Positions 1-64,000 of a DNA stretch of 64,000 nt are shown piece by piece. The first letter of the stretch is position 1; the number at the start of each line of letters is the position of its first letter. The notes beneath the pieces were generated by a model. That model was not told the origin of the DNA. It saw only the letters and a list, made by a program, of their open reading frames with translations, and did no database searches. Source of the stretch: a virus (lineage: Duplodnaviria; Caudoviricetes); IMG/VR virus record IMGVR_UViG_3300032365_000024, positions 1 through 64,000 of that record; one strand, 5' to 3'. The translations under genes were made by a program, and so were the position numbers.

Positions 1-183
1 AGCTGTTATTAAATTACACTGTCCACATGACTTAGTATGATCAGATGTAACTTTATATATTTGTATTGATTTTTCTTTTCCACAATCACATATCCATTCA
101 ACTTTCTTATGAGATCCAGATATGATATCCTGTGGAGTCTTAATTCGTAATTTACCAAACCTATCTGTATTAAATACAATCAT
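1..183 (-). CDS. 5' part of a third 60-aa Cys4-repeat protein (runs off the window start; missing from the ORF track)
   Basis: Reverse complement of 1-183 reads MIVFNTDRFGKLRIKTPQDIISGSHKKVEWICDCGKEKSIQIYKVTSDHTKSCGQCNLITA with no stop; it closely matches the repeats of 4504..5781 and 7089..7943. Confidence 0.85.
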   Translation of the reverse strand, partial: MIVFNTDRFGKLRIKTPQDIISGSHKKVEWICDCGKEKSIQIYKVTSDHTKSCGQCNLITA

Positions 184-249
184 ATATCTAATAATACATC
201 AATATTAAATATATGGATAAATAAAGTAGTTAAATCCGGTATAAAGACT

Positions 250-738
250 CTATAAGAGATATGGTGTAACCCCATCATCAAGTGTAATAGCTGCACCAAT
301 ACCAACAGGAAGACCAATTCGAGCACCACCGGGTTGGAAAGCAGCAGAACGAATCTTCGACATAATACCATACACAAATGACAATAAAACTTGTCCCGTT
401 TCCACAAGTCTTGGAGCTACAAGGGCTTGGAAATCAGCAATACATGCCGCCTTCAAAGTTGGCGCAAGTGCTATAATACCTGCCAAATTTCCAAGAGTTG
501 TAGATGATACATCCACAGTAACCGTAGTCGGATAAATGGCAAGCTTTAATGTTACTAATGGCAACGTTATTAATGTAATACCATATTTTGTTAAAATAGC
601 AATAAGAGCGGCATCGGTCGGTTTCTTAAAATATCTACTTTGTCCAATAGGTTCACTGGAGAAATTTCGTTGAGATGTGTTTTCAACGTCGGAGAGGTAA
701 AGATTCCCGATGTCTGATCGAACTATTGCAACGCGCAT
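250..738 (-). CDS. Putative virion structural protein (162 aa; start moved to ATG 738)
   Basis: AGGAG Shine-Dalgarno 7 nt before ATG 738 (MRVAIVRSDIG); N-terminus resembles 2744..3292 and 11897..12334; function inferred from context only. Confidence 0.5.
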   Translation of the reverse strand: MRVAIVRSDIGNLYLSDVENTSQRNFSSEPIGQSRYFKKPTDAALIAILTKYGITLITLPLVTLKLAIYPTTVTVDVSSTTLGNLAGIIALAPTLKAACIADFQALVAPRLVETGQVLLSFVYGIMSKIRSAAFQPGGARIGLPVGIGAAITLDDGVTPYLL

Positions 739-779
739 GTAAACTCTCCTGTTATTTAACACCCAAAGTCACAAAGAGT

Positions 780-2720
780 TCAAAAAACTTTAATCCACAT
801 AAATTTTGGTAATTCCTCAACTTTATGTAATCCGATCGATAACGCAAATTCTGATTCTTTCATTTTAACCGAACATGCTAGATCCCACAATGTTTTCTTA
901 TGTATCATTTTACAGGTTTTTGGATCAAAATAATGATATGAACATTTAGTATTTTTTAGTTGCTTCCATCCGGAATACTTATATATAGATCCAGTGTCAC
1001 CTACAGATGAATCAGCAAAACTAATTATAGCTCTTGTTTCTGGAAAATCTATTTTATATAAACTAACAAAATTTCGTATAGCAAATGATGCCATACGCTT
1101 CGCATTCACATTAGGACGAATACAAAATCTACGAAGCTCTTTGAGTTGTTTAGAACCAAATGATTGTTTTATTTCAGTGCTTACTTTTTTAAAAGTATTT
1201 TGTCTAGTGGTTCCACCAAATGTCGCTACACAAACAAGAATATTATTAATAAATCCACCATAGCATACAGAAATTGATCCAAGATTACCAAGATAGTGAT
1301 ATTGTGATAAAAATGAATGCGCGTCAGAATCATTTATACGTTTAAAAGACAAATCTTTAAGATATGGAATCTCAATAATAGATTCTGTCTCTCCTAAGAT
1401 ATGATATCCAAGAATCTTATTAATACGACCGATATGAAGTTCATGTTCCCAAATCCAAACTAAATGGTAATTAGTATTATTTTCGATAAAACTTGCTTTT
1501 GCTCTATCCTTCGGAGTTCCAGAATATCCATTTTTCTTAAAATCATGAAAATAATCTCCCTGACATTCGATAAGTAAATTTGCAGATGGTACATAAAAAT
1601 CAAATGTATATATACGATCATCAATAATCGGTACAGAATAATTTCTAATATATTTAACTTTAAATTTATCCCTAAGAATTGATTCTACAATTCTTTCAGT
1701 AAGTGGGTTACTTAATTTATCCTGAACTGACGGAATTTCTAGAACTGATGCAACACCATACTTATTAAATATCGTTTCTTTATTCTTTTTATATTTACAC
1801 AGTTTACACGTCTTCTTATACCCTCGTCTCACAAAATAATTAAATACTGTTTTAGTTGGGGCCTTACAAAAGCAACAAGGAACAATTATTGATTTGTGCG
1901 ATCCAGAACTAAGATCATTTGGAGTATATCCAAATGATTGAAAAGTTTGATCTGCATAAACGAGTTGTTGATCAATACTCTTATTTTTATCAAGCCAAAA
2001 TTCATGTTTATCTTGTACTAAATTCTGTGCAAAAAATGCGGCAGCTGTACCAGCGCATTTACCGCATATTATAGATTTTCGATCGTAATTTATATATTTT
2101 ATCAATTTATTAAATTTCTTCTGACAAAAATCACAAATAACTTCTATCTGTTTATCAGATCCAGGTGATGAAATAGATATATTTATCATATTAATTTTTC
2201 TACAACGTTCCTCATTCACAAAATTAAAATATTCATGTTTATCTAGTATTAAATTTTGTTTACTAAATGCTGCAGCTATTGGTGAACAATTGAAACAACA
2301 TGAATATTTCTCATTAGAGTGAAAAGATATTAATGTTGTTTCAAATTTAGATTTACAAAATTCACAAATAGCAACAATGTTTTTGCTGGTTTTTGCAAAA
2401 ATATTTGGTATATATCCAAATCGATTTTTTGTTTCATCAATATCAATAAATTGAACAGGTGTACTACGTTTCTTACTCAACCAAAATTTATGTTTATCAA
2501 CTTCATAATTTTGATGTAAAAATGCACGAGATACTCCGGTACATTTAATACAAGATACTGATCTTTTATTCCTATATAAATTTAAAAGTCGTACACTAAA
2601 TGAATTTTTACAAAATTCACAAATAGCAATACATAATTTATGAGATCCAAAACTTAATTCATCTGGTGAATATCCAAACCTCTCTTTCGTAAGCTCATAA
2701 CTTATAGCATTATGAATCAT
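780..2720 (-). CDS. Zinc-ribbon repeats + Vsr/DUF559-like PD-(D/E)xK endonuclease + C-terminal Mom-like GNAT domain
   Basis: Four CxxC..CxxC units (e.g. FGYSPDELSFGSHK..ICEFCK); nuclease motif FDFYVPSANLLIECQGDYFH..WIWEHE; GNAT-like motifs FLSQYHYLG, ELRRFC, IISFADSSVGDTGSIYKYSGW. Confidence 0.75.
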   Translation of the reverse strand: MIHNAISYELTKERFGYSPDELSFGSHKLCIAICEFCKNSFSVRLLNLYRNKRSVSCIKCTGVSRAFLHQNYEVDKHKFWLSKKRSTPVQFIDIDETKNRFGYIPNIFAKTSKNIVAICEFCKSKFETTLISFHSNEKYSCCFNCSPIAAAFSKQNLILDKHEYFNFVNEERCRKINMINISISSPGSDKQIEVICDFCQKKFNKLIKYINYDRKSIICGKCAGTAAAFFAQNLVQDKHEFWLDKNKSIDQQLVYADQTFQSFGYTPNDLSSGSHKSIIVPCCFCKAPTKTVFNYFVRRGYKKTCKLCKYKKNKETIFNKYGVASVLEIPSVQDKLSNPLTERIVESILRDKFKVKYIRNYSVPIIDDRIYTFDFYVPSANLLIECQGDYFHDFKKNGYSGTPKDRAKASFIENNTNYHLVWIWEHELHIGRINKILGYHILGETESIIEIPYLKDLSFKRINDSDAHSFLSQYHYLGNLGSISVCYGGFINNILVCVATFGGTTRQNTFKKVSTEIKQSFGSKQLKELRRFCIRPNVNAKRMASFAIRNFVSLYKIDFPETRAIISFADSSVGDTGSIYKYSGWKQLKNTKCSYHYFDPKTCKMIHKKTLWDLACSVKMKESEFALSIGLHKVEELPKFMWIKVF

Positions 2721-2743
2721 GAATCATAATACATTCATATTCA

Positions 2744-3292
2744 TTATAATATTCGTGTGTTTGAAAATTTAGAATTTGCTTTAAGCTTAACTGTCCATCC
2801 TGCACCTGGAGTTCCAATAGTAACAACTGCATCTGGAATTACAATAGCAATATTGGTAAATGTAGTAAATGCTGAGGATGGAATAGTTTGAGAAATGCCC
2901 GTAAGATTTGTTAAAATTGCATAAGTAACATCAGGAGATACTGACGTAAAGACTGTCCCACCTAAAGTTGTATCGGTCGCAGCATGAGACGCTGAAGTCA
3001 AAGCAGGAGCAGCAACCGTAGTGGAAGCAATACGAGCTGAGGTTACATATCCCTTTTTAACAAGACCGGCAATAGTTCCGTTATCCAATGAAAGAAGAAC
3101 CTGGTCGGTTGGAACCAAATCAATATATCCTTTTACGGAAACATCCGAAGGATTAACATACGGTACATATATCTTCTGCTTCGGATTTTGTGCAGTATGT
3201 TCAAAATTCCCCTGAGATCTATCGATCTTATCAATGAGAATTGAACGAACAAGTCGCTGCTGATTGACGACACGAACATACTGAACCGTCAT
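2744..3292 (-). CDS. Putative virion structural protein, Thr/Ala-rich beta C-terminus
   Basis: 182-aa ORF with GGAG SD; N-terminal module aligns with 11897..12334 (PTDQVLLSLDNGTIAGLVKKGYVT vs DTSEVLRSAHYGDIKKFRDKNYIT). Confidence 0.5.
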   Translation of the reverse strand: MTVQYVRVVNQQRLVRSILIDKIDRSQGNFEHTAQNPKQKIYVPYVNPSDVSVKGYIDLVPTDQVLLSLDNGTIAGLVKKGYVTSARIASTTVAAPALTSASHAATDTTLGGTVFTSVSPDVTYAILTNLTGISQTIPSSAFTTFTNIAIVIPDAVVTIGTPGAGWTVKLKANSKFSNTRIL

Positions 3293-3327
3293 GGGTGTCT
3301 CCTAAAATTTAATAGTTAATTAAAACG

Positions 3328-3963
3328 TCAGCAGATGGCCTCGTTCCGAAGAGTAAAATCTGCACTAATCTTGGTAGACGCGTTTAATCCTCTAAGAAAA
3401 ACTTGACTAAATGTTGTATGAGTTGATATAAACATAGTATGTGATGTTGATAAAGGAGATATTCTAAATTCCGATCCTGTGGCTTCAAATGCTATATATA
3501 AATCTACTCCTCCATCATTTTGAATAACAGGATTAAAACATTGTTGTGGAAGATTTAATTCAAGTGATCCTGATATACTAGCAGCTGGCGGGACTGTCCC
3601 ATTCAGTATTACTGCACGTTTAGGTTCTGTACTATATGGAAGAATTAAATGAATAGATTCATCTGCGCCAACTACACCGTTAAAATTAATTGGTGCTATA
3701 CGCATCCATATCGGTTTTAAATCATCAATATGAAAATCAATAGGACTGAAAGTGATACGAGTCTTATCACGATATTGACTCATATCAAATCTATTATTTA
3801 CAACAGATTTCGATTTATACCCGGTAGCTGGGACATTCGCAAATGTCCCAAAAACCGCATCAAAATTTGATGCAGCTTTCAGTATATATGATTTTACTCC
3901 ATACCTAACAGGCCAATACATATCTACTAGCCCAAGGCGCCGAGTCGTAGAAATTGTTCGCAT
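3328..3963 (-). CDS. Hypothetical protein, possibly beta-rich virion protein
   Basis: 211-aa ORF in co-directional run; no recognisable motif. Confidence 0.45.
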   Translation of the reverse strand: MRTISTTRRLGLVDMYWPVRYGVKSYILKAASNFDAVFGTFANVPATGYKSKSVVNNRFDMSQYRDKTRITFSPIDFHIDDLKPIWMRIAPINFNGVVGADESIHLILPYSTEPKRAVILNGTVPPAASISGSLELNLPQQCFNPVIQNDGGVDLYIAFEATGSEFRISPLSTSHTMFISTHTTFSQVFLRGLNASTKISADFTLRNEAIC

Positions 3964-4001
3964 CTCTAATAAAAAGGAATAGAAGGGCTAGGTAAAAATT
4001 A

Positions 4002-4436
4002 TTATCGATAAACTTTAATAGACTTATCCGCAGCTTTCTCTTTTTGAACCCTATCCTCAAATGTTTTTGCTGCCCCAGGTCCACGTTCCTTCAATATTTG
4101 ATTTTGAGCTTCAGCCCAACTACCAGTCTCTTTTAAAGATCCATTAATAACAGCATTTGGTGTTATTTGTTTTCCTTCCCCATATCTATCACGTTGACGT
4201 CGAGCGGCTGCCTCCGATGCTTTTTCTCGCTGTTTCTTTATACGTTCACCTTTAGAAGGCCACGACCCAGATGGACCATCGCGTAAAACAATATTTGGAA
4301 TACTTGGAATCCATTCATAATTACATATACTACCACATTTATCACAAATTGGATGATTTTCTTTAAATCCATTTATTGAATGATCTTCCTCTTGAAGATT
4401 ATCACAAACAGTGCACCTATACCCATAAATTGGCAT
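4002..4436 (-). CDS. FmdB-family zinc-ribbon protein
   Basis: N-terminus MPIYGYRCTVC..HPICDKCG matches the MPIYEYxCxxC..CPxCG pattern, followed by a GSW-containing segment. Confidence 0.7.
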   Translation of the reverse strand: MPIYGYRCTVCDNLQEEDHSINGFKENHPICDKCGSICNYEWIPSIPNIVLRDGPSGSWPSKGERIKKQREKASEAAARRQRDRYGEGKQITPNAVINGSLKETGSWAEAQNQILKERGPGAAKTFEDRVQKEKAADKSIKVYR

Positions 4437-4503
4437 ATTCTACCTTACAGTGTAAATTAATTAGTCTTTTTTAAATTAATTAAAAAGAAAATTAATTTAA
4501 AGT

Positions 4504-5781
4504 ATGAACAGTATAATCACTACAAATGAAATAGCTATTAAAAAATTTGGAAAATTACGAATTGAAATTCCTCAAAATATAACATTTGGATCAAATAAGA
4601 AAGTCATTTGGATATGTGATTGCGGAAGAAAAACAACCACAAAAATAAATCTTGTTTTATCCGGTCAGTCTACATCATGTGGACAATGTAGTCAAATTAC
4701 TGCAAATAAAATAATTTCTAAAAAATTTGGAAAATTACGAATTAAAATACCACAAGATATTTTTCCATGTTCCAACAAGAAAGTAGAATGGATATGTGAT
4801 TGTGGAAAAGAAAAATTAATTCAAATAGATAACGTTATTTCAGGTAACACTACTTCTTGTGGACAGTGTAATCAGATTTCTGCTACAAATATTGCTATGA
4901 AAAAATTTGGTAAGTTAAGAATTAAAATTCCGCAAGATATTCTTCCAGGATCTCATAAGAAAATTGAATGGATTTGTGATTGCGGAAGAGAAATAAATTC
5001 AAAAATAAATCATGTTTTATCAAATAGATCAATGTCATGTGGGCAATGCAATTTAATATGCGCTAATGAAATAATTACTAGAAAATTTGGTAAATTGCAA
5101 ATTAAGAATCCGCAGGATATTTTTCCTAGATCTGAAAAGAAAATATGGTGGGTATGTAATTGCGGACAAGAAAAATTAATTAAAATAACTGATGTAGTAT
5201 GTGGAAATACTAAATCATGTGGTCAATGTAGTAAATTAATTAAAAATTGGTATATTCAGAATAGAGAACAAATTCGTTCTTTAAAATGTCCAATAAAACC
5301 AAAAGACTTTATTCTTGGTAAAATAACTCCGCTTGAAACAATAAAAAATGTTAATAATCCGTTCAAAGCTATCTGTCCAGCATGTAAATCTATTTACTAT
5401 CCAAGATTGAGTGATATTAAACGAGGCTTATCACTTACCTGCGGATGCTCAACTCATCGTATTTCAATGCCATGTACAGAAATTACTGAATATATTAAAT
5501 CTCTTGGGTGTGAAACAATTAATGAATTTAAAGTAAATAAACTGGCTTATGATATATTTGTCCCACAGAAGAATCTACTTATTGAATTTCAAGGTTCTAA
5601 GTGGCATTCATTTGAAAAAGTAAAAGAAAGGGACTTGAAAAAGAAACAAAATGCTATTCAAATGGGGTATCAATTTATGGAAATATTAGAGAAAGACTGG
5701 AAAACTAATAAAGTTGAAATTGAAAATATTATAAAAAATTATTTAAAATACTATTTCACTTGTTGTTCTTCATCACTATAA
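4504..5781 (+). CDS. Free-standing endonuclease: 4 x 60-aa Cys4 repeats + extra CxxC + Vsr/DUF559-like nuclease
   Basis: Repeats KKFGKLRIxxPQDIxxGSxKKxxWICDCG..SCGQC; C-terminal YDIFVPQKNLLIEFQGSKWH..EILEKDW; oriented against the surrounding genes. Confidence 0.8.
   Translation: MNSIITTNEIAIKKFGKLRIEIPQNITFGSNKKVIWICDCGRKTTTKINLVLSGQSTSCGQCSQITANKIISKKFGKLRIKIPQDIFPCSNKKVEWICDCGKEKLIQIDNVISGNTTSCGQCNQISATNIAMKKFGKLRIKIPQDILPGSHKKIEWICDCGREINSKINHVLSNRSMSCGQCNLICANEIITRKFGKLQIKNPQDIFPRSEKKIWWVCNCGQEKLIKITDVVCGNTKSCGQCSKLIKNWYIQNREQIRSLKCPIKPKDFILGKITPLETIKNVNNPFKAICPACKSIYYPRLSDIKRGLSLTCGCSTHRISMPCTEITEYIKSLGCETINEFKVNKLAYDIFVPQKNLLIEFQGSKWHSFEKVKERDLKKKQNAIQMGYQFMEILEKDWKTNKVEIENIIKNYLKYYFTCCSSSL
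4540..5229 (+). repeat. Four tandem ~180-nt coding repeats (60-aa Cys4 units)
   Basis: Repeated DNA words such as aaatttggtaa, tggatatgtgattg(c/t)gga, tcatgtggacaatg spaced 180 nt apart. Confidence 0.9.
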
Positions 5782-7052
5782 TCATATGTAACTTCAGGCT
5801 CTTCTTCTTCTTCAGAAGGCTCTTCTTCCTCTTCAGAAGGCTCTTCTTCAACATACTCTTCAGATTTATCTTCTCTTTTTTCAAGAGGAGGTCCTTCAGC
5901 ATATTCATTTTTGTCATAATCAAATAAAATATCTTCGCCCTCTGGACCTTCAATATAAATAGGAACTTCGTCGTAATCGTAAACTTGTTCTTGTTCCTGC
6001 TCTTCTGAAGATTCTCCGGTTTCTTCCTCAGTAGGTTCTTCAAAATTTATATCAATATCAATTTCTTCTGCTTTTTCAAGCGGTATTTGAACTGTCCCCT
6101 CTAAACGATCCCATTCTTTATCCACTTCTTCCAGTAGATCTGAATCGTCCATCTCCCAATTTTCATCAATAACTTCTTGAATAAAATGATCAAGACGTTT
6201 TAAAACTGCATATGCATGTTTACAAAGCCAATATTGACGTTCAGGATCTCGAACATCTGGTGGTGTAGCTCTTCCATATGGCTGACCAAGCATAAATTTA
6301 TTTGTTTTTGCATTAAACTCTGGTCCATTATAACGCCAAAATGGACAATCACATGATAAAGCTACATCATCAATATCAGATAAAGCTGCACGTACAGTTT
6401 TAGCACCATTTCCTGCATCTACTGAAAATGTAAATATACGCGTTTTTTTATCATATGAAACTAATGAAACAGTGCAAGCATGTGCATTTTTCTTAATTTT
6501 ATCAGGAGTATGTGGAATAACTATTTCAGGCTTAAGTGCCAACTTCATAATCATAACAGGATATGATTTTATTGATGAATGACGAACAGGAGATTCGTCT
6601 GTTCTATATGGATATTTTTGATATTGAGTTATATCAACATCTTCCATGAATGTTGTTTCTGTTGGAACCTGAATATTTTCATCATAATTATATTCTTGAT
6701 GATGTGTTATTTCATCAGCACAATCTATATCAAAAATAGATCCTGGATCCGAAGATGGAATTGTTGGCTGATTATCATCATAAACAAAAGTTTTGGTTCC
6801 AAATAATTCTGCATCTTCAGTATCACCACCAGTCGGTATAGCTCCATCTGCATAATGCATAGATGCGACACGCGAAGCAATTTCTACGGATGTTGTTGCA
6901 GTTTCAAGCTTAATAGGAATAAGGAAAAGTGGTTTCAAATTATCAGGAATAGCCGCCGCAAATGATATTATATCATGATATATATCTTGACATTTGTAAG
7001 CATAAAGAGCGGATTCAGATAAGATAAAACCATCCGGAATTAAATCATTCAT
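5751..7052 (-). CDS. SWIM-type zinc-finger protein with very acidic termini
   Basis: LSCDCPFW..YWLCKHAYAV fits CxCx(n)CxH; C-terminal EEEPSEEEEEPSEEEEEPE repeat. Confidence 0.6.
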   Translation of the reverse strand: MNDLIPDGFILSESALYAYKCQDIYHDIISFAAAIPDNLKPLFLIPIKLETATTSVEIASRVASMHYADGAIPTGGDTEDAELFGTKTFVYDDNQPTIPSSDPGSIFDIDCADEITHHQEYNYDENIQVPTETTFMEDVDITQYQKYPYRTDESPVRHSSIKSYPVMIMKLALKPEIVIPHTPDKIKKNAHACTVSLVSYDKKTRIFTFSVDAGNGAKTVRAALSDIDDVALSCDCPFWRYNGPEFNAKTNKFMLGQPYGRATPPDVRDPERQYWLCKHAYAVLKRLDHFIQEVIDENWEMDDSDLLEEVDKEWDRLEGTVQIPLEKAEEIDIDINFEEPTEEETGESSEEQEQEQVYDYDEVPIYIEGPEGEDILFDYDKNEYAEGPPLEKREDKSEEYVEEEPSEEEEEPSEEEEEPEVTYDYSDEEQQVK

Positions 7053-7088
7053 TTATTCTAAATATCATAATAAAAATGTATTTTATAT

Positions 7089-7943
7089 ATGATATTTTTA
7101 GCTAAAAATATCGCTACTAAAAAGTTTGGTAAATTACGAATTAAGACTCCACAGGATATTACATCTGGATCTCATAAGAAAGTTGAATGGATATGTGATT
7201 GTGGAAAAGAAAAATCAATACAAATAAAATTAGTTTTATCAGGTAATACTAAGTCATGTGGACAATGTAATTTAATAACAGCTTCAGAAATTATTACTAA
7301 AAAATTTGGTAAACTACAAATTAAGACACCACAAGATATTAAACCTGGATCTTATAAAAAGATCACTTGGATATGCAACTGCGGACGAGAAAAACTAATA
7401 CCGATACACATAGTTTTATCAGGTGATACTAAATCGTGTGGACAATGTAATCAAATTTCTGCTAAAGAAATTGCTACCAGGAAATTTGGTAAATTACGAA
7501 TTAAAATACCACAGGATATAACATCAGGATCTGCTAAGAAAATTAAATGGATATGCGATTGCGGACGAGAAAAACTAATTCAAATAAGTTGTGTACTATC
7601 GAATCAAACAACATCATGTGGACAATGTAATCTCATTTCTGCCGCAGAAATTGCTATTAAAAAATTTGGTAAATTACGAATTAAAACTCCTCAAGATATT
7701 CTTCCTGGATCCAATAAGAAAATTTGGTGGATTTGTGACTGTGGAAAAGAAAAATTAATATCGATATGTTATGTTATATATGGTGAATCTACTTCTTGTG
7801 GACATTGTAGTGAATTAGTCAAAAATTGGTATATTCAAAATAGAGAACATATTCGTTCGTTAAAATGTCCAATAGAACCAAAAGATTTTATCCCAGGAGG
7901 AATAATTCCATTAGAAACAATAAATAGATCTCATATATTATAG
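7089..7943 (+). CDS. Repeat-only derivative of the Cys4-repeat endonuclease (nuclease domain deleted)
   Basis: Four 60-aa repeats and linker KNWYIQNREHIRSLKCPI match 4504..5781; stops at ETINRSHIL*. Confidence 0.8.
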   Translation: MIFLAKNIATKKFGKLRIKTPQDITSGSHKKVEWICDCGKEKSIQIKLVLSGNTKSCGQCNLITASEIITKKFGKLQIKTPQDIKPGSYKKITWICNCGREKLIPIHIVLSGDTKSCGQCNQISAKEIATRKFGKLRIKIPQDITSGSAKKIKWICDCGREKLIQISCVLSNQTTSCGQCNLISAAEIAIKKFGKLRIKTPQDILPGSNKKIWWICDCGKEKLISICYVIYGESTSCGHCSELVKNWYIQNREHIRSLKCPIEPKDFIPGGIIPLETINRSHIL

Positions 7944-7995
7944 AAATATTAGAAAAAGACTGGATAAACAATAAATCTGAAATTGAAAATAATAT
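7941..7995 (+). pseudogene. Out-of-frame relic of the endonuclease C-terminal tail
   Basis: gaaatattagaaaaagactgg..gaaattgaaaat encodes EILEKDW..EIEN, matching the end of 4504..5781 (from 5680). Confidence 0.8.
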
Positions 7996-8005
7996 GAAAT
8001 TAAAA

Positions 8006-8401
8006 TTATTCATCATATGAAAAAACTTTATTATCATCTAAAGTTTCCCATTTTTCTTCAAATTTACTAGTTCGTCGTGGAATTTGAAGACGAACATCTT
8101 CTAATACACGTTCAAGAGCATCAACTTTTTCCGGACGTAAAACTTGACGCATCTCTTCATAATCTATTTTATTAACTGCCATTCCTGCAGCTTGTAAAGC
8201 ACGCTCGAGTTTTAAAATAATATTTGGAATAGCATAAATAATATCTCCAGCAACAGCATATAAATGATCTTTTTGTGGACTTCCATTAATAATTTCAAGT
8301 CCACGTACAATATATCCTTTCAATTGATCGCAACGTAAACGTGCGTCAGAAAGTTCCTCTTGAATATATATCGTTGCTCCAGCAGTCTTATAATGCATCA
8401 T
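8006..8401 (-). CDS. Hypothetical alpha-helical protein (candidate virion protein)
   Basis: 131-aa ORF; N-terminal HYKTA-G resembles the motif enriched in head genes. Confidence 0.5.
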   Translation of the reverse strand: MMHYKTAGATIYIQEELSDARLRCDQLKGYIVRGLEIINGSPQKDHLYAVAGDIIYAIPNIILKLERALQAAGMAVNKIDYEEMRQVLRPEKVDALERVLEDVRLQIPRRTSKFEEKWETLDDNKVFSYDE

Positions 8402-8464
8402 TATATATTAAAAATCATCAAAAACTTCTCGGCCCGAGATAGTCTCAGACCAAATATATTAATA

Positions 8465-9472
8465 TTAGCTCTTAAATTGTTTCGGAAATTCCTTTTGTAA
8501 TACCTTTCTCATTTGATCACCTTCAGCTGCATATAATGCTTCCAAGAATCTAGGTGATGCACCATGTTCATTAACACAAGCAAGTCGTTCAGAGAGTTTT
8601 CCTGAAAAAGACCAGTCCGAGGGAAAGTCTGGATCGAAAGCTCTTGCAATACGAACCCTCGGATCAATTTTAGCATCAATTTTGATATTGGGTGTAGATC
8701 TTGCCGAACGATTACTCGTATCTAATACCTGAATACCTTCAGTACTAGCAGACGCAGTATGACGAACTTTTCCAACAACTTTTCCTTCAGAAAAATTAAT
8801 CATTTCCTCTTGATTACCAACAGTTGTCTTAATAGAAACACCTTCACGCTCAATCACATTTTTATTTGGAATAAATCCAGATCCTTCAAGTTCTTCAAGA
8901 CGTTGTTTCACTTCTTTTGCTTCTTTAGAATATATATCAGTTGTAAGTTGTGCAGGTGTACGGACACGCCCAATTTCTACACCTTCCTGATCTTCAACGT
9001 CATTTACAATACTCATATTACCAGAAGTTCGACGATTATCTTGAGCAGTCATAATTTTAGGCTTAGCTGAATCTAAAGGAACATTAAGAACCTTATGACC
9101 AGTACTCTGTTGACGCCGATCAGAAACATTCATGACGGTTTCTTCATCCATGTTATCAGTATCTATGTGACCCTGGACACGTTGAACGCGTCCTAAATCA
9201 CGATTAATTGATTGAGCTATTGCCCTATTTCGAACCGGAACAATTCTATTTGGACGAGAATTATCATTTGGATCATCAGTTATCCATCCACTCATAATAG
9301 CACTACGTAGTTGTAATGTATTTATTTCGGTACCACCATATTTAAGTATAGTACCATCATATTGAAGTTCATCACCTTCAGCGATCTGAATATCATCTTT
9401 ACCGCCTATGTGCATTTTCATCTTCGCATAATATGTTTTAAACTCGCCGCGCTTCCATGTCTGTGTTTGCAT
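8465..9472 (-). CDS. Hypothetical protein
   Basis: 335-aa ORF with TAAGGAG SD. Confidence 0.55.
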   Translation of the reverse strand: MQTQTWKRGEFKTYYAKMKMHIGGKDDIQIAEGDELQYDGTILKYGGTEINTLQLRSAIMSGWITDDPNDNSRPNRIVPVRNRAIAQSINRDLGRVQRVQGHIDTDNMDEETVMNVSDRRQQSTGHKVLNVPLDSAKPKIMTAQDNRRTSGNMSIVNDVEDQEGVEIGRVRTPAQLTTDIYSKEAKEVKQRLEELEGSGFIPNKNVIEREGVSIKTTVGNQEEMINFSEGKVVGKVRHTASASTEGIQVLDTSNRSARSTPNIKIDAKIDPRVRIARAFDPDFPSDWSFSGKLSERLACVNEHGASPRFLEALYAAEGDQMRKVLQKEFPKQFKS

Positions 9473-9494
9473 GATGCAACTCCTTATTGCATCA
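9472..9494 (-). promoter_or_regulatory. 8-bp hairpin with the Shine-Dalgarno in its loop, stem reaching the start codon
   Basis: Minus strand TGATGCAA-TAAGGAG-TTGCATCA, where the last A is the A of ATG at 9472. Confidence 0.5.
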
Positions 9495-9539
9495 CAATAC
9501 TTAAAAGAAAAAATTTTTATTATAAAAAGATTAAATATA

Positions 9540-10151
9540 TTATTTCTTCATTTCGTCTAGTATTTCATCTAAATATCTATCAAATAATTCACGAATAATC
9601 GGAATAGGACCGATAAAATTAACATCATCAAATTTAAGATCTTGAGGTTCAATTCCATTCGAAATTTTTTCAATGAGTTTATCATTATCCATAAACCCAA
9701 TAGTTATTTGAGATGGAGGATCCTCTCCATATAATTTAACATAATTTTCACCAGATCCAGAACAAAAATATATTGGTTTAAAAATATACTTTTCCTTAAT
9801 CGAAGAATCTGGTGGATATCCAAATTTAAGCTGAAAGGCAATTTTCCAACGTTCATAAGATTTTTTAAGATTCGGAACAAGTGCTAAAACATATGATTTC
9901 GGACTTCGAAATCGAGTAGCAAAAGAAAACCACTCTCCTGGATGTTCTTCAGTCCACCACATTAAATGATTATAGACTTCATCAGCTTTTTCAATTACGA
10001 AAATCGGTATTGGAACATTATCTCTAATAATCCAAATGCATGCGTGAACATTTATGCTAGGTAATACATGTATTGATTCTTCAATGTCAGATCCGGGTTC
10101 TACTTTAAGTAGTGGAACATATGAGATAACCATATATTTCGAATCTACCAT
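9540..10151 (-). CDS. Hypothetical protein
   Basis: 203-aa ORF in co-directional run. Confidence 0.5.
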   Translation of the reverse strand: MVDSKYMVISYVPLLKVEPGSDIEESIHVLPSINVHACIWIIRDNVPIPIFVIEKADEVYNHLMWWTEEHPGEWFSFATRFRSPKSYVLALVPNLKKSYERWKIAFQLKFGYPPDSSIKEKYIFKPIYFCSGSGENYVKLYGEDPPSQITIGFMDNDKLIEKISNGIEPQDLKFDDVNFIGPIPIIRELFDRYLDEILDEMKK

Positions 10152-10180
10152 ATCAAATATTACTAAATAATATTTAAAAT

Positions 10181-10954
10181 TTACGAACTAATATAATCAG
10201 ACAAATCAATACTACCACGAACTCCAGTTGCTAATTTAATAGCCCGCATTCTTGCGTCATCTACAGATAAATTAGCCTTAAGACGAAGCCACGTATATAA
10301 AGCTAACCAACATCCATCTGAATGATCAAAATAATGATGTGCATAAATTCCAGAAGATTCGGTTGCTGAAATCTTACCCATCGCTATCCGATTATCAGAA
10401 ACTCCAATCCAATTTTGTTCGATGTTCAAATTGGAATTTTCAGATGTTAGCCAATTAATTAGACTACAGACAGCTTCAGCTTGAGACGCGGTAGGAACAC
10501 AATACTTTCCGCCATCAGCCCATGGAGCATCAATAAAATCAGTCCATGGACTTAATTTTGATACATACTTAGGGTAATATGGATTTACAGTTTCAATACC
10601 AACTGATTTTAGATTATGCTCATTAGCATGCCAAAGAAAATCAGTTGCTAAATCTCCATGTTGATATATAATTCCATCAGCATCAACAATAAAATGAACT
10701 CCAAGTCCTTGACCATTTGGATTCGAAGCTGTCTTCGGTTTTAAAACCTTAACAGTATCTGACCAACTTCGAGTAACAGTTTCATGAATAATTACTTCTG
10801 TAACGTTACAGTTACGTATTTTATTTTGAAAATGATATACTGATGGATCTAAAAAATTCTTAACAATAACATCATCTGGTGGAGATAATTTATTTCCACC
10901 AACAACTATCATATTAGAATCAAACACATAAGGATTATCTGTAGATTCGGTCAT
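10181..10954 (-). CDS. N-acetylmuramoyl-L-alanine amidase (Amidase_2 type; endolysin or virion lysin)
   Basis: Zn-amidase pattern VIIHET..VHFIVDADGIIYQ..WHA..SVGIE..IYAH..DG; AAGGAG SD 6 nt before ATG 10954. Confidence 0.8.
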   Translation of the reverse strand: MTESTDNPYVFDSNMIVVGGNKLSPPDDVIVKNFLDPSVYHFQNKIRNCNVTEVIIHETVTRSWSDTVKVLKPKTASNPNGQGLGVHFIVDADGIIYQHGDLATDFLWHANEHNLKSVGIETVNPYYPKYVSKLSPWTDFIDAPWADGGKYCVPTASQAEAVCSLINWLTSENSNLNIEQNWIGVSDNRIAMGKISATESSGIYAHHYFDHSDGCWLALYTWLRLKANLSVDDARMRAIKLATGVRGSIDLSDYISS

Positions 10955-11002
10955 TAGCATCTCCTTAAAGGACAATACTAATGACCGAATCTATTACAAA
11001 TA

Positions 11003-11851
11003 TTAATAAGCAGCAGTTACAACCCAATTAGCATCATCACTAGTGAATACCCAAGATTTCAAAGAACCCGAGAAACCCTGGGGTGCAGCAACACCATCGA
11101 TAGTTTGACTACTAACTGTATCGACAGTAATTACATTTGAACTAACAGTCATATTTTTCACTATAACAGATTTACCAAGATTACCAACGGCTGTTGGAAG
11201 TATAACAGTAAATCCGCCTACAGATGGATCGCACTCAACAAGCTGCGAAATTGACATTGAAGATGGACCGGTGGCAAGAGTCGCAACTGAAGTGATATTT
11301 GCTGGGCCATCAGGACCGGTAGCCCCTTGAATTCCGGTGACTCCTTGAGGGCCAGTAGGACCGTCTGAAGGGCCAGTAGGACCCTGAATTCCTTGAGGAC
11401 CAGTAACTCCCTGAGGACCAGTAACTCCATCAACTCCAGTAGCACCCTGAATCCCTTGAACTCCAGTGGCTCCCTGGATTCCTTGAACTCCAGTGGCCCC
11501 ATCAGGGCCAGTAGGACCTTGAACTCCAGTGGCCCCATCAGGGCCAGTAGGACCTTGAACTCCAGTGGCCCCATCAGGGCCAGTAGGACCTTGAACTCCT
11601 TGAACTCCAGTGGCCCCATCAACTCCAGTGGCCCCATCAGGGCCAGTAGGACCTTGAATTCCTTGAACTCCAGTGGCCCCTTGAGGACCGACAGCACCAG
11701 TAGGACCACCCGCTGGACCAGTGGCTCCTTGAGGACCTTGTGGACCAGTGGCTCCCTGAAGATTAGGACCCGTTGCTCCTGTGCCCCATAACTGCTTCCA
11801 AAGAGTACCAAATGCACTAGTGCGAATATCTAGCAATGTTGCTTGTGCCAT
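11003..11851 (-). CDS. Collagen-like fibre protein with globular C-terminal domain
   Basis: About 50 Gly-X-Y triplets (GAT, GPT, GVQ, GPQ, GPD), then a beta-rich domain ([23 protein letters not shown]). Confidence 0.9.
11303..11785 (-). repeat. Gly-X-Y collagen repeat, including 36-nt DNA repeats
   Basis: ccagtggccccatcagggccagtaggaccttgaact recurs in tandem at about 11490-11600 and again near 11626. Confidence 0.9.
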
Positions 11852-11896
11852 GTGAATTTCTCACCAATCCGGAGTTAACGAGCCAATTAACTTAGT

Positions 11897-12334
11897 TTAG
11901 CCAACCTTTATCAAAAAGGTGATGGCAAAAGGAGTTGGATTAGTGACAGTAACCTGGGTAAAAACATCATCATGTACGATGTCCATAACTCCTGTAGCAT
12001 CAACCCAAGTATTACCATTCTGCTTTAGAACAGTAACTGTAGGTGCATAATTTAATCCATGGGTGATAGTTATACTACTACCTGGATTACCAGTTGCAGC
12101 TAATTGAATCGTGTCATTAACTGTTATATAATTCTTATCTCGAAACTTTTTTATGTCTCCGTAGTGAGCACTACGAAGTACTTCAGAAGTATCAGGTAAA
12201 TACACAGATGCATGCGGAGTTCCAATCGGATCTAGATATTGATCCTCCCCGCGACGTCCTTCAGTTTGCGCTGAACGGAGGAACTTTAAATCTTTTAAAT
12301 AGATGCGTTGAGTAGATACGTTAGTAACTTTCAT
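11897..12334 (-). CDS. Putative virion structural protein
   Basis: N-terminal module shared with 2744..3292 and 250..738; C-terminal ITITHGLNYAPTVTV beta module of a kind seen in phage fibre proteins. Confidence 0.55.
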   Translation of the reverse strand: MKVTNVSTQRIYLKDLKFLRSAQTEGRRGEDQYLDPIGTPHASVYLPDTSEVLRSAHYGDIKKFRDKNYITVNDTIQLAATGNPGSSITITHGLNYAPTVTVLKQNGNTWVDATGVMDIVHDDVFTQVTVTNPTPFAITFLIKVG

Positions 12335-12364
12335 CTTACCAAACTTTTTCTAATAAAAGCATAA

Positions 12365-12394
12365 TTGTTCGTATAAAACTTTTTGATGTATACT
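12365..12394 (+). promoter_or_regulatory. Possible sigma70-type promoter for 12459..12674
   Basis: TTGTTC-N18-TATACT; imperfect match in AT-rich DNA. Confidence 0.35.
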
Positions 12395-12458
12395 ATTATT
12401 ATGACATGGTTATTTAGAGGAAAAAGAAATCATTTTTAGTTCCGAAAGGAGTCTAAAA

Positions 12459-12674
12459 ATGATTACTACTCTTCCTGCAGTACAGCATAATTGTAAACAC
12501 GCTCGACGCTTTATTTCCTATGGACCGAAAGCAAAACATACCGATAAGCGTATTGCTAATCGTAAATACCGTCGAATTTTAAACCGTATTACTAATACAT
12601 TTATATATAACTCAGAACTTTTCTATAATGAAACATTCGATATTCCGTCATTATCTTCTTGGGATATCTATTAA
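12459..12674 (+). CDS. Small basic hypothetical protein
   Basis: AAGGAG SD 7 nt before ATG; stop abuts the stop of the convergent 12675..12920. Confidence 0.55.
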   Translation: MITTLPAVQHNCKHARRFISYGPKAKHTDKRIANRKYRRILNRITNTFIYNSELFYNETFDIPSLSSWDIY

Positions 12675-12920
12675 CTATCTCTCTGGAGGATAAAATTTCC
12701 GAGCTATAACTTCACCATTTGGTGAAACAAGCCATATTCCACCAGCTCGCATTTTATCAAGTTCCTTTTTATATGCTTTAGAAGCAAATGATGCTTTATC
12801 ACTAGGGAATGTACTAAATGTACGTACGGATTTAAATGGACGTCCAGAATAACGATATATCACCCAAATACCACGTGCTTCATATTTATCACCAACATTA
12901 GTCCATCCGTTGAGTTCCAT
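12675..12920 (-). CDS. Hypothetical protein
   Basis: 81-aa ORF. Confidence 0.45.
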   Translation of the reverse strand: MELNGWTNVGDKYEARGIWVIYRYSGRPFKSVRTFSTFPSDKASFASKAYKKELDKMRAGGIWLVSPNGEVIARKFYPPER

Positions 12921-12942
12921 TATCCGGATAATACATTAAAAT

Positions 12943-13236
12943 TTATGCATTTCCATTTATTGGAATTTGACGCTTTCGAAAATATTCAATAATACTATCT
13001 TTGGTCATCTGAAGTGGACTGCCAGATTTTTCAGATAAAGATCTGGCAAGTACATTTATTTCTGATATACCAACATAAGATGAATGATATGTATTAATCC
13101 ACTGATGAAGAGCTTTAATGCTTGTAGTTGGAATTTGAAGCTTATGATTACGTTCAACAGATTGTGCGATAGCATTACTTCCAAAAGATTCACCAGTTTT
13201 AATATCTACAACATTCTCTTTCACATCAATTTCCAC
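12943..13236 (-). CDS. Hypothetical protein (start uncertain)
   Basis: 97 aa from GTG; the frame stays open about 28 codons further upstream to a TGA near 13320. Confidence 0.4.
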   Translation of the reverse strand: MEIDVKENVVDIKTGESFGSNAIAQSVERNHKLQIPTTSIKALHQWINTYHSSYVGISEINVLARSLSEKSGSPLQMTKDSIIEYFRKRQIPINGNA

Positions 13237-13362
13237 TAAAACTTCTCCAAGAAAATATTCATATTCATACCCAAAATTTACAATACCACCAGAACGTTCA
13301 AATAATCTGATTTCGAATCATGAAGCAATTTAATGCAAAATAGATCTATATTAAAATAATAT

Positions 13363-13935
13363 ATGAAAAAATCATCAAACGTATATTTTAATATGGATAA
13401 GAATGAGTATGAAATCATATCGAATCAATTAAAAGAAGCTGCAAAAAAATGGAATGGAGAAAGTCTCGAAACTTTTTTATCTGCACCAGCCGCAGATGCA
13501 CTTGCTAAAGAAGCTAATACTACGTCATTTTTATTAGATATTATAGCAGAATCACTTGATATACGCAGTCTAATGCTTCAAGCTGCTACTAAACTTGAAG
13601 AAATAGCTAAAAAAGAATGCGAACCAAGTGCTCTTGATTTAATCAAGAGTGGACAGGATTGGGGCCGAATCCCTGTGCCACCAAAATTACTTCGCAGTAT
13701 ATGGAGAATTGGCGAAGCATTAGATCTTTTTCTTGGAAAACATATTCTTGGAGAAGAATTTGAAGCCGAAGCTATGGAAATGATGGAAATGGCTAGACAA
13801 TGGGTACGATTTCACAAAGGTCTTGAATCAGGACAAGATGTTATCCAAATAGATGTATTACCACTTGAAGCTCAAGAAAAATTGCGTCAATTAAATATGA
13901 CTAAAAAACCTGACATGAGCAATCCACCATTTTAA
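13363..13935 (+). CDS. Hypothetical protein
   Basis: 190-aa ORF on the plus strand with no competing long ORF. Confidence 0.55.
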   Translation: MKKSSNVYFNMDKNEYEIISNQLKEAAKKWNGESLETFLSAPAADALAKEANTTSFLLDIIAESLDIRSLMLQAATKLEEIAKKECEPSALDLIKSGQDWGRIPVPPKLLRSIWRIGEALDLFLGKHILGEEFEAEAMEMMEMARQWVRFHKGLESGQDVIQIDVLPLEAQEKLRQLNMTKKPDMSNPPF

Positions 13936-13996
13936 TACCTTTTTATCGAAACGATATTAATTATATAAACAACTATATATAAATAAGTATTCACAT

Positions 13997-14176
13997 TTAA
14001 GCTATTCGACGTCGTGTCGGAGTATATTCACGTTCAAAATTATTTCGCGATATGATAGTTTTGCAACTACTATTCACATGATGAAGTATCACTTGATCTT
14101 TATCAATAAAATGAATATACCAAGATGCATCACCTTTTTGATCACGAACAATACGCTTCTCTTCTAAATCAGCCAT
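13997..14176 (-). CDS. 59-aa hypothetical protein below the ORF-track cut-off
   Basis: MADLEEKRIVRDQKGDASWYIHFIDKDQVILHHVNSSCKTIISRNNFEREYTPTRRRIA*; AAGGTG SD before ATG. Confidence 0.6.
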   Translation of the reverse strand: MADLEEKRIVRDQKGDASWYIHFIDKDQVILHHVNSSCKTIISRNNFEREYTPTRRRIA

Positions 14177-14223
14177 GTTTCACCTTTCGTGGATGTGACC
14201 ATACCAAATAAAAAATTTATTAA

Positions 14224-14550
14224 TCATAATTCATGTACATTAATACAAACAAATTCTCCTACTCCTGGAGAATTTTTGGTTTGATCCACGTCAAACCAAA
14301 TATGACCATCAAAACCGATCGTCATGATCCCGGAAATTTGAAGTCTGTTTGAATTCGATAAATTTCGAAGTTTCGGATCAGCTTGAATAGCACGTGCCAT
14401 TTTATAAGTAGATTCTAAACTAGTCCATTTAATTTCTAATGCTAAACAAGATACATCTTCCAGGTTGTCCCTGAAATAGGCAACAGAACACATATCTTCT
14501 GAAAGAACTGACATTGAAACAATAGTTGCCGAAAATACAGATTGAATCAC
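14224..14550 (-). CDS. Hypothetical protein
   Basis: 108-aa ORF from GTG. Confidence 0.4.
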   Translation of the reverse strand: MIQSVFSATIVSMSVLSEDMCSVAYFRDNLEDVSCLALEIKWTSLESTYKMARAIQADPKLRNLSNSNRLQISGIMTIGFDGHIWFDVDQTKNSPGVGEFVCINVHEL

Positions 14551-14592
14551 AGATATAAATACACTAATAATGAAAAAATTTACGAAATAATA

Positions 14593-15063
14593 TTATTCAG
14601 ATATAGCTACAAGTACACATTTAAGATCTTGAGTTACGGAATTCAGATCTCTTGATTTCTCAATCTTAGCAGCAATACGTCGTAATGCATACATAACCTG
14701 TACAGGTGTTACACTAGATGTGGCTGGACGACCAATCGGTAAAACACGGTCAGCAATACGCTCAAGTTCGCCTACATTTAATCTCTCGGCGATAAATCCA
14801 TCAAGACCCAAACGCTTAATGTCAACTTGATCAAGCATAAGCGACGGCAAGACATCACTCATATAAATATCAGCTTCTCGTCGCAATCCTTCTAGAAAAG
14901 CCTCAGTCGGTGCATTGGTGCGCTTCAGCCTAGGCTCTAAAAATCGTTGCACCAAAGCATCATGATGTTGATCAATATAATCAAGAACTGCTACTTCAAT
15001 AGGTTCAGAAAGTCGGTCCAGAAATTCATTTGACGGACCTTCATACGCACGATGCCTCTTCAT
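14593..15063 (-). CDS. Putative internal head protein with C-terminal LRxIAxKIExS module
   Basis: Ends ALRRIAAKIEKSRDLNSVTQDLKCVLVAISE, matching the N-terminus of 15088..15534. Confidence 0.55.
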   Translation of the reverse strand: MKRHRAYEGPSNEFLDRLSEPIEVAVLDYIDQHHDALVQRFLEPRLKRTNAPTEAFLEGLRREADIYMSDVLPSLMLDQVDIKRLGLDGFIAERLNVGELERIADRVLPIGRPATSSVTPVQVMYALRRIAAKIEKSRDLNSVTQDLKCVLVAISE

Positions 15064-15087
15064 ATCATATAAAACAAAAACAAAAAT

Positions 15088-15534
15088 TTAACCATGAAGC
15101 CAATCATTAATATAAGCATCGAATTCGCTAGAAGTTCGCCATATCTCAGTATCTGGTCCCATCAGTGGTTTATCTTCTGATCCATGGAATGAATTTGACA
15201 CTATAATAGCATTTCCACCAGGATCAGTTGAAAAATCAAGAAATACTTCCCCATCATTAGACATATCATCAGAAACAAGTTGTAATTCACGTAATGTAGC
15301 ACTACCTATTATAGGCTCCAATTGATCCAGTTGACTCTTTGTTGGTTTAAAACCAATACATATACCAGTTATATCACCAAATTGAATCTCAGTTGCAGTT
15401 GATTCAGTTGATCTATCTAACGCTGCTAATACCTTTTGAATATCTTTAGCTACCAGACTCTTATCAGGATTCTTTGAGTTCTCAATTTTAGATGCAATAT
15501 GTCGAAGTGCCTGAGCAGTCTGAGATGGCTTCAT
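15088..15534 (-). CDS. Putative internal head protein with N-terminal LRxIAxKIExS module
   Basis: Begins MKPSQTAQALRHIASKIENSKNPDKSLVAKDIQKVLAAL. Confidence 0.55.
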   Translation of the reverse strand: MKPSQTAQALRHIASKIENSKNPDKSLVAKDIQKVLAALDRSTESTATEIQFGDITGICIGFKPTKSQLDQLEPIIGSATLRELQLVSDDMSNDGEVFLDFSTDPGGNAIIVSNSFHGSEDKPLMGPDTEIWRTSSEFDAYINDWLHG

Positions 15535-15557
15535 ATTTAATAAACTACAATAAAAAA

Positions 15558-16013
15558 CTATTCAGAAATAGCCACAAATCCATCATCAGTCTTGAACACT
15601 TTACACGAAGTATGAAGATTAACTATCCCAATGCATTCAGAATTTGGACGATCGATTTTACAGGGCTTCCATTTCTTAATAGAAGCTAGTTTCCAATTCT
15701 TACCATTAAACGAATAAGCATTTACTTTTGTTGAAATTGGTTGACTAACTTCATCTTCCAACTGAACATATAAAGAGTCACACATATCTAAAGATAGAGA
15801 ACCATCAATACGACGTACCACCAATTCGGGTTTTGAACTCTCTAAAACAATAAACTTCCCTACAATTTGTTCTTCATCGGTATGTCTATGCTGTTCAATA
15901 ATTTTTCCAACTAGGTCAATATCATCAAGAAGGAATATCTTACATTTAATTACATCACCATCTTCTAATGAAGATTTGACTGTTGCTACAAGTTTTTTTT
16001 CGCATGTTAACAT
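15558..16013 (-). CDS. Hypothetical protein
   Basis: 151-aa ORF ending VAISE*, the same C-terminus as 14593..15063. Confidence 0.5.
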   Translation of the reverse strand: MLTCEKKLVATVKSSLEDGDVIKCKIFLLDDIDLVGKIIEQHRHTDEEQIVGKFIVLESSKPELVVRRIDGSLSLDMCDSLYVQLEDEVSQPISTKVNAYSFNGKNWKLASIKKWKPCKIDRPNSECIGIVNLHTSCKVFKTDDGFVAISE

Positions 16014-16017
16014 TACC

Positions 16018-16317
16018 CTAAATACCGATTAAATTCTTCAAATGTTTAATTTGTGGATAAAGGTATTTCATGATTGTATCACGCGTATTCGTGGCACCAC
16101 AAATATATGCACGCTCAGTATCTGAATTTATTGGTATCCCATCAGCATTAAGCCGTGAACGTATCGTGGTATTCTTATGAGGACCACCGAAGTCCGTACG
16201 AATAAATGATAAAATCAGCCTAAGTGTATCAATAATAGATACATTCGGTTTTTCATCAATACCAACACGTCGTCTATTGCTTGGCATATTAGATTTTACA
16301 CTAAAAAATCTAAGCAT
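16018..16317 (-). CDS. Hypothetical protein
   Basis: 99-aa ORF. Confidence 0.45.
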   Translation of the reverse strand: MLRFFSVKSNMPSNRRRVGIDEKPNVSIIDTLRLILSFIRTDFGGPHKNTTIRSRLNADGIPINSDTERAYICGATNTRDTIMKYLYPQIKHLKNLIGI

Positions 16318-16337
16318 AAATATATACAGTTATGAAC

Positions 16338-18653
16338 CTAAAAACCAAATATGTGAATATACTGAGAACGACGTAAATGTTTAACTATACCGAATTTATA
16401 TTGCATTTTATGACTTAGTCCAGCTTTTTTAAGAGCAAACATGAATGGCTCTATAAACGAAAATTTATGTGTATCAAATATATGAAGAGCAAGTACACCA
16501 CCATAATTCAATAATTTAGCGCAAAGCATAGAGAATGGTTGCACAAAAGTTTCTTGCCATTCAGCAAAAGAACAATTAGGAACTACTCCGTTATAGTTTT
16601 CTGTATTAAAATACGGAGGGCCTGCCAAAATCATATCAAATTTATCATTACTATTTCTCATGTATTCAAGTGTATCACCATGAACTGCATTCATATGACA
16701 CCCACCCATAAATTGACAATCTTCTAATATGCGACGAATAGCATTAACACTAGGTTCCTGAAGATCTATTCCGACATACTTTTTTACATATTTATTTAAT
16801 GCACAAGCCAAAGCTCTACTACACCAACCTGCAAATGGATCTATTACTAATCTCGGTTTATACTTATTTAATAATGCCGCTGCACCTGACGGACGAAAAT
16901 GACCTGGAGCTGATATCATTTCCATTACCCGCCTAAAAATAATATTACATGAGATTGGTTGATCTCTTGAAAGAGTGCTCATAATCGCTTTCCGAACAAT
17001 ATCACTATTTTTCCATGCTTCAACACATGAAATCTGTCCATAATGATTAGAAGTAAATCTATGAGGGCAGATTTCATCTAAGTAAGTCAGCCCATTTTGT
17101 TTAAACGGAAGAGAACCATCATCTTTTGGAAAGCACCTGCATAATTCTTCTTGAAGATCATTTAGATATAAATTAACTGGTTGATCAAGTTTGCGAATCG
17201 GTATATCTGATCCAACAACAAAATCAACAACTTCATCGACAAATTTTAATTTATCATCATCACTTAATAATTTATACTTTGAAGTTGGAAATCTATTAGA
17301 CAGCAAATCTTCAGAATACGATAAATCATTTCGACAAGAAGGTGGTAGCTTTCGAGTCATTCGAGAGTGAATATATGGTTTTATTATTTCAAAAAATTTA
17401 TCGCGAGATGAAGCTCCTCGAATTTTGAGAAGTTTAATATTTTTTCTATTAACATGATAGAATAATATATTAAATCTAATAGTTAAAGCCTCGCAAATTT
17501 CATCATAATTTGCTGCCGGAAAATACATAGCGATAGCTGGGTATCCAGAATCATATGTACCATCATCCATATACCAAACTGCCAAAGACAAATCACTTAA
17601 ATTTTTAAAAATATCTATACTAGGATTTTTACAACCATCATAGCCAAATTTTTCTCGTAAAGATGGATCATAAAACTTCCGATACCAATCAGAAAGAGTG
17701 GATGTCCTTATTGAGGTATAAGAAACAAAATCAAATAACCTACCATCAACGTATTTACGAGTTTGACGAATAACTGGTTTCAAGCATATCAACTTCTCAG
17801 CACTCCATTTAGTATATTCACTGTCAGTAATTTTATGACCTACCTTAAAATACGCAGCTTTGTTATCAACTACAGAAATTAAACTTCCATCTCCCAATAT
17901 ATGTCCTATCATTACATCAATAGCTTCTTGAGAAATATCAATTGGAAGATAAATTAAAGAAGATCTATCTAAATTTAATTTACGAAATTTACTTTTAATA
18001 GTACCTATTCCTACACCATATTCTTCAGCAAGATCTCGATAAGAAACCCTATTCACAATAGCATGTTTGATTTTATCCTCATCAAGAGAATTTATACTCA
18101 ATTTTCCATTGAGTATTCTTCTACTATCTTCCGACACCGTCGGTAGTCCAAGTTTAACTCTCAGATATCTTACGTAACTCGGTAAAAATCCAGTTAACTT
18201 AGATATCTGAACATCAGATTTAACTCCATCGTACAACTCTTTAATTCTGTTTAAATCATCAGAACCGGTATTCTTACTATTTTGATGCACTCCATTAATA
18301 GTAATAAATTTTTGTAAAACATCATATGAATATTTCGCACTACATTGTATACAATATCTACGAGAACAAGCTAAAGATGTGTCAATAAATTCAAATCCAC
18401 ACAGGTTACAGTGTTTATTCCGTCGAGGATTTTTTATCGCTATACTAGGATCAACATCATTTTTTGAAGATATCTTATTTATTCTACAAGAAATACATTC
18501 CTTAGAAGTTCTTCTAGGAGAATCATCATAATATTTATTTCCACAATTACAAACTTTTATTCTTCCTTTATGCTTTCTCTTATCATAAAATCTACCTTTA
18601 AACTCATCTGGAATATCAACTCCGTCAATTTGATCAACATAAATTCGTTTCAT
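16338..18653 (-). CDS. LAGLIDADG endonuclease fused to an N6A/N4C-type DNA methyltransferase domain
   Basis: Two CxxC ribbons and two HTH-like segments; LAGLIDADG motifs IDVMIGHILGDGSL and LSLAVWYMDDGT; SAM-binding VIDPFAGW, GID, and motif IV variant ILAGPPYF. Confidence 0.8.
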   Translation of the reverse strand: MKRIYVDQIDGVDIPDEFKGRFYDKRKHKGRIKVCNCGNKYYDDSPRRTSKECISCRINKISSKNDVDPSIAIKNPRRNKHCNLCGFEFIDTSLACSRRYCIQCSAKYSYDVLQKFITINGVHQNSKNTGSDDLNRIKELYDGVKSDVQISKLTGFLPSYVRYLRVKLGLPTVSEDSRRILNGKLSINSLDEDKIKHAIVNRVSYRDLAEEYGVGIGTIKSKFRKLNLDRSSLIYLPIDISQEAIDVMIGHILGDGSLISVVDNKAAYFKVGHKITDSEYTKWSAEKLICLKPVIRQTRKYVDGRLFDFVSYTSIRTSTLSDWYRKFYDPSLREKFGYDGCKNPSIDIFKNLSDLSLAVWYMDDGTYDSGYPAIAMYFPAANYDEICEALTIRFNILFYHVNRKNIKLLKIRGASSRDKFFEIIKPYIHSRMTRKLPPSCRNDLSYSEDLLSNRFPTSKYKLLSDDDKLKFVDEVVDFVVGSDIPIRKLDQPVNLYLNDLQEELCRCFPKDDGSLPFKQNGLTYLDEICPHRFTSNHYGQISCVEAWKNSDIVRKAIMSTLSRDQPISCNIIFRRVMEMISAPGHFRPSGAAALLNKYKPRLVIDPFAGWCSRALACALNKYVKKYVGIDLQEPSVNAIRRILEDCQFMGGCHMNAVHGDTLEYMRNSNDKFDMILAGPPYFNTENYNGVVPNCSFAEWQETFVQPFSMLCAKLLNYGGVLALHIFDTHKFSFIEPFMFALKKAGLSHKMQYKFGIVKHLRRSQYIHIFGF

Positions 18654-18848
18654 GTCGTTTCATGTCGTGAAACTTTACATTTATGATATTAAATTATCAT
18701 ATACTGCATATTAACATATTTATTAAAATTATATAATAATAAAATATATGATACAAATTATTAAGTTTTGCAACACAAAATATTAACTAAAAGAAGACCA
18801 AAGGAGAACCCATTATAATAATAGCTATTATTATAGCTCATGGTACAG

Positions 18849-18922
18849 AAAAAACAAAAGAAAAGTAAAGAAAATACTTCAAAGCCCAGGTCGTTAGGTT
18901 TAGTAACAATCTGGGCTTTGAA
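18849..18922 (-). terminator. Rho-independent terminator after the major capsid gene
   Basis: Perfect 12-bp stem ttcaaagcccag (18878-18889) / ctgggctttgaa (18911-18922), then a long U-rich tract on the minus strand. Confidence 0.85.
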
Positions 18923-18932
18923 TTTAACTCAA

Positions 18933-19823
18933 TTAACGCTGAATAATAAGGCGAACTAACCCACGCGGGTTGTATGCGCCGATGCCGAGCTGTTCAAACA
19001 TCGAAAAACCGATTGTGCGTTCCTCGCTGTTATCAGCCGAAAGAACGGTCAGCTCAGTTCTAACCGGAATCCGACCAAAGTGCTCAGGCTCGCAGCAAAC
19101 GTAAACCACACCAGCTGGAACGAGACGGCTAACGATGAACTGGGCATTCCACCCAGTGGCCATCATGCCAGTCTTCCACAGAGTAGCCTGAGACTCGATA
19201 TCAAGAACATCGCGTCCAAACTTCCTGATATCAGCGTAATCCCGTGCATGCATGAATACACGAGCAACGCGAAGGTCATGACCTTCGATCTCAGCAAACG
19301 CATCAGCTAAGATAGCAGGAGAAATCGGAGCAACGACAGGAATGTCTGGATTGGTGCCGCCGGGTAATGAATCGAACCCGTTGACAGCAATTGCATCCAT
19401 AATGCTGAACACGCGGTCGTCTTCAGCAGCCTGAATTTGGGCCTTACCGAGGTCCTGCATACGCTTCAGGAGGTCATACCGACGCTCTTTGACTTGCGTA
19501 AGAGGAGCCTTTGGTAGAGCTGCAATCTCGAACAGTGGGAAGTGAACACGTCGTGGCTTGGCAACGGCGGTGATGCTCTCACCTTCTTCACCAATGACAT
19601 AAGCCACAACCTCGGGATCCTTGTCATAAAGAGCAAGGGCACCATCCGGAATTTGTTCGACAAGGAAGGTCTTGCGACCAACGCTTGAATAGTCTCTCCG
19701 CTCGCGAAGCGGTTGAATCATCGAAGCAGCCAGGCGCTTACGGCCACCTGAATTTCCGATGTATTGATCGACTAGCTTCTCGCGAAGTGTGTTATCAACA
19801 ACTTGTACGCCGAAGGGGTTCAT
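18933..19823 (-). CDS. Major capsid protein, compact HK97 fold (296 aa)
   Basis: Last gene of the protease-scaffold-decoration run; GGAGG SD; strong terminator; GC-richer codons; HK97-like pattern (PLFEIAA..DLGKAQIQAAEDDRVF..FEQLGIGAYNPRGL). Confidence 0.85.
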   Translation of the reverse strand: MNPFGVQVVDNTLREKLVDQYIGNSGGRKRLAASMIQPLRERRDYSSVGRKTFLVEQIPDGALALYDKDPEVVAYVIGEEGESITAVAKPRRVHFPLFEIAALPKAPLTQVKERRYDLLKRMQDLGKAQIQAAEDDRVFSIMDAIAVNGFDSLPGGTNPDIPVVAPISPAILADAFAEIEGHDLRVARVFMHARDYADIRKFGRDVLDIESQATLWKTGMMATGWNAQFIVSRLVPAGVVYVCCEPEHFGRIPVRTELTVLSADNSEERTIGFSMFEQLGIGAYNPRGLVRLIIQR

Positions 19824-19840
19824 TTTCCTGCTTCCTCCGA

Positions 19841-20500
19841 TTAGAAGTAGAGCTCCACGAAAAGCTCTAGGTTAGTAGCGTCAGGGGGAGCGAGGAGGAC
19901 ACCCATTCGAGTGACATCCGGTTCAGCGGCAATATTACCAGCGCCAGATCCAGAAGTCCCAGCGGTAATCCACTGCGCTTCAAGTGAATCTTGCCACCTG
20001 TTGGTGAGATAACCATTGACTGATGCATAGAGGAAATCACCAATGGCATAATGCAAATCAGTGTCAGCACCGATCTGAATCTGTGTCTCGTAAAGCTTCA
20101 CACCAACAGCGCCACCGCGAAGGAATGGCCCCTTGCCTGATGCCGGACCTGGAGTATTTTCAAACGAATTTCCTACGGCGTCGTTAATGAAAAGTCCTAG
20201 CGGACGAGTACCGGGAACGTATGCAGCAGGACTCCCTGGTTTAATCGCGCCACCAACCGTATTCGCCCCAATGTCAGGACGGGTAAAGGCCACTGATCCA
20301 CTAAGAACGCCCTTCTTGACGTTCGGAGGAAGAGTAGTCGATGTATGCGTCGATGCGACGACATTTGGATTGCTCTGCGTAAAACTATCCGCTGATAGAA
20401 CTGGGATACTATCCTTAACGAGCGAATAAAGAATACGCAGGGCGCTTGAGCTAAGGCGAAAATCGCCTGATGCTTGACCGCCGATGCCTGGTGTTATCAT
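19841..20500 (-). CDS. Probable capsid decoration/cement protein
   Basis: Directly upstream of the capsid gene; Gly/Ala-rich beta pattern (RPLGLFINDA..YAIGDFLYASVNGYLTN..MGVLL); GGAG SD. Confidence 0.6.
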   Translation of the reverse strand: MITPGIGGQASGDFRLSSSALRILYSLVKDSIPVLSADSFTQSNPNVVASTHTSTTLPPNVKKGVLSGSVAFTRPDIGANTVGGAIKPGSPAAYVPGTRPLGLFINDAVGNSFENTPGPASGKGPFLRGGAVGVKLYETQIQIGADTDLHYAIGDFLYASVNGYLTNRWQDSLEAQWITAGTSGSGAGNIAAEPDVTRMGVLLAPPDATNLELFVELYF

Positions 20501-20719
20501 TTCCTTCTCCAGTCTCCGTTAGCCTTAGCTTCACTACGTACTAATGTCATTTCAGAAAGTGGATTCAGTCCAATTTCAATTGCGAATCCGTCCATCCCTA
20601 ATTTCATCAGGACGTGTTTAGCCTCGAACTTCCGATTACTAGTTCCTAGTCTGCGTATCTTCTATTCATATCTCCCGAAATCTATATCCCTATTAGGTGA
20701 GTATAGATTACTGATTCAG

Positions 20720-22033
20720 TTAAGGACGATCCCAAAGTGCTGAGAGTGCATCCTCTGATTGTGAAGCTGGTCTGATTACCTGACCAATTTTCTTCACACC
20801 TTTTGCAGAAGCTGTGCGTCCTACAGTTTGATATCCGAGTTCACGCCTCTGTTGTTCCTGTTGTGCAGCCTGAATTTGACGCTGTGCTCTCACATCATCA
20901 TCAACGAATAAATCATCAAGCGAGCTAACAGTTGCTGCTGTAACTGGAGCAGGTTCTTCATCATCATCGAATACGATATCTGAAGCAACTGCTGGAGCTT
21001 GTACAGGAACTTGTACAGGAGCTTGTACAGGAGCGGGAATACCTTGAGGATTGAATAGTGCAGCGAGATCATCTGGACAAGCTTCAGTCTGAAGAGCACC
21101 GTCCAACATAGCCATCTCAGCTGGACTTAAACCACAGGCATCTTGTTCCTGCTGGCCTTGCTGCTGCTGACCTTCCTGACCCTGCTGACCTTCCTGACCC
21201 TGCTGACCTTGTTGCTGCTGACCCTGTTGACCTTCCTGCTGGCCTTGTTGCTGTTGACCCTGTTGACCCTGTTGACCTTCCTGCTGGCCTTGTTGCTGCT
21301 GACCCTGTTGACCTTCCTGCTGACCAACAACAGAAGGAACAGCTTTTCCTTCTTCCTCGGCAGCTTCGCCTTTTTCCTGCTCTGCTACATGAATAGCAGT
21401 AGCAACATCATGAATGATAGATTTTAAAGTCAAATCATCAACCCGCATAAAATCTCGGGCAAGATTTTCAACTGTTTGCTCAGTTGCAACCATACCAAGA
21501 AGACGAACTGCTAATTTAGTACAAGCAAGTGCACGACGATGCTTTGCATCAGCCGGAAGTGCATCAGGACTTACAGCATTCATGCGCTTCATTGTCGCAA
21601 TCATAACATGATCTGGAAGTGTCATTAAATCGCAGGAGGTCTGTTCAATAAGTTTTTCATCTGAGGTACGAAGAATAGCACGGGCAATTCGTTCAGCAGC
21701 TGAAGCTTTTCGTTCAGCAGCTAATTTGCCATTATCATATTTACCAGGTCCTCCCCAATGATCCGAATTCTTGTGCTTCCATGTATCATCACGAAATTCA
21801 CCAAATCCGAGTTCATTTCGCTTAACATGGCCGCTTTCATATTCGGCATTAACCGACATCTTATCGGCAGCAACTGGAGTCTCAGCCCATGTATCTGGAT
21901 CTCCTGATTCATAATCGGTAACCCCCGGCTGCGGGTGCTCCTGATTCATAGTATAAATGTCAGCTCGGCGCTGGGTTGCCGCCTGACGCATAGTCGAAGT
22001 ACCTTTATCTAGCCAGGTGGTTCGCGTGCGCAT
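20720..22033 (-). CDS. Probable scaffold/prohead core protein with Q/G-rich linker
   Basis: Lies between protease and decoration genes; AGGAGG SD; two internal helical repeats (AAERIARAIL..IEQTSCDLM / ACTKLAVRLL..VENLARDFM); acidic low-complexity C-half. Confidence 0.6.
   Translation of the reverse strand: MRTRTTWLDKGTSTMRQAATQRRADIYTMNQEHPQPGVTDYESGDPDTWAETPVAADKMSVNAEYESGHVKRNELGFGEFRDDTWKHKNSDHWGGPGKYDNGKLAAERKASAAERIARAILRTSDEKLIEQTSCDLMTLPDHVMIATMKRMNAVSPDALPADAKHRRALACTKLAVRLLGMVATEQTVENLARDFMRVDDLTLKSIIHDVATAIHVAEQEKGEAAEEEGKAVPSVVGQQEGQQGQQQQGQQEGQQGQQGQQQQGQQEGQQGQQQQGQQGQEGQQGQEGQQQQGQQEQDACGLSPAEMAMLDGALQTEACPDDLAALFNPQGIPAPVQAPVQVPVQAPAVASDIVFDDDEEPAPVTAATVSSLDDLFVDDDVRAQRQIQAAQQEQQRRELGYQTVGRTASAKGVKKIGQVIRPASQSEDALSALWDRP
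21144..21326 (-). repeat. QQG/QEG low-complexity tandem repeats
   Basis: Plus strand ctgctgaccttcctg / ctgttgaccctgttg units encoding GQQEGQQGQQQQ. Confidence 0.9.
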
Positions 22034-22074
22034 GATGAATAAAGCCTCCTATGGGATTATTTTTTATCAACAGT

Positions 22075-24837
22075 TTAGTTATTAGCGATGGATGCAATTT
22101 GACCTTTATGAGCAAAGAACTTTTGTTCTGATGCAGTCAAATCACGACCCATACATACTTTGCAGGATGCAAAGTATGAAATTCTGGTTGGAAAATTATT
22201 AAGTGGTCCAACCTGCATGGCAACTTTATAGAGTTTAGATGAAAAACTACGACCATGTATATGATCCTCAATCCATGAAAGAACTACCAAATCTTGCGGA
22301 GTTAGATGGGCACGTTTAATAGCAGAAATGCCACCAATGTGGACTATTGTCCAAGCACGCGTAGCCCAACGTTGCAGACGTATTTTTCCAGGGAATTTAT
22401 TTATTAATGCTTGATTAAATTCAGAAGCCCGAACTAAATTATCGTTTGGAGAACTTATATCAGCTGGAGCAATAGCTGGCGCAACAACACCAACATCTTC
22501 AGGCTTCGGAGCGAGCTTCTTTTCAAGGTTTTTAATTATCGTTTCTAATAGTTGCTCTTGCGCCTTTTCAATTAAATTATTTATTGAATTCTCTGTCCCT
22601 TCAGATGTCCCTTCAGATGTCCCTTCAGATAAATTATCTTGTACCTGTTCACCCTGACTATTCATATCAGTATCTTCCGAAGGATTAATAGGTATTTCAG
22701 AATCATCTTCTCCTTGTGCTTTTCGTATAGAAGCTGCCTTCTTAATACCATCTATTTCAGGAGTATTCTTACGAATGTCATAAACAACCTTTGCCTCATT
22801 TAATTTAGTAGCAACTTGCTCTTGATTCGGATTCAAAATATTACGACGTACTGCACCACGAAAAGCAGGACTACGTACCCAACTCGCTTCAATAAACTGA
22901 TTTGAATTTGGTACTGAAACATGTCCTATCAATTCAGAAATTGGAGTTTCAATACCTTCTTCATCAGTAAATTTATTTCCTTTTCCGTCATATAAAATGC
23001 ATGGACAAAGTTGAGCATCATCAGATGCAATGTTTCCACATTTTGTACAAATAGTAAAAAGTGATATACATCCCATCGACATTGACGCCATAGTACCTGA
23101 TAAAATATCTGATACAAGTTGCTTATGCTTACGATCAGTAGCAACTAAGATATCAATATAACATGTCTTTCCAAGATCTCGAGCTATAGCATCAACAATA
23201 AATCCCTTTGATAATTCAGGAAGTTGAATATGTTCGCAATTGAACACTTGTACAGTACCATTAACTATGTATGAATGATCATCCTCAACCTCTAAGTTAT
23301 AAACTTTGCCATCATAATTATCAGATTCAATTTTATTAATAAATGTTATTCTTTTACCATCTAAGAACTTTAAATCTCCAGCTGCAACACTTCTTTTTTG
23401 TTGCTTATGTAGCGTAGTATAATTACAAAGCTTTTTACTACTTTGAACATCAAAATGCAACAAATAAGCTTGATGCTGACATGTAATTATATGTTCTGAT
23501 CCATCAGCAAATAAAATAGTATTTTTATCACCAACTTTTGAATCATGTTTTACGATAAATCCCGATAATCCAACACTAGATCCAAGATACTGAATTTGCT
23601 GTAATAATGATAATGAAACCGAACAAGCACGAAATCGTTGCGTAATTTTATGAATGTCAGCATCACCACTGACATATGCTCCGATCATATTTAATACATC
23701 GTCATGACTAGCAGAATTAATCCATTCAAGAGATAACTGTTTCTGATGAGCTAAAGCACCACATATATTATATAAAGCAAGCGCCATATCTGTATTGTGC
23801 ACTTTAATATAAACACAATGATCAGAACACTTTGACATCTCTATTGACGGAACAGCTTTCGGATAACATGCGCGTACACAATCTAAAATTTGTTGTATTA
23901 AATCTTTCTCGTGAGCTCCAACTGTAAATATAGTTGTTCGTGGCTTATGATTACCATAAGCAAAACATCCTTCTGATAAATAAAATCCGATTAATTTAGC
24001 AAACCGTACACTATCACGCTCTTTGGATGAACCATTTCCTAATTTAGGAACAGGAGCAAATAGTATAGCTCGATGTTCAAGTTCAGAAGCCGAAACACGA
24101 GATATTTCTAATGACGAATCTTTGTTTCTGATTTTGCGACCACAGTCAACACAATATTTTCTTTCAATCCTCTTCAAATAGCTAGAAGGTCTTTTTATTG
24201 AATCAAGTTTAATACCGCATGATATACATGTAGTTCTATCTAATCTTGCAAATGGATGATTTGGTGTACAAACAATTGGCTGTTTATGATGACCAGCATA
24301 AATAAGCTTAACTTCACCTTGATAGTCACGTACATGTTTATGAACAACTTTTTTAGGTAAACCAGATCCACCTATTACTTCATCACCAACATTAATATCA
24401 CTAATTTTACGTAAAGTACCATCAGACATAAGTATGTTAGTATCAGGCGTAAAACAATAGTTGTGGGCCCCAATAAATGTACGATAAGTTGATAAAAGCT
24501 GAGAACGTTCCCATGAATCGTTGTTGTTATTAATAATATCAAAACACTCTGGCTTAATACGAAAATCGGGCCAACGTACATCAATTTGAACACCCCGATT
24601 CAATACACGTCCTGTTTTAACACCCTTAGGCGCATAACAATCAACAGATGCAACTATTGTAGCATGCGACAATAAATATTGATTGGGATCACATTTTCTT
24701 AAAACTGTTTTTGCTATGCGGTGGATATGATCCTTCGGGACCGCACCTTCATGTTGATTACGTAATGAATCCATCCAGTATTCAAATTCAATACCAGGAT
24801 TGGATACAATGGCACTTGCATAATGACGCCTAGACAT
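22075..24837 (-). CDS. Prohead maturation protease with one intein (about 514 aa after splicing)
   Basis: Spliced junction GAHNY|CEHIQ supplies a candidate catalytic His; SMSMGC a candidate catalytic Ser; located between portal and scaffold genes; SEGT x3 repeat at 22594-22629. Confidence 0.75.
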   Translation of the reverse strand: MSRRHYASAIVSNPGIEFEYWMDSLRNQHEGAVPKDHIHRIAKTVLRKCDPNQYLLSHATIVASVDCYAPKGVKTGRVLNRGVQIDVRWPDFRIKPECFDIINNNNDSWERSQLLSTYRTFIGAHNYCFTPDTNILMSDGTLRKISDINVGDEVIGGSGLPKKVVHKHVRDYQGEVKLIYAGHHKQPIVCTPNHPFARLDRTTCISCGIKLDSIKRPSSYLKRIERKYCVDCGRKIRNKDSSLEISRVSASELEHRAILFAPVPKLGNGSSKERDSVRFAKLIGFYLSEGCFAYGNHKPRTTIFTVGAHEKDLIQQILDCVRACYPKAVPSIEMSKCSDHCVYIKVHNTDMALALYNICGALAHQKQLSLEWINSASHDDVLNMIGAYVSGDADIHKITQRFRACSVSLSLLQQIQYLGSSVGLSGFIVKHDSKVGDKNTILFADGSEHIITCQHQAYLLHFDVQSSKKLCNYTTLHKQQKRSVAAGDLKFLDGKRITFINKIESDNYDGKVYNLEVEDDHSYIVNGTVQVFNCEHIQLPELSKGFIVDAIARDLGKTCYIDILVATDRKHKQLVSDILSGTMASMSMGCISLFTICTKCGNIASDDAQLCPCILYDGKGNKFTDEEGIETPISELIGHVSVPNSNQFIEASWVRSPAFRGAVRRNILNPNQEQVATKLNEAKVVYDIRKNTPEIDGIKKAASIRKAQGEDDSEIPINPSEDTDMNSQGEQVQDNLSEGTSEGTSEGTENSINNLIEKAQEQLLETIIKNLEKKLAPKPEDVGVVAPAIAPADISSPNDNLVRASEFNQALINKFPGKIRLQRWATRAWTIVHIGGISAIKRAHLTPQDLVVLSWIEDHIHGRSFSSKLYKVAMQVGPLNNFPTRISYFASCKVCMGRDLTASEQKFFAHKGQIASIANN
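23239..24456 (-). mobile_element. Intein (406 aa) with LAGLIDADG domain in the protease
   Basis: CFTPDT..; block B CTPNHPF; LIGFYLSEG and MIGAYVSGD motifs; VYNLEVEDDHSYIVNG..VFN|C. Confidence 0.92.
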
Positions 24838-25064
24838 TCTGTTAAGAATGAAGTATAGAAAATCTGGCGTTCTATAAATTAATGTATGGATAAATTATCT
24901 GCAGCTTTTAAACGAATAAATATTATAAAATAGAAATTATATTTACTAAAAGATGGGTATTATTCGGTGATATCAATTCAGGATTATGGCCTCGTATTAC
25001 ACTAAAATTTAATAGAAAAAAAAGAAAACTTTCCCTCTTACATATTATAGTATACCCAAAAAAT

Positions 25065-25290
25065 TCAAATTAAAATATAGAAGCATAATTGAAGTTCATG
25101 GGAGAAAGCATCTTTTCCATACTTACGAATAGCATTTGAAAAATAGGTATTACCGGTACGCATATTCATAGCATCATAAATATGCCTATTCCATCTAAAC
25201 ATCATGGATTTCTTAGTCAAACCCAATATAACGACGTCCTGAATCAATATGTGTATGACAATAAATCGTCCATTTGGTAGCCATGTTCAT
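25065..25290 (-). pseudogene. Frameshifted, truncated GIY-YIG homing endonuclease
   Basis: ATG 25290 gives MNMATKWTIYCHTHIDSGRRYIG; one extra base (ccc at 25222-25224) shifts to LTKKSMMFRWNRH..FSNAIRKYGKDAFSHE; no C-terminal half. Confidence 0.8.
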
Positions 25291-25323
25291 GAAAGAACTC
25301 TACCAATAAAATAGCATGAAAAT

Positions 25324-26019
25324 TTAAAGTCTAAGATCTCGTGGATGTATCGAGAATCCGCACGATCCACAAAGCATGACTCGTTGACCTGCTCGATAAA
25401 CACGAGGTTTTAATATACCCCTACAACGTGGACAATATAAAATACCGGATGTCTTTTCTTTTTGTGTTACTCGATATCGACGTTTTGAATCTTTCCAATA
25501 AATAGCAAATCGACGCCCTGTTTCATATAAATTTGCGACTGTTCTACGAACAGTATCATCACCATATATATCAGATAAGGCATATGAAATTCGTTCATAT
25601 GCCTCAATTTCATCTAAACCATAATGCGCTGCTTTACAAGCAGCTCTATACACTGGCATCGTTTGTAATTCAAATTGTTTCACAACACGTGAAGCTAATG
25701 AATTACGCCATTTCTCATCTGCTTTAGTTACAGCTGGATCATTAATATTACGAGAACCTTCCCAAGAAGAATATGATTGATCACAAGAAGATGGAATAAA
25801 ATCTTCAGAGGTATCACGAATTAATTCAGATGCTCTTTCTTGTTCTTGACCCCATGGCCATTGTACTGATACTACACCAGTAGCAGTATTAGAATATAGA
25901 ACACGCCCCACATACGGACTCATGAAGCGCCCGTTTAGTCCAGGCTTCCGGACTACATCGCCCGTATTGAAATCACGAGCGACGAGTTGATCATCTACAA
26001 AAGCAGTTCGGTATCCCAT
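25324..26019 (-). CDS. Putative head protein with C-terminal zinc ribbon
   Basis: YCPRC..LCGSC; N-terminal beta-rich segment; AGGAT SD-like site; head-block location. Confidence 0.55.
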   Translation of the reverse strand: MGYRTAFVDDQLVARDFNTGDVVRKPGLNGRFMSPYVGRVLYSNTATGVVSVQWPWGQEQERASELIRDTSEDFIPSSCDQSYSSWEGSRNINDPAVTKADEKWRNSLASRVVKQFELQTMPVYRAACKAAHYGLDEIEAYERISYALSDIYGDDTVRRTVANLYETGRRFAIYWKDSKRRYRVTQKEKTSGILYCPRCRGILKPRVYRAGQRVMLCGSCGFSIHPRDLRL

Positions 26020-26052
26020 CTATCCTACTCCCGAGGAAGAGGAAAGATTAAT

Positions 26053-26574
26053 TCAAGCCCATTGTTTTTCGGGAACCGAATTTGACTTAGGTAATGTCGA
26101 TCCTTGCTTAGTGCTCTTGCCAGCTGGACCACGCGGCCATGAGGGTTGGCGCTTAACCGGATTGGCATGTTCACTAAGGTCACGAACAGCGAATTCATCG
26201 CGATCAGATACCGTTGATGTCTGATCTTGATCGTAGCTATCCATTGCCTTATTATTAAAGGACGCTGGAGTCCTATGCATATAGGACTCATCTGCATCAC
26301 TCTGGATTACCTTATTTGGATTATCAAAGGTATCCATGAACTTTTCATCTGCATCCCGTTGAATAACTTTCGCAAACTTCGCTTGATGGCGCTCAAACGA
26401 TTCCTTGCCGAAAGCGGCAATTTGGAATTTATCAGAAAAACCATCAATTTCTTTAACAAGACCGGCAATAATACTTTGATCAACTTTGCCCGTCTTTGCG
26501 AGCTCTTCGAGCCGATTCGCAGTATGATCGAGTGAAGTCAAAATCTTATTGGCTAGTTGCTTCTGCATGGGCAT
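26053..26574 (-). CDS. Putative internal head protein
   Basis: GGAG SD; internal repeat VIQRDADEKFM / VIQSDADESYM. Confidence 0.55.
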   Translation of the reverse strand: MPMQKQLANKILTSLDHTANRLEELAKTGKVDQSIIAGLVKEIDGFSDKFQIAAFGKESFERHQAKFAKVIQRDADEKFMDTFDNPNKVIQSDADESYMHRTPASFNNKAMDSYDQDQTSTVSDRDEFAVRDLSEHANPVKRQPSWPRGPAGKSTKQGSTLPKSNSVPEKQWA

Positions 26575-26630
26575 GATCGATCTCCGGGGCTTTATCCTGA
26601 AAAAGATTATAGAAATTGTATCGCACTCAA

Positions 26631-28148
26631 TTACCAGTCAGAATCATCAACACTGATATCTGAGGCTTTCTTACCTTTACCCTTACCAAATGGAGGAGCT
26701 TTTTTACCGCCAAATGGGGGAGCTTTTTTACCAGGTGATGGCTTTTTGCCCTTATCCTTCGGATTCGGGTCCTTCTTATCATCATCTTCTGGCTTCTTCT
26801 TATCGCCTTGAGAAGTCTTCTTTTTCTTCGCTTTATCGACCTTCTTCTTAGCAGTTATAAGAAGAGACTTGAGTATCTCACGAGTTTCTGGAATTTCATG
26901 AACAAGTTTAACAAGTGTAGCAATATTAACTCGTATTGAAGCTGTCTTAGCTTTTGTGGCACTCTCCTGAACGATACCAATAAGTTCTTCAATACCCCGT
27001 ATAAGATCTTCTGCCTGCTCGTCGGTGATTGCTGCTGGCTCCCCCATACTTTTGAGTGAATCTTCAACCTTTTTAACTTCAGGTTTAATTGAATTAATAA
27101 GTTTGACTACCTCCTCATCAGACATATCAGCAATTGATTCAAGTTCAATAGGATCAACATCAGCAGCTATACGACTAGAAGCTGCATGAACACAATTTAG
27201 AAGTTTGCCCAAAACTTCAGCAAGGTCTTCTCCATCTCGAACTTTCGTAATAAGATCAAGCTGTTTTTTAACTTCCGGAGCACTAAGCTTGCCACTCTGT
27301 TGTTCCTGCTGCCCTTGCTGCTCCTGGGCACATGGAGCCTGTTGATCTTGTTGCTGGGCACATGGAGCTTGTTGCTCTTGAGTAAAGAATTGCTGTCCCT
27401 GTTGTTGTTCAGCAGTTCTAATACCTTCCAAATTCTTCAATATACTAAAGGCGATTTTAGGATATGATTTCCTTAAACTATCAGCGATAGCAACAAGATT
27501 TTTATAATTTTGTGCAGTCATTGTTGAAGCCTTTTTCGCCTTTCCACCTACAAATGTTTCAGAAAACAAATCATCTTCTGATCCAGTAAGATTAACTAAA
27601 AGCATATTATACGTCTCAGGATCAATTTTTCCAGCGTATAAATTTGAATCAGCTGTTTGGATAGCTATATCCAAAGCAGCTCTGAACCTAGCATCAGGGG
27701 ACCCTCCGTCCCATCCATATTTAATCCAATCACTATTCAATAATTCTTTAGCCGATGAAATAATAGAATCATAGCGTTCTTTACCAAAATATCGTTTATC
27801 AATAGAATGATATCCGGTATTTGTGGGTCCAGATGGGTGACCCTGTTGAAGTACACCATGATATTCAGCTGTACGAGCAGTCATATTTTCGGATCGAAAT
27901 GCTTTATTAGAAGCTGCTATATTAGGAATGATCATAATCTTAAGTGCAATATCAGATAAATTATTTATAAATGATTTTTTACTCTTTAAATCTTTATCAT
28001 CTACTTTCATACGTCTTCGTCTATTATCAAATTTTGGTCCACGTTTTGATTTATACTTTCTACATGGAGGAGGTTTCTTACTGATAAGTCTCTCCGTTTC
28101 TTCATCATCTTTTTCAGCAGGAGTTAATGACGTATCAGCGATATGCAT
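26631..28148 (-). CDS. Putative internal head/core protein with Q-rich and Lys-rich low-complexity segments
   Basis: QAPCAQ x2; GKKAPPFG x2; several [RK]xA-[SA] sites; directly downstream of the portal gene. Confidence 0.55.
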   Translation of the reverse strand: MHIADTSLTPAEKDDEETERLISKKPPPCRKYKSKRGPKFDNRRRRMKVDDKDLKSKKSFINNLSDIALKIMIIPNIAASNKAFRSENMTARTAEYHGVLQQGHPSGPTNTGYHSIDKRYFGKERYDSIISSAKELLNSDWIKYGWDGGSPDARFRAALDIAIQTADSNLYAGKIDPETYNMLLVNLTGSEDDLFSETFVGGKAKKASTMTAQNYKNLVAIADSLRKSYPKIAFSILKNLEGIRTAEQQQGQQFFTQEQQAPCAQQQDQQAPCAQEQQGQQEQQSGKLSAPEVKKQLDLITKVRDGEDLAEVLGKLLNCVHAASSRIAADVDPIELESIADMSDEEVVKLINSIKPEVKKVEDSLKSMGEPAAITDEQAEDLIRGIEELIGIVQESATKAKTASIRVNIATLVKLVHEIPETREILKSLLITAKKKVDKAKKKKTSQGDKKKPEDDDKKDPNPKDKGKKPSPGKKAPPFGGKKAPPFGKGKGKKASDISVDDSDW

Positions 28149-28168
28149 ATCTTAATATATTAGGATCA

Positions 28169-31100
28169 TTAAGATTCTCTATCTTTATCAAAACGTCCTT
28201 CACCTCTAATTATAGTAAGACCAGAACTCTTAGCAAGTTTTTCTAAAACGTCTGTCTTTGTTGCTGCATCATCACCAGCCTTAGATAAAATAGCACGGAC
28301 AAATTCATTATAATTTGCATCATTCGGTGTAAATAAATCGGTCTTTAATTGATCTAATGCCTCATCTGCATCAATATTTAATAACTCAAGAATAAATCTA
28401 ATTGGTAAAGCTCCCTTTTGGAAAAGATTAAACATAAAGTCTTGAAGTTCTGTATTATCACGTAATGCCAATCGTGTAAATTGGAGTTTTGGATACAATA
28501 AAACTTTATTTCCGAATTCGTCTATTTCAAAGAAACCTTTCTTTTCAGCTACTGGTGCAAATAAATATTGTTCAACAAATTCTGCTATAGTTTCACGATA
28601 TAATAGATACATTGTATTCATTACGTCTAAGTGAATACGTTCACCAGAATATGAAGATTCTCCCGTTAGCATGGATTCCGTAATGCGTAAACCTATAAAT
28701 AATAATTTATTTGTGATGTCATATTCGGTACTTAAATCAAGTAAACGATCACGAGATCCAACTTCATCCCAATGAACTTCGAAGTTAGTAACAACAGTAA
28801 AATCAGGATCAATTATAGCTTGTTCAATTTGATCACGCAAAGCTTCAACATCAACTTCAGACATTTTATCCGCCCAAACAACCCGCTTCGGGGTCATAGC
28901 CCGTGAAGCAATGCTTGTTTGTGCCTGTCGAAGTTTGTCTTGATATGTAAGTGTACGTAAGCAATTATATGTATGTGTAAAATTAGCAAAGAAAGAATGA
29001 TCTTCCGATACATTCATACTATATACTAAGCCATCATATTTTTGATTACTAATTGATTTAATAGGTAAATATAAATAATTATTATATATAATATGCTTCT
29101 TTCCAGAATCTGATCGTCTTTGAATATCTATACTATTTAATTTTACGGATCTGCCATCTTTAAGAACTAATAAATCGTTAGAACATCCGAATACTATAGA
29201 ATACTGAGCTTTGGCGTCTGATATTTCTCCATTTGCTTGTTTAACTCTTCTTTTTTCTTTAAATCTTCTAGAAGGAGATAAACCAATGCCATAGGATAAA
29301 ATTTGTAACTGATCAATAAGGTCTTTAGTTGTCATACAAATTGATGCATCAATATATTCTGATTGATTTTTATACTTACTAACCCATCCATCTGAATCAA
29401 ATAACCCATTCAGTAGTCCTATTTTAAATCCCTCTGGTGCAGAAAATACCCATTCAGGTAAATGTTTATCTTTCTTATTATGACCAAAATTTCTGCCAAG
29501 CCAACGATTAAACCAATCTGTAGTTATACTAAACCTGTTTATTGTATTCTGATGGGATATTTCACCAATACTTAAACCAATATTGTTTATAATTTGTTGA
29601 ATATACGCAACTGATTTAACACTATTTATAGTATTGCGACAATAACAAATACCAGATGGTCCATATAATGTAGGAGTTTTTCTATGTTCTATCCATCCAT
29701 CTCCTAAGAAATATCCAATTAAATACCCAAATTCTTTTGTCAATTTAAGTTCTGACGGACATTCTTGTTCTTCAATTTTTTGATATAATTTCAAAGTATC
29801 TATTTTAGCTGGTCGGAAAAGACGTCCTTTGACTTTATACTTTGATCTTTCATTTATAACTATTGGAGTCTCATATCCAATAAAAGCAAGATCTCGTATA
29901 ATGGCTCTGTAAACAGAATCTCCCATACCCATAAAAATAGCTCTAAAATCTTCTGAAACTAAAACAATCTCTTCCTTTAGAGAACTAATCCAATTTGCTA
30001 CTTGTGATAATAAATTTGTCCGATTAGTTCTTTGTGGATTTTCATCCATCCATGAATGTCTCAGGATAAGTTTATCTCCTCTATACTCTGGACATATATC
30101 TACTGATCGAATATCTTTAGAATCACGATGTTCGTATGTCCATTTTTCCTCAGAAAAGAATTTATATAAATCTATTTTATCAATTGTATGATCTGATTTA
30201 ATAGAAGGAGTTCTAATGAAATCATTATCTTTAATATCTTTAGCTAAAATCTGTACTTCTTGATTATCTCTTAATACTGATATTTTATGATCTGGAGTAC
30301 ATCGGATAGAATCATAAAGTTTATGAAAATTTAATTCAACAATATCACCTGAATATTGTCTTGATCCATATTCAAATTTTCTCCAATTCCCTGACCCGCC
30401 AAGTACCTCATCATATTCAGGATCAAGCGTCTCAATCGGGACTTGTAAGATCTGTCCATCACGGCGAACAGTAACTTCAGTTCCAGGAAGATGGCATCTT
30501 TCCAATAATGAAATACCACGGTCATCATATGCTGATTTCTTATGTGCTAAATGATAACAAAATGATGAACATAAAAAGTCATCATATGGACTAACATTAA
30601 GTGGAATAGGTTGGCCACTCAATAAGTTTTCACGAATTTGTTCAGGTATATCCTCAGCGATTTTTATTGCATCTGGATCGCTCTGTTCCATCGCCTTCAT
30701 AACGACGTTTCTATCCTTCGTAGAAGGAATGAGCTCCATTTTAGCGCGATTAGTATATTGAAAAACCTCTAATTTTATCTGTTCTGGTGGAAGAATTTGT
30801 AGACGTTCCCAACCCCTATAATTTTTAGCTACATATTCACGAATATTTACTTGCTGTTCGGTTTCTGACTTTGGTGTGTATTTACGTTCCTTCTTACGAA
30901 CAGCACGACCAGCATAATCTATTTCCCCAACCTCTTCCTCTTTAATATCATGTAAAAGACTCTCAGGGATATCCTCTGTCATATCATGATCTTCAGCAAA
31001 AATAAAAACATTTCCATGCAACCAATACTCATGTGTCGCATCATATAAGGTTTGAAATAATCTAACCCTATTACACATTTGTGTATAAAAATGTAAGATT

Positions 31101-32638
31101 TGTTTATTTTTAGCCGTATCCTTCCCTTTTGGAAGAGAAAGACGAATCTTTGACATTGGGACATCGGTGTGGAAGTCTATTGCCGCACCGACAATAGGAT
31201 GTGTATTATGAGTGGCTAATCCATAAGCTATGTAACTCTTACCATCCCCATCACAATCAACTTCAAAATTATATACTGGACCTTCATATGAAATGGCCTC
31301 AAGTTCTTCAATTCGATGCAAAAAACCATATTCTGATTTAACTACATATACTCGAGTTGAACTAGCCGTATAACTACCAGAGACAAAATTAGCATATTTA
31401 CTAAATACGTCATAATATCTACCAGGAAATGATACATAATGGACAGTTCCTGGTGGAAAGATGTGGCCATTTATATTTCTTTCAGGCTTGTCATACTTAG
31501 AGTTATGTGATGGGATTCTCAAACGCAGCAGCATATTGTGAACTTGAGAAGCCAAATCCTCACTCATAGTATCAATAGTATATGAATTATCAGTAAAACA
31601 CCCATCCCCATTCCAGTATGCTCCGAGGAATTCAAGCATCTGCTCGGAATTAGCATGAACTATATCTTCATGAAGGTGTTTTTCATGAGAACCACAACCG
31701 ACATATTTATTACAAAATTTTGCAAACCCAACCCCGTCACATACAACCTTTGTTGTATGTCTCACTTCATCAGTATAAATACGAGCTTTTTTACCAAAGG
31801 CCCTGAAATACATATCCTGTATTTCCACGGCAATAGTTGTAGCTTCATCCAGTGACAGTGAAAATTCAACCCCCCGAACTACACCGGCGCTACGATATGC
31901 AAACGATCCCTCAGCTGCATAATAACCAAGAAGACGTAGCTTGTCGCGTGACAAGCCGCAATCTTTAGATCCACCCATCCATGGAGCTACAATATAGTCT
32001 CCAACTTGGAGATCCTTGACATAAATATATTCAGGCTTTATGAATGCAGTATCAAAGCATTTTGTTCTACAACAAATAGAATTTTCACCTGACTTGCAAG
32101 CATCTGGAACCCAACGACAATCAACATCTTCCGCATGTAACACATAGAATGGGTGGTTACCAGTCGCAAAAATCTCTGATTGAACACCACGAACCTTCAT
32201 CCGAACAATATTATCAGATATGTCGCACTTAAATAACTTGGAAACTTTTACTTGTTCCCCAAGTCCGTTAGGAACTGAGTCACCAACCGTTATCTCTTCT
32301 ATAGGAACCGTCGTTCCATCCCACGTAGTAACCGGAGCCCCCGGTGGAAAACAAGTATACCAAAAACGAAATAATTCACGCTTCTCTCGATCAGATTGAG
32401 GAAGTTCTAAGAAGTCTGTGGATAATTGTGGACTGTAAAAATTAGAATCCGCATCACGAATTGATGCAGATGAATTGCCGAAATCATTATTAAAAGCAGC
32501 AATTCTAATGGATTGAGATGCTTCTCGTCTTGCAAGTTTTTCAAGCTTAGTAAGTCTACTACGTTTACGCGGCTGCGTATCAACCGTAGCAACAGGCATT
32601 GCTTGAACTTCTGGTTGGATTGCGACCTTTTTCTTCAT
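28169..32638 (-). CDS. Portal protein with two inteins (about 595 aa after splicing)
   Basis: Spliced FRFWYT|THPIVGAAIDFHTDVP..HEYWLHGNVF..ILPPE..GISLLER|CLRTL..QTSIASRAMTP..LFIGLRIT pattern; lies between terminase and protease. Confidence 0.8.
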   Translation of the reverse strand: MKKKVAIQPEVQAMPVATVDTQPRKRSRLTKLEKLARREASQSIRIAAFNNDFGNSSASIRDADSNFYSPQLSTDFLELPQSDREKRELFRFWYTCFPPGAPVTTWDGTTVPIEEITVGDSVPNGLGEQVKVSKLFKCDISDNIVRMKVRGVQSEIFATGNHPFYVLHAEDVDCRWVPDACKSGENSICCRTKCFDTAFIKPEYIYVKDLQVGDYIVAPWMGGSKDCGLSRDKLRLLGYYAAEGSFAYRSAGVVRGVEFSLSLDEATTIAVEIQDMYFRAFGKKARIYTDEVRHTTKVVCDGVGFAKFCNKYVGCGSHEKHLHEDIVHANSEQMLEFLGAYWNGDGCFTDNSYTIDTMSEDLASQVHNMLLRLRIPSHNSKYDKPERNINGHIFPPGTVHYVSFPGRYYDVFSKYANFVSGSYTASSTRVYVVKSEYGFLHRIEELEAISYEGPVYNFEVDCDGDGKSYIAYGLATHNTHPIVGAAIDFHTDVPMSKIRLSLPKGKDTAKNKQILHFYTQMCNRVRLFQTLYDATHEYWLHGNVFIFAEDHDMTEDIPESLLHDIKEEEVGEIDYAGRAVRKKERKYTPKSETEQQVNIREYVAKNYRGWERLQILPPEQIKLEVFQYTNRAKMELIPSTKDRNVVMKAMEQSDPDAIKIAEDIPEQIRENLLSGQPIPLNVSPYDDFLCSSFCYHLAHKKSAYDDRGISLLERCHLPGTEVTVRRDGQILQVPIETLDPEYDEVLGGSGNWRKFEYGSRQYSGDIVELNFHKLYDSIRCTPDHKISVLRDNQEVQILAKDIKDNDFIRTPSIKSDHTIDKIDLYKFFSEEKWTYEHRDSKDIRSVDICPEYRGDKLILRHSWMDENPQRTNRTNLLSQVANWISSLKEEIVLVSEDFRAIFMGMGDSVYRAIIRDLAFIGYETPIVINERSKYKVKGRLFRPAKIDTLKLYQKIEEQECPSELKLTKEFGYLIGYFLGDGWIEHRKTPTLYGPSGICYCRNTINSVKSVAYIQQIINNIGLSIGEISHQNTINRFSITTDWFNRWLGRNFGHNKKDKHLPEWVFSAPEGFKIGLLNGLFDSDGWVSKYKNQSEYIDASICMTTKDLIDQLQILSYGIGLSPSRRFKEKRRVKQANGEISDAKAQYSIVFGCSNDLLVLKDGRSVKLNSIDIQRRSDSGKKHIIYNNYLYLPIKSISNQKYDGLVYSMNVSEDHSFFANFTHTYNCLRTLTYQDKLRQAQTSIASRAMTPKRVVWADKMSEVDVEALRDQIEQAIIDPDFTVVTNFEVHWDEVGSRDRLLDLSTEYDITNKLLFIGLRITESMLTGESSYSGERIHLDVMNTMYLLYRETIAEFVEQYLFAPVAEKKGFFEIDEFGNKVLLYPKLQFTRLALRDNTELQDFMFNLFQKGALPIRFILELLNIDADEALDQLKTDLFTPNDANYNEFVRAILSKAGDDAATKTDVLEKLAKSSGLTIIRGEGRFDKDRES
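28964..30496 (-). mobile_element. Portal intein 2 (511 aa, LAGLIDADG)
   Basis: CHLPGT..; block B CTPDHKI; LIGYFLGDG and LLNGLFDSDG; VYSMNVSEDHSFFAN..TYN|C. Confidence 0.92.
31205..32353 (-). mobile_element. Portal intein 1 (383 aa, LAGLIDADG)
   Basis: CFPPGA..; block B ATGNHPF; LLGYYAAEG and FLGAYWNGDG; VYNFEVD..LATHN|T. Confidence 0.92.
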
Positions 32639-32670
32639 GGTCTAAACAATCATATTTCGCAAAAAGCGTA

Positions 32671-33066
32671 TCATTCTCTGGTTAGATTCGGGTCCATAAC
32701 GGCCTGACGAATATCTCCCATGGTCAATGTTTGTGTTCGAGTAGTATCTCGAACAAGACTAGAAAGTCGGTTGTTTATACCAGTTACAACAGTAAGAACA
32801 GATCTAATATGTAATTTCTGAGCTACCATCCCATATTTAGTATATGGTGATCGATTACATATATCCAAAAAATTTTTATAAAGTGAAAGAGCTTCCCTTA
32901 AAATAGATGACGCCGCATGAATCTTTTTACGAGCAGCCTCATATAGTATTATTGCGTCATTCAAATCTCTTTCTCGCTCTCGAATTTCCCTATCAGTTAG
33001 TTTAAGAATTTCAGTTTTCTCCCTTAGTTTAGATAATTTATCTGAAATTGAAGTCATAACAAACAT
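32671..33066 (-). CDS. Hypothetical coiled-coil protein
   Basis: 131 aa; start overlaps the upstream stop. Confidence 0.5.
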   Translation of the reverse strand: MFVMTSISDKLSKLREKTEILKLTDREIRERERDLNDAIILYEAARKKIHAASSILREALSLYKNFLDICNRSPYTKYGMVAQKLHIRSVLTVVTGINNRLSSLVRDTTRTQTLTMGDIRQAVMDPNLTRE

Positions 33067-33314
33067 TACCTACAGTTAGTTGTATTGAAAATACTTCGAT
33101 AGTTTATAAATGCTTCTAATATATCTTCAAGAATTTTAGCATTCTTCATATCACCTGCCATAATTCCTTCCCAAGTCCCACCACGATTCATATAAATATT
33201 AAAAATAACAACAAATTCATCTGAGGATATTTTTTCATCCTCTCCATATATATGATCCATCATTTGACGGGTTATTTTATATGCAGTTGTATCTTTTATA
33301 CCAGCGCGTTCCAC
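33066..33314 (-). CDS. Hypothetical protein
   Basis: 82 aa between terminase and portal genes. Confidence 0.45.
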   Translation of the reverse strand: MERAGIKDTTAYKITRQMMDHIYGEDEKISSDEFVVIFNIYMNRGGTWEGIMAGDMKNAKILEDILEAFINYRSIFNTTNCR

Positions 33315-33336
33315 AATATTATTTTTTAGTGGAAGT

Positions 33337-36300
33337 TCAGCGATTCCGGGGTATCATTCTTTCACGAATAACCCCATGTATTTTATTCCGCATCCGATGA
33401 TAACTATTATACCCAGCAAATGATCGGGCTAATGAAATTTCATTCCCGTTTTTAGCACCAGAAACTAAAGCAGATGGATTTAAGCATAAATATTCTGATG
33501 CCAATAAAACTGATCGAGCAATAGCATCTGATTGATCATCATGTTTACCTGCTATTTTCGGTGCTTCTACAATAGTTATATTTTTACCACCAGATGTTGC
33601 CTGCAATTCAAGAATTTCTTCAATAATTGGAGAATGTTTAACTCCTGATTCACCACCTTCTGGTAATGGCCAATCATAAAGTCTAAGCTGTTGATTTAGC
33701 ATAAACATTCGAAATGTGTTATACATTTGTGAAGAATCTGAAGTAAAGAAATTTCGCATTTCAAATTGCTTCAAGTTATGTTTATGCAATACCTGTTCGA
33801 AAACAGGACCAGCCCATTGATCAAAAACTCCTTTATGAATATAAAATCTACGGGATAAAGCAAAAAACCATTCAGCAATTGATTCCATATCAAGACGTTT
33901 AACATCTTGCAATTTCAAACAATATGGAATAACTGGCGTACTTAGATGCGGATTACTCTCCTTCCACGATTTTTTCGGATACCAAATTTCATGGTATACT
34001 AATTCAATTTTTCCCTCATTTATACGAGTTAATACGATACTTGTTCCGTCATTAACTAAACCAAAGTCAACACCAGCAAAATGTATTTCTCGAGGGTTAC
34101 CACGTAATTTTGGACGTAAAACTGGATCAATACAATCAGTTAAATCTTTAGCATCTTCAATCCAACCACGAACACGATCTGAAAATTCTGCTCCATGTTC
34201 AGTCATAAAAGCACGTGGATCTTTAAAATATTCTTTTTCATAATAACTACGATCAAGCGTCGGGTTTACCTCCCATGTCGGCGCCTGAATCATTAACATG
34301 TCTGAAGATCCTCTATCTCTAGACATGGCCATTTGATACTGCTGATATAAAAAGCCCTCACGTGCATCAGGTGAAGAAATAAGAATCATTCGACCTTCTG
34401 ACGGCCCGATCGGTTTCTGACGATTTTTAACATCTTTAGGTGAAAACTGAGCAAGGGACGGATTCATTGCCCTATATATTTGACGTGCTGACGAATTGTG
34501 ATTAGTTATGCCAGCTGCAACAAATTGATTTCCACACGGAACATAAATATCATAAACATGATCCTCACATTCGCTAATACTAATAATCGGATCCCAAAAA
34601 TAATGAGTATTACATATATGTTTTAAACAATGAATATCTTTATTGTCAATACCAAGAATATTAATAAATTTTATAAATTTATTAATATTATCATAACATG
34701 AATTACTTAATTTTTTAGGATCTAAAGCTAAACCAAGTATTCTATATGTACGTGTTCTATTATTAGTTAACCTTGGAATAGAAGAAAGTATTCTATGGAA
34801 TCGTTTATTTTGATTAGGAACAGAATCAGATGCTTCTCGACCATTCAATAAACCACGCAAAAGCTGATTATTCTTTCTATTAGTAATGAATCCAATATAT
34901 TTAGCAAATCTTTTTCTTGATTCAAAACCACGAACTCTTAATATATATTTATCTGGTCTATATTTAACTGATGAAACTATTCCAAAATTAAGTAAAATGT
35001 ATTGAACTTCATGGGCTAATTGATTACTAACAGTACAAAAACTAATAGTACCACCATCATGTTCACATCCACCATCAGTTTCAAATAAACCAGATAAAAA
35101 AGCCGCTACAACAGATCGTGGACTTTGTAAAATTGACCACGGTATGTGTTTTGAACGGGGTTTAGAATAATCGTAACCAAGTTTATATAAAAATGTACGA
35201 AGAGGTCTTGAATTAACTGTTATATCCCAAAGAAATAATAAACATGTAGATCTATCATTTATTTTTCTATGAATTTTGTGTCTTCCAAATAATTTATCAA
35301 AGAAACACTCAAGATACTCTCTAAATTCCTCACAACCACCAGTAACCTGAATACCATCATATCTAGTCCAAGATCCATCTCCAACTAAAATACCAAGCAA
35401 TCTTCCATAATCTTCATTCAAAATAACTGGTAAATTAATAAATCCACGTCCATATATATCAACATTATCTAAATCAGTTTTATACCATCTTATGGTTTCA
35501 TTAGATATAGGAGAACATAATTTATACTTTAATTTCCATTTACGAACAATAGAATCAAGTCTAGATTTACGAAGTCCAAATCGTTTAGCAACAGTTTTCT
35601 TATTGATATCTACATATGATTCTATTGTCTTTATCCAAGAAGAAAAATTTTCTAATTCATGAAAATAAGGTTTCACTCCACATAATAAACAGTCATGTAT
35701 ATATTCTAATGTATTTACATATTTACTAGTCCATAAATATGTTTCTCTATGTATACCAACAAAATCTCCAATTTTAAGTTCATCCAATCTCTTCCAAATA
35801 ATACATCCATCATTAGACATAACACGAATACGATGATTAAAAGTACCACCAAGTTCATATCCACATTTAGTAATTATATTTTTTACTGGCTTAATACCAT
35901 TTATAAAAAATTTTGAAGAAAAATTATGTGAATTTACACCCTCTTGAGCAATTCTATGAATACAATTCTGTTCTTCAAATCCATTCAAATCTCCCAATTT
36001 CTCTATAGGTAATAATCCTTGTTCAGTTAATACAAGCGTACCCTTCTTTAAGCATCTACCATTATCAATAAAGAAGGCAATCTCATCAAGAATAGCACAA
36101 ATTACACCACGACCACGTAAGCCCTTAGCAATAGAACTCTTGAATGAGGCAACAAGTGTCGAATTATGATTAGTAAACCCCTGAGATATAAATGATTCTC
36201 CATTTGGAACTGATAAATCATAAACTCTATTAGTAGAATTAGTAATACACTTGACCTTATCAAAGTAATATTTTGATTTAATGATTGCTTCTAATTCCAC

Positions 36301-38433
36301 TAATAAATTAAATGGCACTTTAGCATCATTTGCTATAGAAATACATAATTTCAAATTATCATATGAAATTCCACCATGACGCTTTTTACTAAGAGCATCA
36401 CCAGATACTTTAATAAATTGTGTTTTATAATTACATCCATGTATATTATCAAGTATTATAGACAATAAATTATATAGTCCATATATAACTTCTCTGTTTT
36501 TATATAATTTAACCTTATTAAGTCGTGAATTTTTTCTGTTAGTAATGAATCGAATATCACTTCTGAATATTTCATGAGATTTAATTCCAATTAAATTAAC
36601 ATCATAATAATAACGTTTATAAATTTTATTAAATTTTGCATGTAAATTAGATACTATTCCAAAATTTAATAAAAGTAATTGTACTTCCATAGCAAGCTTT
36701 TTTGAAGCAGTGGTGAATGATACTTTTTTACCATCTCTAGTTACTGTTCCATCAGTTTCAAATAAACCACGTAAGTATGCAGCAACTACTGATTTTGGAG
36801 ATCGTAATATTGAATAAGGGACATGTTTATTTTTAGGTATAGCATTCCCATATCCGAGACTGTTCACGAATCTACAAAGTGGTTTAGAAAATATACGAAT
36901 AGTCCACGGATATTCAGGACCATTTGAATGTGAAGATCTTTGATCTATAAATGAATAATGACCAAATTTGCGAATAAATAAATCACATACATATTTACAA
37001 AATTCAGAACAACCACCAGTAATTTCAATACCAGATTTCTTATTCCATGTACCATCACCAGTTAAAATCCCTAAAAGTTCTCCCCATTCTTCATCAAGGT
37101 ATTCAGGTAAATCTATTTTTCTTTTATTTAATTTATTAATTGCATTAATTTTTAATTCATTAAAATCAATATCTGTTGGTAACCAGCGAATATTTGAACC
37201 GCATCCAAATTTTGGTGATTTAACTCTCTCTTTAAATTTATATCCACATTCATCAAAATAATTAAATAAATCACGTAATGAACCACGTATACCTAAATTA
37301 GATTTAAGTTCTTGTATTGTCATAATGACAGGATTAGTAAGACTTCTAATCCAAGAAATAAACTTTAATGCCTTTTGTAGATATACATGATTATATTGAT
37401 TTAATGATTCTATAGCTAAATTATGTGTATCTACATATTTTTCAGACCATAAATTTGTAGTCTTATTTATACAAATCTGATCACCGAGTTTTATATCACT
37501 TAAAAACTTCCATCTAATACCAAATTCAGATAACACTTTAACACGATGAGTATATGTACCATTGATCTCATATCCATGAGTTGTAGTAATAATTTTTGTT
37601 AATTGATTACCACCATTATAAAAATATTTAGCTTGTGACCTAACAGATTCACCTTCTTGAGCAATTGTAATATTTATAGGCTGCAATTCTGTACCATTTG
37701 GATTCCCAAGTTCTTCTATTGGTATTAATCCATTTGATGTAAGAACTAAAGACCCCTCACATATACATTTTCCTCCATTACCAAATTTTTTGCGATCATT
37801 TTCAGTACGAAATCGCATGAAGGTTTGAGTACTATTAGCAATAGCACCTTTAAAATAATCAACTGCTTCAACATGTGCTTGCATATCACCATAAACAATA
37901 GATGCCTGATCCTTATCATTAGCAATACAAAATATTCTTATTTCAGACCCAGACGGCATACCGTAGTATGCTTGCGGATGACCACGACAAATTAATTTAT
38001 ACAATTCATATGCAGCAATTATAGCAGACAAGGAACTTTTTCCACTTCGTCGTCCCAAAATCAATATTAATTCATGACGCTCCATATTATCTTGTTCACG
38101 TATATTGCATCTTCCATGATCGTATAAATATCGAAGATACTCAACTTCAGTAAATTCATATAGAACCTTTTCATTAAGTTTATCTTTAATTATAATATTT
38201 TTCTCAGTATCATCAAGTTTAATATTATAATATAATTTAATTATAAATTTCTGAACTGGATATAATCCGTATGGAAAAAGTTTAAATCTCTCTACAAAAG
38301 ATACTATATCAAGAAAATCAACATCACCCTCAGCACGACCAGAATCTTCTGTTAATTTTAAACGCTTACCATGAAGAAATGTATCAATTGTCCCAGTAAG
38401 TTGACTCTTATAAGTAGGTTCTTTTATAGGCAT
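33337..38433 (-). CDS. terL: Terminase large subunit with two inteins (about 643 aa after splicing)
   Basis: Walker A LILGRRSGKS; Walker B AILDEIAF; ILISSP coupling motif; RNase H-like nuclease HFAGVDFG..VFDQW..KHDDQSDA. Confidence 0.92.
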   Translation of the reverse strand: MPIKEPTYKSQLTGTIDTFLHGKRLKLTEDSGRAEGDVDFLDIVSFVERFKLFPYGLYPVQKFIIKLYYNIKLDDTEKNIIIKDKLNEKVLYEFTEVEYLRYLYDHGRCNIREQDNMERHELILILGRRSGKSSLSAIIAAYELYKLICRGHPQAYYGMPSGSEIRIFCIANDKDQASIVYGDMQAHVEAVDYFKGAIANSTQTFMRFRTENDRKKFGNGGKCICEGSLVLTSNGLIPIEELGNPNGTELQPINITIAQEGESVRSQAKYFYNGGNQLTKIITTTHGYEINGTYTHRVKVLSEFGIRWKFLSDIKLGDQICINKTTNLWSEKYVDTHNLAIESLNQYNHVYLQKALKFISWIRSLTNPVIMTIQELKSNLGIRGSLRDLFNYFDECGYKFKERVKSPKFGCGSNIRWLPTDIDFNELKINAINKLNKRKIDLPEYLDEEWGELLGILTGDGTWNKKSGIEITGGCSEFCKYVCDLFIRKFGHYSFIDQRSSHSNGPEYPWTIRIFSKPLCRFVNSLGYGNAIPKNKHVPYSILRSPKSVVAAYLRGLFETDGTVTRDGKKVSFTTASKKLAMEVQLLLLNFGIVSNLHAKFNKIYKRYYYDVNLIGIKSHEIFRSDIRFITNRKNSRLNKVKLYKNREVIYGLYNLLSIILDNIHGCNYKTQFIKVSGDALSKKRHGGISYDNLKLCISIANDAKVPFNLLVELEAIIKSKYYFDKVKCITNSTNRVYDLSVPNGESFISQGFTNHNSTLVASFKSSIAKGLRGRGVICAILDEIAFFIDNGRCLKKGTLVLTEQGLLPIEKLGDLNGFEEQNCIHRIAQEGVNSHNFSSKFFINGIKPVKNIITKCGYELGGTFNHRIRVMSNDGCIIWKRLDELKIGDFVGIHRETYLWTSKYVNTLEYIHDCLLCGVKPYFHELENFSSWIKTIESYVDINKKTVAKRFGLRKSRLDSIVRKWKLKYKLCSPISNETIRWYKTDLDNVDIYGRGFINLPVILNEDYGRLLGILVGDGSWTRYDGIQVTGGCEEFREYLECFFDKLFGRHKIHRKINDRSTCLLFLWDITVNSRPLRTFLYKLGYDYSKPRSKHIPWSILQSPRSVVAAFLSGLFETDGGCEHDGGTISFCTVSNQLAHEVQYILLNFGIVSSVKYRPDKYILRVRGFESRKRFAKYIGFITNRKNNQLLRGLLNGREASDSVPNQNKRFHRILSSIPRLTNNRTRTYRILGLALDPKKLSNSCYDNINKFIKFINILGIDNKDIHCLKHICNTHYFWDPIISISECEDHVYDIYVPCGNQFVAAGITNHNSSARQIYRAMNPSLAQFSPKDVKNRQKPIGPSEGRMILISSPDAREGFLYQQYQMAMSRDRGSSDMLMIQAPTWEVNPTLDRSYYEKEYFKDPRAFMTEHGAEFSDRVRGWIEDAKDLTDCIDPVLRPKLRGNPREIHFAGVDFGLVNDGTSIVLTRINEGKIELVYHEIWYPKKSWKESNPHLSTPVIPYCLKLQDVKRLDMESIAEWFFALSRRFYIHKGVFDQWAGPVFEQVLHKHNLKQFEMRNFFTSDSSQMYNTFRMFMLNQQLRLYDWPLPEGGESGVKHSPIIEEILELQATSGGKNITIVEAPKIAGKHDDQSDAIARSVLLASEYLCLNPSALVSGAKNGNEISLARSFAGYNSYHRMRNKIHGVIRERMIPRNR
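34495..36054 (-). mobile_element. TerL intein 2 (520 aa, LAGLIDADG)
   Basis: CLKKGT..; LLGILVGDG and FLSGLFETDG; VYDIYVP..ITNHN|S. Confidence 0.95.
36163..37767 (-). mobile_element. TerL intein 1 (535 aa, LAGLIDADG)
   Basis: CICEGS..; LLGILTGDG and YLRGLFETDG; VYDLSVP..FTNHN|S. Confidence 0.95.
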
Positions 38434-38443
38434 ATCATTTCCA

Positions 38444-39022
38444 TCATATATTTATAATCAATTTTTCCCAATCAACCATATCTGCTTTCATAGTATTAAA
38501 AACAAGATTTATTTCATGATCTCCAAGACCAGATTTTTGCATAGCCTCATATACAAATTCCATCCATAACTTCAATATTGACTGAAATCGTGGAGATCGA
38601 AGATCAAGTTGTTCAGCTCGAAGATTTTCTGATCGTTTAATTAAAATTTCAGAAAGTTGGCGCAATGATCCTATACGTGAAATCGTATGATTAGTCGCAT
38701 TTCTACCTTCTTTAATCGCTTTATCACGTTCATATTTTAAATTAGATATTTCTTCAACAATTTCTCTAAGAGTAACCGTAATCATCTCACGAGTATCAGC
38801 ACCCCGTTCAACTGCTTGAACTATTGGCTGTTTTCGAACAAACTCCTCTCTTATTTTAATATTTCTATCAATTGCTTGCGGATCAATAAGTTCAGGAGTA
38901 GGAATTAAACCACCCTGATCAGCAATATATGGTGCTCCGAGTTCACCAGCAGATACCTTCTTACCATCTGGGAAAGTTAAAACTTTCCCAGAAGTATTAT
39001 TATCATCATCCTTATCGTCCAT
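38444..39022 (-). CDS. Candidate terminase small subunit
   Basis: 192-aa helical protein immediately upstream of terL; position only. Confidence 0.4.
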   Translation of the reverse strand: MDDKDDDNNTSGKVLTFPDGKKVSAGELGAPYIADQGGLIPTPELIDPQAIDRNIKIREEFVRKQPIVQAVERGADTREMITVTLREIVEEISNLKYERDKAIKEGRNATNHTISRIGSLRQLSEILIKRSENLRAEQLDLRSPRFQSILKLWMEFVYEAMQKSGLGDHEINLVFNTMKADMVDWEKLIINI

Positions 39023-39045
39023 TTAGGACGACCTTACCACATGAA

Positions 39046-41022
39046 TTAATCTAAATTATTCCCAGGGATAATCATTTCTGGCGAAGACCTAACATTTCCT
39101 AGATCCACAGAAAGTTCATTTTTGAGTTCATACTTCTCTACTGGATTCTCGACAGGAATTTGAATAACAGGTAATTTTTTACGAGCTTCAATATTAGCTA
39201 CACGTACTTGTGTCGGAACTTGACGAATCATCTCTTTAGAGTATTTTGAACACCATCCAGGATGTGTCTGCAGGATACATCCAGTACAACTATTACTTGC
39301 TAAAAGATATGGAGCACCTTGCTTACGAAAATATTCAGAACCCTCAACACAACCACGGCCATAATCCTGATAAGCGGTTGGATCAATAAAATAATGTCCT
39401 TGAATGCCATCATCTACTGATGCTTTACGACCAATTTCTGGAACTTGTCGAAGATCATTCAATGAATAACGTTGCAATAATGCTGCTTTAAGTTTGTATC
39501 CAAACAAACCTTTATTCATTAAATGAGAAAGAGTACGACGGATTTCTTCAGGATCCATCGTAGCTTTCTCAAATTCTCGACCAGGTTCTCCATAATGAGG
39601 TTTAATAACTGCGCCGGCATAAACTGATTCCTCTTTCGTAACTGGACGGAAAAGATTTACTTGAGCAGTAAGACGTGTCCAATCTGCATTATCCTTAACA
39701 TTTTTAATAACCATTTGAGCTGCAGTTCGTTCTATATATCCACTTCCAACTGAACGAATAAGTGATCGCACAAAAGTACGTTTGTTAGCAGCAGGTCTAA
39801 ACTGAACAATAGTAGAAATTCGTGATATTTCTGCGCATGCTCCATCAGGAAGATTTTTGCAGTGTAAACATGAAGATGATCGACGAACTATAAAATCAGG
39901 AACAACACCAATTCCATCATTACGCGAAGTTATGAAATTATCATTGCGACTCTTAATTAGACTAAGTGTTTGACGACAACCACCAAGTGCATCCATATCA
40001 AGATATGTATGACCAAGCAAACCATATTCAGATGCAAGAGATGAAAGCTTCGCATCATTAGAACTAACTAGAATAGCTACATCATTATTACCTAACATCA
40101 TACGCCGTGCATATTTCATATATTCAGGTGATGGCATCGACTCAATTTCAAATGCCGCTTGCCTACGAGCCCAGAATGCAACCATATCTGCATTCGTAAC
40201 TTTAGGTTGAATTACCAGCTGCTGCGTTTGAATACGTTGAATACCATCCGGATGTGAAACAACCGGTGATCTCAAAAAGGCAGAACGAAGTCTTTCTTTC
40301 CATTCTCTTTCCGAAAGAGGTAATTGATGCTCGCCTATTCCAGAAATATCAACTGGACGTTTTTCAGATGATAAAATATCAGCATAGTGTTCCACGAGTT
40401 TTGCGTATGGAATTTCATCAACAAGTTGTTTACTATCTAATGAAGAACAAAAACCACCCTTATTACATACACAATCTACACATTGATCCTTCGCCAAAAC
40501 AAATAATGCACGTTTACCATATGTACGGGCATATTTTTGTTCATTTATATTAGTTGCACAATGCGGAAAATGTTCCGAGTTAATATAAGCATTTCCGAGT
40601 AAGCCTCTCTCGTACAAAACTTCATTTATAGCAGATGTAGCACAATGAATATCACCAGGAGAATATTCAAGTGCTAAACGTTTACGAATCTCTTCTACAG
40701 GGAGACCCGCCATTACCATTCGCGCTGTTCTATTACGAATAGGAACAGACATGTCAATAGGTGATACTTGTGTATCTATTGGATTTCGATTAACAATTGT
40801 ATGTGGTTTAAGTGGGATAATTCCAGGCACACCATCGTCATCCCGAGCGAGCGCCTTCTGAAGATCAGGAATAATATCTAAATTTTGCTTAGGAAGTGTC
40901 TCAGCACGTCGATACTCCTCCTCATTAACCATGAGCCAGGATAAATCTGACACTCCTTGATTATGTAAAATACTCGTTATATCCCCAAGATTATTACTGA
41001 GATTCATGCTCTTATCAGACAT
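39046..41022 (-). CDS. Large putative virion protein with three Cys-rich repeats (658 aa; start moved to ATG 41022)
   Basis: GGAGGT SD before MSDKSMN; three G[LI][LQ]Gxx[YF][IL][ND]..C..CxxC..C units. Confidence 0.6.
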   Translation of the reverse strand: MSDKSMNLSNNLGDITSILHNQGVSDLSWLMVNEEEYRRAETLPKQNLDIIPDLQKALARDDDGVPGIIPLKPHTIVNRNPIDTQVSPIDMSVPIRNRTARMVMAGLPVEEIRKRLALEYSPGDIHCATSAINEVLYERGLLGNAYINSEHFPHCATNINEQKYARTYGKRALFVLAKDQCVDCVCNKGGFCSSLDSKQLVDEIPYAKLVEHYADILSSEKRPVDISGIGEHQLPLSEREWKERLRSAFLRSPVVSHPDGIQRIQTQQLVIQPKVTNADMVAFWARRQAAFEIESMPSPEYMKYARRMMLGNNDVAILVSSNDAKLSSLASEYGLLGHTYLDMDALGGCRQTLSLIKSRNDNFITSRNDGIGVVPDFIVRRSSSCLHCKNLPDGACAEISRISTIVQFRPAANKRTFVRSLIRSVGSGYIERTAAQMVIKNVKDNADWTRLTAQVNLFRPVTKEESVYAGAVIKPHYGEPGREFEKATMDPEEIRRTLSHLMNKGLFGYKLKAALLQRYSLNDLRQVPEIGRKASVDDGIQGHYFIDPTAYQDYGRGCVEGSEYFRKQGAPYLLASNSCTGCILQTHPGWCSKYSKEMIRQVPTQVRVANIEARKKLPVIQIPVENPVEKYELKNELSVDLGNVRSSPEMIIPGNNLD

Positions 41023-42091
41023 GGTACCTCCGAGCTGCCTTTTCATAAAAACATGCAGCCAAGGAGACTTTCGCCGCACAGGTTCTAAGTGTTCGAACTA
41101 TATCAGGATTATGCCTATATAAAACTGCAAGGTCTATAATTTTATCAACAACAGAATCAAGATTCGTAGATTCAATTGAAGCTTTTTTCATAACTGGAAA
41201 TTCATCAAGTACATCCTTAACATAAATAGAATGTCTCAGTTTTAAGCATCGAATCATATCTGATGCTAAAAATTGAGGATGGCCAAGAGTCTGGAGATAG
41301 GCAAGAACATGTCTACGCGTCAAGTCTTTCTTACCAAATTTCTTTAAAAATCCCGTTGTCAACTCATCAACGAGTTTTATATTTGTGGCCAGTCTAGTCA
41401 TGCTTATTCCTCCGGAAGCCATAACACGGCCACCGTCATCATTTTCACTGCTAGGAAAATCTGCATTTTCCGATAATTCTGTTGCAGGAAATCCATACGG
41501 TCCAGTAACATCTTCAAGAACATGTCCAGACCATGCATTACCAAGAGCACCTAATTCATTCTCCATATTAATATTATTTTTTGTGACTCCTGGCAGTGAT
41601 TTTTTATCATTTGAAGCCCAAGCACCAGAATCCTCGTCAGCCCAAACATCACTAATATCAATACCAATATTCATATGATCATAATAATCAGAACGAGAAG
41701 AAGGATTATCTGCGTCATTCGGTAACTTTGAATCAGCAACTGTCTGAATTGTATCATCTTGAAGACGACGACTAGGCGATGGTCTATCAAAATCACCCGG
41801 AAGTCCCGCTGAAGCAGTTTCATCGTCTAAATCATATTCATATTCATGTTCATTATCATGAATACATGAAGAAAATGTCTGAGGATAACTTAACAGTCTA
41901 TCAGGACCAAATGGATCTTCTGGACCACCACCATCAGGTAATGATGGTCCATTCGGTAATGCCTCAGATTTTAAGTCTTCATCATCCTCACCGTGATACC
42001 ATTTTGATACTGGAACATTATACATCCCTATCCCAAAGTCTGAAACAGCTTTATCATCAGCATTTTCAGTAGGAAGAGAAGTAGCAAACAT
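41015..42091 (-). CDS. Acidic putative internal head protein
   Basis: ATG 42091 overlaps the upstream TAA; Asp/Glu/Ser-rich N-half and basic helical C-half. Confidence 0.55.
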   Translation of the reverse strand: MFATSLPTENADDKAVSDFGIGMYNVPVSKWYHGEDDEDLKSEALPNGPSLPDGGGPEDPFGPDRLLSYPQTFSSCIHDNEHEYEYDLDDETASAGLPGDFDRPSPSRRLQDDTIQTVADSKLPNDADNPSSRSDYYDHMNIGIDISDVWADEDSGAWASNDKKSLPGVTKNNINMENELGALGNAWSGHVLEDVTGPYGFPATELSENADFPSSENDDGGRVMASGGISMTRLATNIKLVDELTTGFLKKFGKKDLTRRHVLAYLQTLGHPQFLASDMIRCLKLRHSIYVKDVLDEFPVMKKASIESTNLDSVVDKIIDLAVLYRHNPDIVRTLRTCAAKVSLAACFYEKAARRYHV

Positions 42092-43512
42092 TAAAAATTG
42101 ACTCCCCACAAAAATGATGTATTGTATCGATCAGAATCTAATGGACCCTCAGGAGGATCAGGATCACTATGATCACGCATCCATTCAATATCTTCATTAG
42201 TTAAACCACGATCATAATAATTTAAATTTTTTTCATTACGGCTACCGGGCAACCATGAATAATTTTGACGAGCAACACGTGTTCCTATATTTAACACACT
42301 ATTATCACCATCAGTTGGATCCATATATGGACTAACCCCATCTTGAACTTCACTTTCAAGAAGCGAATCAGATTCATTTACTCCAGAAGAAAGACCCAAT
42401 CCAACTAAATCATCAGACGACCATTCATTACCATCATTTGGATCACCTTCACCAGGACCAATATGATCAATACGCGGCCCTGGAAGAGTCTCAGTAGGAA
42501 TTGATGATGAAGAAAGACGAAAATCACAATTTGGACAAGATGGAACAATAATGTCATTTTCCATAGCATTATGACAATGACATTGCGCAACTATTGACGA
42601 ACAACCATCACATACGATTCGATAACATCCATGTGAAGATGTTCTAATATCATTATTCTTACCAGTTAAACGTTGTATTGCTCGATGAAAAGCTGTAGCA
42701 TATGATCCATGATCAGGTGAAACTGTATGCATAACAATTTCAGATTCTGTTTTTCCTAATGGTTGTTCACTTGCATCCGTTGGAAGCATCGATCCTGGTT
42801 CGTCTTTTTTAACTTTCCTTTTTGCTCCATAATCTGGACGATCCTGAATCGGGTTTTGCAATGTGTTGGTTAATTCAGTGGATGCAGTCTGTGTCTGACT
42901 AGAATTATCTTCATCCTCTTCCGATTCTTCATATTCAGATCCAGATCCTTTAAAATTCGGATTAAAATCGTCTGGATCTGGATTTTCTACCGGAACATCA
43001 TATTCACTAGTATCCTCAGGGGCAACATCAGCATATGCCTGTTCGACAACTTGTTCAGGATTAGCTTTTACCTGTTCGGCATCCTGAATAAGATCACCAG
43101 TCACTTGATTCTTAGGAATTTCCTTCCAATGATTAGCATTTAATTCATCTTGAACTGTATCAGAAAATGAACTGAGAACTTCAGCTACTTGTGAAAGTCC
43201 AGTCCGCATATCCTTCACGGCTTGAATATATCCACGTCCACCAAGAAGACCATCAGGACTAAAACTTGATGAATTCATCTTAGAAAAAACACGATATGCA
43301 GCCATAGCGTAACTGTGAGCACGTTGCGAAGCCCATAATACTTTTGCTAGATTTCGCATTGAATCTTGAGACCATTCAAATCCCGGCGCACGAATATCAC
43401 GCCGTAATGGTCCTTGATCGCGGATAAACTCAATTTTCCCACCAGTACGTATATTGTGGGAATAAGTCTGTGATATCCTACATGCTATTTCATATATAAG
43501 ATTTTCTTTCAT
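42091..43512 (-). CDS. Acidic putative internal head protein with small Cys cluster (473 aa)
   Basis: GGAG SD and ATGA overlap at 43509-43512; CDGC..CHC..CPNC cluster. Confidence 0.55.
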   Translation of the reverse strand: MKENLIYEIACRISQTYSHNIRTGGKIEFIRDQGPLRRDIRAPGFEWSQDSMRNLAKVLWASQRAHSYAMAAYRVFSKMNSSSFSPDGLLGGRGYIQAVKDMRTGLSQVAEVLSSFSDTVQDELNANHWKEIPKNQVTGDLIQDAEQVKANPEQVVEQAYADVAPEDTSEYDVPVENPDPDDFNPNFKGSGSEYEESEEDEDNSSQTQTASTELTNTLQNPIQDRPDYGAKRKVKKDEPGSMLPTDASEQPLGKTESEIVMHTVSPDHGSYATAFHRAIQRLTGKNNDIRTSSHGCYRIVCDGCSSIVAQCHCHNAMENDIIVPSCPNCDFRLSSSSIPTETLPGPRIDHIGPGEGDPNDGNEWSSDDLVGLGLSSGVNESDSLLESEVQDGVSPYMDPTDGDNSVLNIGTRVARQNYSWLPGSRNEKNLNYYDRGLTNEDIEWMRDHSDPDPPEGPLDSDRYNTSFLWGVNF

Positions 43513-44324
43513 GCTACTTTTTTCTCCAACGCATGAACACATACACCATGTCTCATTTTACTATAATTACAATTTGCACATAACAATTGAAAACATGCAT
43601 AATCAATTTTTTTATTTAAAATTTTCCTACATAAAATAGCACCAGTCCTGTGTAACTTACGATGTACATTTCCATCATTATAAATATGATCAATATTTAA
43701 CTTAAATTGATCATCAATACCACAACACTTACAACGTCCACCTAATAATTCATAACATTTTTGTGTAATTAATATATCACTGTTCCTAACACATACATGA
43801 CAAGAAGAATCAATACAGCGCTTTCCATAATGAGAGTTAGTACTAAATTCTGATATATCTTTATTTATTTTACATATACTACATATTTTAGATTTCCCAA
43901 CAAGAATCCTATTTTTTAATAATTGTATTGGATTTAATCTATATTTTGCTTCATTACAATTTCGACATAAAATTTGATATCTTGAACGGTCAACAATACC
44001 GCGTAAAATATCTTGTTTCCATGTAATTGAACTTCTAGATCGTTCTCGTTTTCTGTCATCAAAAATATGATCAACAACTAAAAAATCACGTTCCGATTCT
44101 CCGCATTGAACACAAAAATAACCTAACAAATCAAAAATATTATCTCTAAGCTTATCATTTTTTTCATTATTATTGATATTTATTTTTGATTTATTATTTA
44201 TATAATATACCGCACCAATAGATTTCTTACATAATTTACATTGTGTAGCGCGAATATGAAATTCACACATGGGTTTATACCGCTTACACGATGTACAACA
44301 TCGAACTGATCTTTCCTGATCCAT
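43509..44324 (-). CDS. Free-standing HNH endonuclease with an internally duplicated unit
   Basis: Two units of CxxCK..K..EF..CxxC plus CxxCG..[VI]DHI..D..Q[IL]LCxNCN. Confidence 0.75.
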   Translation of the reverse strand: MDQERSVRCCTSCKRYKPMCEFHIRATQCKLCKKSIGAVYYINNKSKININNNEKNDKLRDNIFDLLGYFCVQCGESERDFLVVDHIFDDRKRERSRSSITWKQDILRGIVDRSRYQILCRNCNEAKYRLNPIQLLKNRILVGKSKICSICKINKDISEFSTNSHYGKRCIDSSCHVCVRNSDILITQKCYELLGGRCKCCGIDDQFKLNIDHIYNDGNVHRKLHRTGAILCRKILNKKIDYACFQLLCANCNYSKMRHGVCVHALEKKVA

Positions 44325-44325
44325 A

Positions 44326-44592
44326 TTAATCTTTTACCGGCCCCTCAGAATCATCAACTAATCGTTCAATGAAATATCCTTCATTATCTTTTCCAATATG
44401 CCAAAAATCCTGCTGCGAGAGATGAACTAAAGTATCAGCAGAAGTACGGAAGAAACCTGTCAAATCACGTAATGACGCGATCCGAATCTTTCCGGTAACT
44501 GCCATAGCCGCTGTACGCAGTGATTTTGGAGAAGAGAAGAAGTCGTCAATAGAACTCGAGGAACATCGAAAGTCTTCAATTTTTAAAGACAT
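44326..44592 (-). CDS. Small putative head protein (88 aa; start moved to ATG 44592)
   Basis: GAGG SD; contains LRTA-A and IRIA-S motifs. Confidence 0.5.
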   Translation of the reverse strand: MSLKIEDFRCSSSSIDDFFSSPKSLRTAAMAVTGKIRIASLRDLTGFFRTSADTLVHLSQQDFWHIGKDNEGYFIERLVDDSEGPVKD

Positions 44593-44685
44593 GCTAAAAC
44601 CTCTAGAGAAACATGTCAATGAACAGTTTATGGTGCTATTAATATCTTGGTTATATTATTTATTTAATATACGTCATATAAAAGA

Positions 44686-45591
44686 TCATGGAACTATAGC
44701 GATGGATACGGGAATATCTATTGGCGTATTAGTTGCGTTTACAGAATTAATACGAATAGTATCCGAGTATACTCCTGGTAAAGAAGGAATACATGATGAA
44801 TTCACTGAAAATACAACATGTACATCAGTACCTGATGTAAGAGGACCACCACTAGTTGGTACTATATTTAGCCATGCACTTTGATTCAATACACGAGTCA
44901 AATTGAAATTCAATATCGATCCAGATGGACCAGTATTAGTAACAACAATTTCTTGTGGACCACCAGGAGAATGTGTTGACATATAATAAATAAGATCAAT
45001 ATGATCTATACTCAATCCAACTGTAGGTCTAGGTAGTACAGTAACATTAAATGTAGCTGGTACGATATTCGGCGGATTTGCATTATCTTGTATATTAATA
45101 TGACCTGTATACGGAGAAGAAGAAGCTAACATAGATGCTGGTATAATTTGAATATCAGTTTGTCCTTGTTGATTTTTTCCTATACCAATAACGTTCGGTG
45201 GATTTGATGACAACCATGGAACATCTGGAATTGAATATTCATTCATATATGAACCTAATGCACCTATATTTTGGAATATTATAGTTGTAGCATCTACAAT
45301 TGGATCTCCTTCTGTAACTGTAAATGCAAATGATGCTGGTGATATAAGCAAAACACGTGGTGCCAACTGCTGTTGGAAATCACTCAATGAATCAGCCATC
45401 GCCAAAATAACATCACCAGGCAAAGGAATATTTGCCCGGACAAATGAACCAAACGGCGATTGAATATCCTTAACTTGAGTTCTCTGTCCAGCATTCGGTA
45501 TGTTATCAATAGCTACAAGCCAAGACCACATACCACCAATTGATTGGATGCTGAACTTAAATCCGCCACCAGCAACAATATTTGTAGTCAT
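44686..45591 (-). CDS. Ig-like/BACON-like beta-sandwich virion protein
   Basis: Two repeats of P..F.F....G..P....I...N.G..GS.L...PWL..G..Y...I.I..V.[VI]. Confidence 0.6.
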   Translation of the reverse strand: MTTNIVAGGGFKFSIQSIGGMWSWLVAIDNIPNAGQRTQVKDIQSPFGSFVRANIPLPGDVILAMADSLSDFQQQLAPRVLLISPASFAFTVTEGDPIVDATTIIFQNIGALGSYMNEYSIPDVPWLSSNPPNVIGIGKNQQGQTDIQIIPASMLASSSPYTGHINIQDNANPPNIVPATFNVTVLPRPTVGLSIDHIDLIYYMSTHSPGGPQEIVVTNTGPSGSILNFNLTRVLNQSAWLNIVPTSGGPLTSGTDVHVVFSVNSSCIPSLPGVYSDTIRINSVNATNTPIDIPVSIAIVP

Positions 45592-45624
45592 TTGTTCTAG
45601 AAAAAAGAAAAGAAGCCCAGAATG

Positions 45625-45981
45625 TTAATAATCTAATCTCAATATATTATTATCACTATCCGTATAATAAACAGTTCTAACTCCCTTAGACTTCAATATA
45701 CATTCACACATATAACATGGTTTGGCCATACCGAACATACCATTACTGCGAATACGCGCTACAAAAACAACAGCACCTTTATCGAGTTTACGAGATAATC
45801 GAACTTCAGCATGTGCCGAAGAACAAGGAATAATCGAAGGACCATTACAAGCCCGAACAACCGTCCCATCATTTCGCACAGCAACAGCACCAATACGAAA
45901 AGTTCTACGGTCCTTCTTACTCTCTGCCGTAAATGCCGCCAATTTTATGTAACTATCGATATTCATTGCTATAATATACAA
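45625..45981 (-). CDS. Zn-dependent cytidine/dCMP deaminase-fold protein
   Basis: HAE and PCxxC motifs (SAHAEVRL..AKPCYMC), preceded by IGAV. Confidence 0.8.
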   Translation of the reverse strand: MYIIAMNIDSYIKLAAFTAESKKDRRTFRIGAVAVRNDGTVVRACNGPSIIPCSSAHAEVRLSRKLDKGAVVFVARIRSNGMFGMAKPCYMCECILKSKGVRTVYYTDSDNNILRLDY

Positions 45982-46007
45982 ATAAATAAAAATAATTTAC
46001 GTTTTAT

Positions 46008-46829
46008 CTAGTATCTGGCCGATCTTTCACCGGATTGCGGAAAATTATATCGACCATTTAAACCATGCATCTTTCGAGCTTCAGCATCGTAAGCCCGAGC
46101 AGCATCCTCAAGCGTATTTAATGGAATTGAATACCAAACTCTTCCATTACCATGAACAACTGCTCTAAATTTTCCATTTGGTAACAATATGACACCTTTA
46201 TACGGAATTCTACCAAACTTCTTCTTAGTATTCATTCTATTTTGAGATTTGGTTACAATTCGTAAATTATTTTTTCGACAATTCAAACCATCTTGATCAA
46301 TATGATCAACCAATTCACCATGATTAGAATTAATTATAAACTGATGCAATTTAATAGACCCGCGCTCACCATTTTTTCTTAAATAAGTTTTGGCGTATAA
46401 GGTAGATTTTCCTTGCACCACACACCAAGAGTGCTGAGAAACCCTTTCAAAATCTTCTTCATCTATAAGAGCAAACTTTCCTTTAGTCAGTGGAACCCAC
46501 CGAGCTCCAGTTATTGGTGTAGGTTCCTCATATTTTCTATGAGACTGAATTTCACATTCTTTAGAACAAAATTTTGTTTTTACTTTCTCAGGAGAAAAAA
46601 GTTTTCCACACCCTTCACATGATTTTTCTGGTAAACGCATAGAAGCATGTACACATTTTAATGAACAACACTGTCGTGATAAATATCCATCAAATTCAAT
46701 TCCGCATACTACACATATCTTTTTAGTTATTGTTTTAGTATATGCAATATGACATTTATGTGAACAATATTTATTTGGGCGTTCTTCTCTTCCTTCAAAT
46801 TCTTTATTACAAAATAAACAAATATTCAT
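46008..46829 (-). CDS. HNH-AP2 endonuclease with N-terminal Cys repeats
   Basis: CxxC..YCSxxC-type repeats; LTKGKFALIDEED; DHIDQDGLNCRKNNL; YKGV..AARAYDAEA AP2 domain. Confidence 0.85.
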   Translation of the reverse strand: MNICLFCNKEFEGREERPNKYCSHKCHIAYTKTITKKICVVCGIEFDGYLSRQCCSLKCVHASMRLPEKSCEGCGKLFSPEKVKTKFCSKECEIQSHRKYEEPTPITGARWVPLTKGKFALIDEEDFERVSQHSWCVVQGKSTLYAKTYLRKNGERGSIKLHQFIINSNHGELVDHIDQDGLNCRKNNLRIVTKSQNRMNTKKKFGRIPYKGVILLPNGKFRAVVHGNGRVWYSIPLNTLEDAARAYDAEARKMHGLNGRYNFPQSGERSARY

Positions 46830-47575
46830 TTTCGAATTTCTCCTGTAATAGCTGACCGTTCACCAATTTCAGGAAAATTATATGTAGAACTAGGATCTTT
46901 ATATTTTCTTACAAAATTATCATATATATAGGCTGCATCTTCAGCATTATCATATGTGCCTAAACATCGTTCTACTTTATTTTTACAAAGACGGACTACC
47001 CATTTACCACTATTAGTTGCATGAACTCCCTTGAATCCAGATGATTTATTAACAACCACAAGTCTATTACTTTGATTACTAGATCTACTAGTTGGAATTA
47101 AATTTTGTCGACGACAGTTTAAACCATTCCCATCCAAATGGTCAACTTCTTCAAAAACAAGAGGATCAATCAAATATCTATGTAAATAAACTGGAATATC
47201 CGTACGTTTAGCATAATATACCTCCCCACGAGAATTTGCACGAACTTTTACAGCACACCAATTATATTGTATAACATCAATATAATCTATTTCATCAATA
47301 AGAGCAAATTTTCCTTGAGTAAGTGAAACCCATCTAGCACCCAGTATAACTACAGGTTCAATCATAGAATGTGATTTATTAATTCTAGATTGATTAAAAC
47401 AATCTAAGCAACAATATTTAGACGTTTTTCTGACAGGAGGAAATAAATTACCGCAATTTAAACATCTAATATGTTCACTTTTCATATCTTCAGCTAAACA
47501 TTTTGGTGAACAATAAGATTTTCGATATTTAGGAATCGGATTATTACAATGCTTACAAAGCTGTATAGTAATCAT
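46826..47575 (-). CDS. HNH-AP2 endonuclease, paralog of the downstream gene (249 aa; start moved to ATG 47575)
   Basis: AAGGAGG SD 5-6 nt before ATG 47575; LTQGKFALIDEID; DHLDGNGLNCRRQNL; FKGV..AAYIYD. Confidence 0.85.
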   Translation of the reverse strand: MITIQLCKHCNNPIPKYRKSYCSPKCLAEDMKSEHIRCLNCGNLFPPVRKTSKYCCLDCFNQSRINKSHSMIEPVVILGARWVSLTQGKFALIDEIDYIDVIQYNWCAVKVRANSRGEVYYAKRTDIPVYLHRYLIDPLVFEEVDHLDGNGLNCRRQNLIPTSRSSNQSNRLVVVNKSSGFKGVHATNSGKWVVRLCKNKVERCLGTYDNAEDAAYIYDNFVRKYKDPSSTYNFPEIGERSAITGEIRK

Positions 47576-47604
47576 GACGATCCTCCTTAGATGAGGTGAG
47601 TCCG

Positions 47605-47635
47605 TGTCCCAGGACGTTGACGCGCCGCTGGGACA
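47605..47635 (-). promoter_or_regulatory. GC-rich hairpin at the predicted transcript 5' end
   Basis: tgtcccag / ctgggaca 8-bp stem with inner ggcg/cgtc pairing, starting 7 nt after the -10 box. Confidence 0.7.
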
Positions 47636-47641
47636 AATAAT

Positions 47642-47670
47642 ATTATAACACATTAAATACTGTCCGTCAA
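47642..47670 (-). promoter_or_regulatory. Near-consensus sigma70 promoter with extended -10
   Basis: Minus strand TTGACG-gacagtatttaatgtgt (17 nt)-TATAAT, with TG at -15/-14. Confidence 0.85.
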
Positions 47671-47711
47671 TATTTAATGAATATTGTTGAAATATTTATC
47701 TGATATTAAAA

Positions 47712-48485
47712 TTAAGAAATCGTTAAAATTTGTGCATCACCACGATCCCTAAACTGTGGAAGTGACACTTCATGGAGAATGTTGAAATGTTTATCTGAAA
47801 TTGCAAAAAATACCGTATAATACTTTCCATAAACTGATTCATCAATAGCGGCGTGTAAATTACTTTCAGCAATCTCTATTTCTTCTGAACTTCGCTCTTG
47901 TTTACGTAGTATATTAACTGCAGCTTGAAATTCTCGTACTTCTGATGTAATAAGTTTTTTAATTCTACCCAAAGCGCGGAAAAAACGATGTCTAACTCTT
48001 CCTTGCGTTAATCCCATCTGTTTGGCTACTTCTGATTGACACGTAGTTTCATACATACGCCATAAAATTTCTCTATCCTGATTAGTAAACTCAGACGCGA
48101 GCTCTACTTCAAAGATATCAAATTCAAGTTCTGGAATTGTAAATAAAAATTGTATTCTTCGACGACCACGTGCTAATCTGTAGCTTACCGCAGCTTGTGT
48201 AATATTAAAAAGACGAGCTATCTGCTCTTGTTTCATTTCATCGTGATAGTATAATTTAATAAGATCAGATTCGCGTGGTGGTATACGATCTAAATATGGT
48301 TCTATTGCTTCAAAATTTGGTTTAGTAGTTTCAAAATCAGGCTCCTCTTCCGGAGCCAAATTTCTTTCAATAAGTTTTTCAAGATCACTCTCAGCATCAC
48401 CATCACCTTCATATCCAAGTCTATTTGTGCCACTAAAACGAGCGGATATTGAAGATGGATCTTGAACAATAATATGAGATGTCAT
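47712..48485 (-). CDS. Protein with two sigma70 region-4-like HTH domains
   Basis: IPPRESDLIKLYYHDEMKQEQIARLFNITQAAVSYRLARG and FTNQDREILWRMYETTCQSEVAKQMGLTQGRVRHRFFRAL; no recognisable region 2. Confidence 0.7.
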   Translation of the reverse strand: MTSHIIVQDPSSISARFSGTNRLGYEGDGDAESDLEKLIERNLAPEEEPDFETTKPNFEAIEPYLDRIPPRESDLIKLYYHDEMKQEQIARLFNITQAAVSYRLARGRRRIQFLFTIPELEFDIFEVELASEFTNQDREILWRMYETTCQSEVAKQMGLTQGRVRHRFFRALGRIKKLITSEVREFQAAVNILRKQERSSEEIEIAESNLHAAIDESVYGKYYTVFFAISDKHFNILHEVSLPQFRDRGDAQILTIS

Positions 48486-48556
48486 TTTTATTCCCAGTCA
48501 TGAATTTTTCACTCGTATATCGAGTGGGTATATAGTATGCGTATGACTGGAACAAC

Positions 48557-48595
48557 TTAATAACGTTACCAATTATCATTATAATACGTTATTAA
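48557..48595. promoter_or_regulatory. Perfect 10-bp inverted repeat enclosing a TATAAT box (candidate operator)
   Basis: ttaataacgt (48557-48566) N19 acgttattaa (48586-48595); minus-strand TATAAT at 48578-48583. Confidence 0.55.
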
Positions 48596-48683
48596 TATAA
48601 ATAGTTTATTTTAACAAATATTAATTTGATTTTAAAATAGACATAACTGAGTCTTTCTTTGATAATTATATTCTTCGACACAT

Positions 48684-48757
48684 GGTATACGATCTAAATA
48701 TAGTTCCATTACATCAAAATTTGGTTTATTATGAGATACCATTTTATTCCCAGCCAT
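48684..48757 (-). pseudogene. Decayed, internally deleted copy of the 5' end of the sigma4-HTH gene
   Basis: 41/45 nt identical to 48280-48324, joined to a copy of about 48474-48501; reads MVSHNKPNFDVMELYLDRIP vs MTSH..KPNFEAIEPYLDRIP. Confidence 0.8.
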
Positions 48758-48774
48758 ATTAAATGAATTCATAC

Positions 48775-49773
48775 TTAAATATCACGAAGCCAATCATCTA
48801 CAAGTATATTATTGCGATCAATAGCATAAGAACCTACATGAAATGGAGTAGTATCTAATGGAATATTTAAATCATTACACATATTTAAAGCATCCGCAAA
48901 ATCAGGAATTGCTGGCATCAAACATGATTTAATGTCTACATTATTTTTTAACTCAATAAGTTCCCAATTAAGATTAATTCTATTTCGAAGAGAGATTAAT
49001 TTAGAACGTTCAGTAGCGGATAAATGTATCATACCAGTAGAAATAGCTGCATCCACATTTTCTGCATCACAAAGAGAGAAAGCTGCCTTCTTACGTAAAC
49101 GAGGAACTCCCTTAATATTATCAGAAGGATCTCCCGTAAAAGCTTTAAACATTCTAATATGTTTTGGTAGAATTTGACATCCATATTTCTTCATATAATA
49201 TTCCCCGACACGTTCCAAATCATAAAGACGAGGTGGTGGAATACCGGGTCTATAAACAACTGTTCTATTATTAACAAGTTGAAAAAAATCACTATCAGCT
49301 GATATAATAATGTGAATAGCTTCAGGATCAAGATGAATTACACTAGCAATCAAATCATCAGCTTCCTCTTCAGGATGCCAGTATATATCACATCCAAGTT
49401 TACGAAATACTGATGATATAAATAATATCTGATTAGGAAATTCAGTTCCATCAGATAATCGAACTACTTCACCTACATCAAGATCAGTCCTGTTATTTTG
49501 TTTATAATCTGGATCCATAGCGATTCGACGCATTGGTTTTCCATCAAAAAAGATAGAAATTTTTGTAAGATTCAAATCATGTAACCATGATGAAAGTAAA
49601 TTAAGAGTTCCATATATTAATCCAATTGGCATACCATATCGATTCACAATAGGTTTTTCACCACATTTTAAACGATTTTCCACAAATACATAATAAGCCC
49701 TACGTAAAAGATTATTTCCGTCTACAAGAACATGACGTCTAGTTTCATTTCCACCTACATGTCTCATGATCAT
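48775..49773 (-). CDS. 5'-3' exonuclease / flap endonuclease (Pol I N-terminal or T4 RNase H type)
   Basis: LVDGNNLLRRAY; FFDG; YKQNR; EEEADDLIAS; IISADSDFFQL; GDPSDNIKGV. Confidence 0.92.
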   Translation of the reverse strand: MIMRHVGGNETRRHVLVDGNNLLRRAYYVFVENRLKCGEKPIVNRYGMPIGLIYGTLNLLSSWLHDLNLTKISIFFDGKPMRRIAMDPDYKQNNRTDLDVGEVVRLSDGTEFPNQILFISSVFRKLGCDIYWHPEEEADDLIASVIHLDPEAIHIIISADSDFFQLVNNRTVVYRPGIPPPRLYDLERVGEYYMKKYGCQILPKHIRMFKAFTGDPSDNIKGVPRLRKKAAFSLCDAENVDAAISTGMIHLSATERSKLISLRNRINLNWELIELKNNVDIKSCLMPAIPDFADALNMCNDLNIPLDTTPFHVGSYAIDRNNILVDDWLRDI

Positions 49774-49838
49774 GCCATATGTAAATTTTCTAAATTACTT
49801 CAATTTAATCCTACATTAACTAAAATTAAATTTTTCAA

Positions 49839-50516
49839 TCACTTGGGTTTTAACTTTTCTAGATATGACGCTGGAAATTCAACAATTAATGGCTTTGATG
49901 CAAGTTTAATATTAACTAAAATAGCTTCTCCGTCAATACGCACTAAACTTACTGTACCTCTTAAGTTTTTATATTGACCTTTAATAACTCGAACTTGATC
50001 ATCAACATCAATCGGTCGTGTTTTCATAACCTTCATGCCAACACGCATTGGACTTAGAGCTTCATCATCAAGTAAACTATATTGGATACCTCCTTTTCGT
50101 CCATAATTACAAATTACATTTTTAAAATAAGGAATATCTTGTAATTTCATAAAGTTTATACCATCACGATATTCAATAAAAATATATCCTTCCATATAAA
50201 ATGAAGTATGAGATTCAGTACGTGCCTCTTCAGAAACTGCAGGAATAAATACTTCCACTGGTTTCCCTAGAAACCTCTGAATAACTTGTATCAATTGCTG
50301 TGGATTTTTCTCTCGTTCCCCAAGAGGAGAAAGTTGAACCACTACCCACTTCAATGGTGATGCAGACGGAGGTAAACAAGATTTTTTCTTTGAACTAGAC
50401 TGATCAACTTTTTGCTTTGATTCTATCGAGAAGGGCACGGCAAAACTCCTTCGGCGGCATCGGAACCAGCCTTTGATCAAACGATACTTCTGATTCAATC
50501 TTAGGTTGAATTTCAA
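49839..50516 (-). CDS. nusG: NusG-family transcription elongation factor (true start probably near 50354-50400)
   Basis: NGN pattern KWVVVQ..VEVFIP..MEGYIFIE..V..VI; KOW motif DDQVRVIKGQYKNLRGTV..VNI..VEF. Confidence 0.8.
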   Translation of the reverse strand: MKFNLRLNQKYRLIKGWFRCRRRSFAVPFSIESKQKVDQSSSKKKSCLPPSASPLKWVVVQLSPLGEREKNPQQLIQVIQRFLGKPVEVFIPAVSEEARTESHTSFYMEGYIFIEYRDGINFMKLQDIPYFKNVICNYGRKGGIQYSLLDDEALSPMRVGMKVMKTRPIDVDDQVRVIKGQYKNLRGTVSLVRIDGEAILVNIKLASKPLIVEFPASYLEKLKPK

Positions 50517-51804
50517 ATGAAGGAGCTGAATTATGTATTTTTTTATCTAGAGATGTAAGGAATTCATCTTGAGTAAATTTAACTCCATCATGTTCAACAA
50601 TTTTACTAACAGTCTTTTTCGGCCCCTCGGAACCTTTCGGAAATTCTTTCTTCACAGGAAGTGATTCATGGACAATTGTAGGTGATAAAGACGAAAGCGG
50701 TGGCATCGTGGACAAAGAAGATGGTTCTATTTTTGTAGATGATAATTGAGAACTCATTTGAGTCATTATATTATCATCCAAAGTCTTTCCCATAGGTTCA
50801 AATAAAGCAACTTCTATAGCCGCAGTATCTGGTCGATCAATACGACTCAAAGAGGATGCTAAATTAACCCAAGCACGACCACGTATTGGAAAAAAATTGG
50901 TTGGAACTGGATATGTAGATTTAGCACCTACAGAACTACGAATAGCACTAGATATAGCTGATATTATGGAATCACGAACCCAAACAGGACTCTCACGAGC
51001 GAATATATGATCTAATATTTGAAAAGCTGAAGATGGCTCAACATCAATCAATGACAAAACCTTACATACATCTTCCATAGAGTCAAACCGATAAATTTCA
51101 CGAATAAGTGCTTCCGTTACCTTTCCCATCCCGGAAACAGTTTCTAAAGATGTAATACTTGTACGCGGATTTTGTTTATTGACTTGTACTAATAATTCAA
51201 GAGCTTCTACATCATATTTTATTTCTTCATTTTTACATATTTCATAAAGATGATCAACAAGCACATTATTCGACGGTGGAGAAACCGAATATTCTTCTAC
51301 TCTATCTCGAATAGCACCTTTAATTAAATGAGGTTCAGTCGTACATAATATAACAACAACAAGTCTATCCTCCATCGGCTTAAGTAATGCATCTTGTGAA
51401 GGTTTCGAAAGACGATGAGCTTCATCAAGAACAATAACGCGTGGACGATTATCAATTGTACCAAAATCAAGATCTTGAACAATGGATCGAATTCGATCTA
51501 CAGTTCCTTGTGTTGCAGCATCAAATTCATCAAAGCTTTCAGATGAACCATCTTCAATAGAACGACAAATTGAACACTCACAACATGGCTCACCATTTTC
51601 AGAATTTGAACAAGCTATAGCTTTACCGACTATTCGAGCAAGGGAAGTTTTACCACATCCTTTTGGGCCATAAAACATCATGGAACGACCAGATAATGTT
51701 CCATTTTTAGAACGAATTGTTAATAATTTAACGATGCCCTCGTTACCGAGAACATCTTTAAAATAACGTGGTCTATATTTTATATCCAAAGATTGTGAGG
51801 ACAT
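50404..51804 (-). CDS. dnaX: DNA polymerase III clamp-loader subunit gamma/tau-like
   Basis: KYRP..DVLGN; Walker A GPKGCGKTSLARI; zinc module C..PCCEC..C; DAA; LDEAH.LS..SQDALLK. Confidence 0.9.
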   Translation of the reverse strand: MSSQSLDIKYRPRYFKDVLGNEGIVKLLTIRSKNGTLSGRSMMFYGPKGCGKTSLARIVGKAIACSNSENGEPCCECSICRSIEDGSSESFDEFDAATQGTVDRIRSIVQDLDFGTIDNRPRVIVLDEAHRLSKPSQDALLKPMEDRLVVVILCTTEPHLIKGAIRDRVEEYSVSPPSNNVLVDHLYEICKNEEIKYDVEALELLVQVNKQNPRTSITSLETVSGMGKVTEALIREIYRFDSMEDVCKVLSLIDVEPSSAFQILDHIFARESPVWVRDSIISAISSAIRSSVGAKSTYPVPTNFFPIRGRAWVNLASSLSRIDRPDTAAIEVALFEPMGKTLDDNIMTQMSSQLSSTKIEPSSLSTMPPLSSLSPTIVHESLPVKKEFPKGSEGPKKTVSKIVEHDGVKFTQDEFLTSLDKKIHNSAPSFEIQPKIESEVSFDQRLVPMPPKEFCRALLDRIKAKS

Positions 51805-51876
51805 TTATACCTCAATCAATTCGAATCTATAATTCGAATAAAATTACATCCGACAATCTAAGATTTGAATTATAAT

Positions 51877-52383
51877 TCAAATTTTACTTGGATCTTTTTC
51901 TAATTGATCAACAAATTCTTGAAGAGAACCATTCCATTTACCATGACGTTGTACAACTTCAGCAAATTCTTGAACATCAAATGGCCGTATTGAATATTTC
52001 ATTGATCCATCTTCTTCAACTTCTTCACCATAACATCTGGTCAATAAATGATCAATAAGTGCTACACGTTGTGATGGTTGAAAATCGTTCCATGCATCAA
52101 GTGCGATAATCACAATAAAATCAGGTTCTTCATGATCATTACGAAATTGAGAAATAATATGACGTTCAAATGGTGATGCTTTTTTGACAATACCAGAAAC
52201 TTTTTTACTACCTTGTTTCTGAGCTTTATTACGTAAAAAGAATTCAAATTTTGCTGAAATTAAATGCGGATGATGCTTCGGAATAAGTCTTCCAGCAATT
52301 TCAACCCCAGCATCAAATCCACCAAAAAGAATTGGTTCTGGTGTAGATGGCTTTAGTTTATGCGCTTTGTTCTCTGTAATCAT
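51877..52383 (-). CDS. Putative phage metallopeptidase-family protein with degenerate HExxH
   Basis: PDFIVII..W..QRVALIDHLLTRC..HDV-like FDVQEF..VV.RHG.W layout; HELxH replaced by HLLTR. Confidence 0.55.
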   Translation of the reverse strand: MITENKAHKLKPSTPEPILFGGFDAGVEIAGRLIPKHHPHLISAKFEFFLRNKAQKQGSKKVSGIVKKASPFERHIISQFRNDHEEPDFIVIIALDAWNDFQPSQRVALIDHLLTRCYGEEVEEDGSMKYSIRPFDVQEFAEVVQRHGKWNGSLQEFVDQLEKDPSKI

Positions 52384-53174
52384 ATTCTTAGTTCCTTCTT
52401 AAAGTATTGAGAAAAACGATTATCACCTACACATTGCCAATAGTCACCAATATCCTTATCACCTTCATTGATACATGGATACATTACATTCACTATATCA
52501 AATTCCGATAATGTTCTTTTCACAAAATCATAACGACCATCACGTCCTGCTTTATCTCTGTCAGTGCATATGTATATACGATGCACAAACCTGCGTAAAA
52601 ATCGCATCTGCATCGGATTCACAATATTTGTTGTAAGTGCTAAAACAGTAGGCATGACTAAACGTTCAAATATTAAATGATCAAATGGTCCTTCAACAAG
52701 AGCAACTTCACGTCGATGCCAAATTTCATCAATATTAGCTGCAATTCCGAAGAAATATCCTTCAGGACGTCTAGACACGACAAAAGTATCATAAGATTTA
52801 TTTTGTATAGATCTAACTTGAAATCCAACAGTCATACCGGAATAACTAGTTAGTGGTAACACAATACATCCGACAATACGCCGACCAACATGCTGTTCCC
52901 TAAGAGTCCCTTCTTCACCCTCCCATATCGATGACCAACGCCGATATCGACATATATCACACCATTGACTCCGTTTTTGACGATCAGAACAAGCTTCCGA
53001 ATGTCCCATTGAAATTGATGGATCAATTTCAAAATCACTACTAACGTATCCAATACGATGGCGTTTCCATTGTTCAGCAGATGTGCCACGAGATTGTAAA
53101 TATGATTGTGCTTCTTCACTTTCATTAAGAGCATTGTGAGCCCAGTCAATAAATGAATCTGGAAAATTCATCAA
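52380..53174 (-). CDS. dnaG: DnaG-type primase catalytic core (TOPRIM) without N-terminal zinc-binding domain
   Basis: A.SYL.SRG..IGY; LPL..SG..VGFQ.R; LVEGPFD; CTDRDKAG; KDIGD. Confidence 0.8.
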   Translation of the reverse strand: MMNFPDSFIDWAHNALNESEEAQSYLQSRGTSAEQWKRHRIGYVSSDFEIDPSISMGHSEACSDRQKRSQWCDICRYRRWSSIWEGEEGTLREQHVGRRIVGCIVLPLTSYSGMTVGFQVRSIQNKSYDTFVVSRRPEGYFFGIAANIDEIWHRREVALVEGPFDHLIFERLVMPTVLALTTNIVNPMQMRFLRRFVHRIYICTDRDKAGRDGRYDFVKRTLSEFDIVNVMYPCINEGDKDIGDYWQCVGDNRFSQYFKKELRI

Positions 53175-53809
53175 TTTTTCTCAGGACAAATACAAAAAGC
53201 CATACCATATCGAACATTATGCAAAAGAATACTAGTTTTACCACCAACAATTTGTGTATACATACCAACGAAATCAGGACGGGATAAAAATACTGGAATT
53301 GAAACTCGACAACTGATTATTTTACATATACGACAATAAATAATAGCAGTTGTTTTTGCTTTCGATTCTTTTACAGATTCATCAAGGGATACTTCAGCTA
53401 TATTATTTCGTCCGATCCATCGTATCAATTTTGTACGAGACCACGACTCAGGAATTAAAACAATATGAGGTTGAACTTCGTTACTATGTTTCTGAATATA
53501 ATTAAATGCTTCTTTTGGTTTCGTAAATATATTATTCCATTTTTCTGCAGTTGATAACTCAAATGCCGCATTGAACATCGGCATTATAATTTCGTCTAAA
53601 CGATCAGAATCATGAGAAAAAACTCCTGATCGAATACGACCATCACCAGTCATTTTTCGACTAACTAAAAATCTTCCGCTCTGAGTAGAACTCACTAACG
53701 CAGGTAAAAAATTAGCTCTTGCAGGAGTTTCTATCCACCATATAGGAGTGTCCTTAACAATTCCTCTTGATTTATGCAAATCATGATCAAGAATCTTCAG
53801 AAGGATCAT
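53171..53809 (-). CDS. Hypothetical protein
   Basis: 212 aa, overlapping neighbours in the operon. Confidence 0.5.
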   Translation of the reverse strand: MILLKILDHDLHKSRGIVKDTPIWWIETPARANFLPALVSSTQSGRFLVSRKMTGDGRIRSGVFSHDSDRLDEIIMPMFNAAFELSTAEKWNNIFTKPKEAFNYIQKHSNEVQPHIVLIPESWSRTKLIRWIGRNNIAEVSLDESVKESKAKTTAIIYCRICKIISCRVSIPVFLSRPDFVGMYTQIVGGKTSILLHNVRYGMAFCICPEKN

Positions 53810-54380
53810 TCCAAATATCCTCTGGTAAATCTGCTGGAGGTAGAGCTTTCACCACTTCTTGACGTGATGTAAATATTCTAGATAACCACAATAAAAATCG
53901 TTCCCATATTGTAAGTGGAATAATAGATACTCTTGTCCCAAGTACCCATTGAAGCATAGCAAGATCTGCCATATTGGTAAGAACAAATGCATCATCAGCC
54001 ATCGCTTCGTTAAATTTAGTGATAGCTGATTCTTCAGTCACTTTAGGAGAAAAATGCGGGCATACCTTAGCTGTTTCATTACTCATACAAATATCACCTG
54101 ACCATGTATTTAATTTCTCAGAACCATATACACATAAATGAACATCATCAGAATCATCTTGAAATACTACAAGAGTTATTTGTTTATGTGGAACTAATTC
54201 AGCTCCAAATTCTGATGTATAAATACCAGGTTTTTGAGAAATAGGTGATGAAGTATGTTTATAATTATATTTACAATTAAGATAACATCTTCCTCGAATA
54301 TCTTGTAAATATTGTCGCAAATACCTATAACGTAATTTACGAAGACGAGTTTCTATTTCTTTTTCTGATTTCACAGGCAC
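53787..54380 (-). CDS. Hypothetical Cys-rich protein
   Basis: 197 aa; CxxxC..C..C..C pattern. Confidence 0.5.
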   Translation of the reverse strand: MPVKSEKEIETRLRKLRYRYLRQYLQDIRGRCYLNCKYNYKHTSSPISQKPGIYTSEFGAELVPHKQITLVVFQDDSDDVHLCVYGSEKLNTWSGDICMSNETAKVCPHFSPKVTEESAITKFNEAMADDAFVLTNMADLAMLQWVLGTRVSIIPLTIWERFLLWLSRIFTSRQEVVKALPPADLPEDIWNDPSEDS

Positions 54381-55018
54381 TCAGTCCTAATCTTTCGAAG
54401 TTTGAGACAACCGTCCTTATGCCCTTCGTAAGCCGTATGAGCATGAGTAATAAATTCCGAATTATGAGTCACCATCAGAATATTTACGCCCGTACGCTCG
54501 GCTAATTTACGCATAAACATCGCAGCCCCAGGGACATATGCATTAGATACGAAATGCATTGATTCATCCAACAAAAGCAAATTTCCCATACCCATACGAG
54601 CCATGACTGCAAGACGAAGAACTAATGAAATTACTGCTGCAGCACCTCCACCATAAGAATTTATAGGATCACCTTCAACAATACCTCTTGGACTTTCTTC
54701 TTCCAAGACAAATCGGATGGCAACTCGATTATATTTTGGTTCCTGTTTAACACGAAATGTTAACTGTTGATCATGAATAGTGTGACGTAATGCTGTAGTA
54801 GCGAGATCCGCCATTGCATCGGTATTTTTCTCAAGTGAATCATCAAGCCACTTCTTAAAAATTTCAGAACATTTTTGATGAAGATCTACTTGATAACAGG
54901 CATCCTCTTTATCTTTTTCAAGTGAAGCTATTCGACGTTTTAAAACATCACAATATGTTTGTAAACGCGTAAAATTAAGTGTAAATCTTTTTTGTTTTTC
55001 GATTAACTCAGTATCCAT
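54371..55018 (-). CDS. sbcC: C-terminal half of an SbcC/Rad50-type ATPase (215 aa; start moved to ATG 55018)
   Basis: Short coiled coil; signature-like SYGGG; Walker B LLLLDES; H-loop ILMVTH; no Walker A; TAATG overlap with upstream gene. Confidence 0.8.
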   Translation of the reverse strand: MDTELIEKQKRFTLNFTRLQTYCDVLKRRIASLEKDKEDACYQVDLHQKCSEIFKKWLDDSLEKNTDAMADLATTALRHTIHDQQLTFRVKQEPKYNRVAIRFVLEEESPRGIVEGDPINSYGGGAAAVISLVLRLAVMARMGMGNLLLLDESMHFVSNAYVPGAAMFMRKLAERTGVNILMVTHNSEFITHAHTAYEGHKDGCLKLRKIRTECL

Positions 55019-56154
55019 TAATGAGTCCTCATACACTGCAAAAAATGACGCGCTGAAACAATTGATGGTTGTATTGAAGTCATTTCTAATAGTGTCGGAA
55101 TTTTCGGATGCGAATATCGCAAAAGAATGATGTCATCATCAACAGCTGATATAATACTAAATAATGTAGGAACATGAAAATCAGAACGTAGTTCTTTTCC
55201 TTTACGAAATTTTACTTGAATCGATGCCATTTCTTGACCATTCGACGATATACTTAAAGTTCCAGAATTATTCTCACTTGAACAGACAGCAGCAATATTT
55301 ATCCTTGAAGTTCCTTCAATAGCTGTCTTAGTCCACGATAAACTACTAACTAGTTTAGTTCTTTCTACTTCAAATTCAACTAAATAGTCATTTTCAGACA
55401 CAAGAAACAGTGGTGGTTTTGCAGTTACTACACGACTAAGTATTAAATATGAACCAGTATCTGGATCAGAAAGAAATAAATGAGATGCATTTTGTCCTAT
55501 ATTTATTTGTTCACTCTTAATTTTCATGCAAAAAGTACGAATCATAGGAATATCAGCTGATACGATCGATAAATCAAGATTAAGTCCCGATAAAAATGCA
55601 GCTGATGCATATGTACGAGCATTTGATGTCACACACTCTTTTTCTGGATAAAAATGTATCTGATTTATTTTCATATCCTCATCAGTTTTAGTTTCTCTGA
55701 TCAAAGCGGCACAAGAGACTTTATGTAATAAGTCTTCAAATGACTTTGCTTGTGTCAATACTCCACCAGACGGTAATTCACGCGAAATTATTTTAGGTCG
55801 ACGCGAATTATCAGGTCTACGACGTATAACTGCCGATCTATTTTGACCTTCTTCTGAAGCACGAATATTTAATCCTTTATCACCGACACTAATTGACATT
55901 GAAGATAACTTCGCATCAAATAATGTCTGTCTATCAACAGATAAGAAAAACTCATCTGAAACATAATCATCTTCAGTATCGGAACTTAACGCACGAATAT
56001 CTGCACGACAAAAACGTCTTCTATCATAAGATATAACCGACAACGTTTTTCCTGCAATACGAAGTACATAATCGCCTGTCATAGGACGAATTAGTTTCAC
56101 CAAAGCGAAACCACGCCGAATATCATCTGGACAAAAAGAAAATTTAGGCATCAT
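55018..56154 (-). CDS. Probable DNA sliding clamp (beta/DnaN-like)
   Basis: 378 aa with three similar alpha/beta units (L.V.SYDR.R, F.DLL.KV..A, V.RTKLVSSL); next to dnaX and primase; weak sequence match only. Confidence 0.5.
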   Translation of the reverse strand: MMPKFSFCPDDIRRGFALVKLIRPMTGDYVLRIAGKTLSVISYDRRRFCRADIRALSSDTEDDYVSDEFFLSVDRQTLFDAKLSSMSISVGDKGLNIRASEEGQNRSAVIRRRPDNSRRPKIISRELPSGGVLTQAKSFEDLLHKVSCAALIRETKTDEDMKINQIHFYPEKECVTSNARTYASAAFLSGLNLDLSIVSADIPMIRTFCMKIKSEQINIGQNASHLFLSDPDTGSYLILSRVVTAKPPLFLVSENDYLVEFEVERTKLVSSLSWTKTAIEGTSRINIAAVCSSENNSGTLSISSNGQEMASIQVKFRKGKELRSDFHVPTLFSIISAVDDDIILLRYSHPKIPTLLEMTSIQPSIVSARHFLQCMRTH

Positions 56155-56444
56155 CCAATCTCTTTAAGCATTGGAGCTAACATCTGTTCTGCAGAAGTCA
56201 AATCTGCATCAAAAGCATCAAGTTTTAAACTAAGAACTTGTTTCTTTCTACGAACTTCTTCAACTAAAGTATCCGGATCAAATCCAGCTACACGACAAGC
56301 AGATATAGTTTCTTTAAGAATCTTCTTTCTTGAATCAAGAATGGTTTCAACTTTAGTTTTGCTTCTAATAATATCCTCCCTACGACTCGTTAAACGCTTC
56401 CAACGTTGTTCGATTTCCTCGATAGATACTTCTTGTGTTGTCAT
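56151..56444 (-). CDS. Small coiled-coil protein
   Basis: 97 aa with two heptad helices around a GFDPD turn. Confidence 0.55.
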   Translation of the reverse strand: MTTQEVSIEEIEQRWKRLTSRREDIIRSKTKVETILDSRKKILKETISACRVAGFDPDTLVEEVRRKKQVLSLKLDAFDADLTSAEQMLAPMLKEIG

Positions 56445-57316
56445 TTATTTTCTCCAGAACTTATATCTTCAAGTATGAAAATTGAATCCACGATTCGTCC
56501 ACCAGACTCAAGATGTGATAATGATAAATACTCATTACTATCTTCACATTTTAAACGATAATCACACATATTACATTCTTTAGATGGCTTAGTATGAAAA
56601 ATCTTAGATTGAATTTTCTTACATACGTCAAAAATATCATTAGTTACCTGGTGTATTATATCATTATTAAATTCAATCCATGATAATGGATCTTGTGGAA
56701 ATGCCCAAAATATAAAACCAAGACGTTGAGGCATAACATTATATTTAATATAATGTTGAATAGCATACCAGATAAGCTGATTCGAATCTACATACTTTTC
56801 ACGATATTTACTAGCTTTTCCGTCTAAAATCCAGATATTAGATCTATCCTTACCATGAATAAAATCACATCGACCTCCCATTTTTAACGTTAAATTATGC
56901 TTAGCGTGTTTAAATATGACCGTTAAATCAACTTCAGCTCTACTATATGGAGTTAAAAAACCATTTGACCTGATAATTTCAATACTATCAGGAATCATGG
57001 TACGAAGTTGTCCGGTAAGTATCGGATATACTGTGGAATCAATATTAGGATCCCATTTCTCTTTAGTGAAGACATCAGATATTGCTGCGTCAATTCGATC
57101 TATACAAATTTTTTCCGGATTCGAATTTTTCCATAACATTTCCGAATAAAACCACTCAAGTATTTTTCCAAGCGAAGATCCAAGAAAGGATGACCTAGGA
57201 TCTTTAACTACAGGTGTTTTTGATATATAACAATGTTTATATTTAGATGGACATGTTTGATACATTTTCCATCTTGAATAACTAAGATACATATCAAATT
57301 TATTAAATCCATTCAT
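56441..57316 (-). CDS. PD-(D/E)xK RecB/Cas4-like exonuclease
   Basis: LSYS..CPSKY; AEVDL; GRCDFI; ILDGKAS; QLIWY; terminal CxxCDYRxxC. Confidence 0.8.
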   Translation of the reverse strand: MNGFNKFDMYLSYSRWKMYQTCPSKYKHCYISKTPVVKDPRSSFLGSSLGKILEWFYSEMLWKNSNPEKICIDRIDAAISDVFTKEKWDPNIDSTVYPILTGQLRTMIPDSIEIIRSNGFLTPYSRAEVDLTVIFKHAKHNLTLKMGGRCDFIHGKDRSNIWILDGKASKYREKYVDSNQLIWYAIQHYIKYNVMPQRLGFIFWAFPQDPLSWIEFNNDIIHQVTNDIFDVCKKIQSKIFHTKPSKECNMCDYRLKCEDSNEYLSLSHLESGGRIVDSIFILEDISSGENK

Positions 57317-57318
57317 GA

Positions 57319-58311
57319 TTATATCTCGTGATGTTTATCTTCTTCTGCTGCTTCAAGCAAACTAAAAGCAAGTTTACGTACATCATCAGGAAAATTTGCA
57401 AGTTGTTCTTTTCGAGCATCAAGAGATGTACTTACCATAATATCTCTTTGCTGTATATACTGCGTTACAAAATCATCAATAGATGTATTAAAGGACATTA
57501 AATGACGTTTAAGTTCAAAATCAAAAATATCAGCCGCATCACGATGTGGCACGATAACTTCCTCAACATCAATTCCATTTGCAGTAATACGCATTAACGA
57601 AATTTTAGGTTTACGTTCTACATTTTCAAGAGTTAAAGCACCACGAGATATAGCGCCAAGATTAATAAATTTAATACCACAATGTTCAATAATACCCTGA
57701 TCTTTATGATAGTGTCCAAATACATATGCATCTGGACATCCATTAAATATTAAATCACGATAATCAAATATGCGTTCATGAAAAAATGACTGAATTTTTT
57801 CCTCCGGAGCCATTGCAGCAAGTGCATGAACAACAGCAATAGTAATGTTTTCATCCTTTTTCTTAACAATTTCTTGTACACCATCAATATCTAAATCTGT
57901 CATATATGGTACCCCTACAACACGAACTTTTAAAGATCCAGATTCAAATATTTCTTCAGTAATAGGATGAAATACTTCAGCTCCAAATAACACTCCAAGT
58001 GGCTGTCCAGGTATTGAATCTAAGTCATTATTAGATAAATCATGATTACCAGCTATTGTATAAGTTAGACATGGATAACGTCGATGAATACGCGACGCCA
58101 TTGCTATAGTTCTCATCGTAGTTTTGTTTGCTGCTTTAATATGAAAAAAATCGCCACCACGCAAAACAGCTGTAGCATTAAATTTACGAGCTTGTTCACC
58201 CTGCCATTCGAGCATTCCTAAAATTTCACCACGATAATCGTCTTTACGATATCCAGGAGGATGATCTGATAGGTGTTCGTCAGAAGACGTCAAAAAACGA
58301 ATATCACCCAT
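57319..58311 (-). CDS. sbcD: SbcD/Mre11-family metallophosphoesterase nuclease
   Basis: SDEH; GGDFF; AGNHD; VVH; FGHYH; NLGAISR motifs. Confidence 0.88.
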   Translation of the reverse strand: MGDIRFLTSSDEHLSDHPPGYRKDDYRGEILGMLEWQGEQARKFNATAVLRGGDFFHIKAANKTTMRTIAMASRIHRRYPCLTYTIAGNHDLSNNDLDSIPGQPLGVLFGAEVFHPITEEIFESGSLKVRVVGVPYMTDLDIDGVQEIVKKKDENITIAVVHALAAMAPEEKIQSFFHERIFDYRDLIFNGCPDAYVFGHYHKDQGIIEHCGIKFINLGAISRGALTLENVERKPKISLMRITANGIDVEEVIVPHRDAADIFDFELKRHLMSFNTSIDDFVTQYIQQRDIMVSTSLDARKEQLANFPDDVRKLAFSLLEAAEEDKHHEI

Positions 58312-58344
58312 ATTTTACGGTACACTAACGAGTATTTTTAAAAA

Positions 58345-58686
58345 TTAAGAAAGCATAACTCGATAAACACAAATATATTCCCGAGATTCTTGTTCTGTAA
58401 TCCAACGTCCGAGAAGAGGATCATCACGATCTAATATACAAGTTCCACACCAGCAATGAATCACAAACGGAGTTTTACTTCTAATACTAGTAGACCAAAA
58501 ATATCTAACCTTTTTAGAACAACCACTTATGGATATTAATCGCCCTGATTTCCATATATCACCACAATTAAATTTAATTTGTTCCGAATCTAATTTATCT
58601 CGCCATAAATATTCAGTATCCATAGCTACTCTTCGGACCGGGTAACGGTAACTTATAATATTCACATATCTGTCGATTTCTATCAT
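58345..58686 (-). CDS. Hypothetical protein (start may be ATG 58623)
   Basis: 113-aa ORF overlapping the upstream gene by about 70 nt. Confidence 0.4.
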   Translation of the reverse strand: MIEIDRYVNIISYRYPVRRVAMDTEYLWRDKLDSEQIKFNCGDIWKSGRLISISGCSKKVRYFWSTSIRSKTPFVIHCWCGTCILDRDDPLLGRWITEQESREYICVYRVMLS

Positions 58687-59089
58687 TATGAGTTAATGGG
58701 GATATCGCGTCAAAACGATCACCCCATTTATCAAATCCAGGACCGATATTAAATTTATTGAAATGATCTTCAGAAATTGAAATAATACGTTCTGGTGTAA
58801 TGCCTGGTGCAAATGGGTGGTCAGCCACATCAATAGAAAGACTTCCGTATACACTGCTGCACATTATACATGGTAACACATGTGATCCAATAAGATCTAA
58901 AATTCTAACACGTTCATCATCGGTTAAAACTGAACTCGGAAAAGCATGTTCATAACCAAGATCATCCGTACTTCTATTCCATATTTTCTTATCAAGATCA
59001 GATAGGAACGCCCTCTCTTCAGAAGAGAGTGGAGAGGGCGTTCCATATTTCACTTCGAGCGGGCGAGTTGATTTTACATCTTTTTGCAT
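58613..59089 (-). CDS. Hypothetical protein
   Basis: 158-aa ORF. Confidence 0.5.
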   Translation of the reverse strand: MQKDVKSTRPLEVKYGTPSPLSSEERAFLSDLDKKIWNRSTDDLGYEHAFPSSVLTDDERVRILDLIGSHVLPCIMCSSVYGSLSIDVADHPFAPGITPERIISISEDHFNKFNIGPGFDKWGDRFDAISPLTHNDRNRQICEYYKLPLPGPKSSYGY

Positions 59090-59109
59090 AATATAATATA
59101 CGCTTAAAA

Positions 59110-61497
59110 TTATATATTAATACGAATTTCTTTCATTTCAACCTCACCATCAATAGAATTACCATCAACGGTAATAGATAACTTCGTATCCTCAAGAGTA
59201 GGCAGATCCTTAAACCAACATTGCCCAACAATAATTGAAAAAACTATGTTTGCCTTATTAAAAATTAACTGACGTGTTTTTTTGATAGCAGCTTTCGATT
59301 CACTATCAAGCCACGCTTCAAGTATTCGATTTTGATCTGCAGCCTCAATAAAAACCGGACTCGTTAAAAACGCTTCCACGTGTTCACATACTGGCCGCAT
59401 GAGAGCTCCAGGAGCATTTACTTTCCCTCTTTTGATTTGTTCACGAAGCTCTTTCAAACTCGGTAACTTTGAATATCCCTTAATACTAACCACAAGTTCT
59501 TTACCCATGTAAAAATCTTTTACTTCAGCTTGAACCGCTTTAGGACTAAAACCTCCATCGGTAATACCTTGATCCTTGAGCCAAAGAGCTGCAGCATCTC
59601 CAAAACGAGCTGCCATCCCTTCAACCTTGCGAGGAGGAAGCTTATCTTTCACATATGCATTGTATACTTTTTGAGCTGCCCGAGCCTTAGTAAGTTCATA
59701 TTCTAATTCAAACATAGCTTTAGCAAAAACTTCCTTAACCATCTTGCGATTAATTATCGGAAGCTTCCCGAGATCAAGTAAAAATTCTGCTCCCTCTTTA
59801 TCTGGCCTAGCATCATCAACGCCAAATAACTCATCAGGAGCACCAGCTTCCTGAAGAGCTCTCACTGTTTTACAAGTCATACATACGGGCAGAGTTTTTA
59901 CATTCACAAGTCCATCAGCAATAATAGCATAATTACGCCAAATGAATGTGTCGAGTTTATCAGGAATTTTTCCTTTGAATTCAGGTGGTATTCGTGAAGA
60001 AAGATCCACTACACCTTCTTTACGAACTAATAATGAAATATTTGGACGCTCTTCATTGAAAGTGAGCGCCATAATAGGATAACCATCAGGAGCTGGCCTC
60101 GCTTCAAATTTCAAAGCTTCCTTTTTAGGAGCTAAAATTTCATCAATTCGTTTTTGATGTTCTCTAATTTTTCCAGCAGTTTTTTCTGCGGCAATCTTTG
60201 CCGTAAGAACTGTAACTTCTTTTTGTTCTTCATCAGTTAGTACGTCAGAAGAATCAATACGACCACGACCAATCCGACTATAAGAAAAATTTGGATGTTC
60301 CATCAATACTCGATTTCCGTCATCCTCACTCAAAATATGTAATAAATTAATAATAGTAAAAGCATCATCTTTAGGAACTTTATTCGGATCACGCCCTTTT
60401 AAGAAAATACCATTTCCAACAGATGCTGCTCTTACCATATCACAAAATTCAGCATATTTTTGTTTACCAAAGCAACCAGAAAACTTCTCTATTAACCTGA
60501 CATCTCCGATTGCACGTAAAATCGGAAGAACCACATCAGGCTGCATACGAGATCCATAAAGAGATGCCGCAGCATAAGCCATCTGAACAGTTTTTCGCAT
60601 CTGTTCGGGTACTTCAGGGGCATTGTTATGAACCCATATTGTTTCTGCCAGATCTGAAAGATCTTTATCCTGTGTTCCAACTAATGATGAACTTAAATAC
60701 CAAATTTCACTAAGATCTTCAGGAACTAAAACTCTTCCATGTTCCGGAAATCTCGACTCATATGTAAATGTAAGTAGGTCATTGCTTTGTGAAGCAAATA
60801 TAAATCCCTTTACAGGTTCACCAGTGATAGTAATTGTAACTTTTGGTGCCCCTGATATCTTCTTTTGAAGAACAGATTCAAAAGTAGGTTCATATTTTTC
60901 AAAATCTTCACTAAAAATAAGAGAACCACCGGCTTTCTCAGCCATGGCAGTCATTAGTTGCCGATTACAGTAATATCCATATTCCACAAATGTAGTAGCT
61001 GAAAAAACGCCAGCAGCTTTTTCAACTGCAGTCATAATTTCATACTGACTATTCTGGTTGTCATAACCATCAGACATAAAGAATAAACTAAAAGCACCGG
61101 GATTTTTCTTTTTTAGATCTGTCACAAGTGTGGCAGCTTCTTCGATAGGCTCTTTGAATCCAGTAAGACTTAATGGTCTGAGCCATCTATCAATAGCTTT
61201 ATTAATATCAGAAAGATCTTTTAACGTAGAAACAAATTCACCCTTAATGAGGGTTCCATAATCACCACGGCTTGAAAACCAAATAATACTAATTGTATCT
61301 TTTGGACCAAGAAGCTTCGGCAACTTCAGTTTAAGTTGTTCACGAATCTTTGGAAGGTCACTATACATACTACCAGAGCAATCGATAATAACAACAGTAT
61401 TTGTTGGAATATCAACTGCTTTTGCCAGTGAAGCCTTATTAATCACTTGATGGACGAGATATAAATCTTTACTTATTTGGTATGAAGTTTCAAACAT
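59110..61497 (-). CDS. von Willebrand factor A (vWA) domain protein with large unknown C-terminal region
   Basis: MIDAS VVIIDCSGSM, T in LTGF, FFMSDG; GAGGAGG SD. Confidence 0.85.
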   Translation of the reverse strand: MFETSYQISKDLYLVHQVINKASLAKAVDIPTNTVVIIDCSGSMYSDLPKIREQLKLKLPKLLGPKDTISIIWFSSRGDYGTLIKGEFVSTLKDLSDINKAIDRWLRPLSLTGFKEPIEEAATLVTDLKKKNPGAFSLFFMSDGYDNQNSQYEIMTAVEKAAGVFSATTFVEYGYYCNRQLMTAMAEKAGGSLIFSEDFEKYEPTFESVLQKKISGAPKVTITITGEPVKGFIFASQSNDLLTFTYESRFPEHGRVLVPEDLSEIWYLSSSLVGTQDKDLSDLAETIWVHNNAPEVPEQMRKTVQMAYAAASLYGSRMQPDVVLPILRAIGDVRLIEKFSGCFGKQKYAEFCDMVRAASVGNGIFLKGRDPNKVPKDDAFTIINLLHILSEDDGNRVLMEHPNFSYSRIGRGRIDSSDVLTDEEQKEVTVLTAKIAAEKTAGKIREHQKRIDEILAPKKEALKFEARPAPDGYPIMALTFNEERPNISLLVRKEGVVDLSSRIPPEFKGKIPDKLDTFIWRNYAIIADGLVNVKTLPVCMTCKTVRALQEAGAPDELFGVDDARPDKEGAEFLLDLGKLPIINRKMVKEVFAKAMFELEYELTKARAAQKVYNAYVKDKLPPRKVEGMAARFGDAAALWLKDQGITDGGFSPKAVQAEVKDFYMGKELVVSIKGYSKLPSLKELREQIKRGKVNAPGALMRPVCEHVEAFLTSPVFIEAADQNRILEAWLDSESKAAIKKTRQLIFNKANIVFSIIVGQCWFKDLPTLEDTKLSITVDGNSIDGEVEMKEIRINI

Positions 61498-61581
61498 AGA
61501 TCCTCCTCAAAAGTCTCTTAGGACCCTAACGCCATCAATAAATTACATCTGAGAGATATTTATATTATGAATTAGATAAGA

Positions 61582-64000
61582 TTATGATTCATGAATCACA
61601 CGAGCACGGGCCATGTCGAAACAGGTATGAATAAGTGAACTTAAGTTAGAATTACGTACTGTCTCGCGTTCGTTCATAACTGCGACTGTGAATGCTCGTG
61701 GATCTCCAAAAATAAATACTTTCTTTCGAGCCCTAGTTATAGCCGTATAAATTAAATTACGATATAGCATAATTCCATATCTCATTGTCATCGGCATAAT
61801 AACATAGTCGAATTCCTGTCCTTGACAGTTCCATCCACAAAAACCATTCTGAATAAAACGATGACCATCTGGAACTTCTATGCATACAGAAGGACCTATA
61901 AATTCTTCTATACTTGATATAGCACTATGGTGAAAATCCAAACGAAGTTGTAATTTCCTATGATCATCTGTAATATTAACAGCTCGCCTTAACATATCAG
62001 ATAACTGATGTCTAGACATACGCTTTCTAATAAGAACATTTTTATCCGATAATGTAAAAAATTGTGGACCTCCATTTGCATCTCGAATTGCAAGTGCTTC
62101 TGATTTAAGAATTGGTACTTGATATTTTTTGTCAATACCACATGGAAGAAGTGCACGTTCCTGCTTCCATTTAGTAATAAATCCTATTTGTTCCGCAAAT
62201 TTCCGTATATTACACCCATATATACAAATTGCATGATATTTTTTAGTACACCCATCAGATAAAACTCGACGATGCCAAGCTAAACCAGAGATAATACCAA
62301 AACGAAGCAACATAACTTTTACATCTTTATATATAGATTCAACACTAGTTACAAGTTCAATATGATCAGATATTTCTCTCTTTTTATTTATATTAACAGT
62401 TCCATCTTCAAATAATCCACGCAAAAATCGCGACTGAATAACAAGCGAAGATTGTATAATAATATAAGGAATAGCCTTATTACATGCTTCGAGCCCATCA
62501 ATTTGACTTAACCATCTCGCTATGTATGTAGAACTAACTTCAGCACCATCTGTTCCGTTATGTAAACCACGTTTTGCCTCTACTCCGAAAAGTGATTCAC
62601 ATAGTACAATAAATCGATCAACAACATCAGTCGAATTTTTGACTAATCTAAACCCACCATGATATATAGTTCCATCCGCAACCATAAGTCCAAAAAATTC
62701 TGCTACATCACAATCAAGCACAGTTGGCAATTTATGTATGATTTCATTATTAACACCAGTTATAGGAATAGGAAGTGATTGAAATTCTTGAGACCCCCAT
62801 TCATATCCGAGTTTAAGGGATAATATATTTCCTTCCATTAGAGCTGAAGCAGGACGACGAATATAACCAATATTATCATCCCATACATCCATACCATGAT
62901 CCGGAGTTACTTCTATAATATACCCATCTACAGTAATAATACGAAGCATTTTTGAAGGAATATTTGCAATTTTTTCTCGATATAAAGAATGACCAGATGG
63001 GGTAGCAATCATTCCACTTTCTTTAATATTGTTAATCCGACATAATCCATTCGGAGTCTCAACAAGAGTATCTGGAGATACACATTTATGCACAGTACAT
63101 GCATACGCAACTCGTAATAGTTGTCTAACTTCTTCAACTTTAAAAGTAAATATTTTATTAATATAACAAGATGATTCCTGGTCAAACCAGTTAAAAACTT
63201 TCACATCAACTTCATCATCTCTAAGTGAAATACGAGTTATTTTACCGACATCACCATTATAAATCATTTTATCATAATCATTTTGAATAATCATGATGCG
63301 ATCACCCTCGTATAAATCTGTATCACCTTGTTTTACAAAATTAGTTAATTCGGGATTATACGAAGGATTTAAAACACTGCGCATTCTTCTATTTAAATCA
63401 TGAACACCGAGGTCACCATCATATACAGGTGCTATAACTTGAAAATTGCTACCTTTTTCTTTCATTAAATATGTTAACTGACAAATTTGATCTACTACTT
63501 CATTTTGTGGATAATTAAGAAACATAACTTCCGATTGTTTATCAAATTGTGTATCAATAGACTCTCCACGTAAAATGGCATGAGAAGTCTTAATAATGGC
63601 CGATAATTTTTCTTGACGATAAATTCGTGTTAATGATACGTGTGGTACTACATCACATTCCATCAAATGATGTAATACATATCCAGCACCGACTGATGGT
63701 AATTGTGCAGAATCACCAACCATTATTATAACGGTTTTTTTTGATAATGCAGTGATAAGACGACAAAAAGTCTGCATATCCACCATCGAATTTGATACTA
63801 AAATATTATTTGAAAAATAATTATGATTATCTTCAACTTCAATATCATATACATATCGATTATACTTATCACACGGAGTATATTTTTTTATTTTTTGAAT
63901 CTCGAAAAATTTAATATTCTTCCATGGTTCAAATGAGAAAAAAGAATCATTAATATAATTATTTACATCACATTTTGGTAATTTATAAGCCATACATTCG
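61582..64000 (-). CDS. recD: RecD2-like SF1B helicase, C-terminal part, with two inteins (runs off the window end)
   Basis: |SMVD Walker B flank; VGDSAQLPSVGAG; LTRIYRQ; GDRIM..ND..NGD.G; AYACTVHK|CQGQEF; YTAITRARK; frame open to 64000. Confidence 0.9.
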   Translation of the reverse strand, partial: ECMAYKLPKCDVNNYINDSFFSFEPWKNIKFFEIQKIKKYTPCDKYNRYVYDIEVEDNHNYFSNNILVSNSMVDMQTFCRLITALSKKTVIIMVGDSAQLPSVGAGYVLHHLMECDVVPHVSLTRIYRQEKLSAIIKTSHAILRGESIDTQFDKQSEVMFLNYPQNEVVDQICQLTYLMKEKGSNFQVIAPVYDGDLGVHDLNRRMRSVLNPSYNPELTNFVKQGDTDLYEGDRIMIIQNDYDKMIYNGDVGKITRISLRDDEVDVKVFNWFDQESSCYINKIFTFKVEEVRQLLRVAYACTVHKCVSPDTLVETPNGLCRINNIKESGMIATPSGHSLYREKIANIPSKMLRIITVDGYIIEVTPDHGMDVWDDNIGYIRRPASALMEGNILSLKLGYEWGSQEFQSLPIPITGVNNEIIHKLPTVLDCDVAEFFGLMVADGTIYHGGFRLVKNSTDVVDRFIVLCESLFGVEAKRGLHNGTDGAEVSSTYIARWLSQIDGLEACNKAIPYIIIQSSLVIQSRFLRGLFEDGTVNINKKREISDHIELVTSVESIYKDVKVMLLRFGIISGLAWHRRVLSDGCTKKYHAICIYGCNIRKFAEQIGFITKWKQERALLPCGIDKKYQVPILKSEALAIRDANGGPQFFTLSDKNVLIRKRMSRHQLSDMLRRAVNITDDHRKLQLRLDFHHSAISSIEEFIGPSVCIEVPDGHRFIQNGFCGWNCQGQEFDYVIMPMTMRYGIMLYRNLIYTAITRARKKVFIFGDPRAFTVAVMNERETVRNSNLSSLIHTCFDMARARVIHES
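61828..63084 (-). mobile_element. RecD intein b (419 aa, LAGLIDADG)
   Basis: CVSPDT..; block B VTPDHG; FFGLMVADG and FLRGLFEDG; CIEVPDGHRFIQNG..WN|C. Confidence 0.92.
63790..64000 (-). mobile_element. C-terminal end of RecD intein a
   Basis: VYDIEVEDNHNYFSNNILVSN|SMVD. Confidence 0.85.

Follow-up and report, generated by a model that had tools for sequence, protein, structure and literature searches.

The window, the whole 64,000-nucleotide stretch of viral DNA analysed here, which begins at base 1 of its record, carries near its start the members of a gene family that we consider probable homing endonucleases, in which an array of zinc modules targets a long site, the variable positions of each module choose that target and a nuclease domain cuts. 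Between paralogues of one contig, module positions 15, 19, 35, 37, 38 and 43 are scrambled, whereas syntenic orthologues keep them; this contrast, as read from alignments, is what is new here, the domain architecture of the intact gene having been published already (NAR 2025, PMC12350094). We propose that gene B would be a free-standing homing gene whose EDxHD/Vsr-like C-terminal domain cuts DNA, with its four DUF4379 modules and a fifth Cys cluster tethering it to a long target near the insertion site. Genes A, C and D would be paralogues of a family multiplied within the phage lineage, and gene C, its nuclease lost by internal deletion, would stand at the point of the homing cycle where copies decay. 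The paralogues would thus retain the zinc scaffold and the nuclease and differ, in each module, at the six positions named and also at position 44, the residues that may choose the target.

The phage carrying gene B has a size of about 400 kb, and the features of interest lie in the first eight kilobases of the window (Table 1). The sequence-only reading had counted nine copies of a 60-aa unit in three related genes, and the count is correct: open reading frames lie at all three places, and genes A, B and C contain one, four and four gapless Cys4 units, each matching Pfam DUF4379 (PF14311), a treble-clef zinc module. Against the gathering cut-off of 24.5 bits, gene B scores 86 bits, gene C about 83 bits (83.1) and gene A, which runs off the record start, 32.6 bits. 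The more distant gene D, which the sequence-only reading had missed along with the nuclease-tail remnant behind gene C, stays under the cut-off at 22.8 bits, and phrog_559 spans its residues 37–635. DUF4379 is matched at ten places in the whole record, and 8,151 cluster representatives match the family at E up to 0.001. Megablast of positions 1–8000 against deposited phages gave no match, tblastn matches are phage genes annotated as Hef-like, and of two single-protein scans of viral contigs one returned two loci and the other none. A promoter/terminator scan gave 19 sites where 23 were expected, so no enrichment was seen.

Table 1. Features of the DUF4379 gene family at the start of the window
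Feature	Position	Strand	Remarks
Gene A (open at contig end)	1..183	-	ORF; N-terminal 61 aa of a paralogue, including the first zinc module
Gene D, 646-aa distant relative	780..2720	-	Four divergent Cys4 modules, same nuclease type as gene B, C-terminal Mom-like domain at ~882..1352 (Pfam Mom, 70.9 bits)
Gene B, intact 425-aa putative homing endonuclease	4504..5781	+	Four zinc modules, linker, nuclease
Gene B modules 1–4	4531-4710, 4711-4890, 4891-5070, 5071-5250	+	CxC...CxxC in each
Gene B linker	5251..5466	+	Long helix 242-258 (AlphaFold) and fifth Cys cluster C291, C294, C313, C315
Gene B nuclease domain, EDxHD/Vsr-like	5467..5748	+	E341, D350, Q363, H368, D377
Gene C, 284-aa paralogue, nuclease absent	7089..7943	+	Four intact zinc modules and linker start
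Gene C modules	7110-7289, 7290-7469, 7470-7649, 7650-7829	+	
Gene C nuclease-tail remnant	7943..8020	+	Out of frame, 25 codons (EILEKDW...)

The nearly invariant framework that had been noticed in the nine units is borne out by 21 invariant columns of 60, with protein identities of 47–83% and DNA identities of 65–89%; the gene A module and module 1 of gene C share 88.5% of their DNA. The Cys columns of the CxC...CxxC pattern, the predicted zinc ligands, are invariant in 9, 74 and 512 repeats, and the linker cysteines of gene B are invariant or nearly so in the homologue alignment. AlphaFold predicts strand–strand–strand–short helix for each gene B module and, as had been proposed, puts the variable pair 37/38 at the start of the short helix. 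A C2H2 zinc-finger identity is ruled out by the Cys4 ligands, the 60-aa unit and this arrangement of three strands and a short helix. No solved structure or protein–DNA complex resembling the module emerged: sequence-profile search of the PDB with the repeat gave chance matches alone (E about 1), and when a model of one module (pLDDT 84.5) was used for fold searches, none came above Z 5 and none at Foldseek E <= 0.001.

At its C-terminus gene B has an EDxHD/Vsr-like nuclease that shares the fold of I-Bth0305I and keeps each of the five catalytic residues, so that the earlier assignment of a Vsr-like domain to the intact copy was right. Foldseek superposes it on I-Bth0305I (3r3p) with a TM score of 0.79–0.80 and an rmsd of 2.6–2.7 over 95 columns (E 3e-4), and also matches it to Vsr (1vsr/1cw0) and to 3hrl; a sequence profile reaches 3r3p at E 4.9e-4. 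Residues E341, D350, H368 and D377 pair with E170, D196, H213 and D222 of I-Bth0305I, where the HMMER alignment to 3r3p covers D350, H368 and D377 and the E341–E170 match, which lies outside it, is our own assignment; the crystal itself carries D196A and H213A (PMC3239194). The catalytic roles of the EDxHD residues, E, D, (N/H), H and D, have been described for this family (PMC3239194). Across 18 homologues, no substitution occurs at E341, D350, E361 or H368, and D377 hardly varies. Pfam REase_MTES_1575 scores 36.4 bits on gene B (E 5.7e-9; cut-off 38.2), and PF18741 is in the precomputed Pfam tags of the gene B protein and of most homologues.

Genes B and C show presence/absence polymorphism at precise gene junctions. 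Both lie on the + strand inside a block of - strand genes. In a relative (G001), a gap of 14 bp separates the homologues of the 144-aa and 433-aa genes, with no gene B between them; likewise, there is an overlap between the homologues of the 433-aa and 131-aa genes, and gene C is absent. That these flanking genes abut without B or C argues that each is a mobile, free-standing homing endonuclease gene. The G001 homologue of gene D is located at another gene junction, and a 585-aa gene at a place in G001 similar to that of gene A is not recognisable as its orthologue. No orthologues of genes A, B and C themselves were found. At another locus (L003), five complete family copies and the end of a sixth lie within 21 kb, three of them in tandem. 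The out-of-frame nuclease-tail remnant after gene C, in which 14 of 19 residues are the same as gene B residues 393–411, identifies gene C as a deletion derivative that has lost about 110 internal codons. From its sequence, gene C looks decayed rather than domesticated.

Turning to the variable positions, columns 37 and 38 hold eight residue types each in the nine copies (entropy 2.95 bits; next column 2.42), and the pairs NL, DN, NH, TD, KL, HI, SC, CY and YK differ in all nine, exactly as had been listed. Variation at positions 15, 16, 19, 35 and 43–45 was likewise seen, with position 23 to be added. That 37 and 38 should stand out from the other columns in a large alignment had been set as a check, and it was borne out in part: by entropy the two rank highest in sets of 9, 71 and 512 repeats, but in the widest alignment (512 repeats from 120 homologues) their 3.86 and 3.61 bits compare with 3.71 to 3.3 elsewhere, a modest excess, and position 35 is as variable as they are.

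More informative than variability alone is how it is partitioned. Among same-contig paralogues, in-register identity at positions 37, 38, 43, 19, 15 and 35 is 0.06, 0.13, 0.16, 0.19, 0.23 and 0.15, against 0.67 for the framework. Within orthologue-like groups, which are Mom-fused and 40–45% identical to gene B, the same positions reach 0.68, 0.76, 0.82, 0.89, 0.72 and 0.47, and the framework 0.71. These groups were defined solely by C-terminal identity of at least 65%; together with pairs defined by synteny, they replace an earlier grouping that was circular in using the variable positions themselves. Positions 44 and 52 show the contrast too. Module signatures with at least five of six variable residues in common are found in two different proteins 79 times, where 10.8 such cases would be expected; in 31 of the 79 the array positions differ, and these include a pair that bridges a GIY-YIG-fused and a Vsr-type protein. 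The pattern at positions 15, 19, 35, 37, 38 and 43 is that of specificity determinants rather than of neutral drift, and it suggests contact with DNA.

Could these positions instead be an unconstrained surface, with binding through the conserved basic framework and specificity residing in the nuclease, in the linker finger or nowhere? We regard this as improbable, chiefly from the behaviour of two syntenic pairs. In P0088/P0091, a Mom-fused pair with common neighbours, the 24 variable codons comprise 11 identical, 11 synonymous and 2 with amino-acid changes, compared with 86, 65 and 43 in the remaining repeat codons. In P0061/P0075, a pair with homologous flanking genes that is nuclease-only like gene B and 41–44% identical to it, 20 of 30 variable residues are kept against 120 of 234 in the framework (51%). 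In both pairs, then, the variable positions are conserved as well as the framework or better, whereas unrelated repeats agree at about 0.07–0.18 per variable position. Since syntenic orthologues keep positions 37 and 38, these are not merely unconstrained. What the idea of a free surface does have in its favour is that DNA contact was seen in no structure found, and that maximum-likelihood per-site omega at 37, 38 and 35 is 0.80, 1.17 and 0.82, near 1 and in no case significantly above it. A nearest-pair dN/dS (omega 2.4–6) was discarded as biased, since the synonymous sites it uses had also served to select the pairs; the held-out pairwise value that replaced it is about 1.7 at 37/38, itself near saturation. 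Per-site parsimony change counts were saturated, and codon analysis site by site gives no proof of positive selection.

A TALE-like code, in which the 37/38 pair of each module names a base and arrays can be read and rewritten module by module, was the original suggestion for this family, and we find it quite unlikely. The two positions are the most variable columns at each sampling depth and have the largest gap between within-orthologue and between-class identity, in groups partly defined from those positions. Identical pairs also recur somewhat above independence (48 distinct against 54.8 +/- 2.4), and repeats with the same pair are no closer elsewhere (nucleotide identity 0.745 versus 0.741 otherwise), so that shared pairs are not simply recent copies. 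However, the 71 repeats contain 48 different pairs, built from 16 residue types at one position and 13 at the other, which is no small alphabet, and the paralogue/orthologue contrast extends to positions 15, 19, 35, 43 and 44; together these leave a two-residue code unsupported. Moreover, position 35 is no less variable in the wide alignment, and a 60-aa zinc domain more likely spans several base pairs. That the variable residues serve inhibitor escape, the choice of a protein partner or RNA binding rather than DNA reading is highly improbable: the module's sole structural neighbours, all weak, are kinetoplastid mitoribosomal proteins bound to rRNA (Z 3.6–4.9, Foldseek E about 1), but these matches are far below significance, and the DNA-nuclease fusion, the junction-specific insertions and the same-site conservation in orthologues fit DNA target choice better.

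Returning to the reading of these genes as homing endonucleases guided by their zinc arrays, we infer that bases are contacted by the variable residues, that a module, much like a C2H2 finger, reads a sub-site a few base pairs long, and that the enzyme is a homing one. A stronger form, to which we give low credence, is that DUF4379 modules are modular, recombinable DNA readers in which six to nine residues per module (15, 19, 35, 37, 38, 43, 44 and a few more) specify a sub-site largely independently of the neighbouring modules, so that phages could retarget their enzymes by mutation or shuffling. C2H2 (ZFN) and TALE arrays are likewise tandem modules on a fixed scaffold, with few variable residues in each, and can be fused to nucleases. 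In contrast to them, the family here has Cys4 ligands, 60-aa modules, a different secondary structure and no small residue alphabet. If recognition were modular, DUF4379 would add a fourth to the protein scaffolds that allow programmable DNA targeting, and it could be decoded from the natural paralogues, which number in the hundreds and whose insertion sites are known; if not, the genes record a clear but ordinary spread and decay of homing endonucleases in a huge phage. Nature has in effect set up the experiment, with dozens of paralogues in one lineage that have near-identical scaffolds and nucleases and vary at a few positions in each module, which syntenic orthologues keep, and whether the module reads DNA through defined residues thereby becomes an answerable question.

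The closest published counterparts are phage homing endonucleases with three to five CapR/DUF4379/DUF723-like domains of about 60 aa and a C-terminal EDxHD/Vsr-like nuclease (NAR 2025, PMC12350094), which, as described there, resemble gene B in domain plan, module size, nuclease type, phage origin and proposed homing role. The examples in that description lie inside group I and II introns, whereas the genes here are free-standing at gene junctions and form a multi-copy swarm; the same description calls the modules likely DNA-binding and says nothing of specificity positions. I-Bth0305I and Hef of the EDxHD family match gene B in nuclease fold and in the five catalytic residues, but I-Bth0305I binds DNA by NUMOD/helix-turn-helix motifs (PMC3239194) where gene B has its zinc-module array. 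CapR of the Vibrio PLE satellite and the ICP1 T5orf172 homing endonucleases share a distantly related Cys4 module that binds DNA sequence-specifically and requires its cysteines, and offer a precedent for a nuclease-less derivative (PMC8096241). Their cysteine order is reversed (CxxC...CxC) and their nuclease partner is GIY-YIG-like, unlike in gene B, and Pfam CapR gave no match here at E up to 0.1. Finally, putative restriction endonucleases of the Marseilleviridae, giant viruses of amoebae, are by their description like gene B in combining four DUF4379 domains with a restriction-endonuclease-like domain (PMC5513546).

Relative to the published plan of a zinc-module array joined to an EDxHD/Vsr-like nuclease (NAR 2025, PMC12350094), our work contributes a contrast between orthologues and paralogues at the variable module positions, evidence of empty insertion sites, and a decayed copy, gene C, that is followed by a nuclease remnant. 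The genes lie in the first 8 kb of the window, among small minus-strand genes broken up by the four related genes A, D, B and C; the window covers the initial 64 kb of a record of 72,349 bp, whose CheckV completeness of 17% implies a genome of ~400 kb.

Coordinates of the module-bearing genes and other features in the window
Feature	Position	Strand	Description
Gene A	1..183	-	ORF open at contig end; 1 module of 60 aa
Gene D	780..2720	-	646 aa; zinc-module array + Vsr-like nuclease + Mom/GNAT-like C-terminal domain
Gene B	4504..5781	+	425 aa; 4 modules of 60 aa + C-terminal nuclease
Gene C	7089..7943	+	284 aa; 4 modules of 60 aa
Overlap of B with 433-aa gene	5751..5781		31 nt, between convergent 3' ends
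Overlap of remnant after C with 131-aa gene	8006..8020		At end of 131-aa gene
282-aa ORF	11003..11851	-	Repetitive matches in related record
Intein/LAGLIDADG genes, jointly	22075..24837, 28169..32638, 33337..38433, 16338..18653	all -	Domain matches

The units of A, B and C are gapless, each matches Pfam DUF4379 ('probable treble clef zinc finger'), and 21 of their 60 columns are invariant across the window repeats, CxC and CxxC among them. Since DNA identity between these repeats is 65-89% and several synonymous codons encode invariant residues, we infer that the framework is held by purifying selection rather than by recent copying. The nine distinct residue pairs that the sequence-only reading listed at positions 37/38 are exact, and these columns have the highest entropy in the window repeats (2.95 bits; next column 2.42). 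In AlphaFold models the pair is predicted to open a short helix, as had been guessed, with positions 33 and 35 on the preceding strand. No solved structure resembling the module was found (best Z 3.6-4.9, below a useful threshold); the recurring weak neighbours are kinetoplastid mitoribosomal proteins only (6sga_Fd, 6yxx_E2, 6hiv_DS and 7ane_at), and 6yxx_E2 also comes first in the Foldseek list for the whole B model.

The prominence of positions 37/38 holds in larger alignments. Among 71 close-subfamily repeats with DNA they are clearly highest (3.61 and 3.38 bits, then position 43 at 2.99 and all others at most 2.75), and among 512 repeats from 120 proteins they rank first and third (3.86 and 3.61 bits), with position 35 between them (3.71) and columns 10, 33, 43, 15 and 23 next at 3.3-3.4. 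The proposal that the pair acts as a TALE-like two-residue code is not supported: the 71 repeats contain 48 distinct pairs, against 54.8 +/- 2.4 expected under column independence, and so no small alphabet; repeats with the same pair are no more similar elsewhere; and six or more positions per module behave alike, apparently as specificity determinants. Such multi-position determinants would resemble C2H2 fingers in their logic more than a TALE-like code. The experimental evidence in favour of DNA binding is that for CapR, a distant Cys4 relative (PMC8096241).

Codon analysis alone does not settle whether this variability reflects drift or function. Maximum-likelihood per-site estimates gave a global omega of 0.14 and values of 1.17, 0.82, 0.80 and 0.62 at positions 38, 35, 37 and 43, none of them significantly above 1, while nearest-pair omega computed with held-out synonymous sites was ~1.7 at 37/38 against 0.19 in the framework, values obtained near saturation. 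More informative was a comparison of modules in register, within orthologue-like groups set solely by non-repeat C-terminal identity of at least 65% and between same-contig paralogues.

Residue identity of modules compared in register
Position	Same-contig paralogues	Orthologue-like groups
37	0.06	0.68
38	0.13	0.76
43	0.16	0.82
19	0.19	0.89
15	0.23	0.72
35	0.15	0.47
Framework	0.67	0.71

Two orthologue pairs were verified by synteny. P0088 and P0091, from phages of different samples with the same DUF2201 and AAA neighbours, have 11 identical and 11 synonymous codons and 2 amino-acid differences at their 24 variable codons, against 86, 65 and 43, respectively, at other repeat codons. P0061 and P0075, nuclease-only like B and flanked by homologous genes, keep 20 of 30 variable residues with a framework 51% identical. 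As unrelated repeats match at only ~0.07-0.18 per variable position, this conservation argues that the variable positions are under purifying selection at the same insertion site and scrambled where the site differs, which speaks against their simply lacking constraint. The contrast is the pattern that would be expected of target-specificity residues.

No orthologues of A, B or C themselves were found. A related 182.7-kb phage record, G001, carries homologues of the flanking 182-, 211-, 144-, 433-, 131- and 335-aa genes in the same order (34-57% identity). At the position of B its 144-aa and 433-aa homologues are separated by 14 bp, at that of C its 433-aa and 131-aa homologues overlap, and its D homologue occupies another junction. 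B and C are oriented against the surrounding genes. Presence or absence at exact gene junctions is the behaviour of free-standing homing endonuclease genes. C stops 37 residues past module 4, and directly after the stop, in another frame, 25 codons (EILEKDW...) agree with the end of the B nuclease domain in 14 of 19 residues; given this out-of-frame remnant, C is a copy that lost ~110 nuclease codons by internal deletion. B and C are each inserted directly against the stop-codon region of a conserved gene. Elsewhere in the window, a 282-aa ORF has more than 20 overlapping matches in the first 2.3 kb of G001 (L012:1-2300), and so encodes an internally repetitive protein.

The C-terminus of B matches REase_MTES_1575 slightly under the cut-off (36.4 against 38.2 bits) as well as PHROG families annotated as HNH or homing endonucleases, and tblastn matches are phage genes annotated as Hef-like homing endonucleases. 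Its AlphaFold2 model (pLDDT 86.6) superposes on the I-Bth0305I catalytic domain (3r3p; TM ~0.8, rmsd 2.6-2.7) and also on Vsr, and an 18-homologue profile matches 3r3p (E 4.9e-4). E341, D350, H368 and D377 vary little or not at all among homologues. The EDxHD residues of I-Bth0305I are E170, D196, H213 and D222 (PMC3239194); the profile alignment pairs the last three with D350, H368 and D377, and E341 is by our own assignment, outside the reach of that alignment, the counterpart of E170. The general reading of B as a zinc-module array aiming a nuclease appears right, and the gene is of an already published kind; four DUF4379 domains with a restriction-endonuclease domain were reported earlier from Marseilleviridae.

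The family is large: cluster representatives matching at E up to 0.001 number 8,151, and a near-length search gave 304 relatives, many sharing contigs. One 21-kb locus, L003, holds five complete copies plus the end of one more, and three of its zinc-array nuclease paralogues run head to tail (L003:1894-5834, gaps 16-181 bp); other contigs of that sample have two to four copies apiece. Arrays contain 3 to 6 modules. Among the 120 closest homologues, 42 have nuclease-only tails and 65 a longer tail, whose length suggests a triple fusion; a Mom/GNAT-like domain, as in D, was seen in all four long-tailed proteins scanned (below the Pfam cut-off in three). The fusion is seen in D, P0088, P0038, L012:4264-6021 and L012:9986-11851. 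Joined to a homing nuclease, a DNA-modifying domain could shield the element's own genome from being cut; our literature search found no paper on the zinc-array/nuclease/Mom combination.

In P0118, a 472-aa metagenomic protein, the array instead lies behind an N-terminal GIY-YIG nuclease that replaces the Vsr-like one. A P0118 module agrees with one from a Vsr-type protein at 5 of 6 variable residues, and the array therefore appears to be a portable targeting unit. Signatures sharing at least 5 of 6 variable residues between different proteins number 79 against 10.8 expected, and 31 of the 79 recur at different array positions, among them the P0118 case and the match of the third module of C to the first of a paralogue with five modules. 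Some of these offset cases are orthologues with one module undetected; such recurrence is compatible with reuse of modules.

Selfish elements of several classes have heavily colonised the phage genome: three large window genes have intein splicing or Hint domains, accompanied in two cases by LAGLIDADG domains, and a fourth gene, a 771-aa ORF, has a LAGLIDADG_2 domain beside weak, sub-threshold methyltransferase-like matches.
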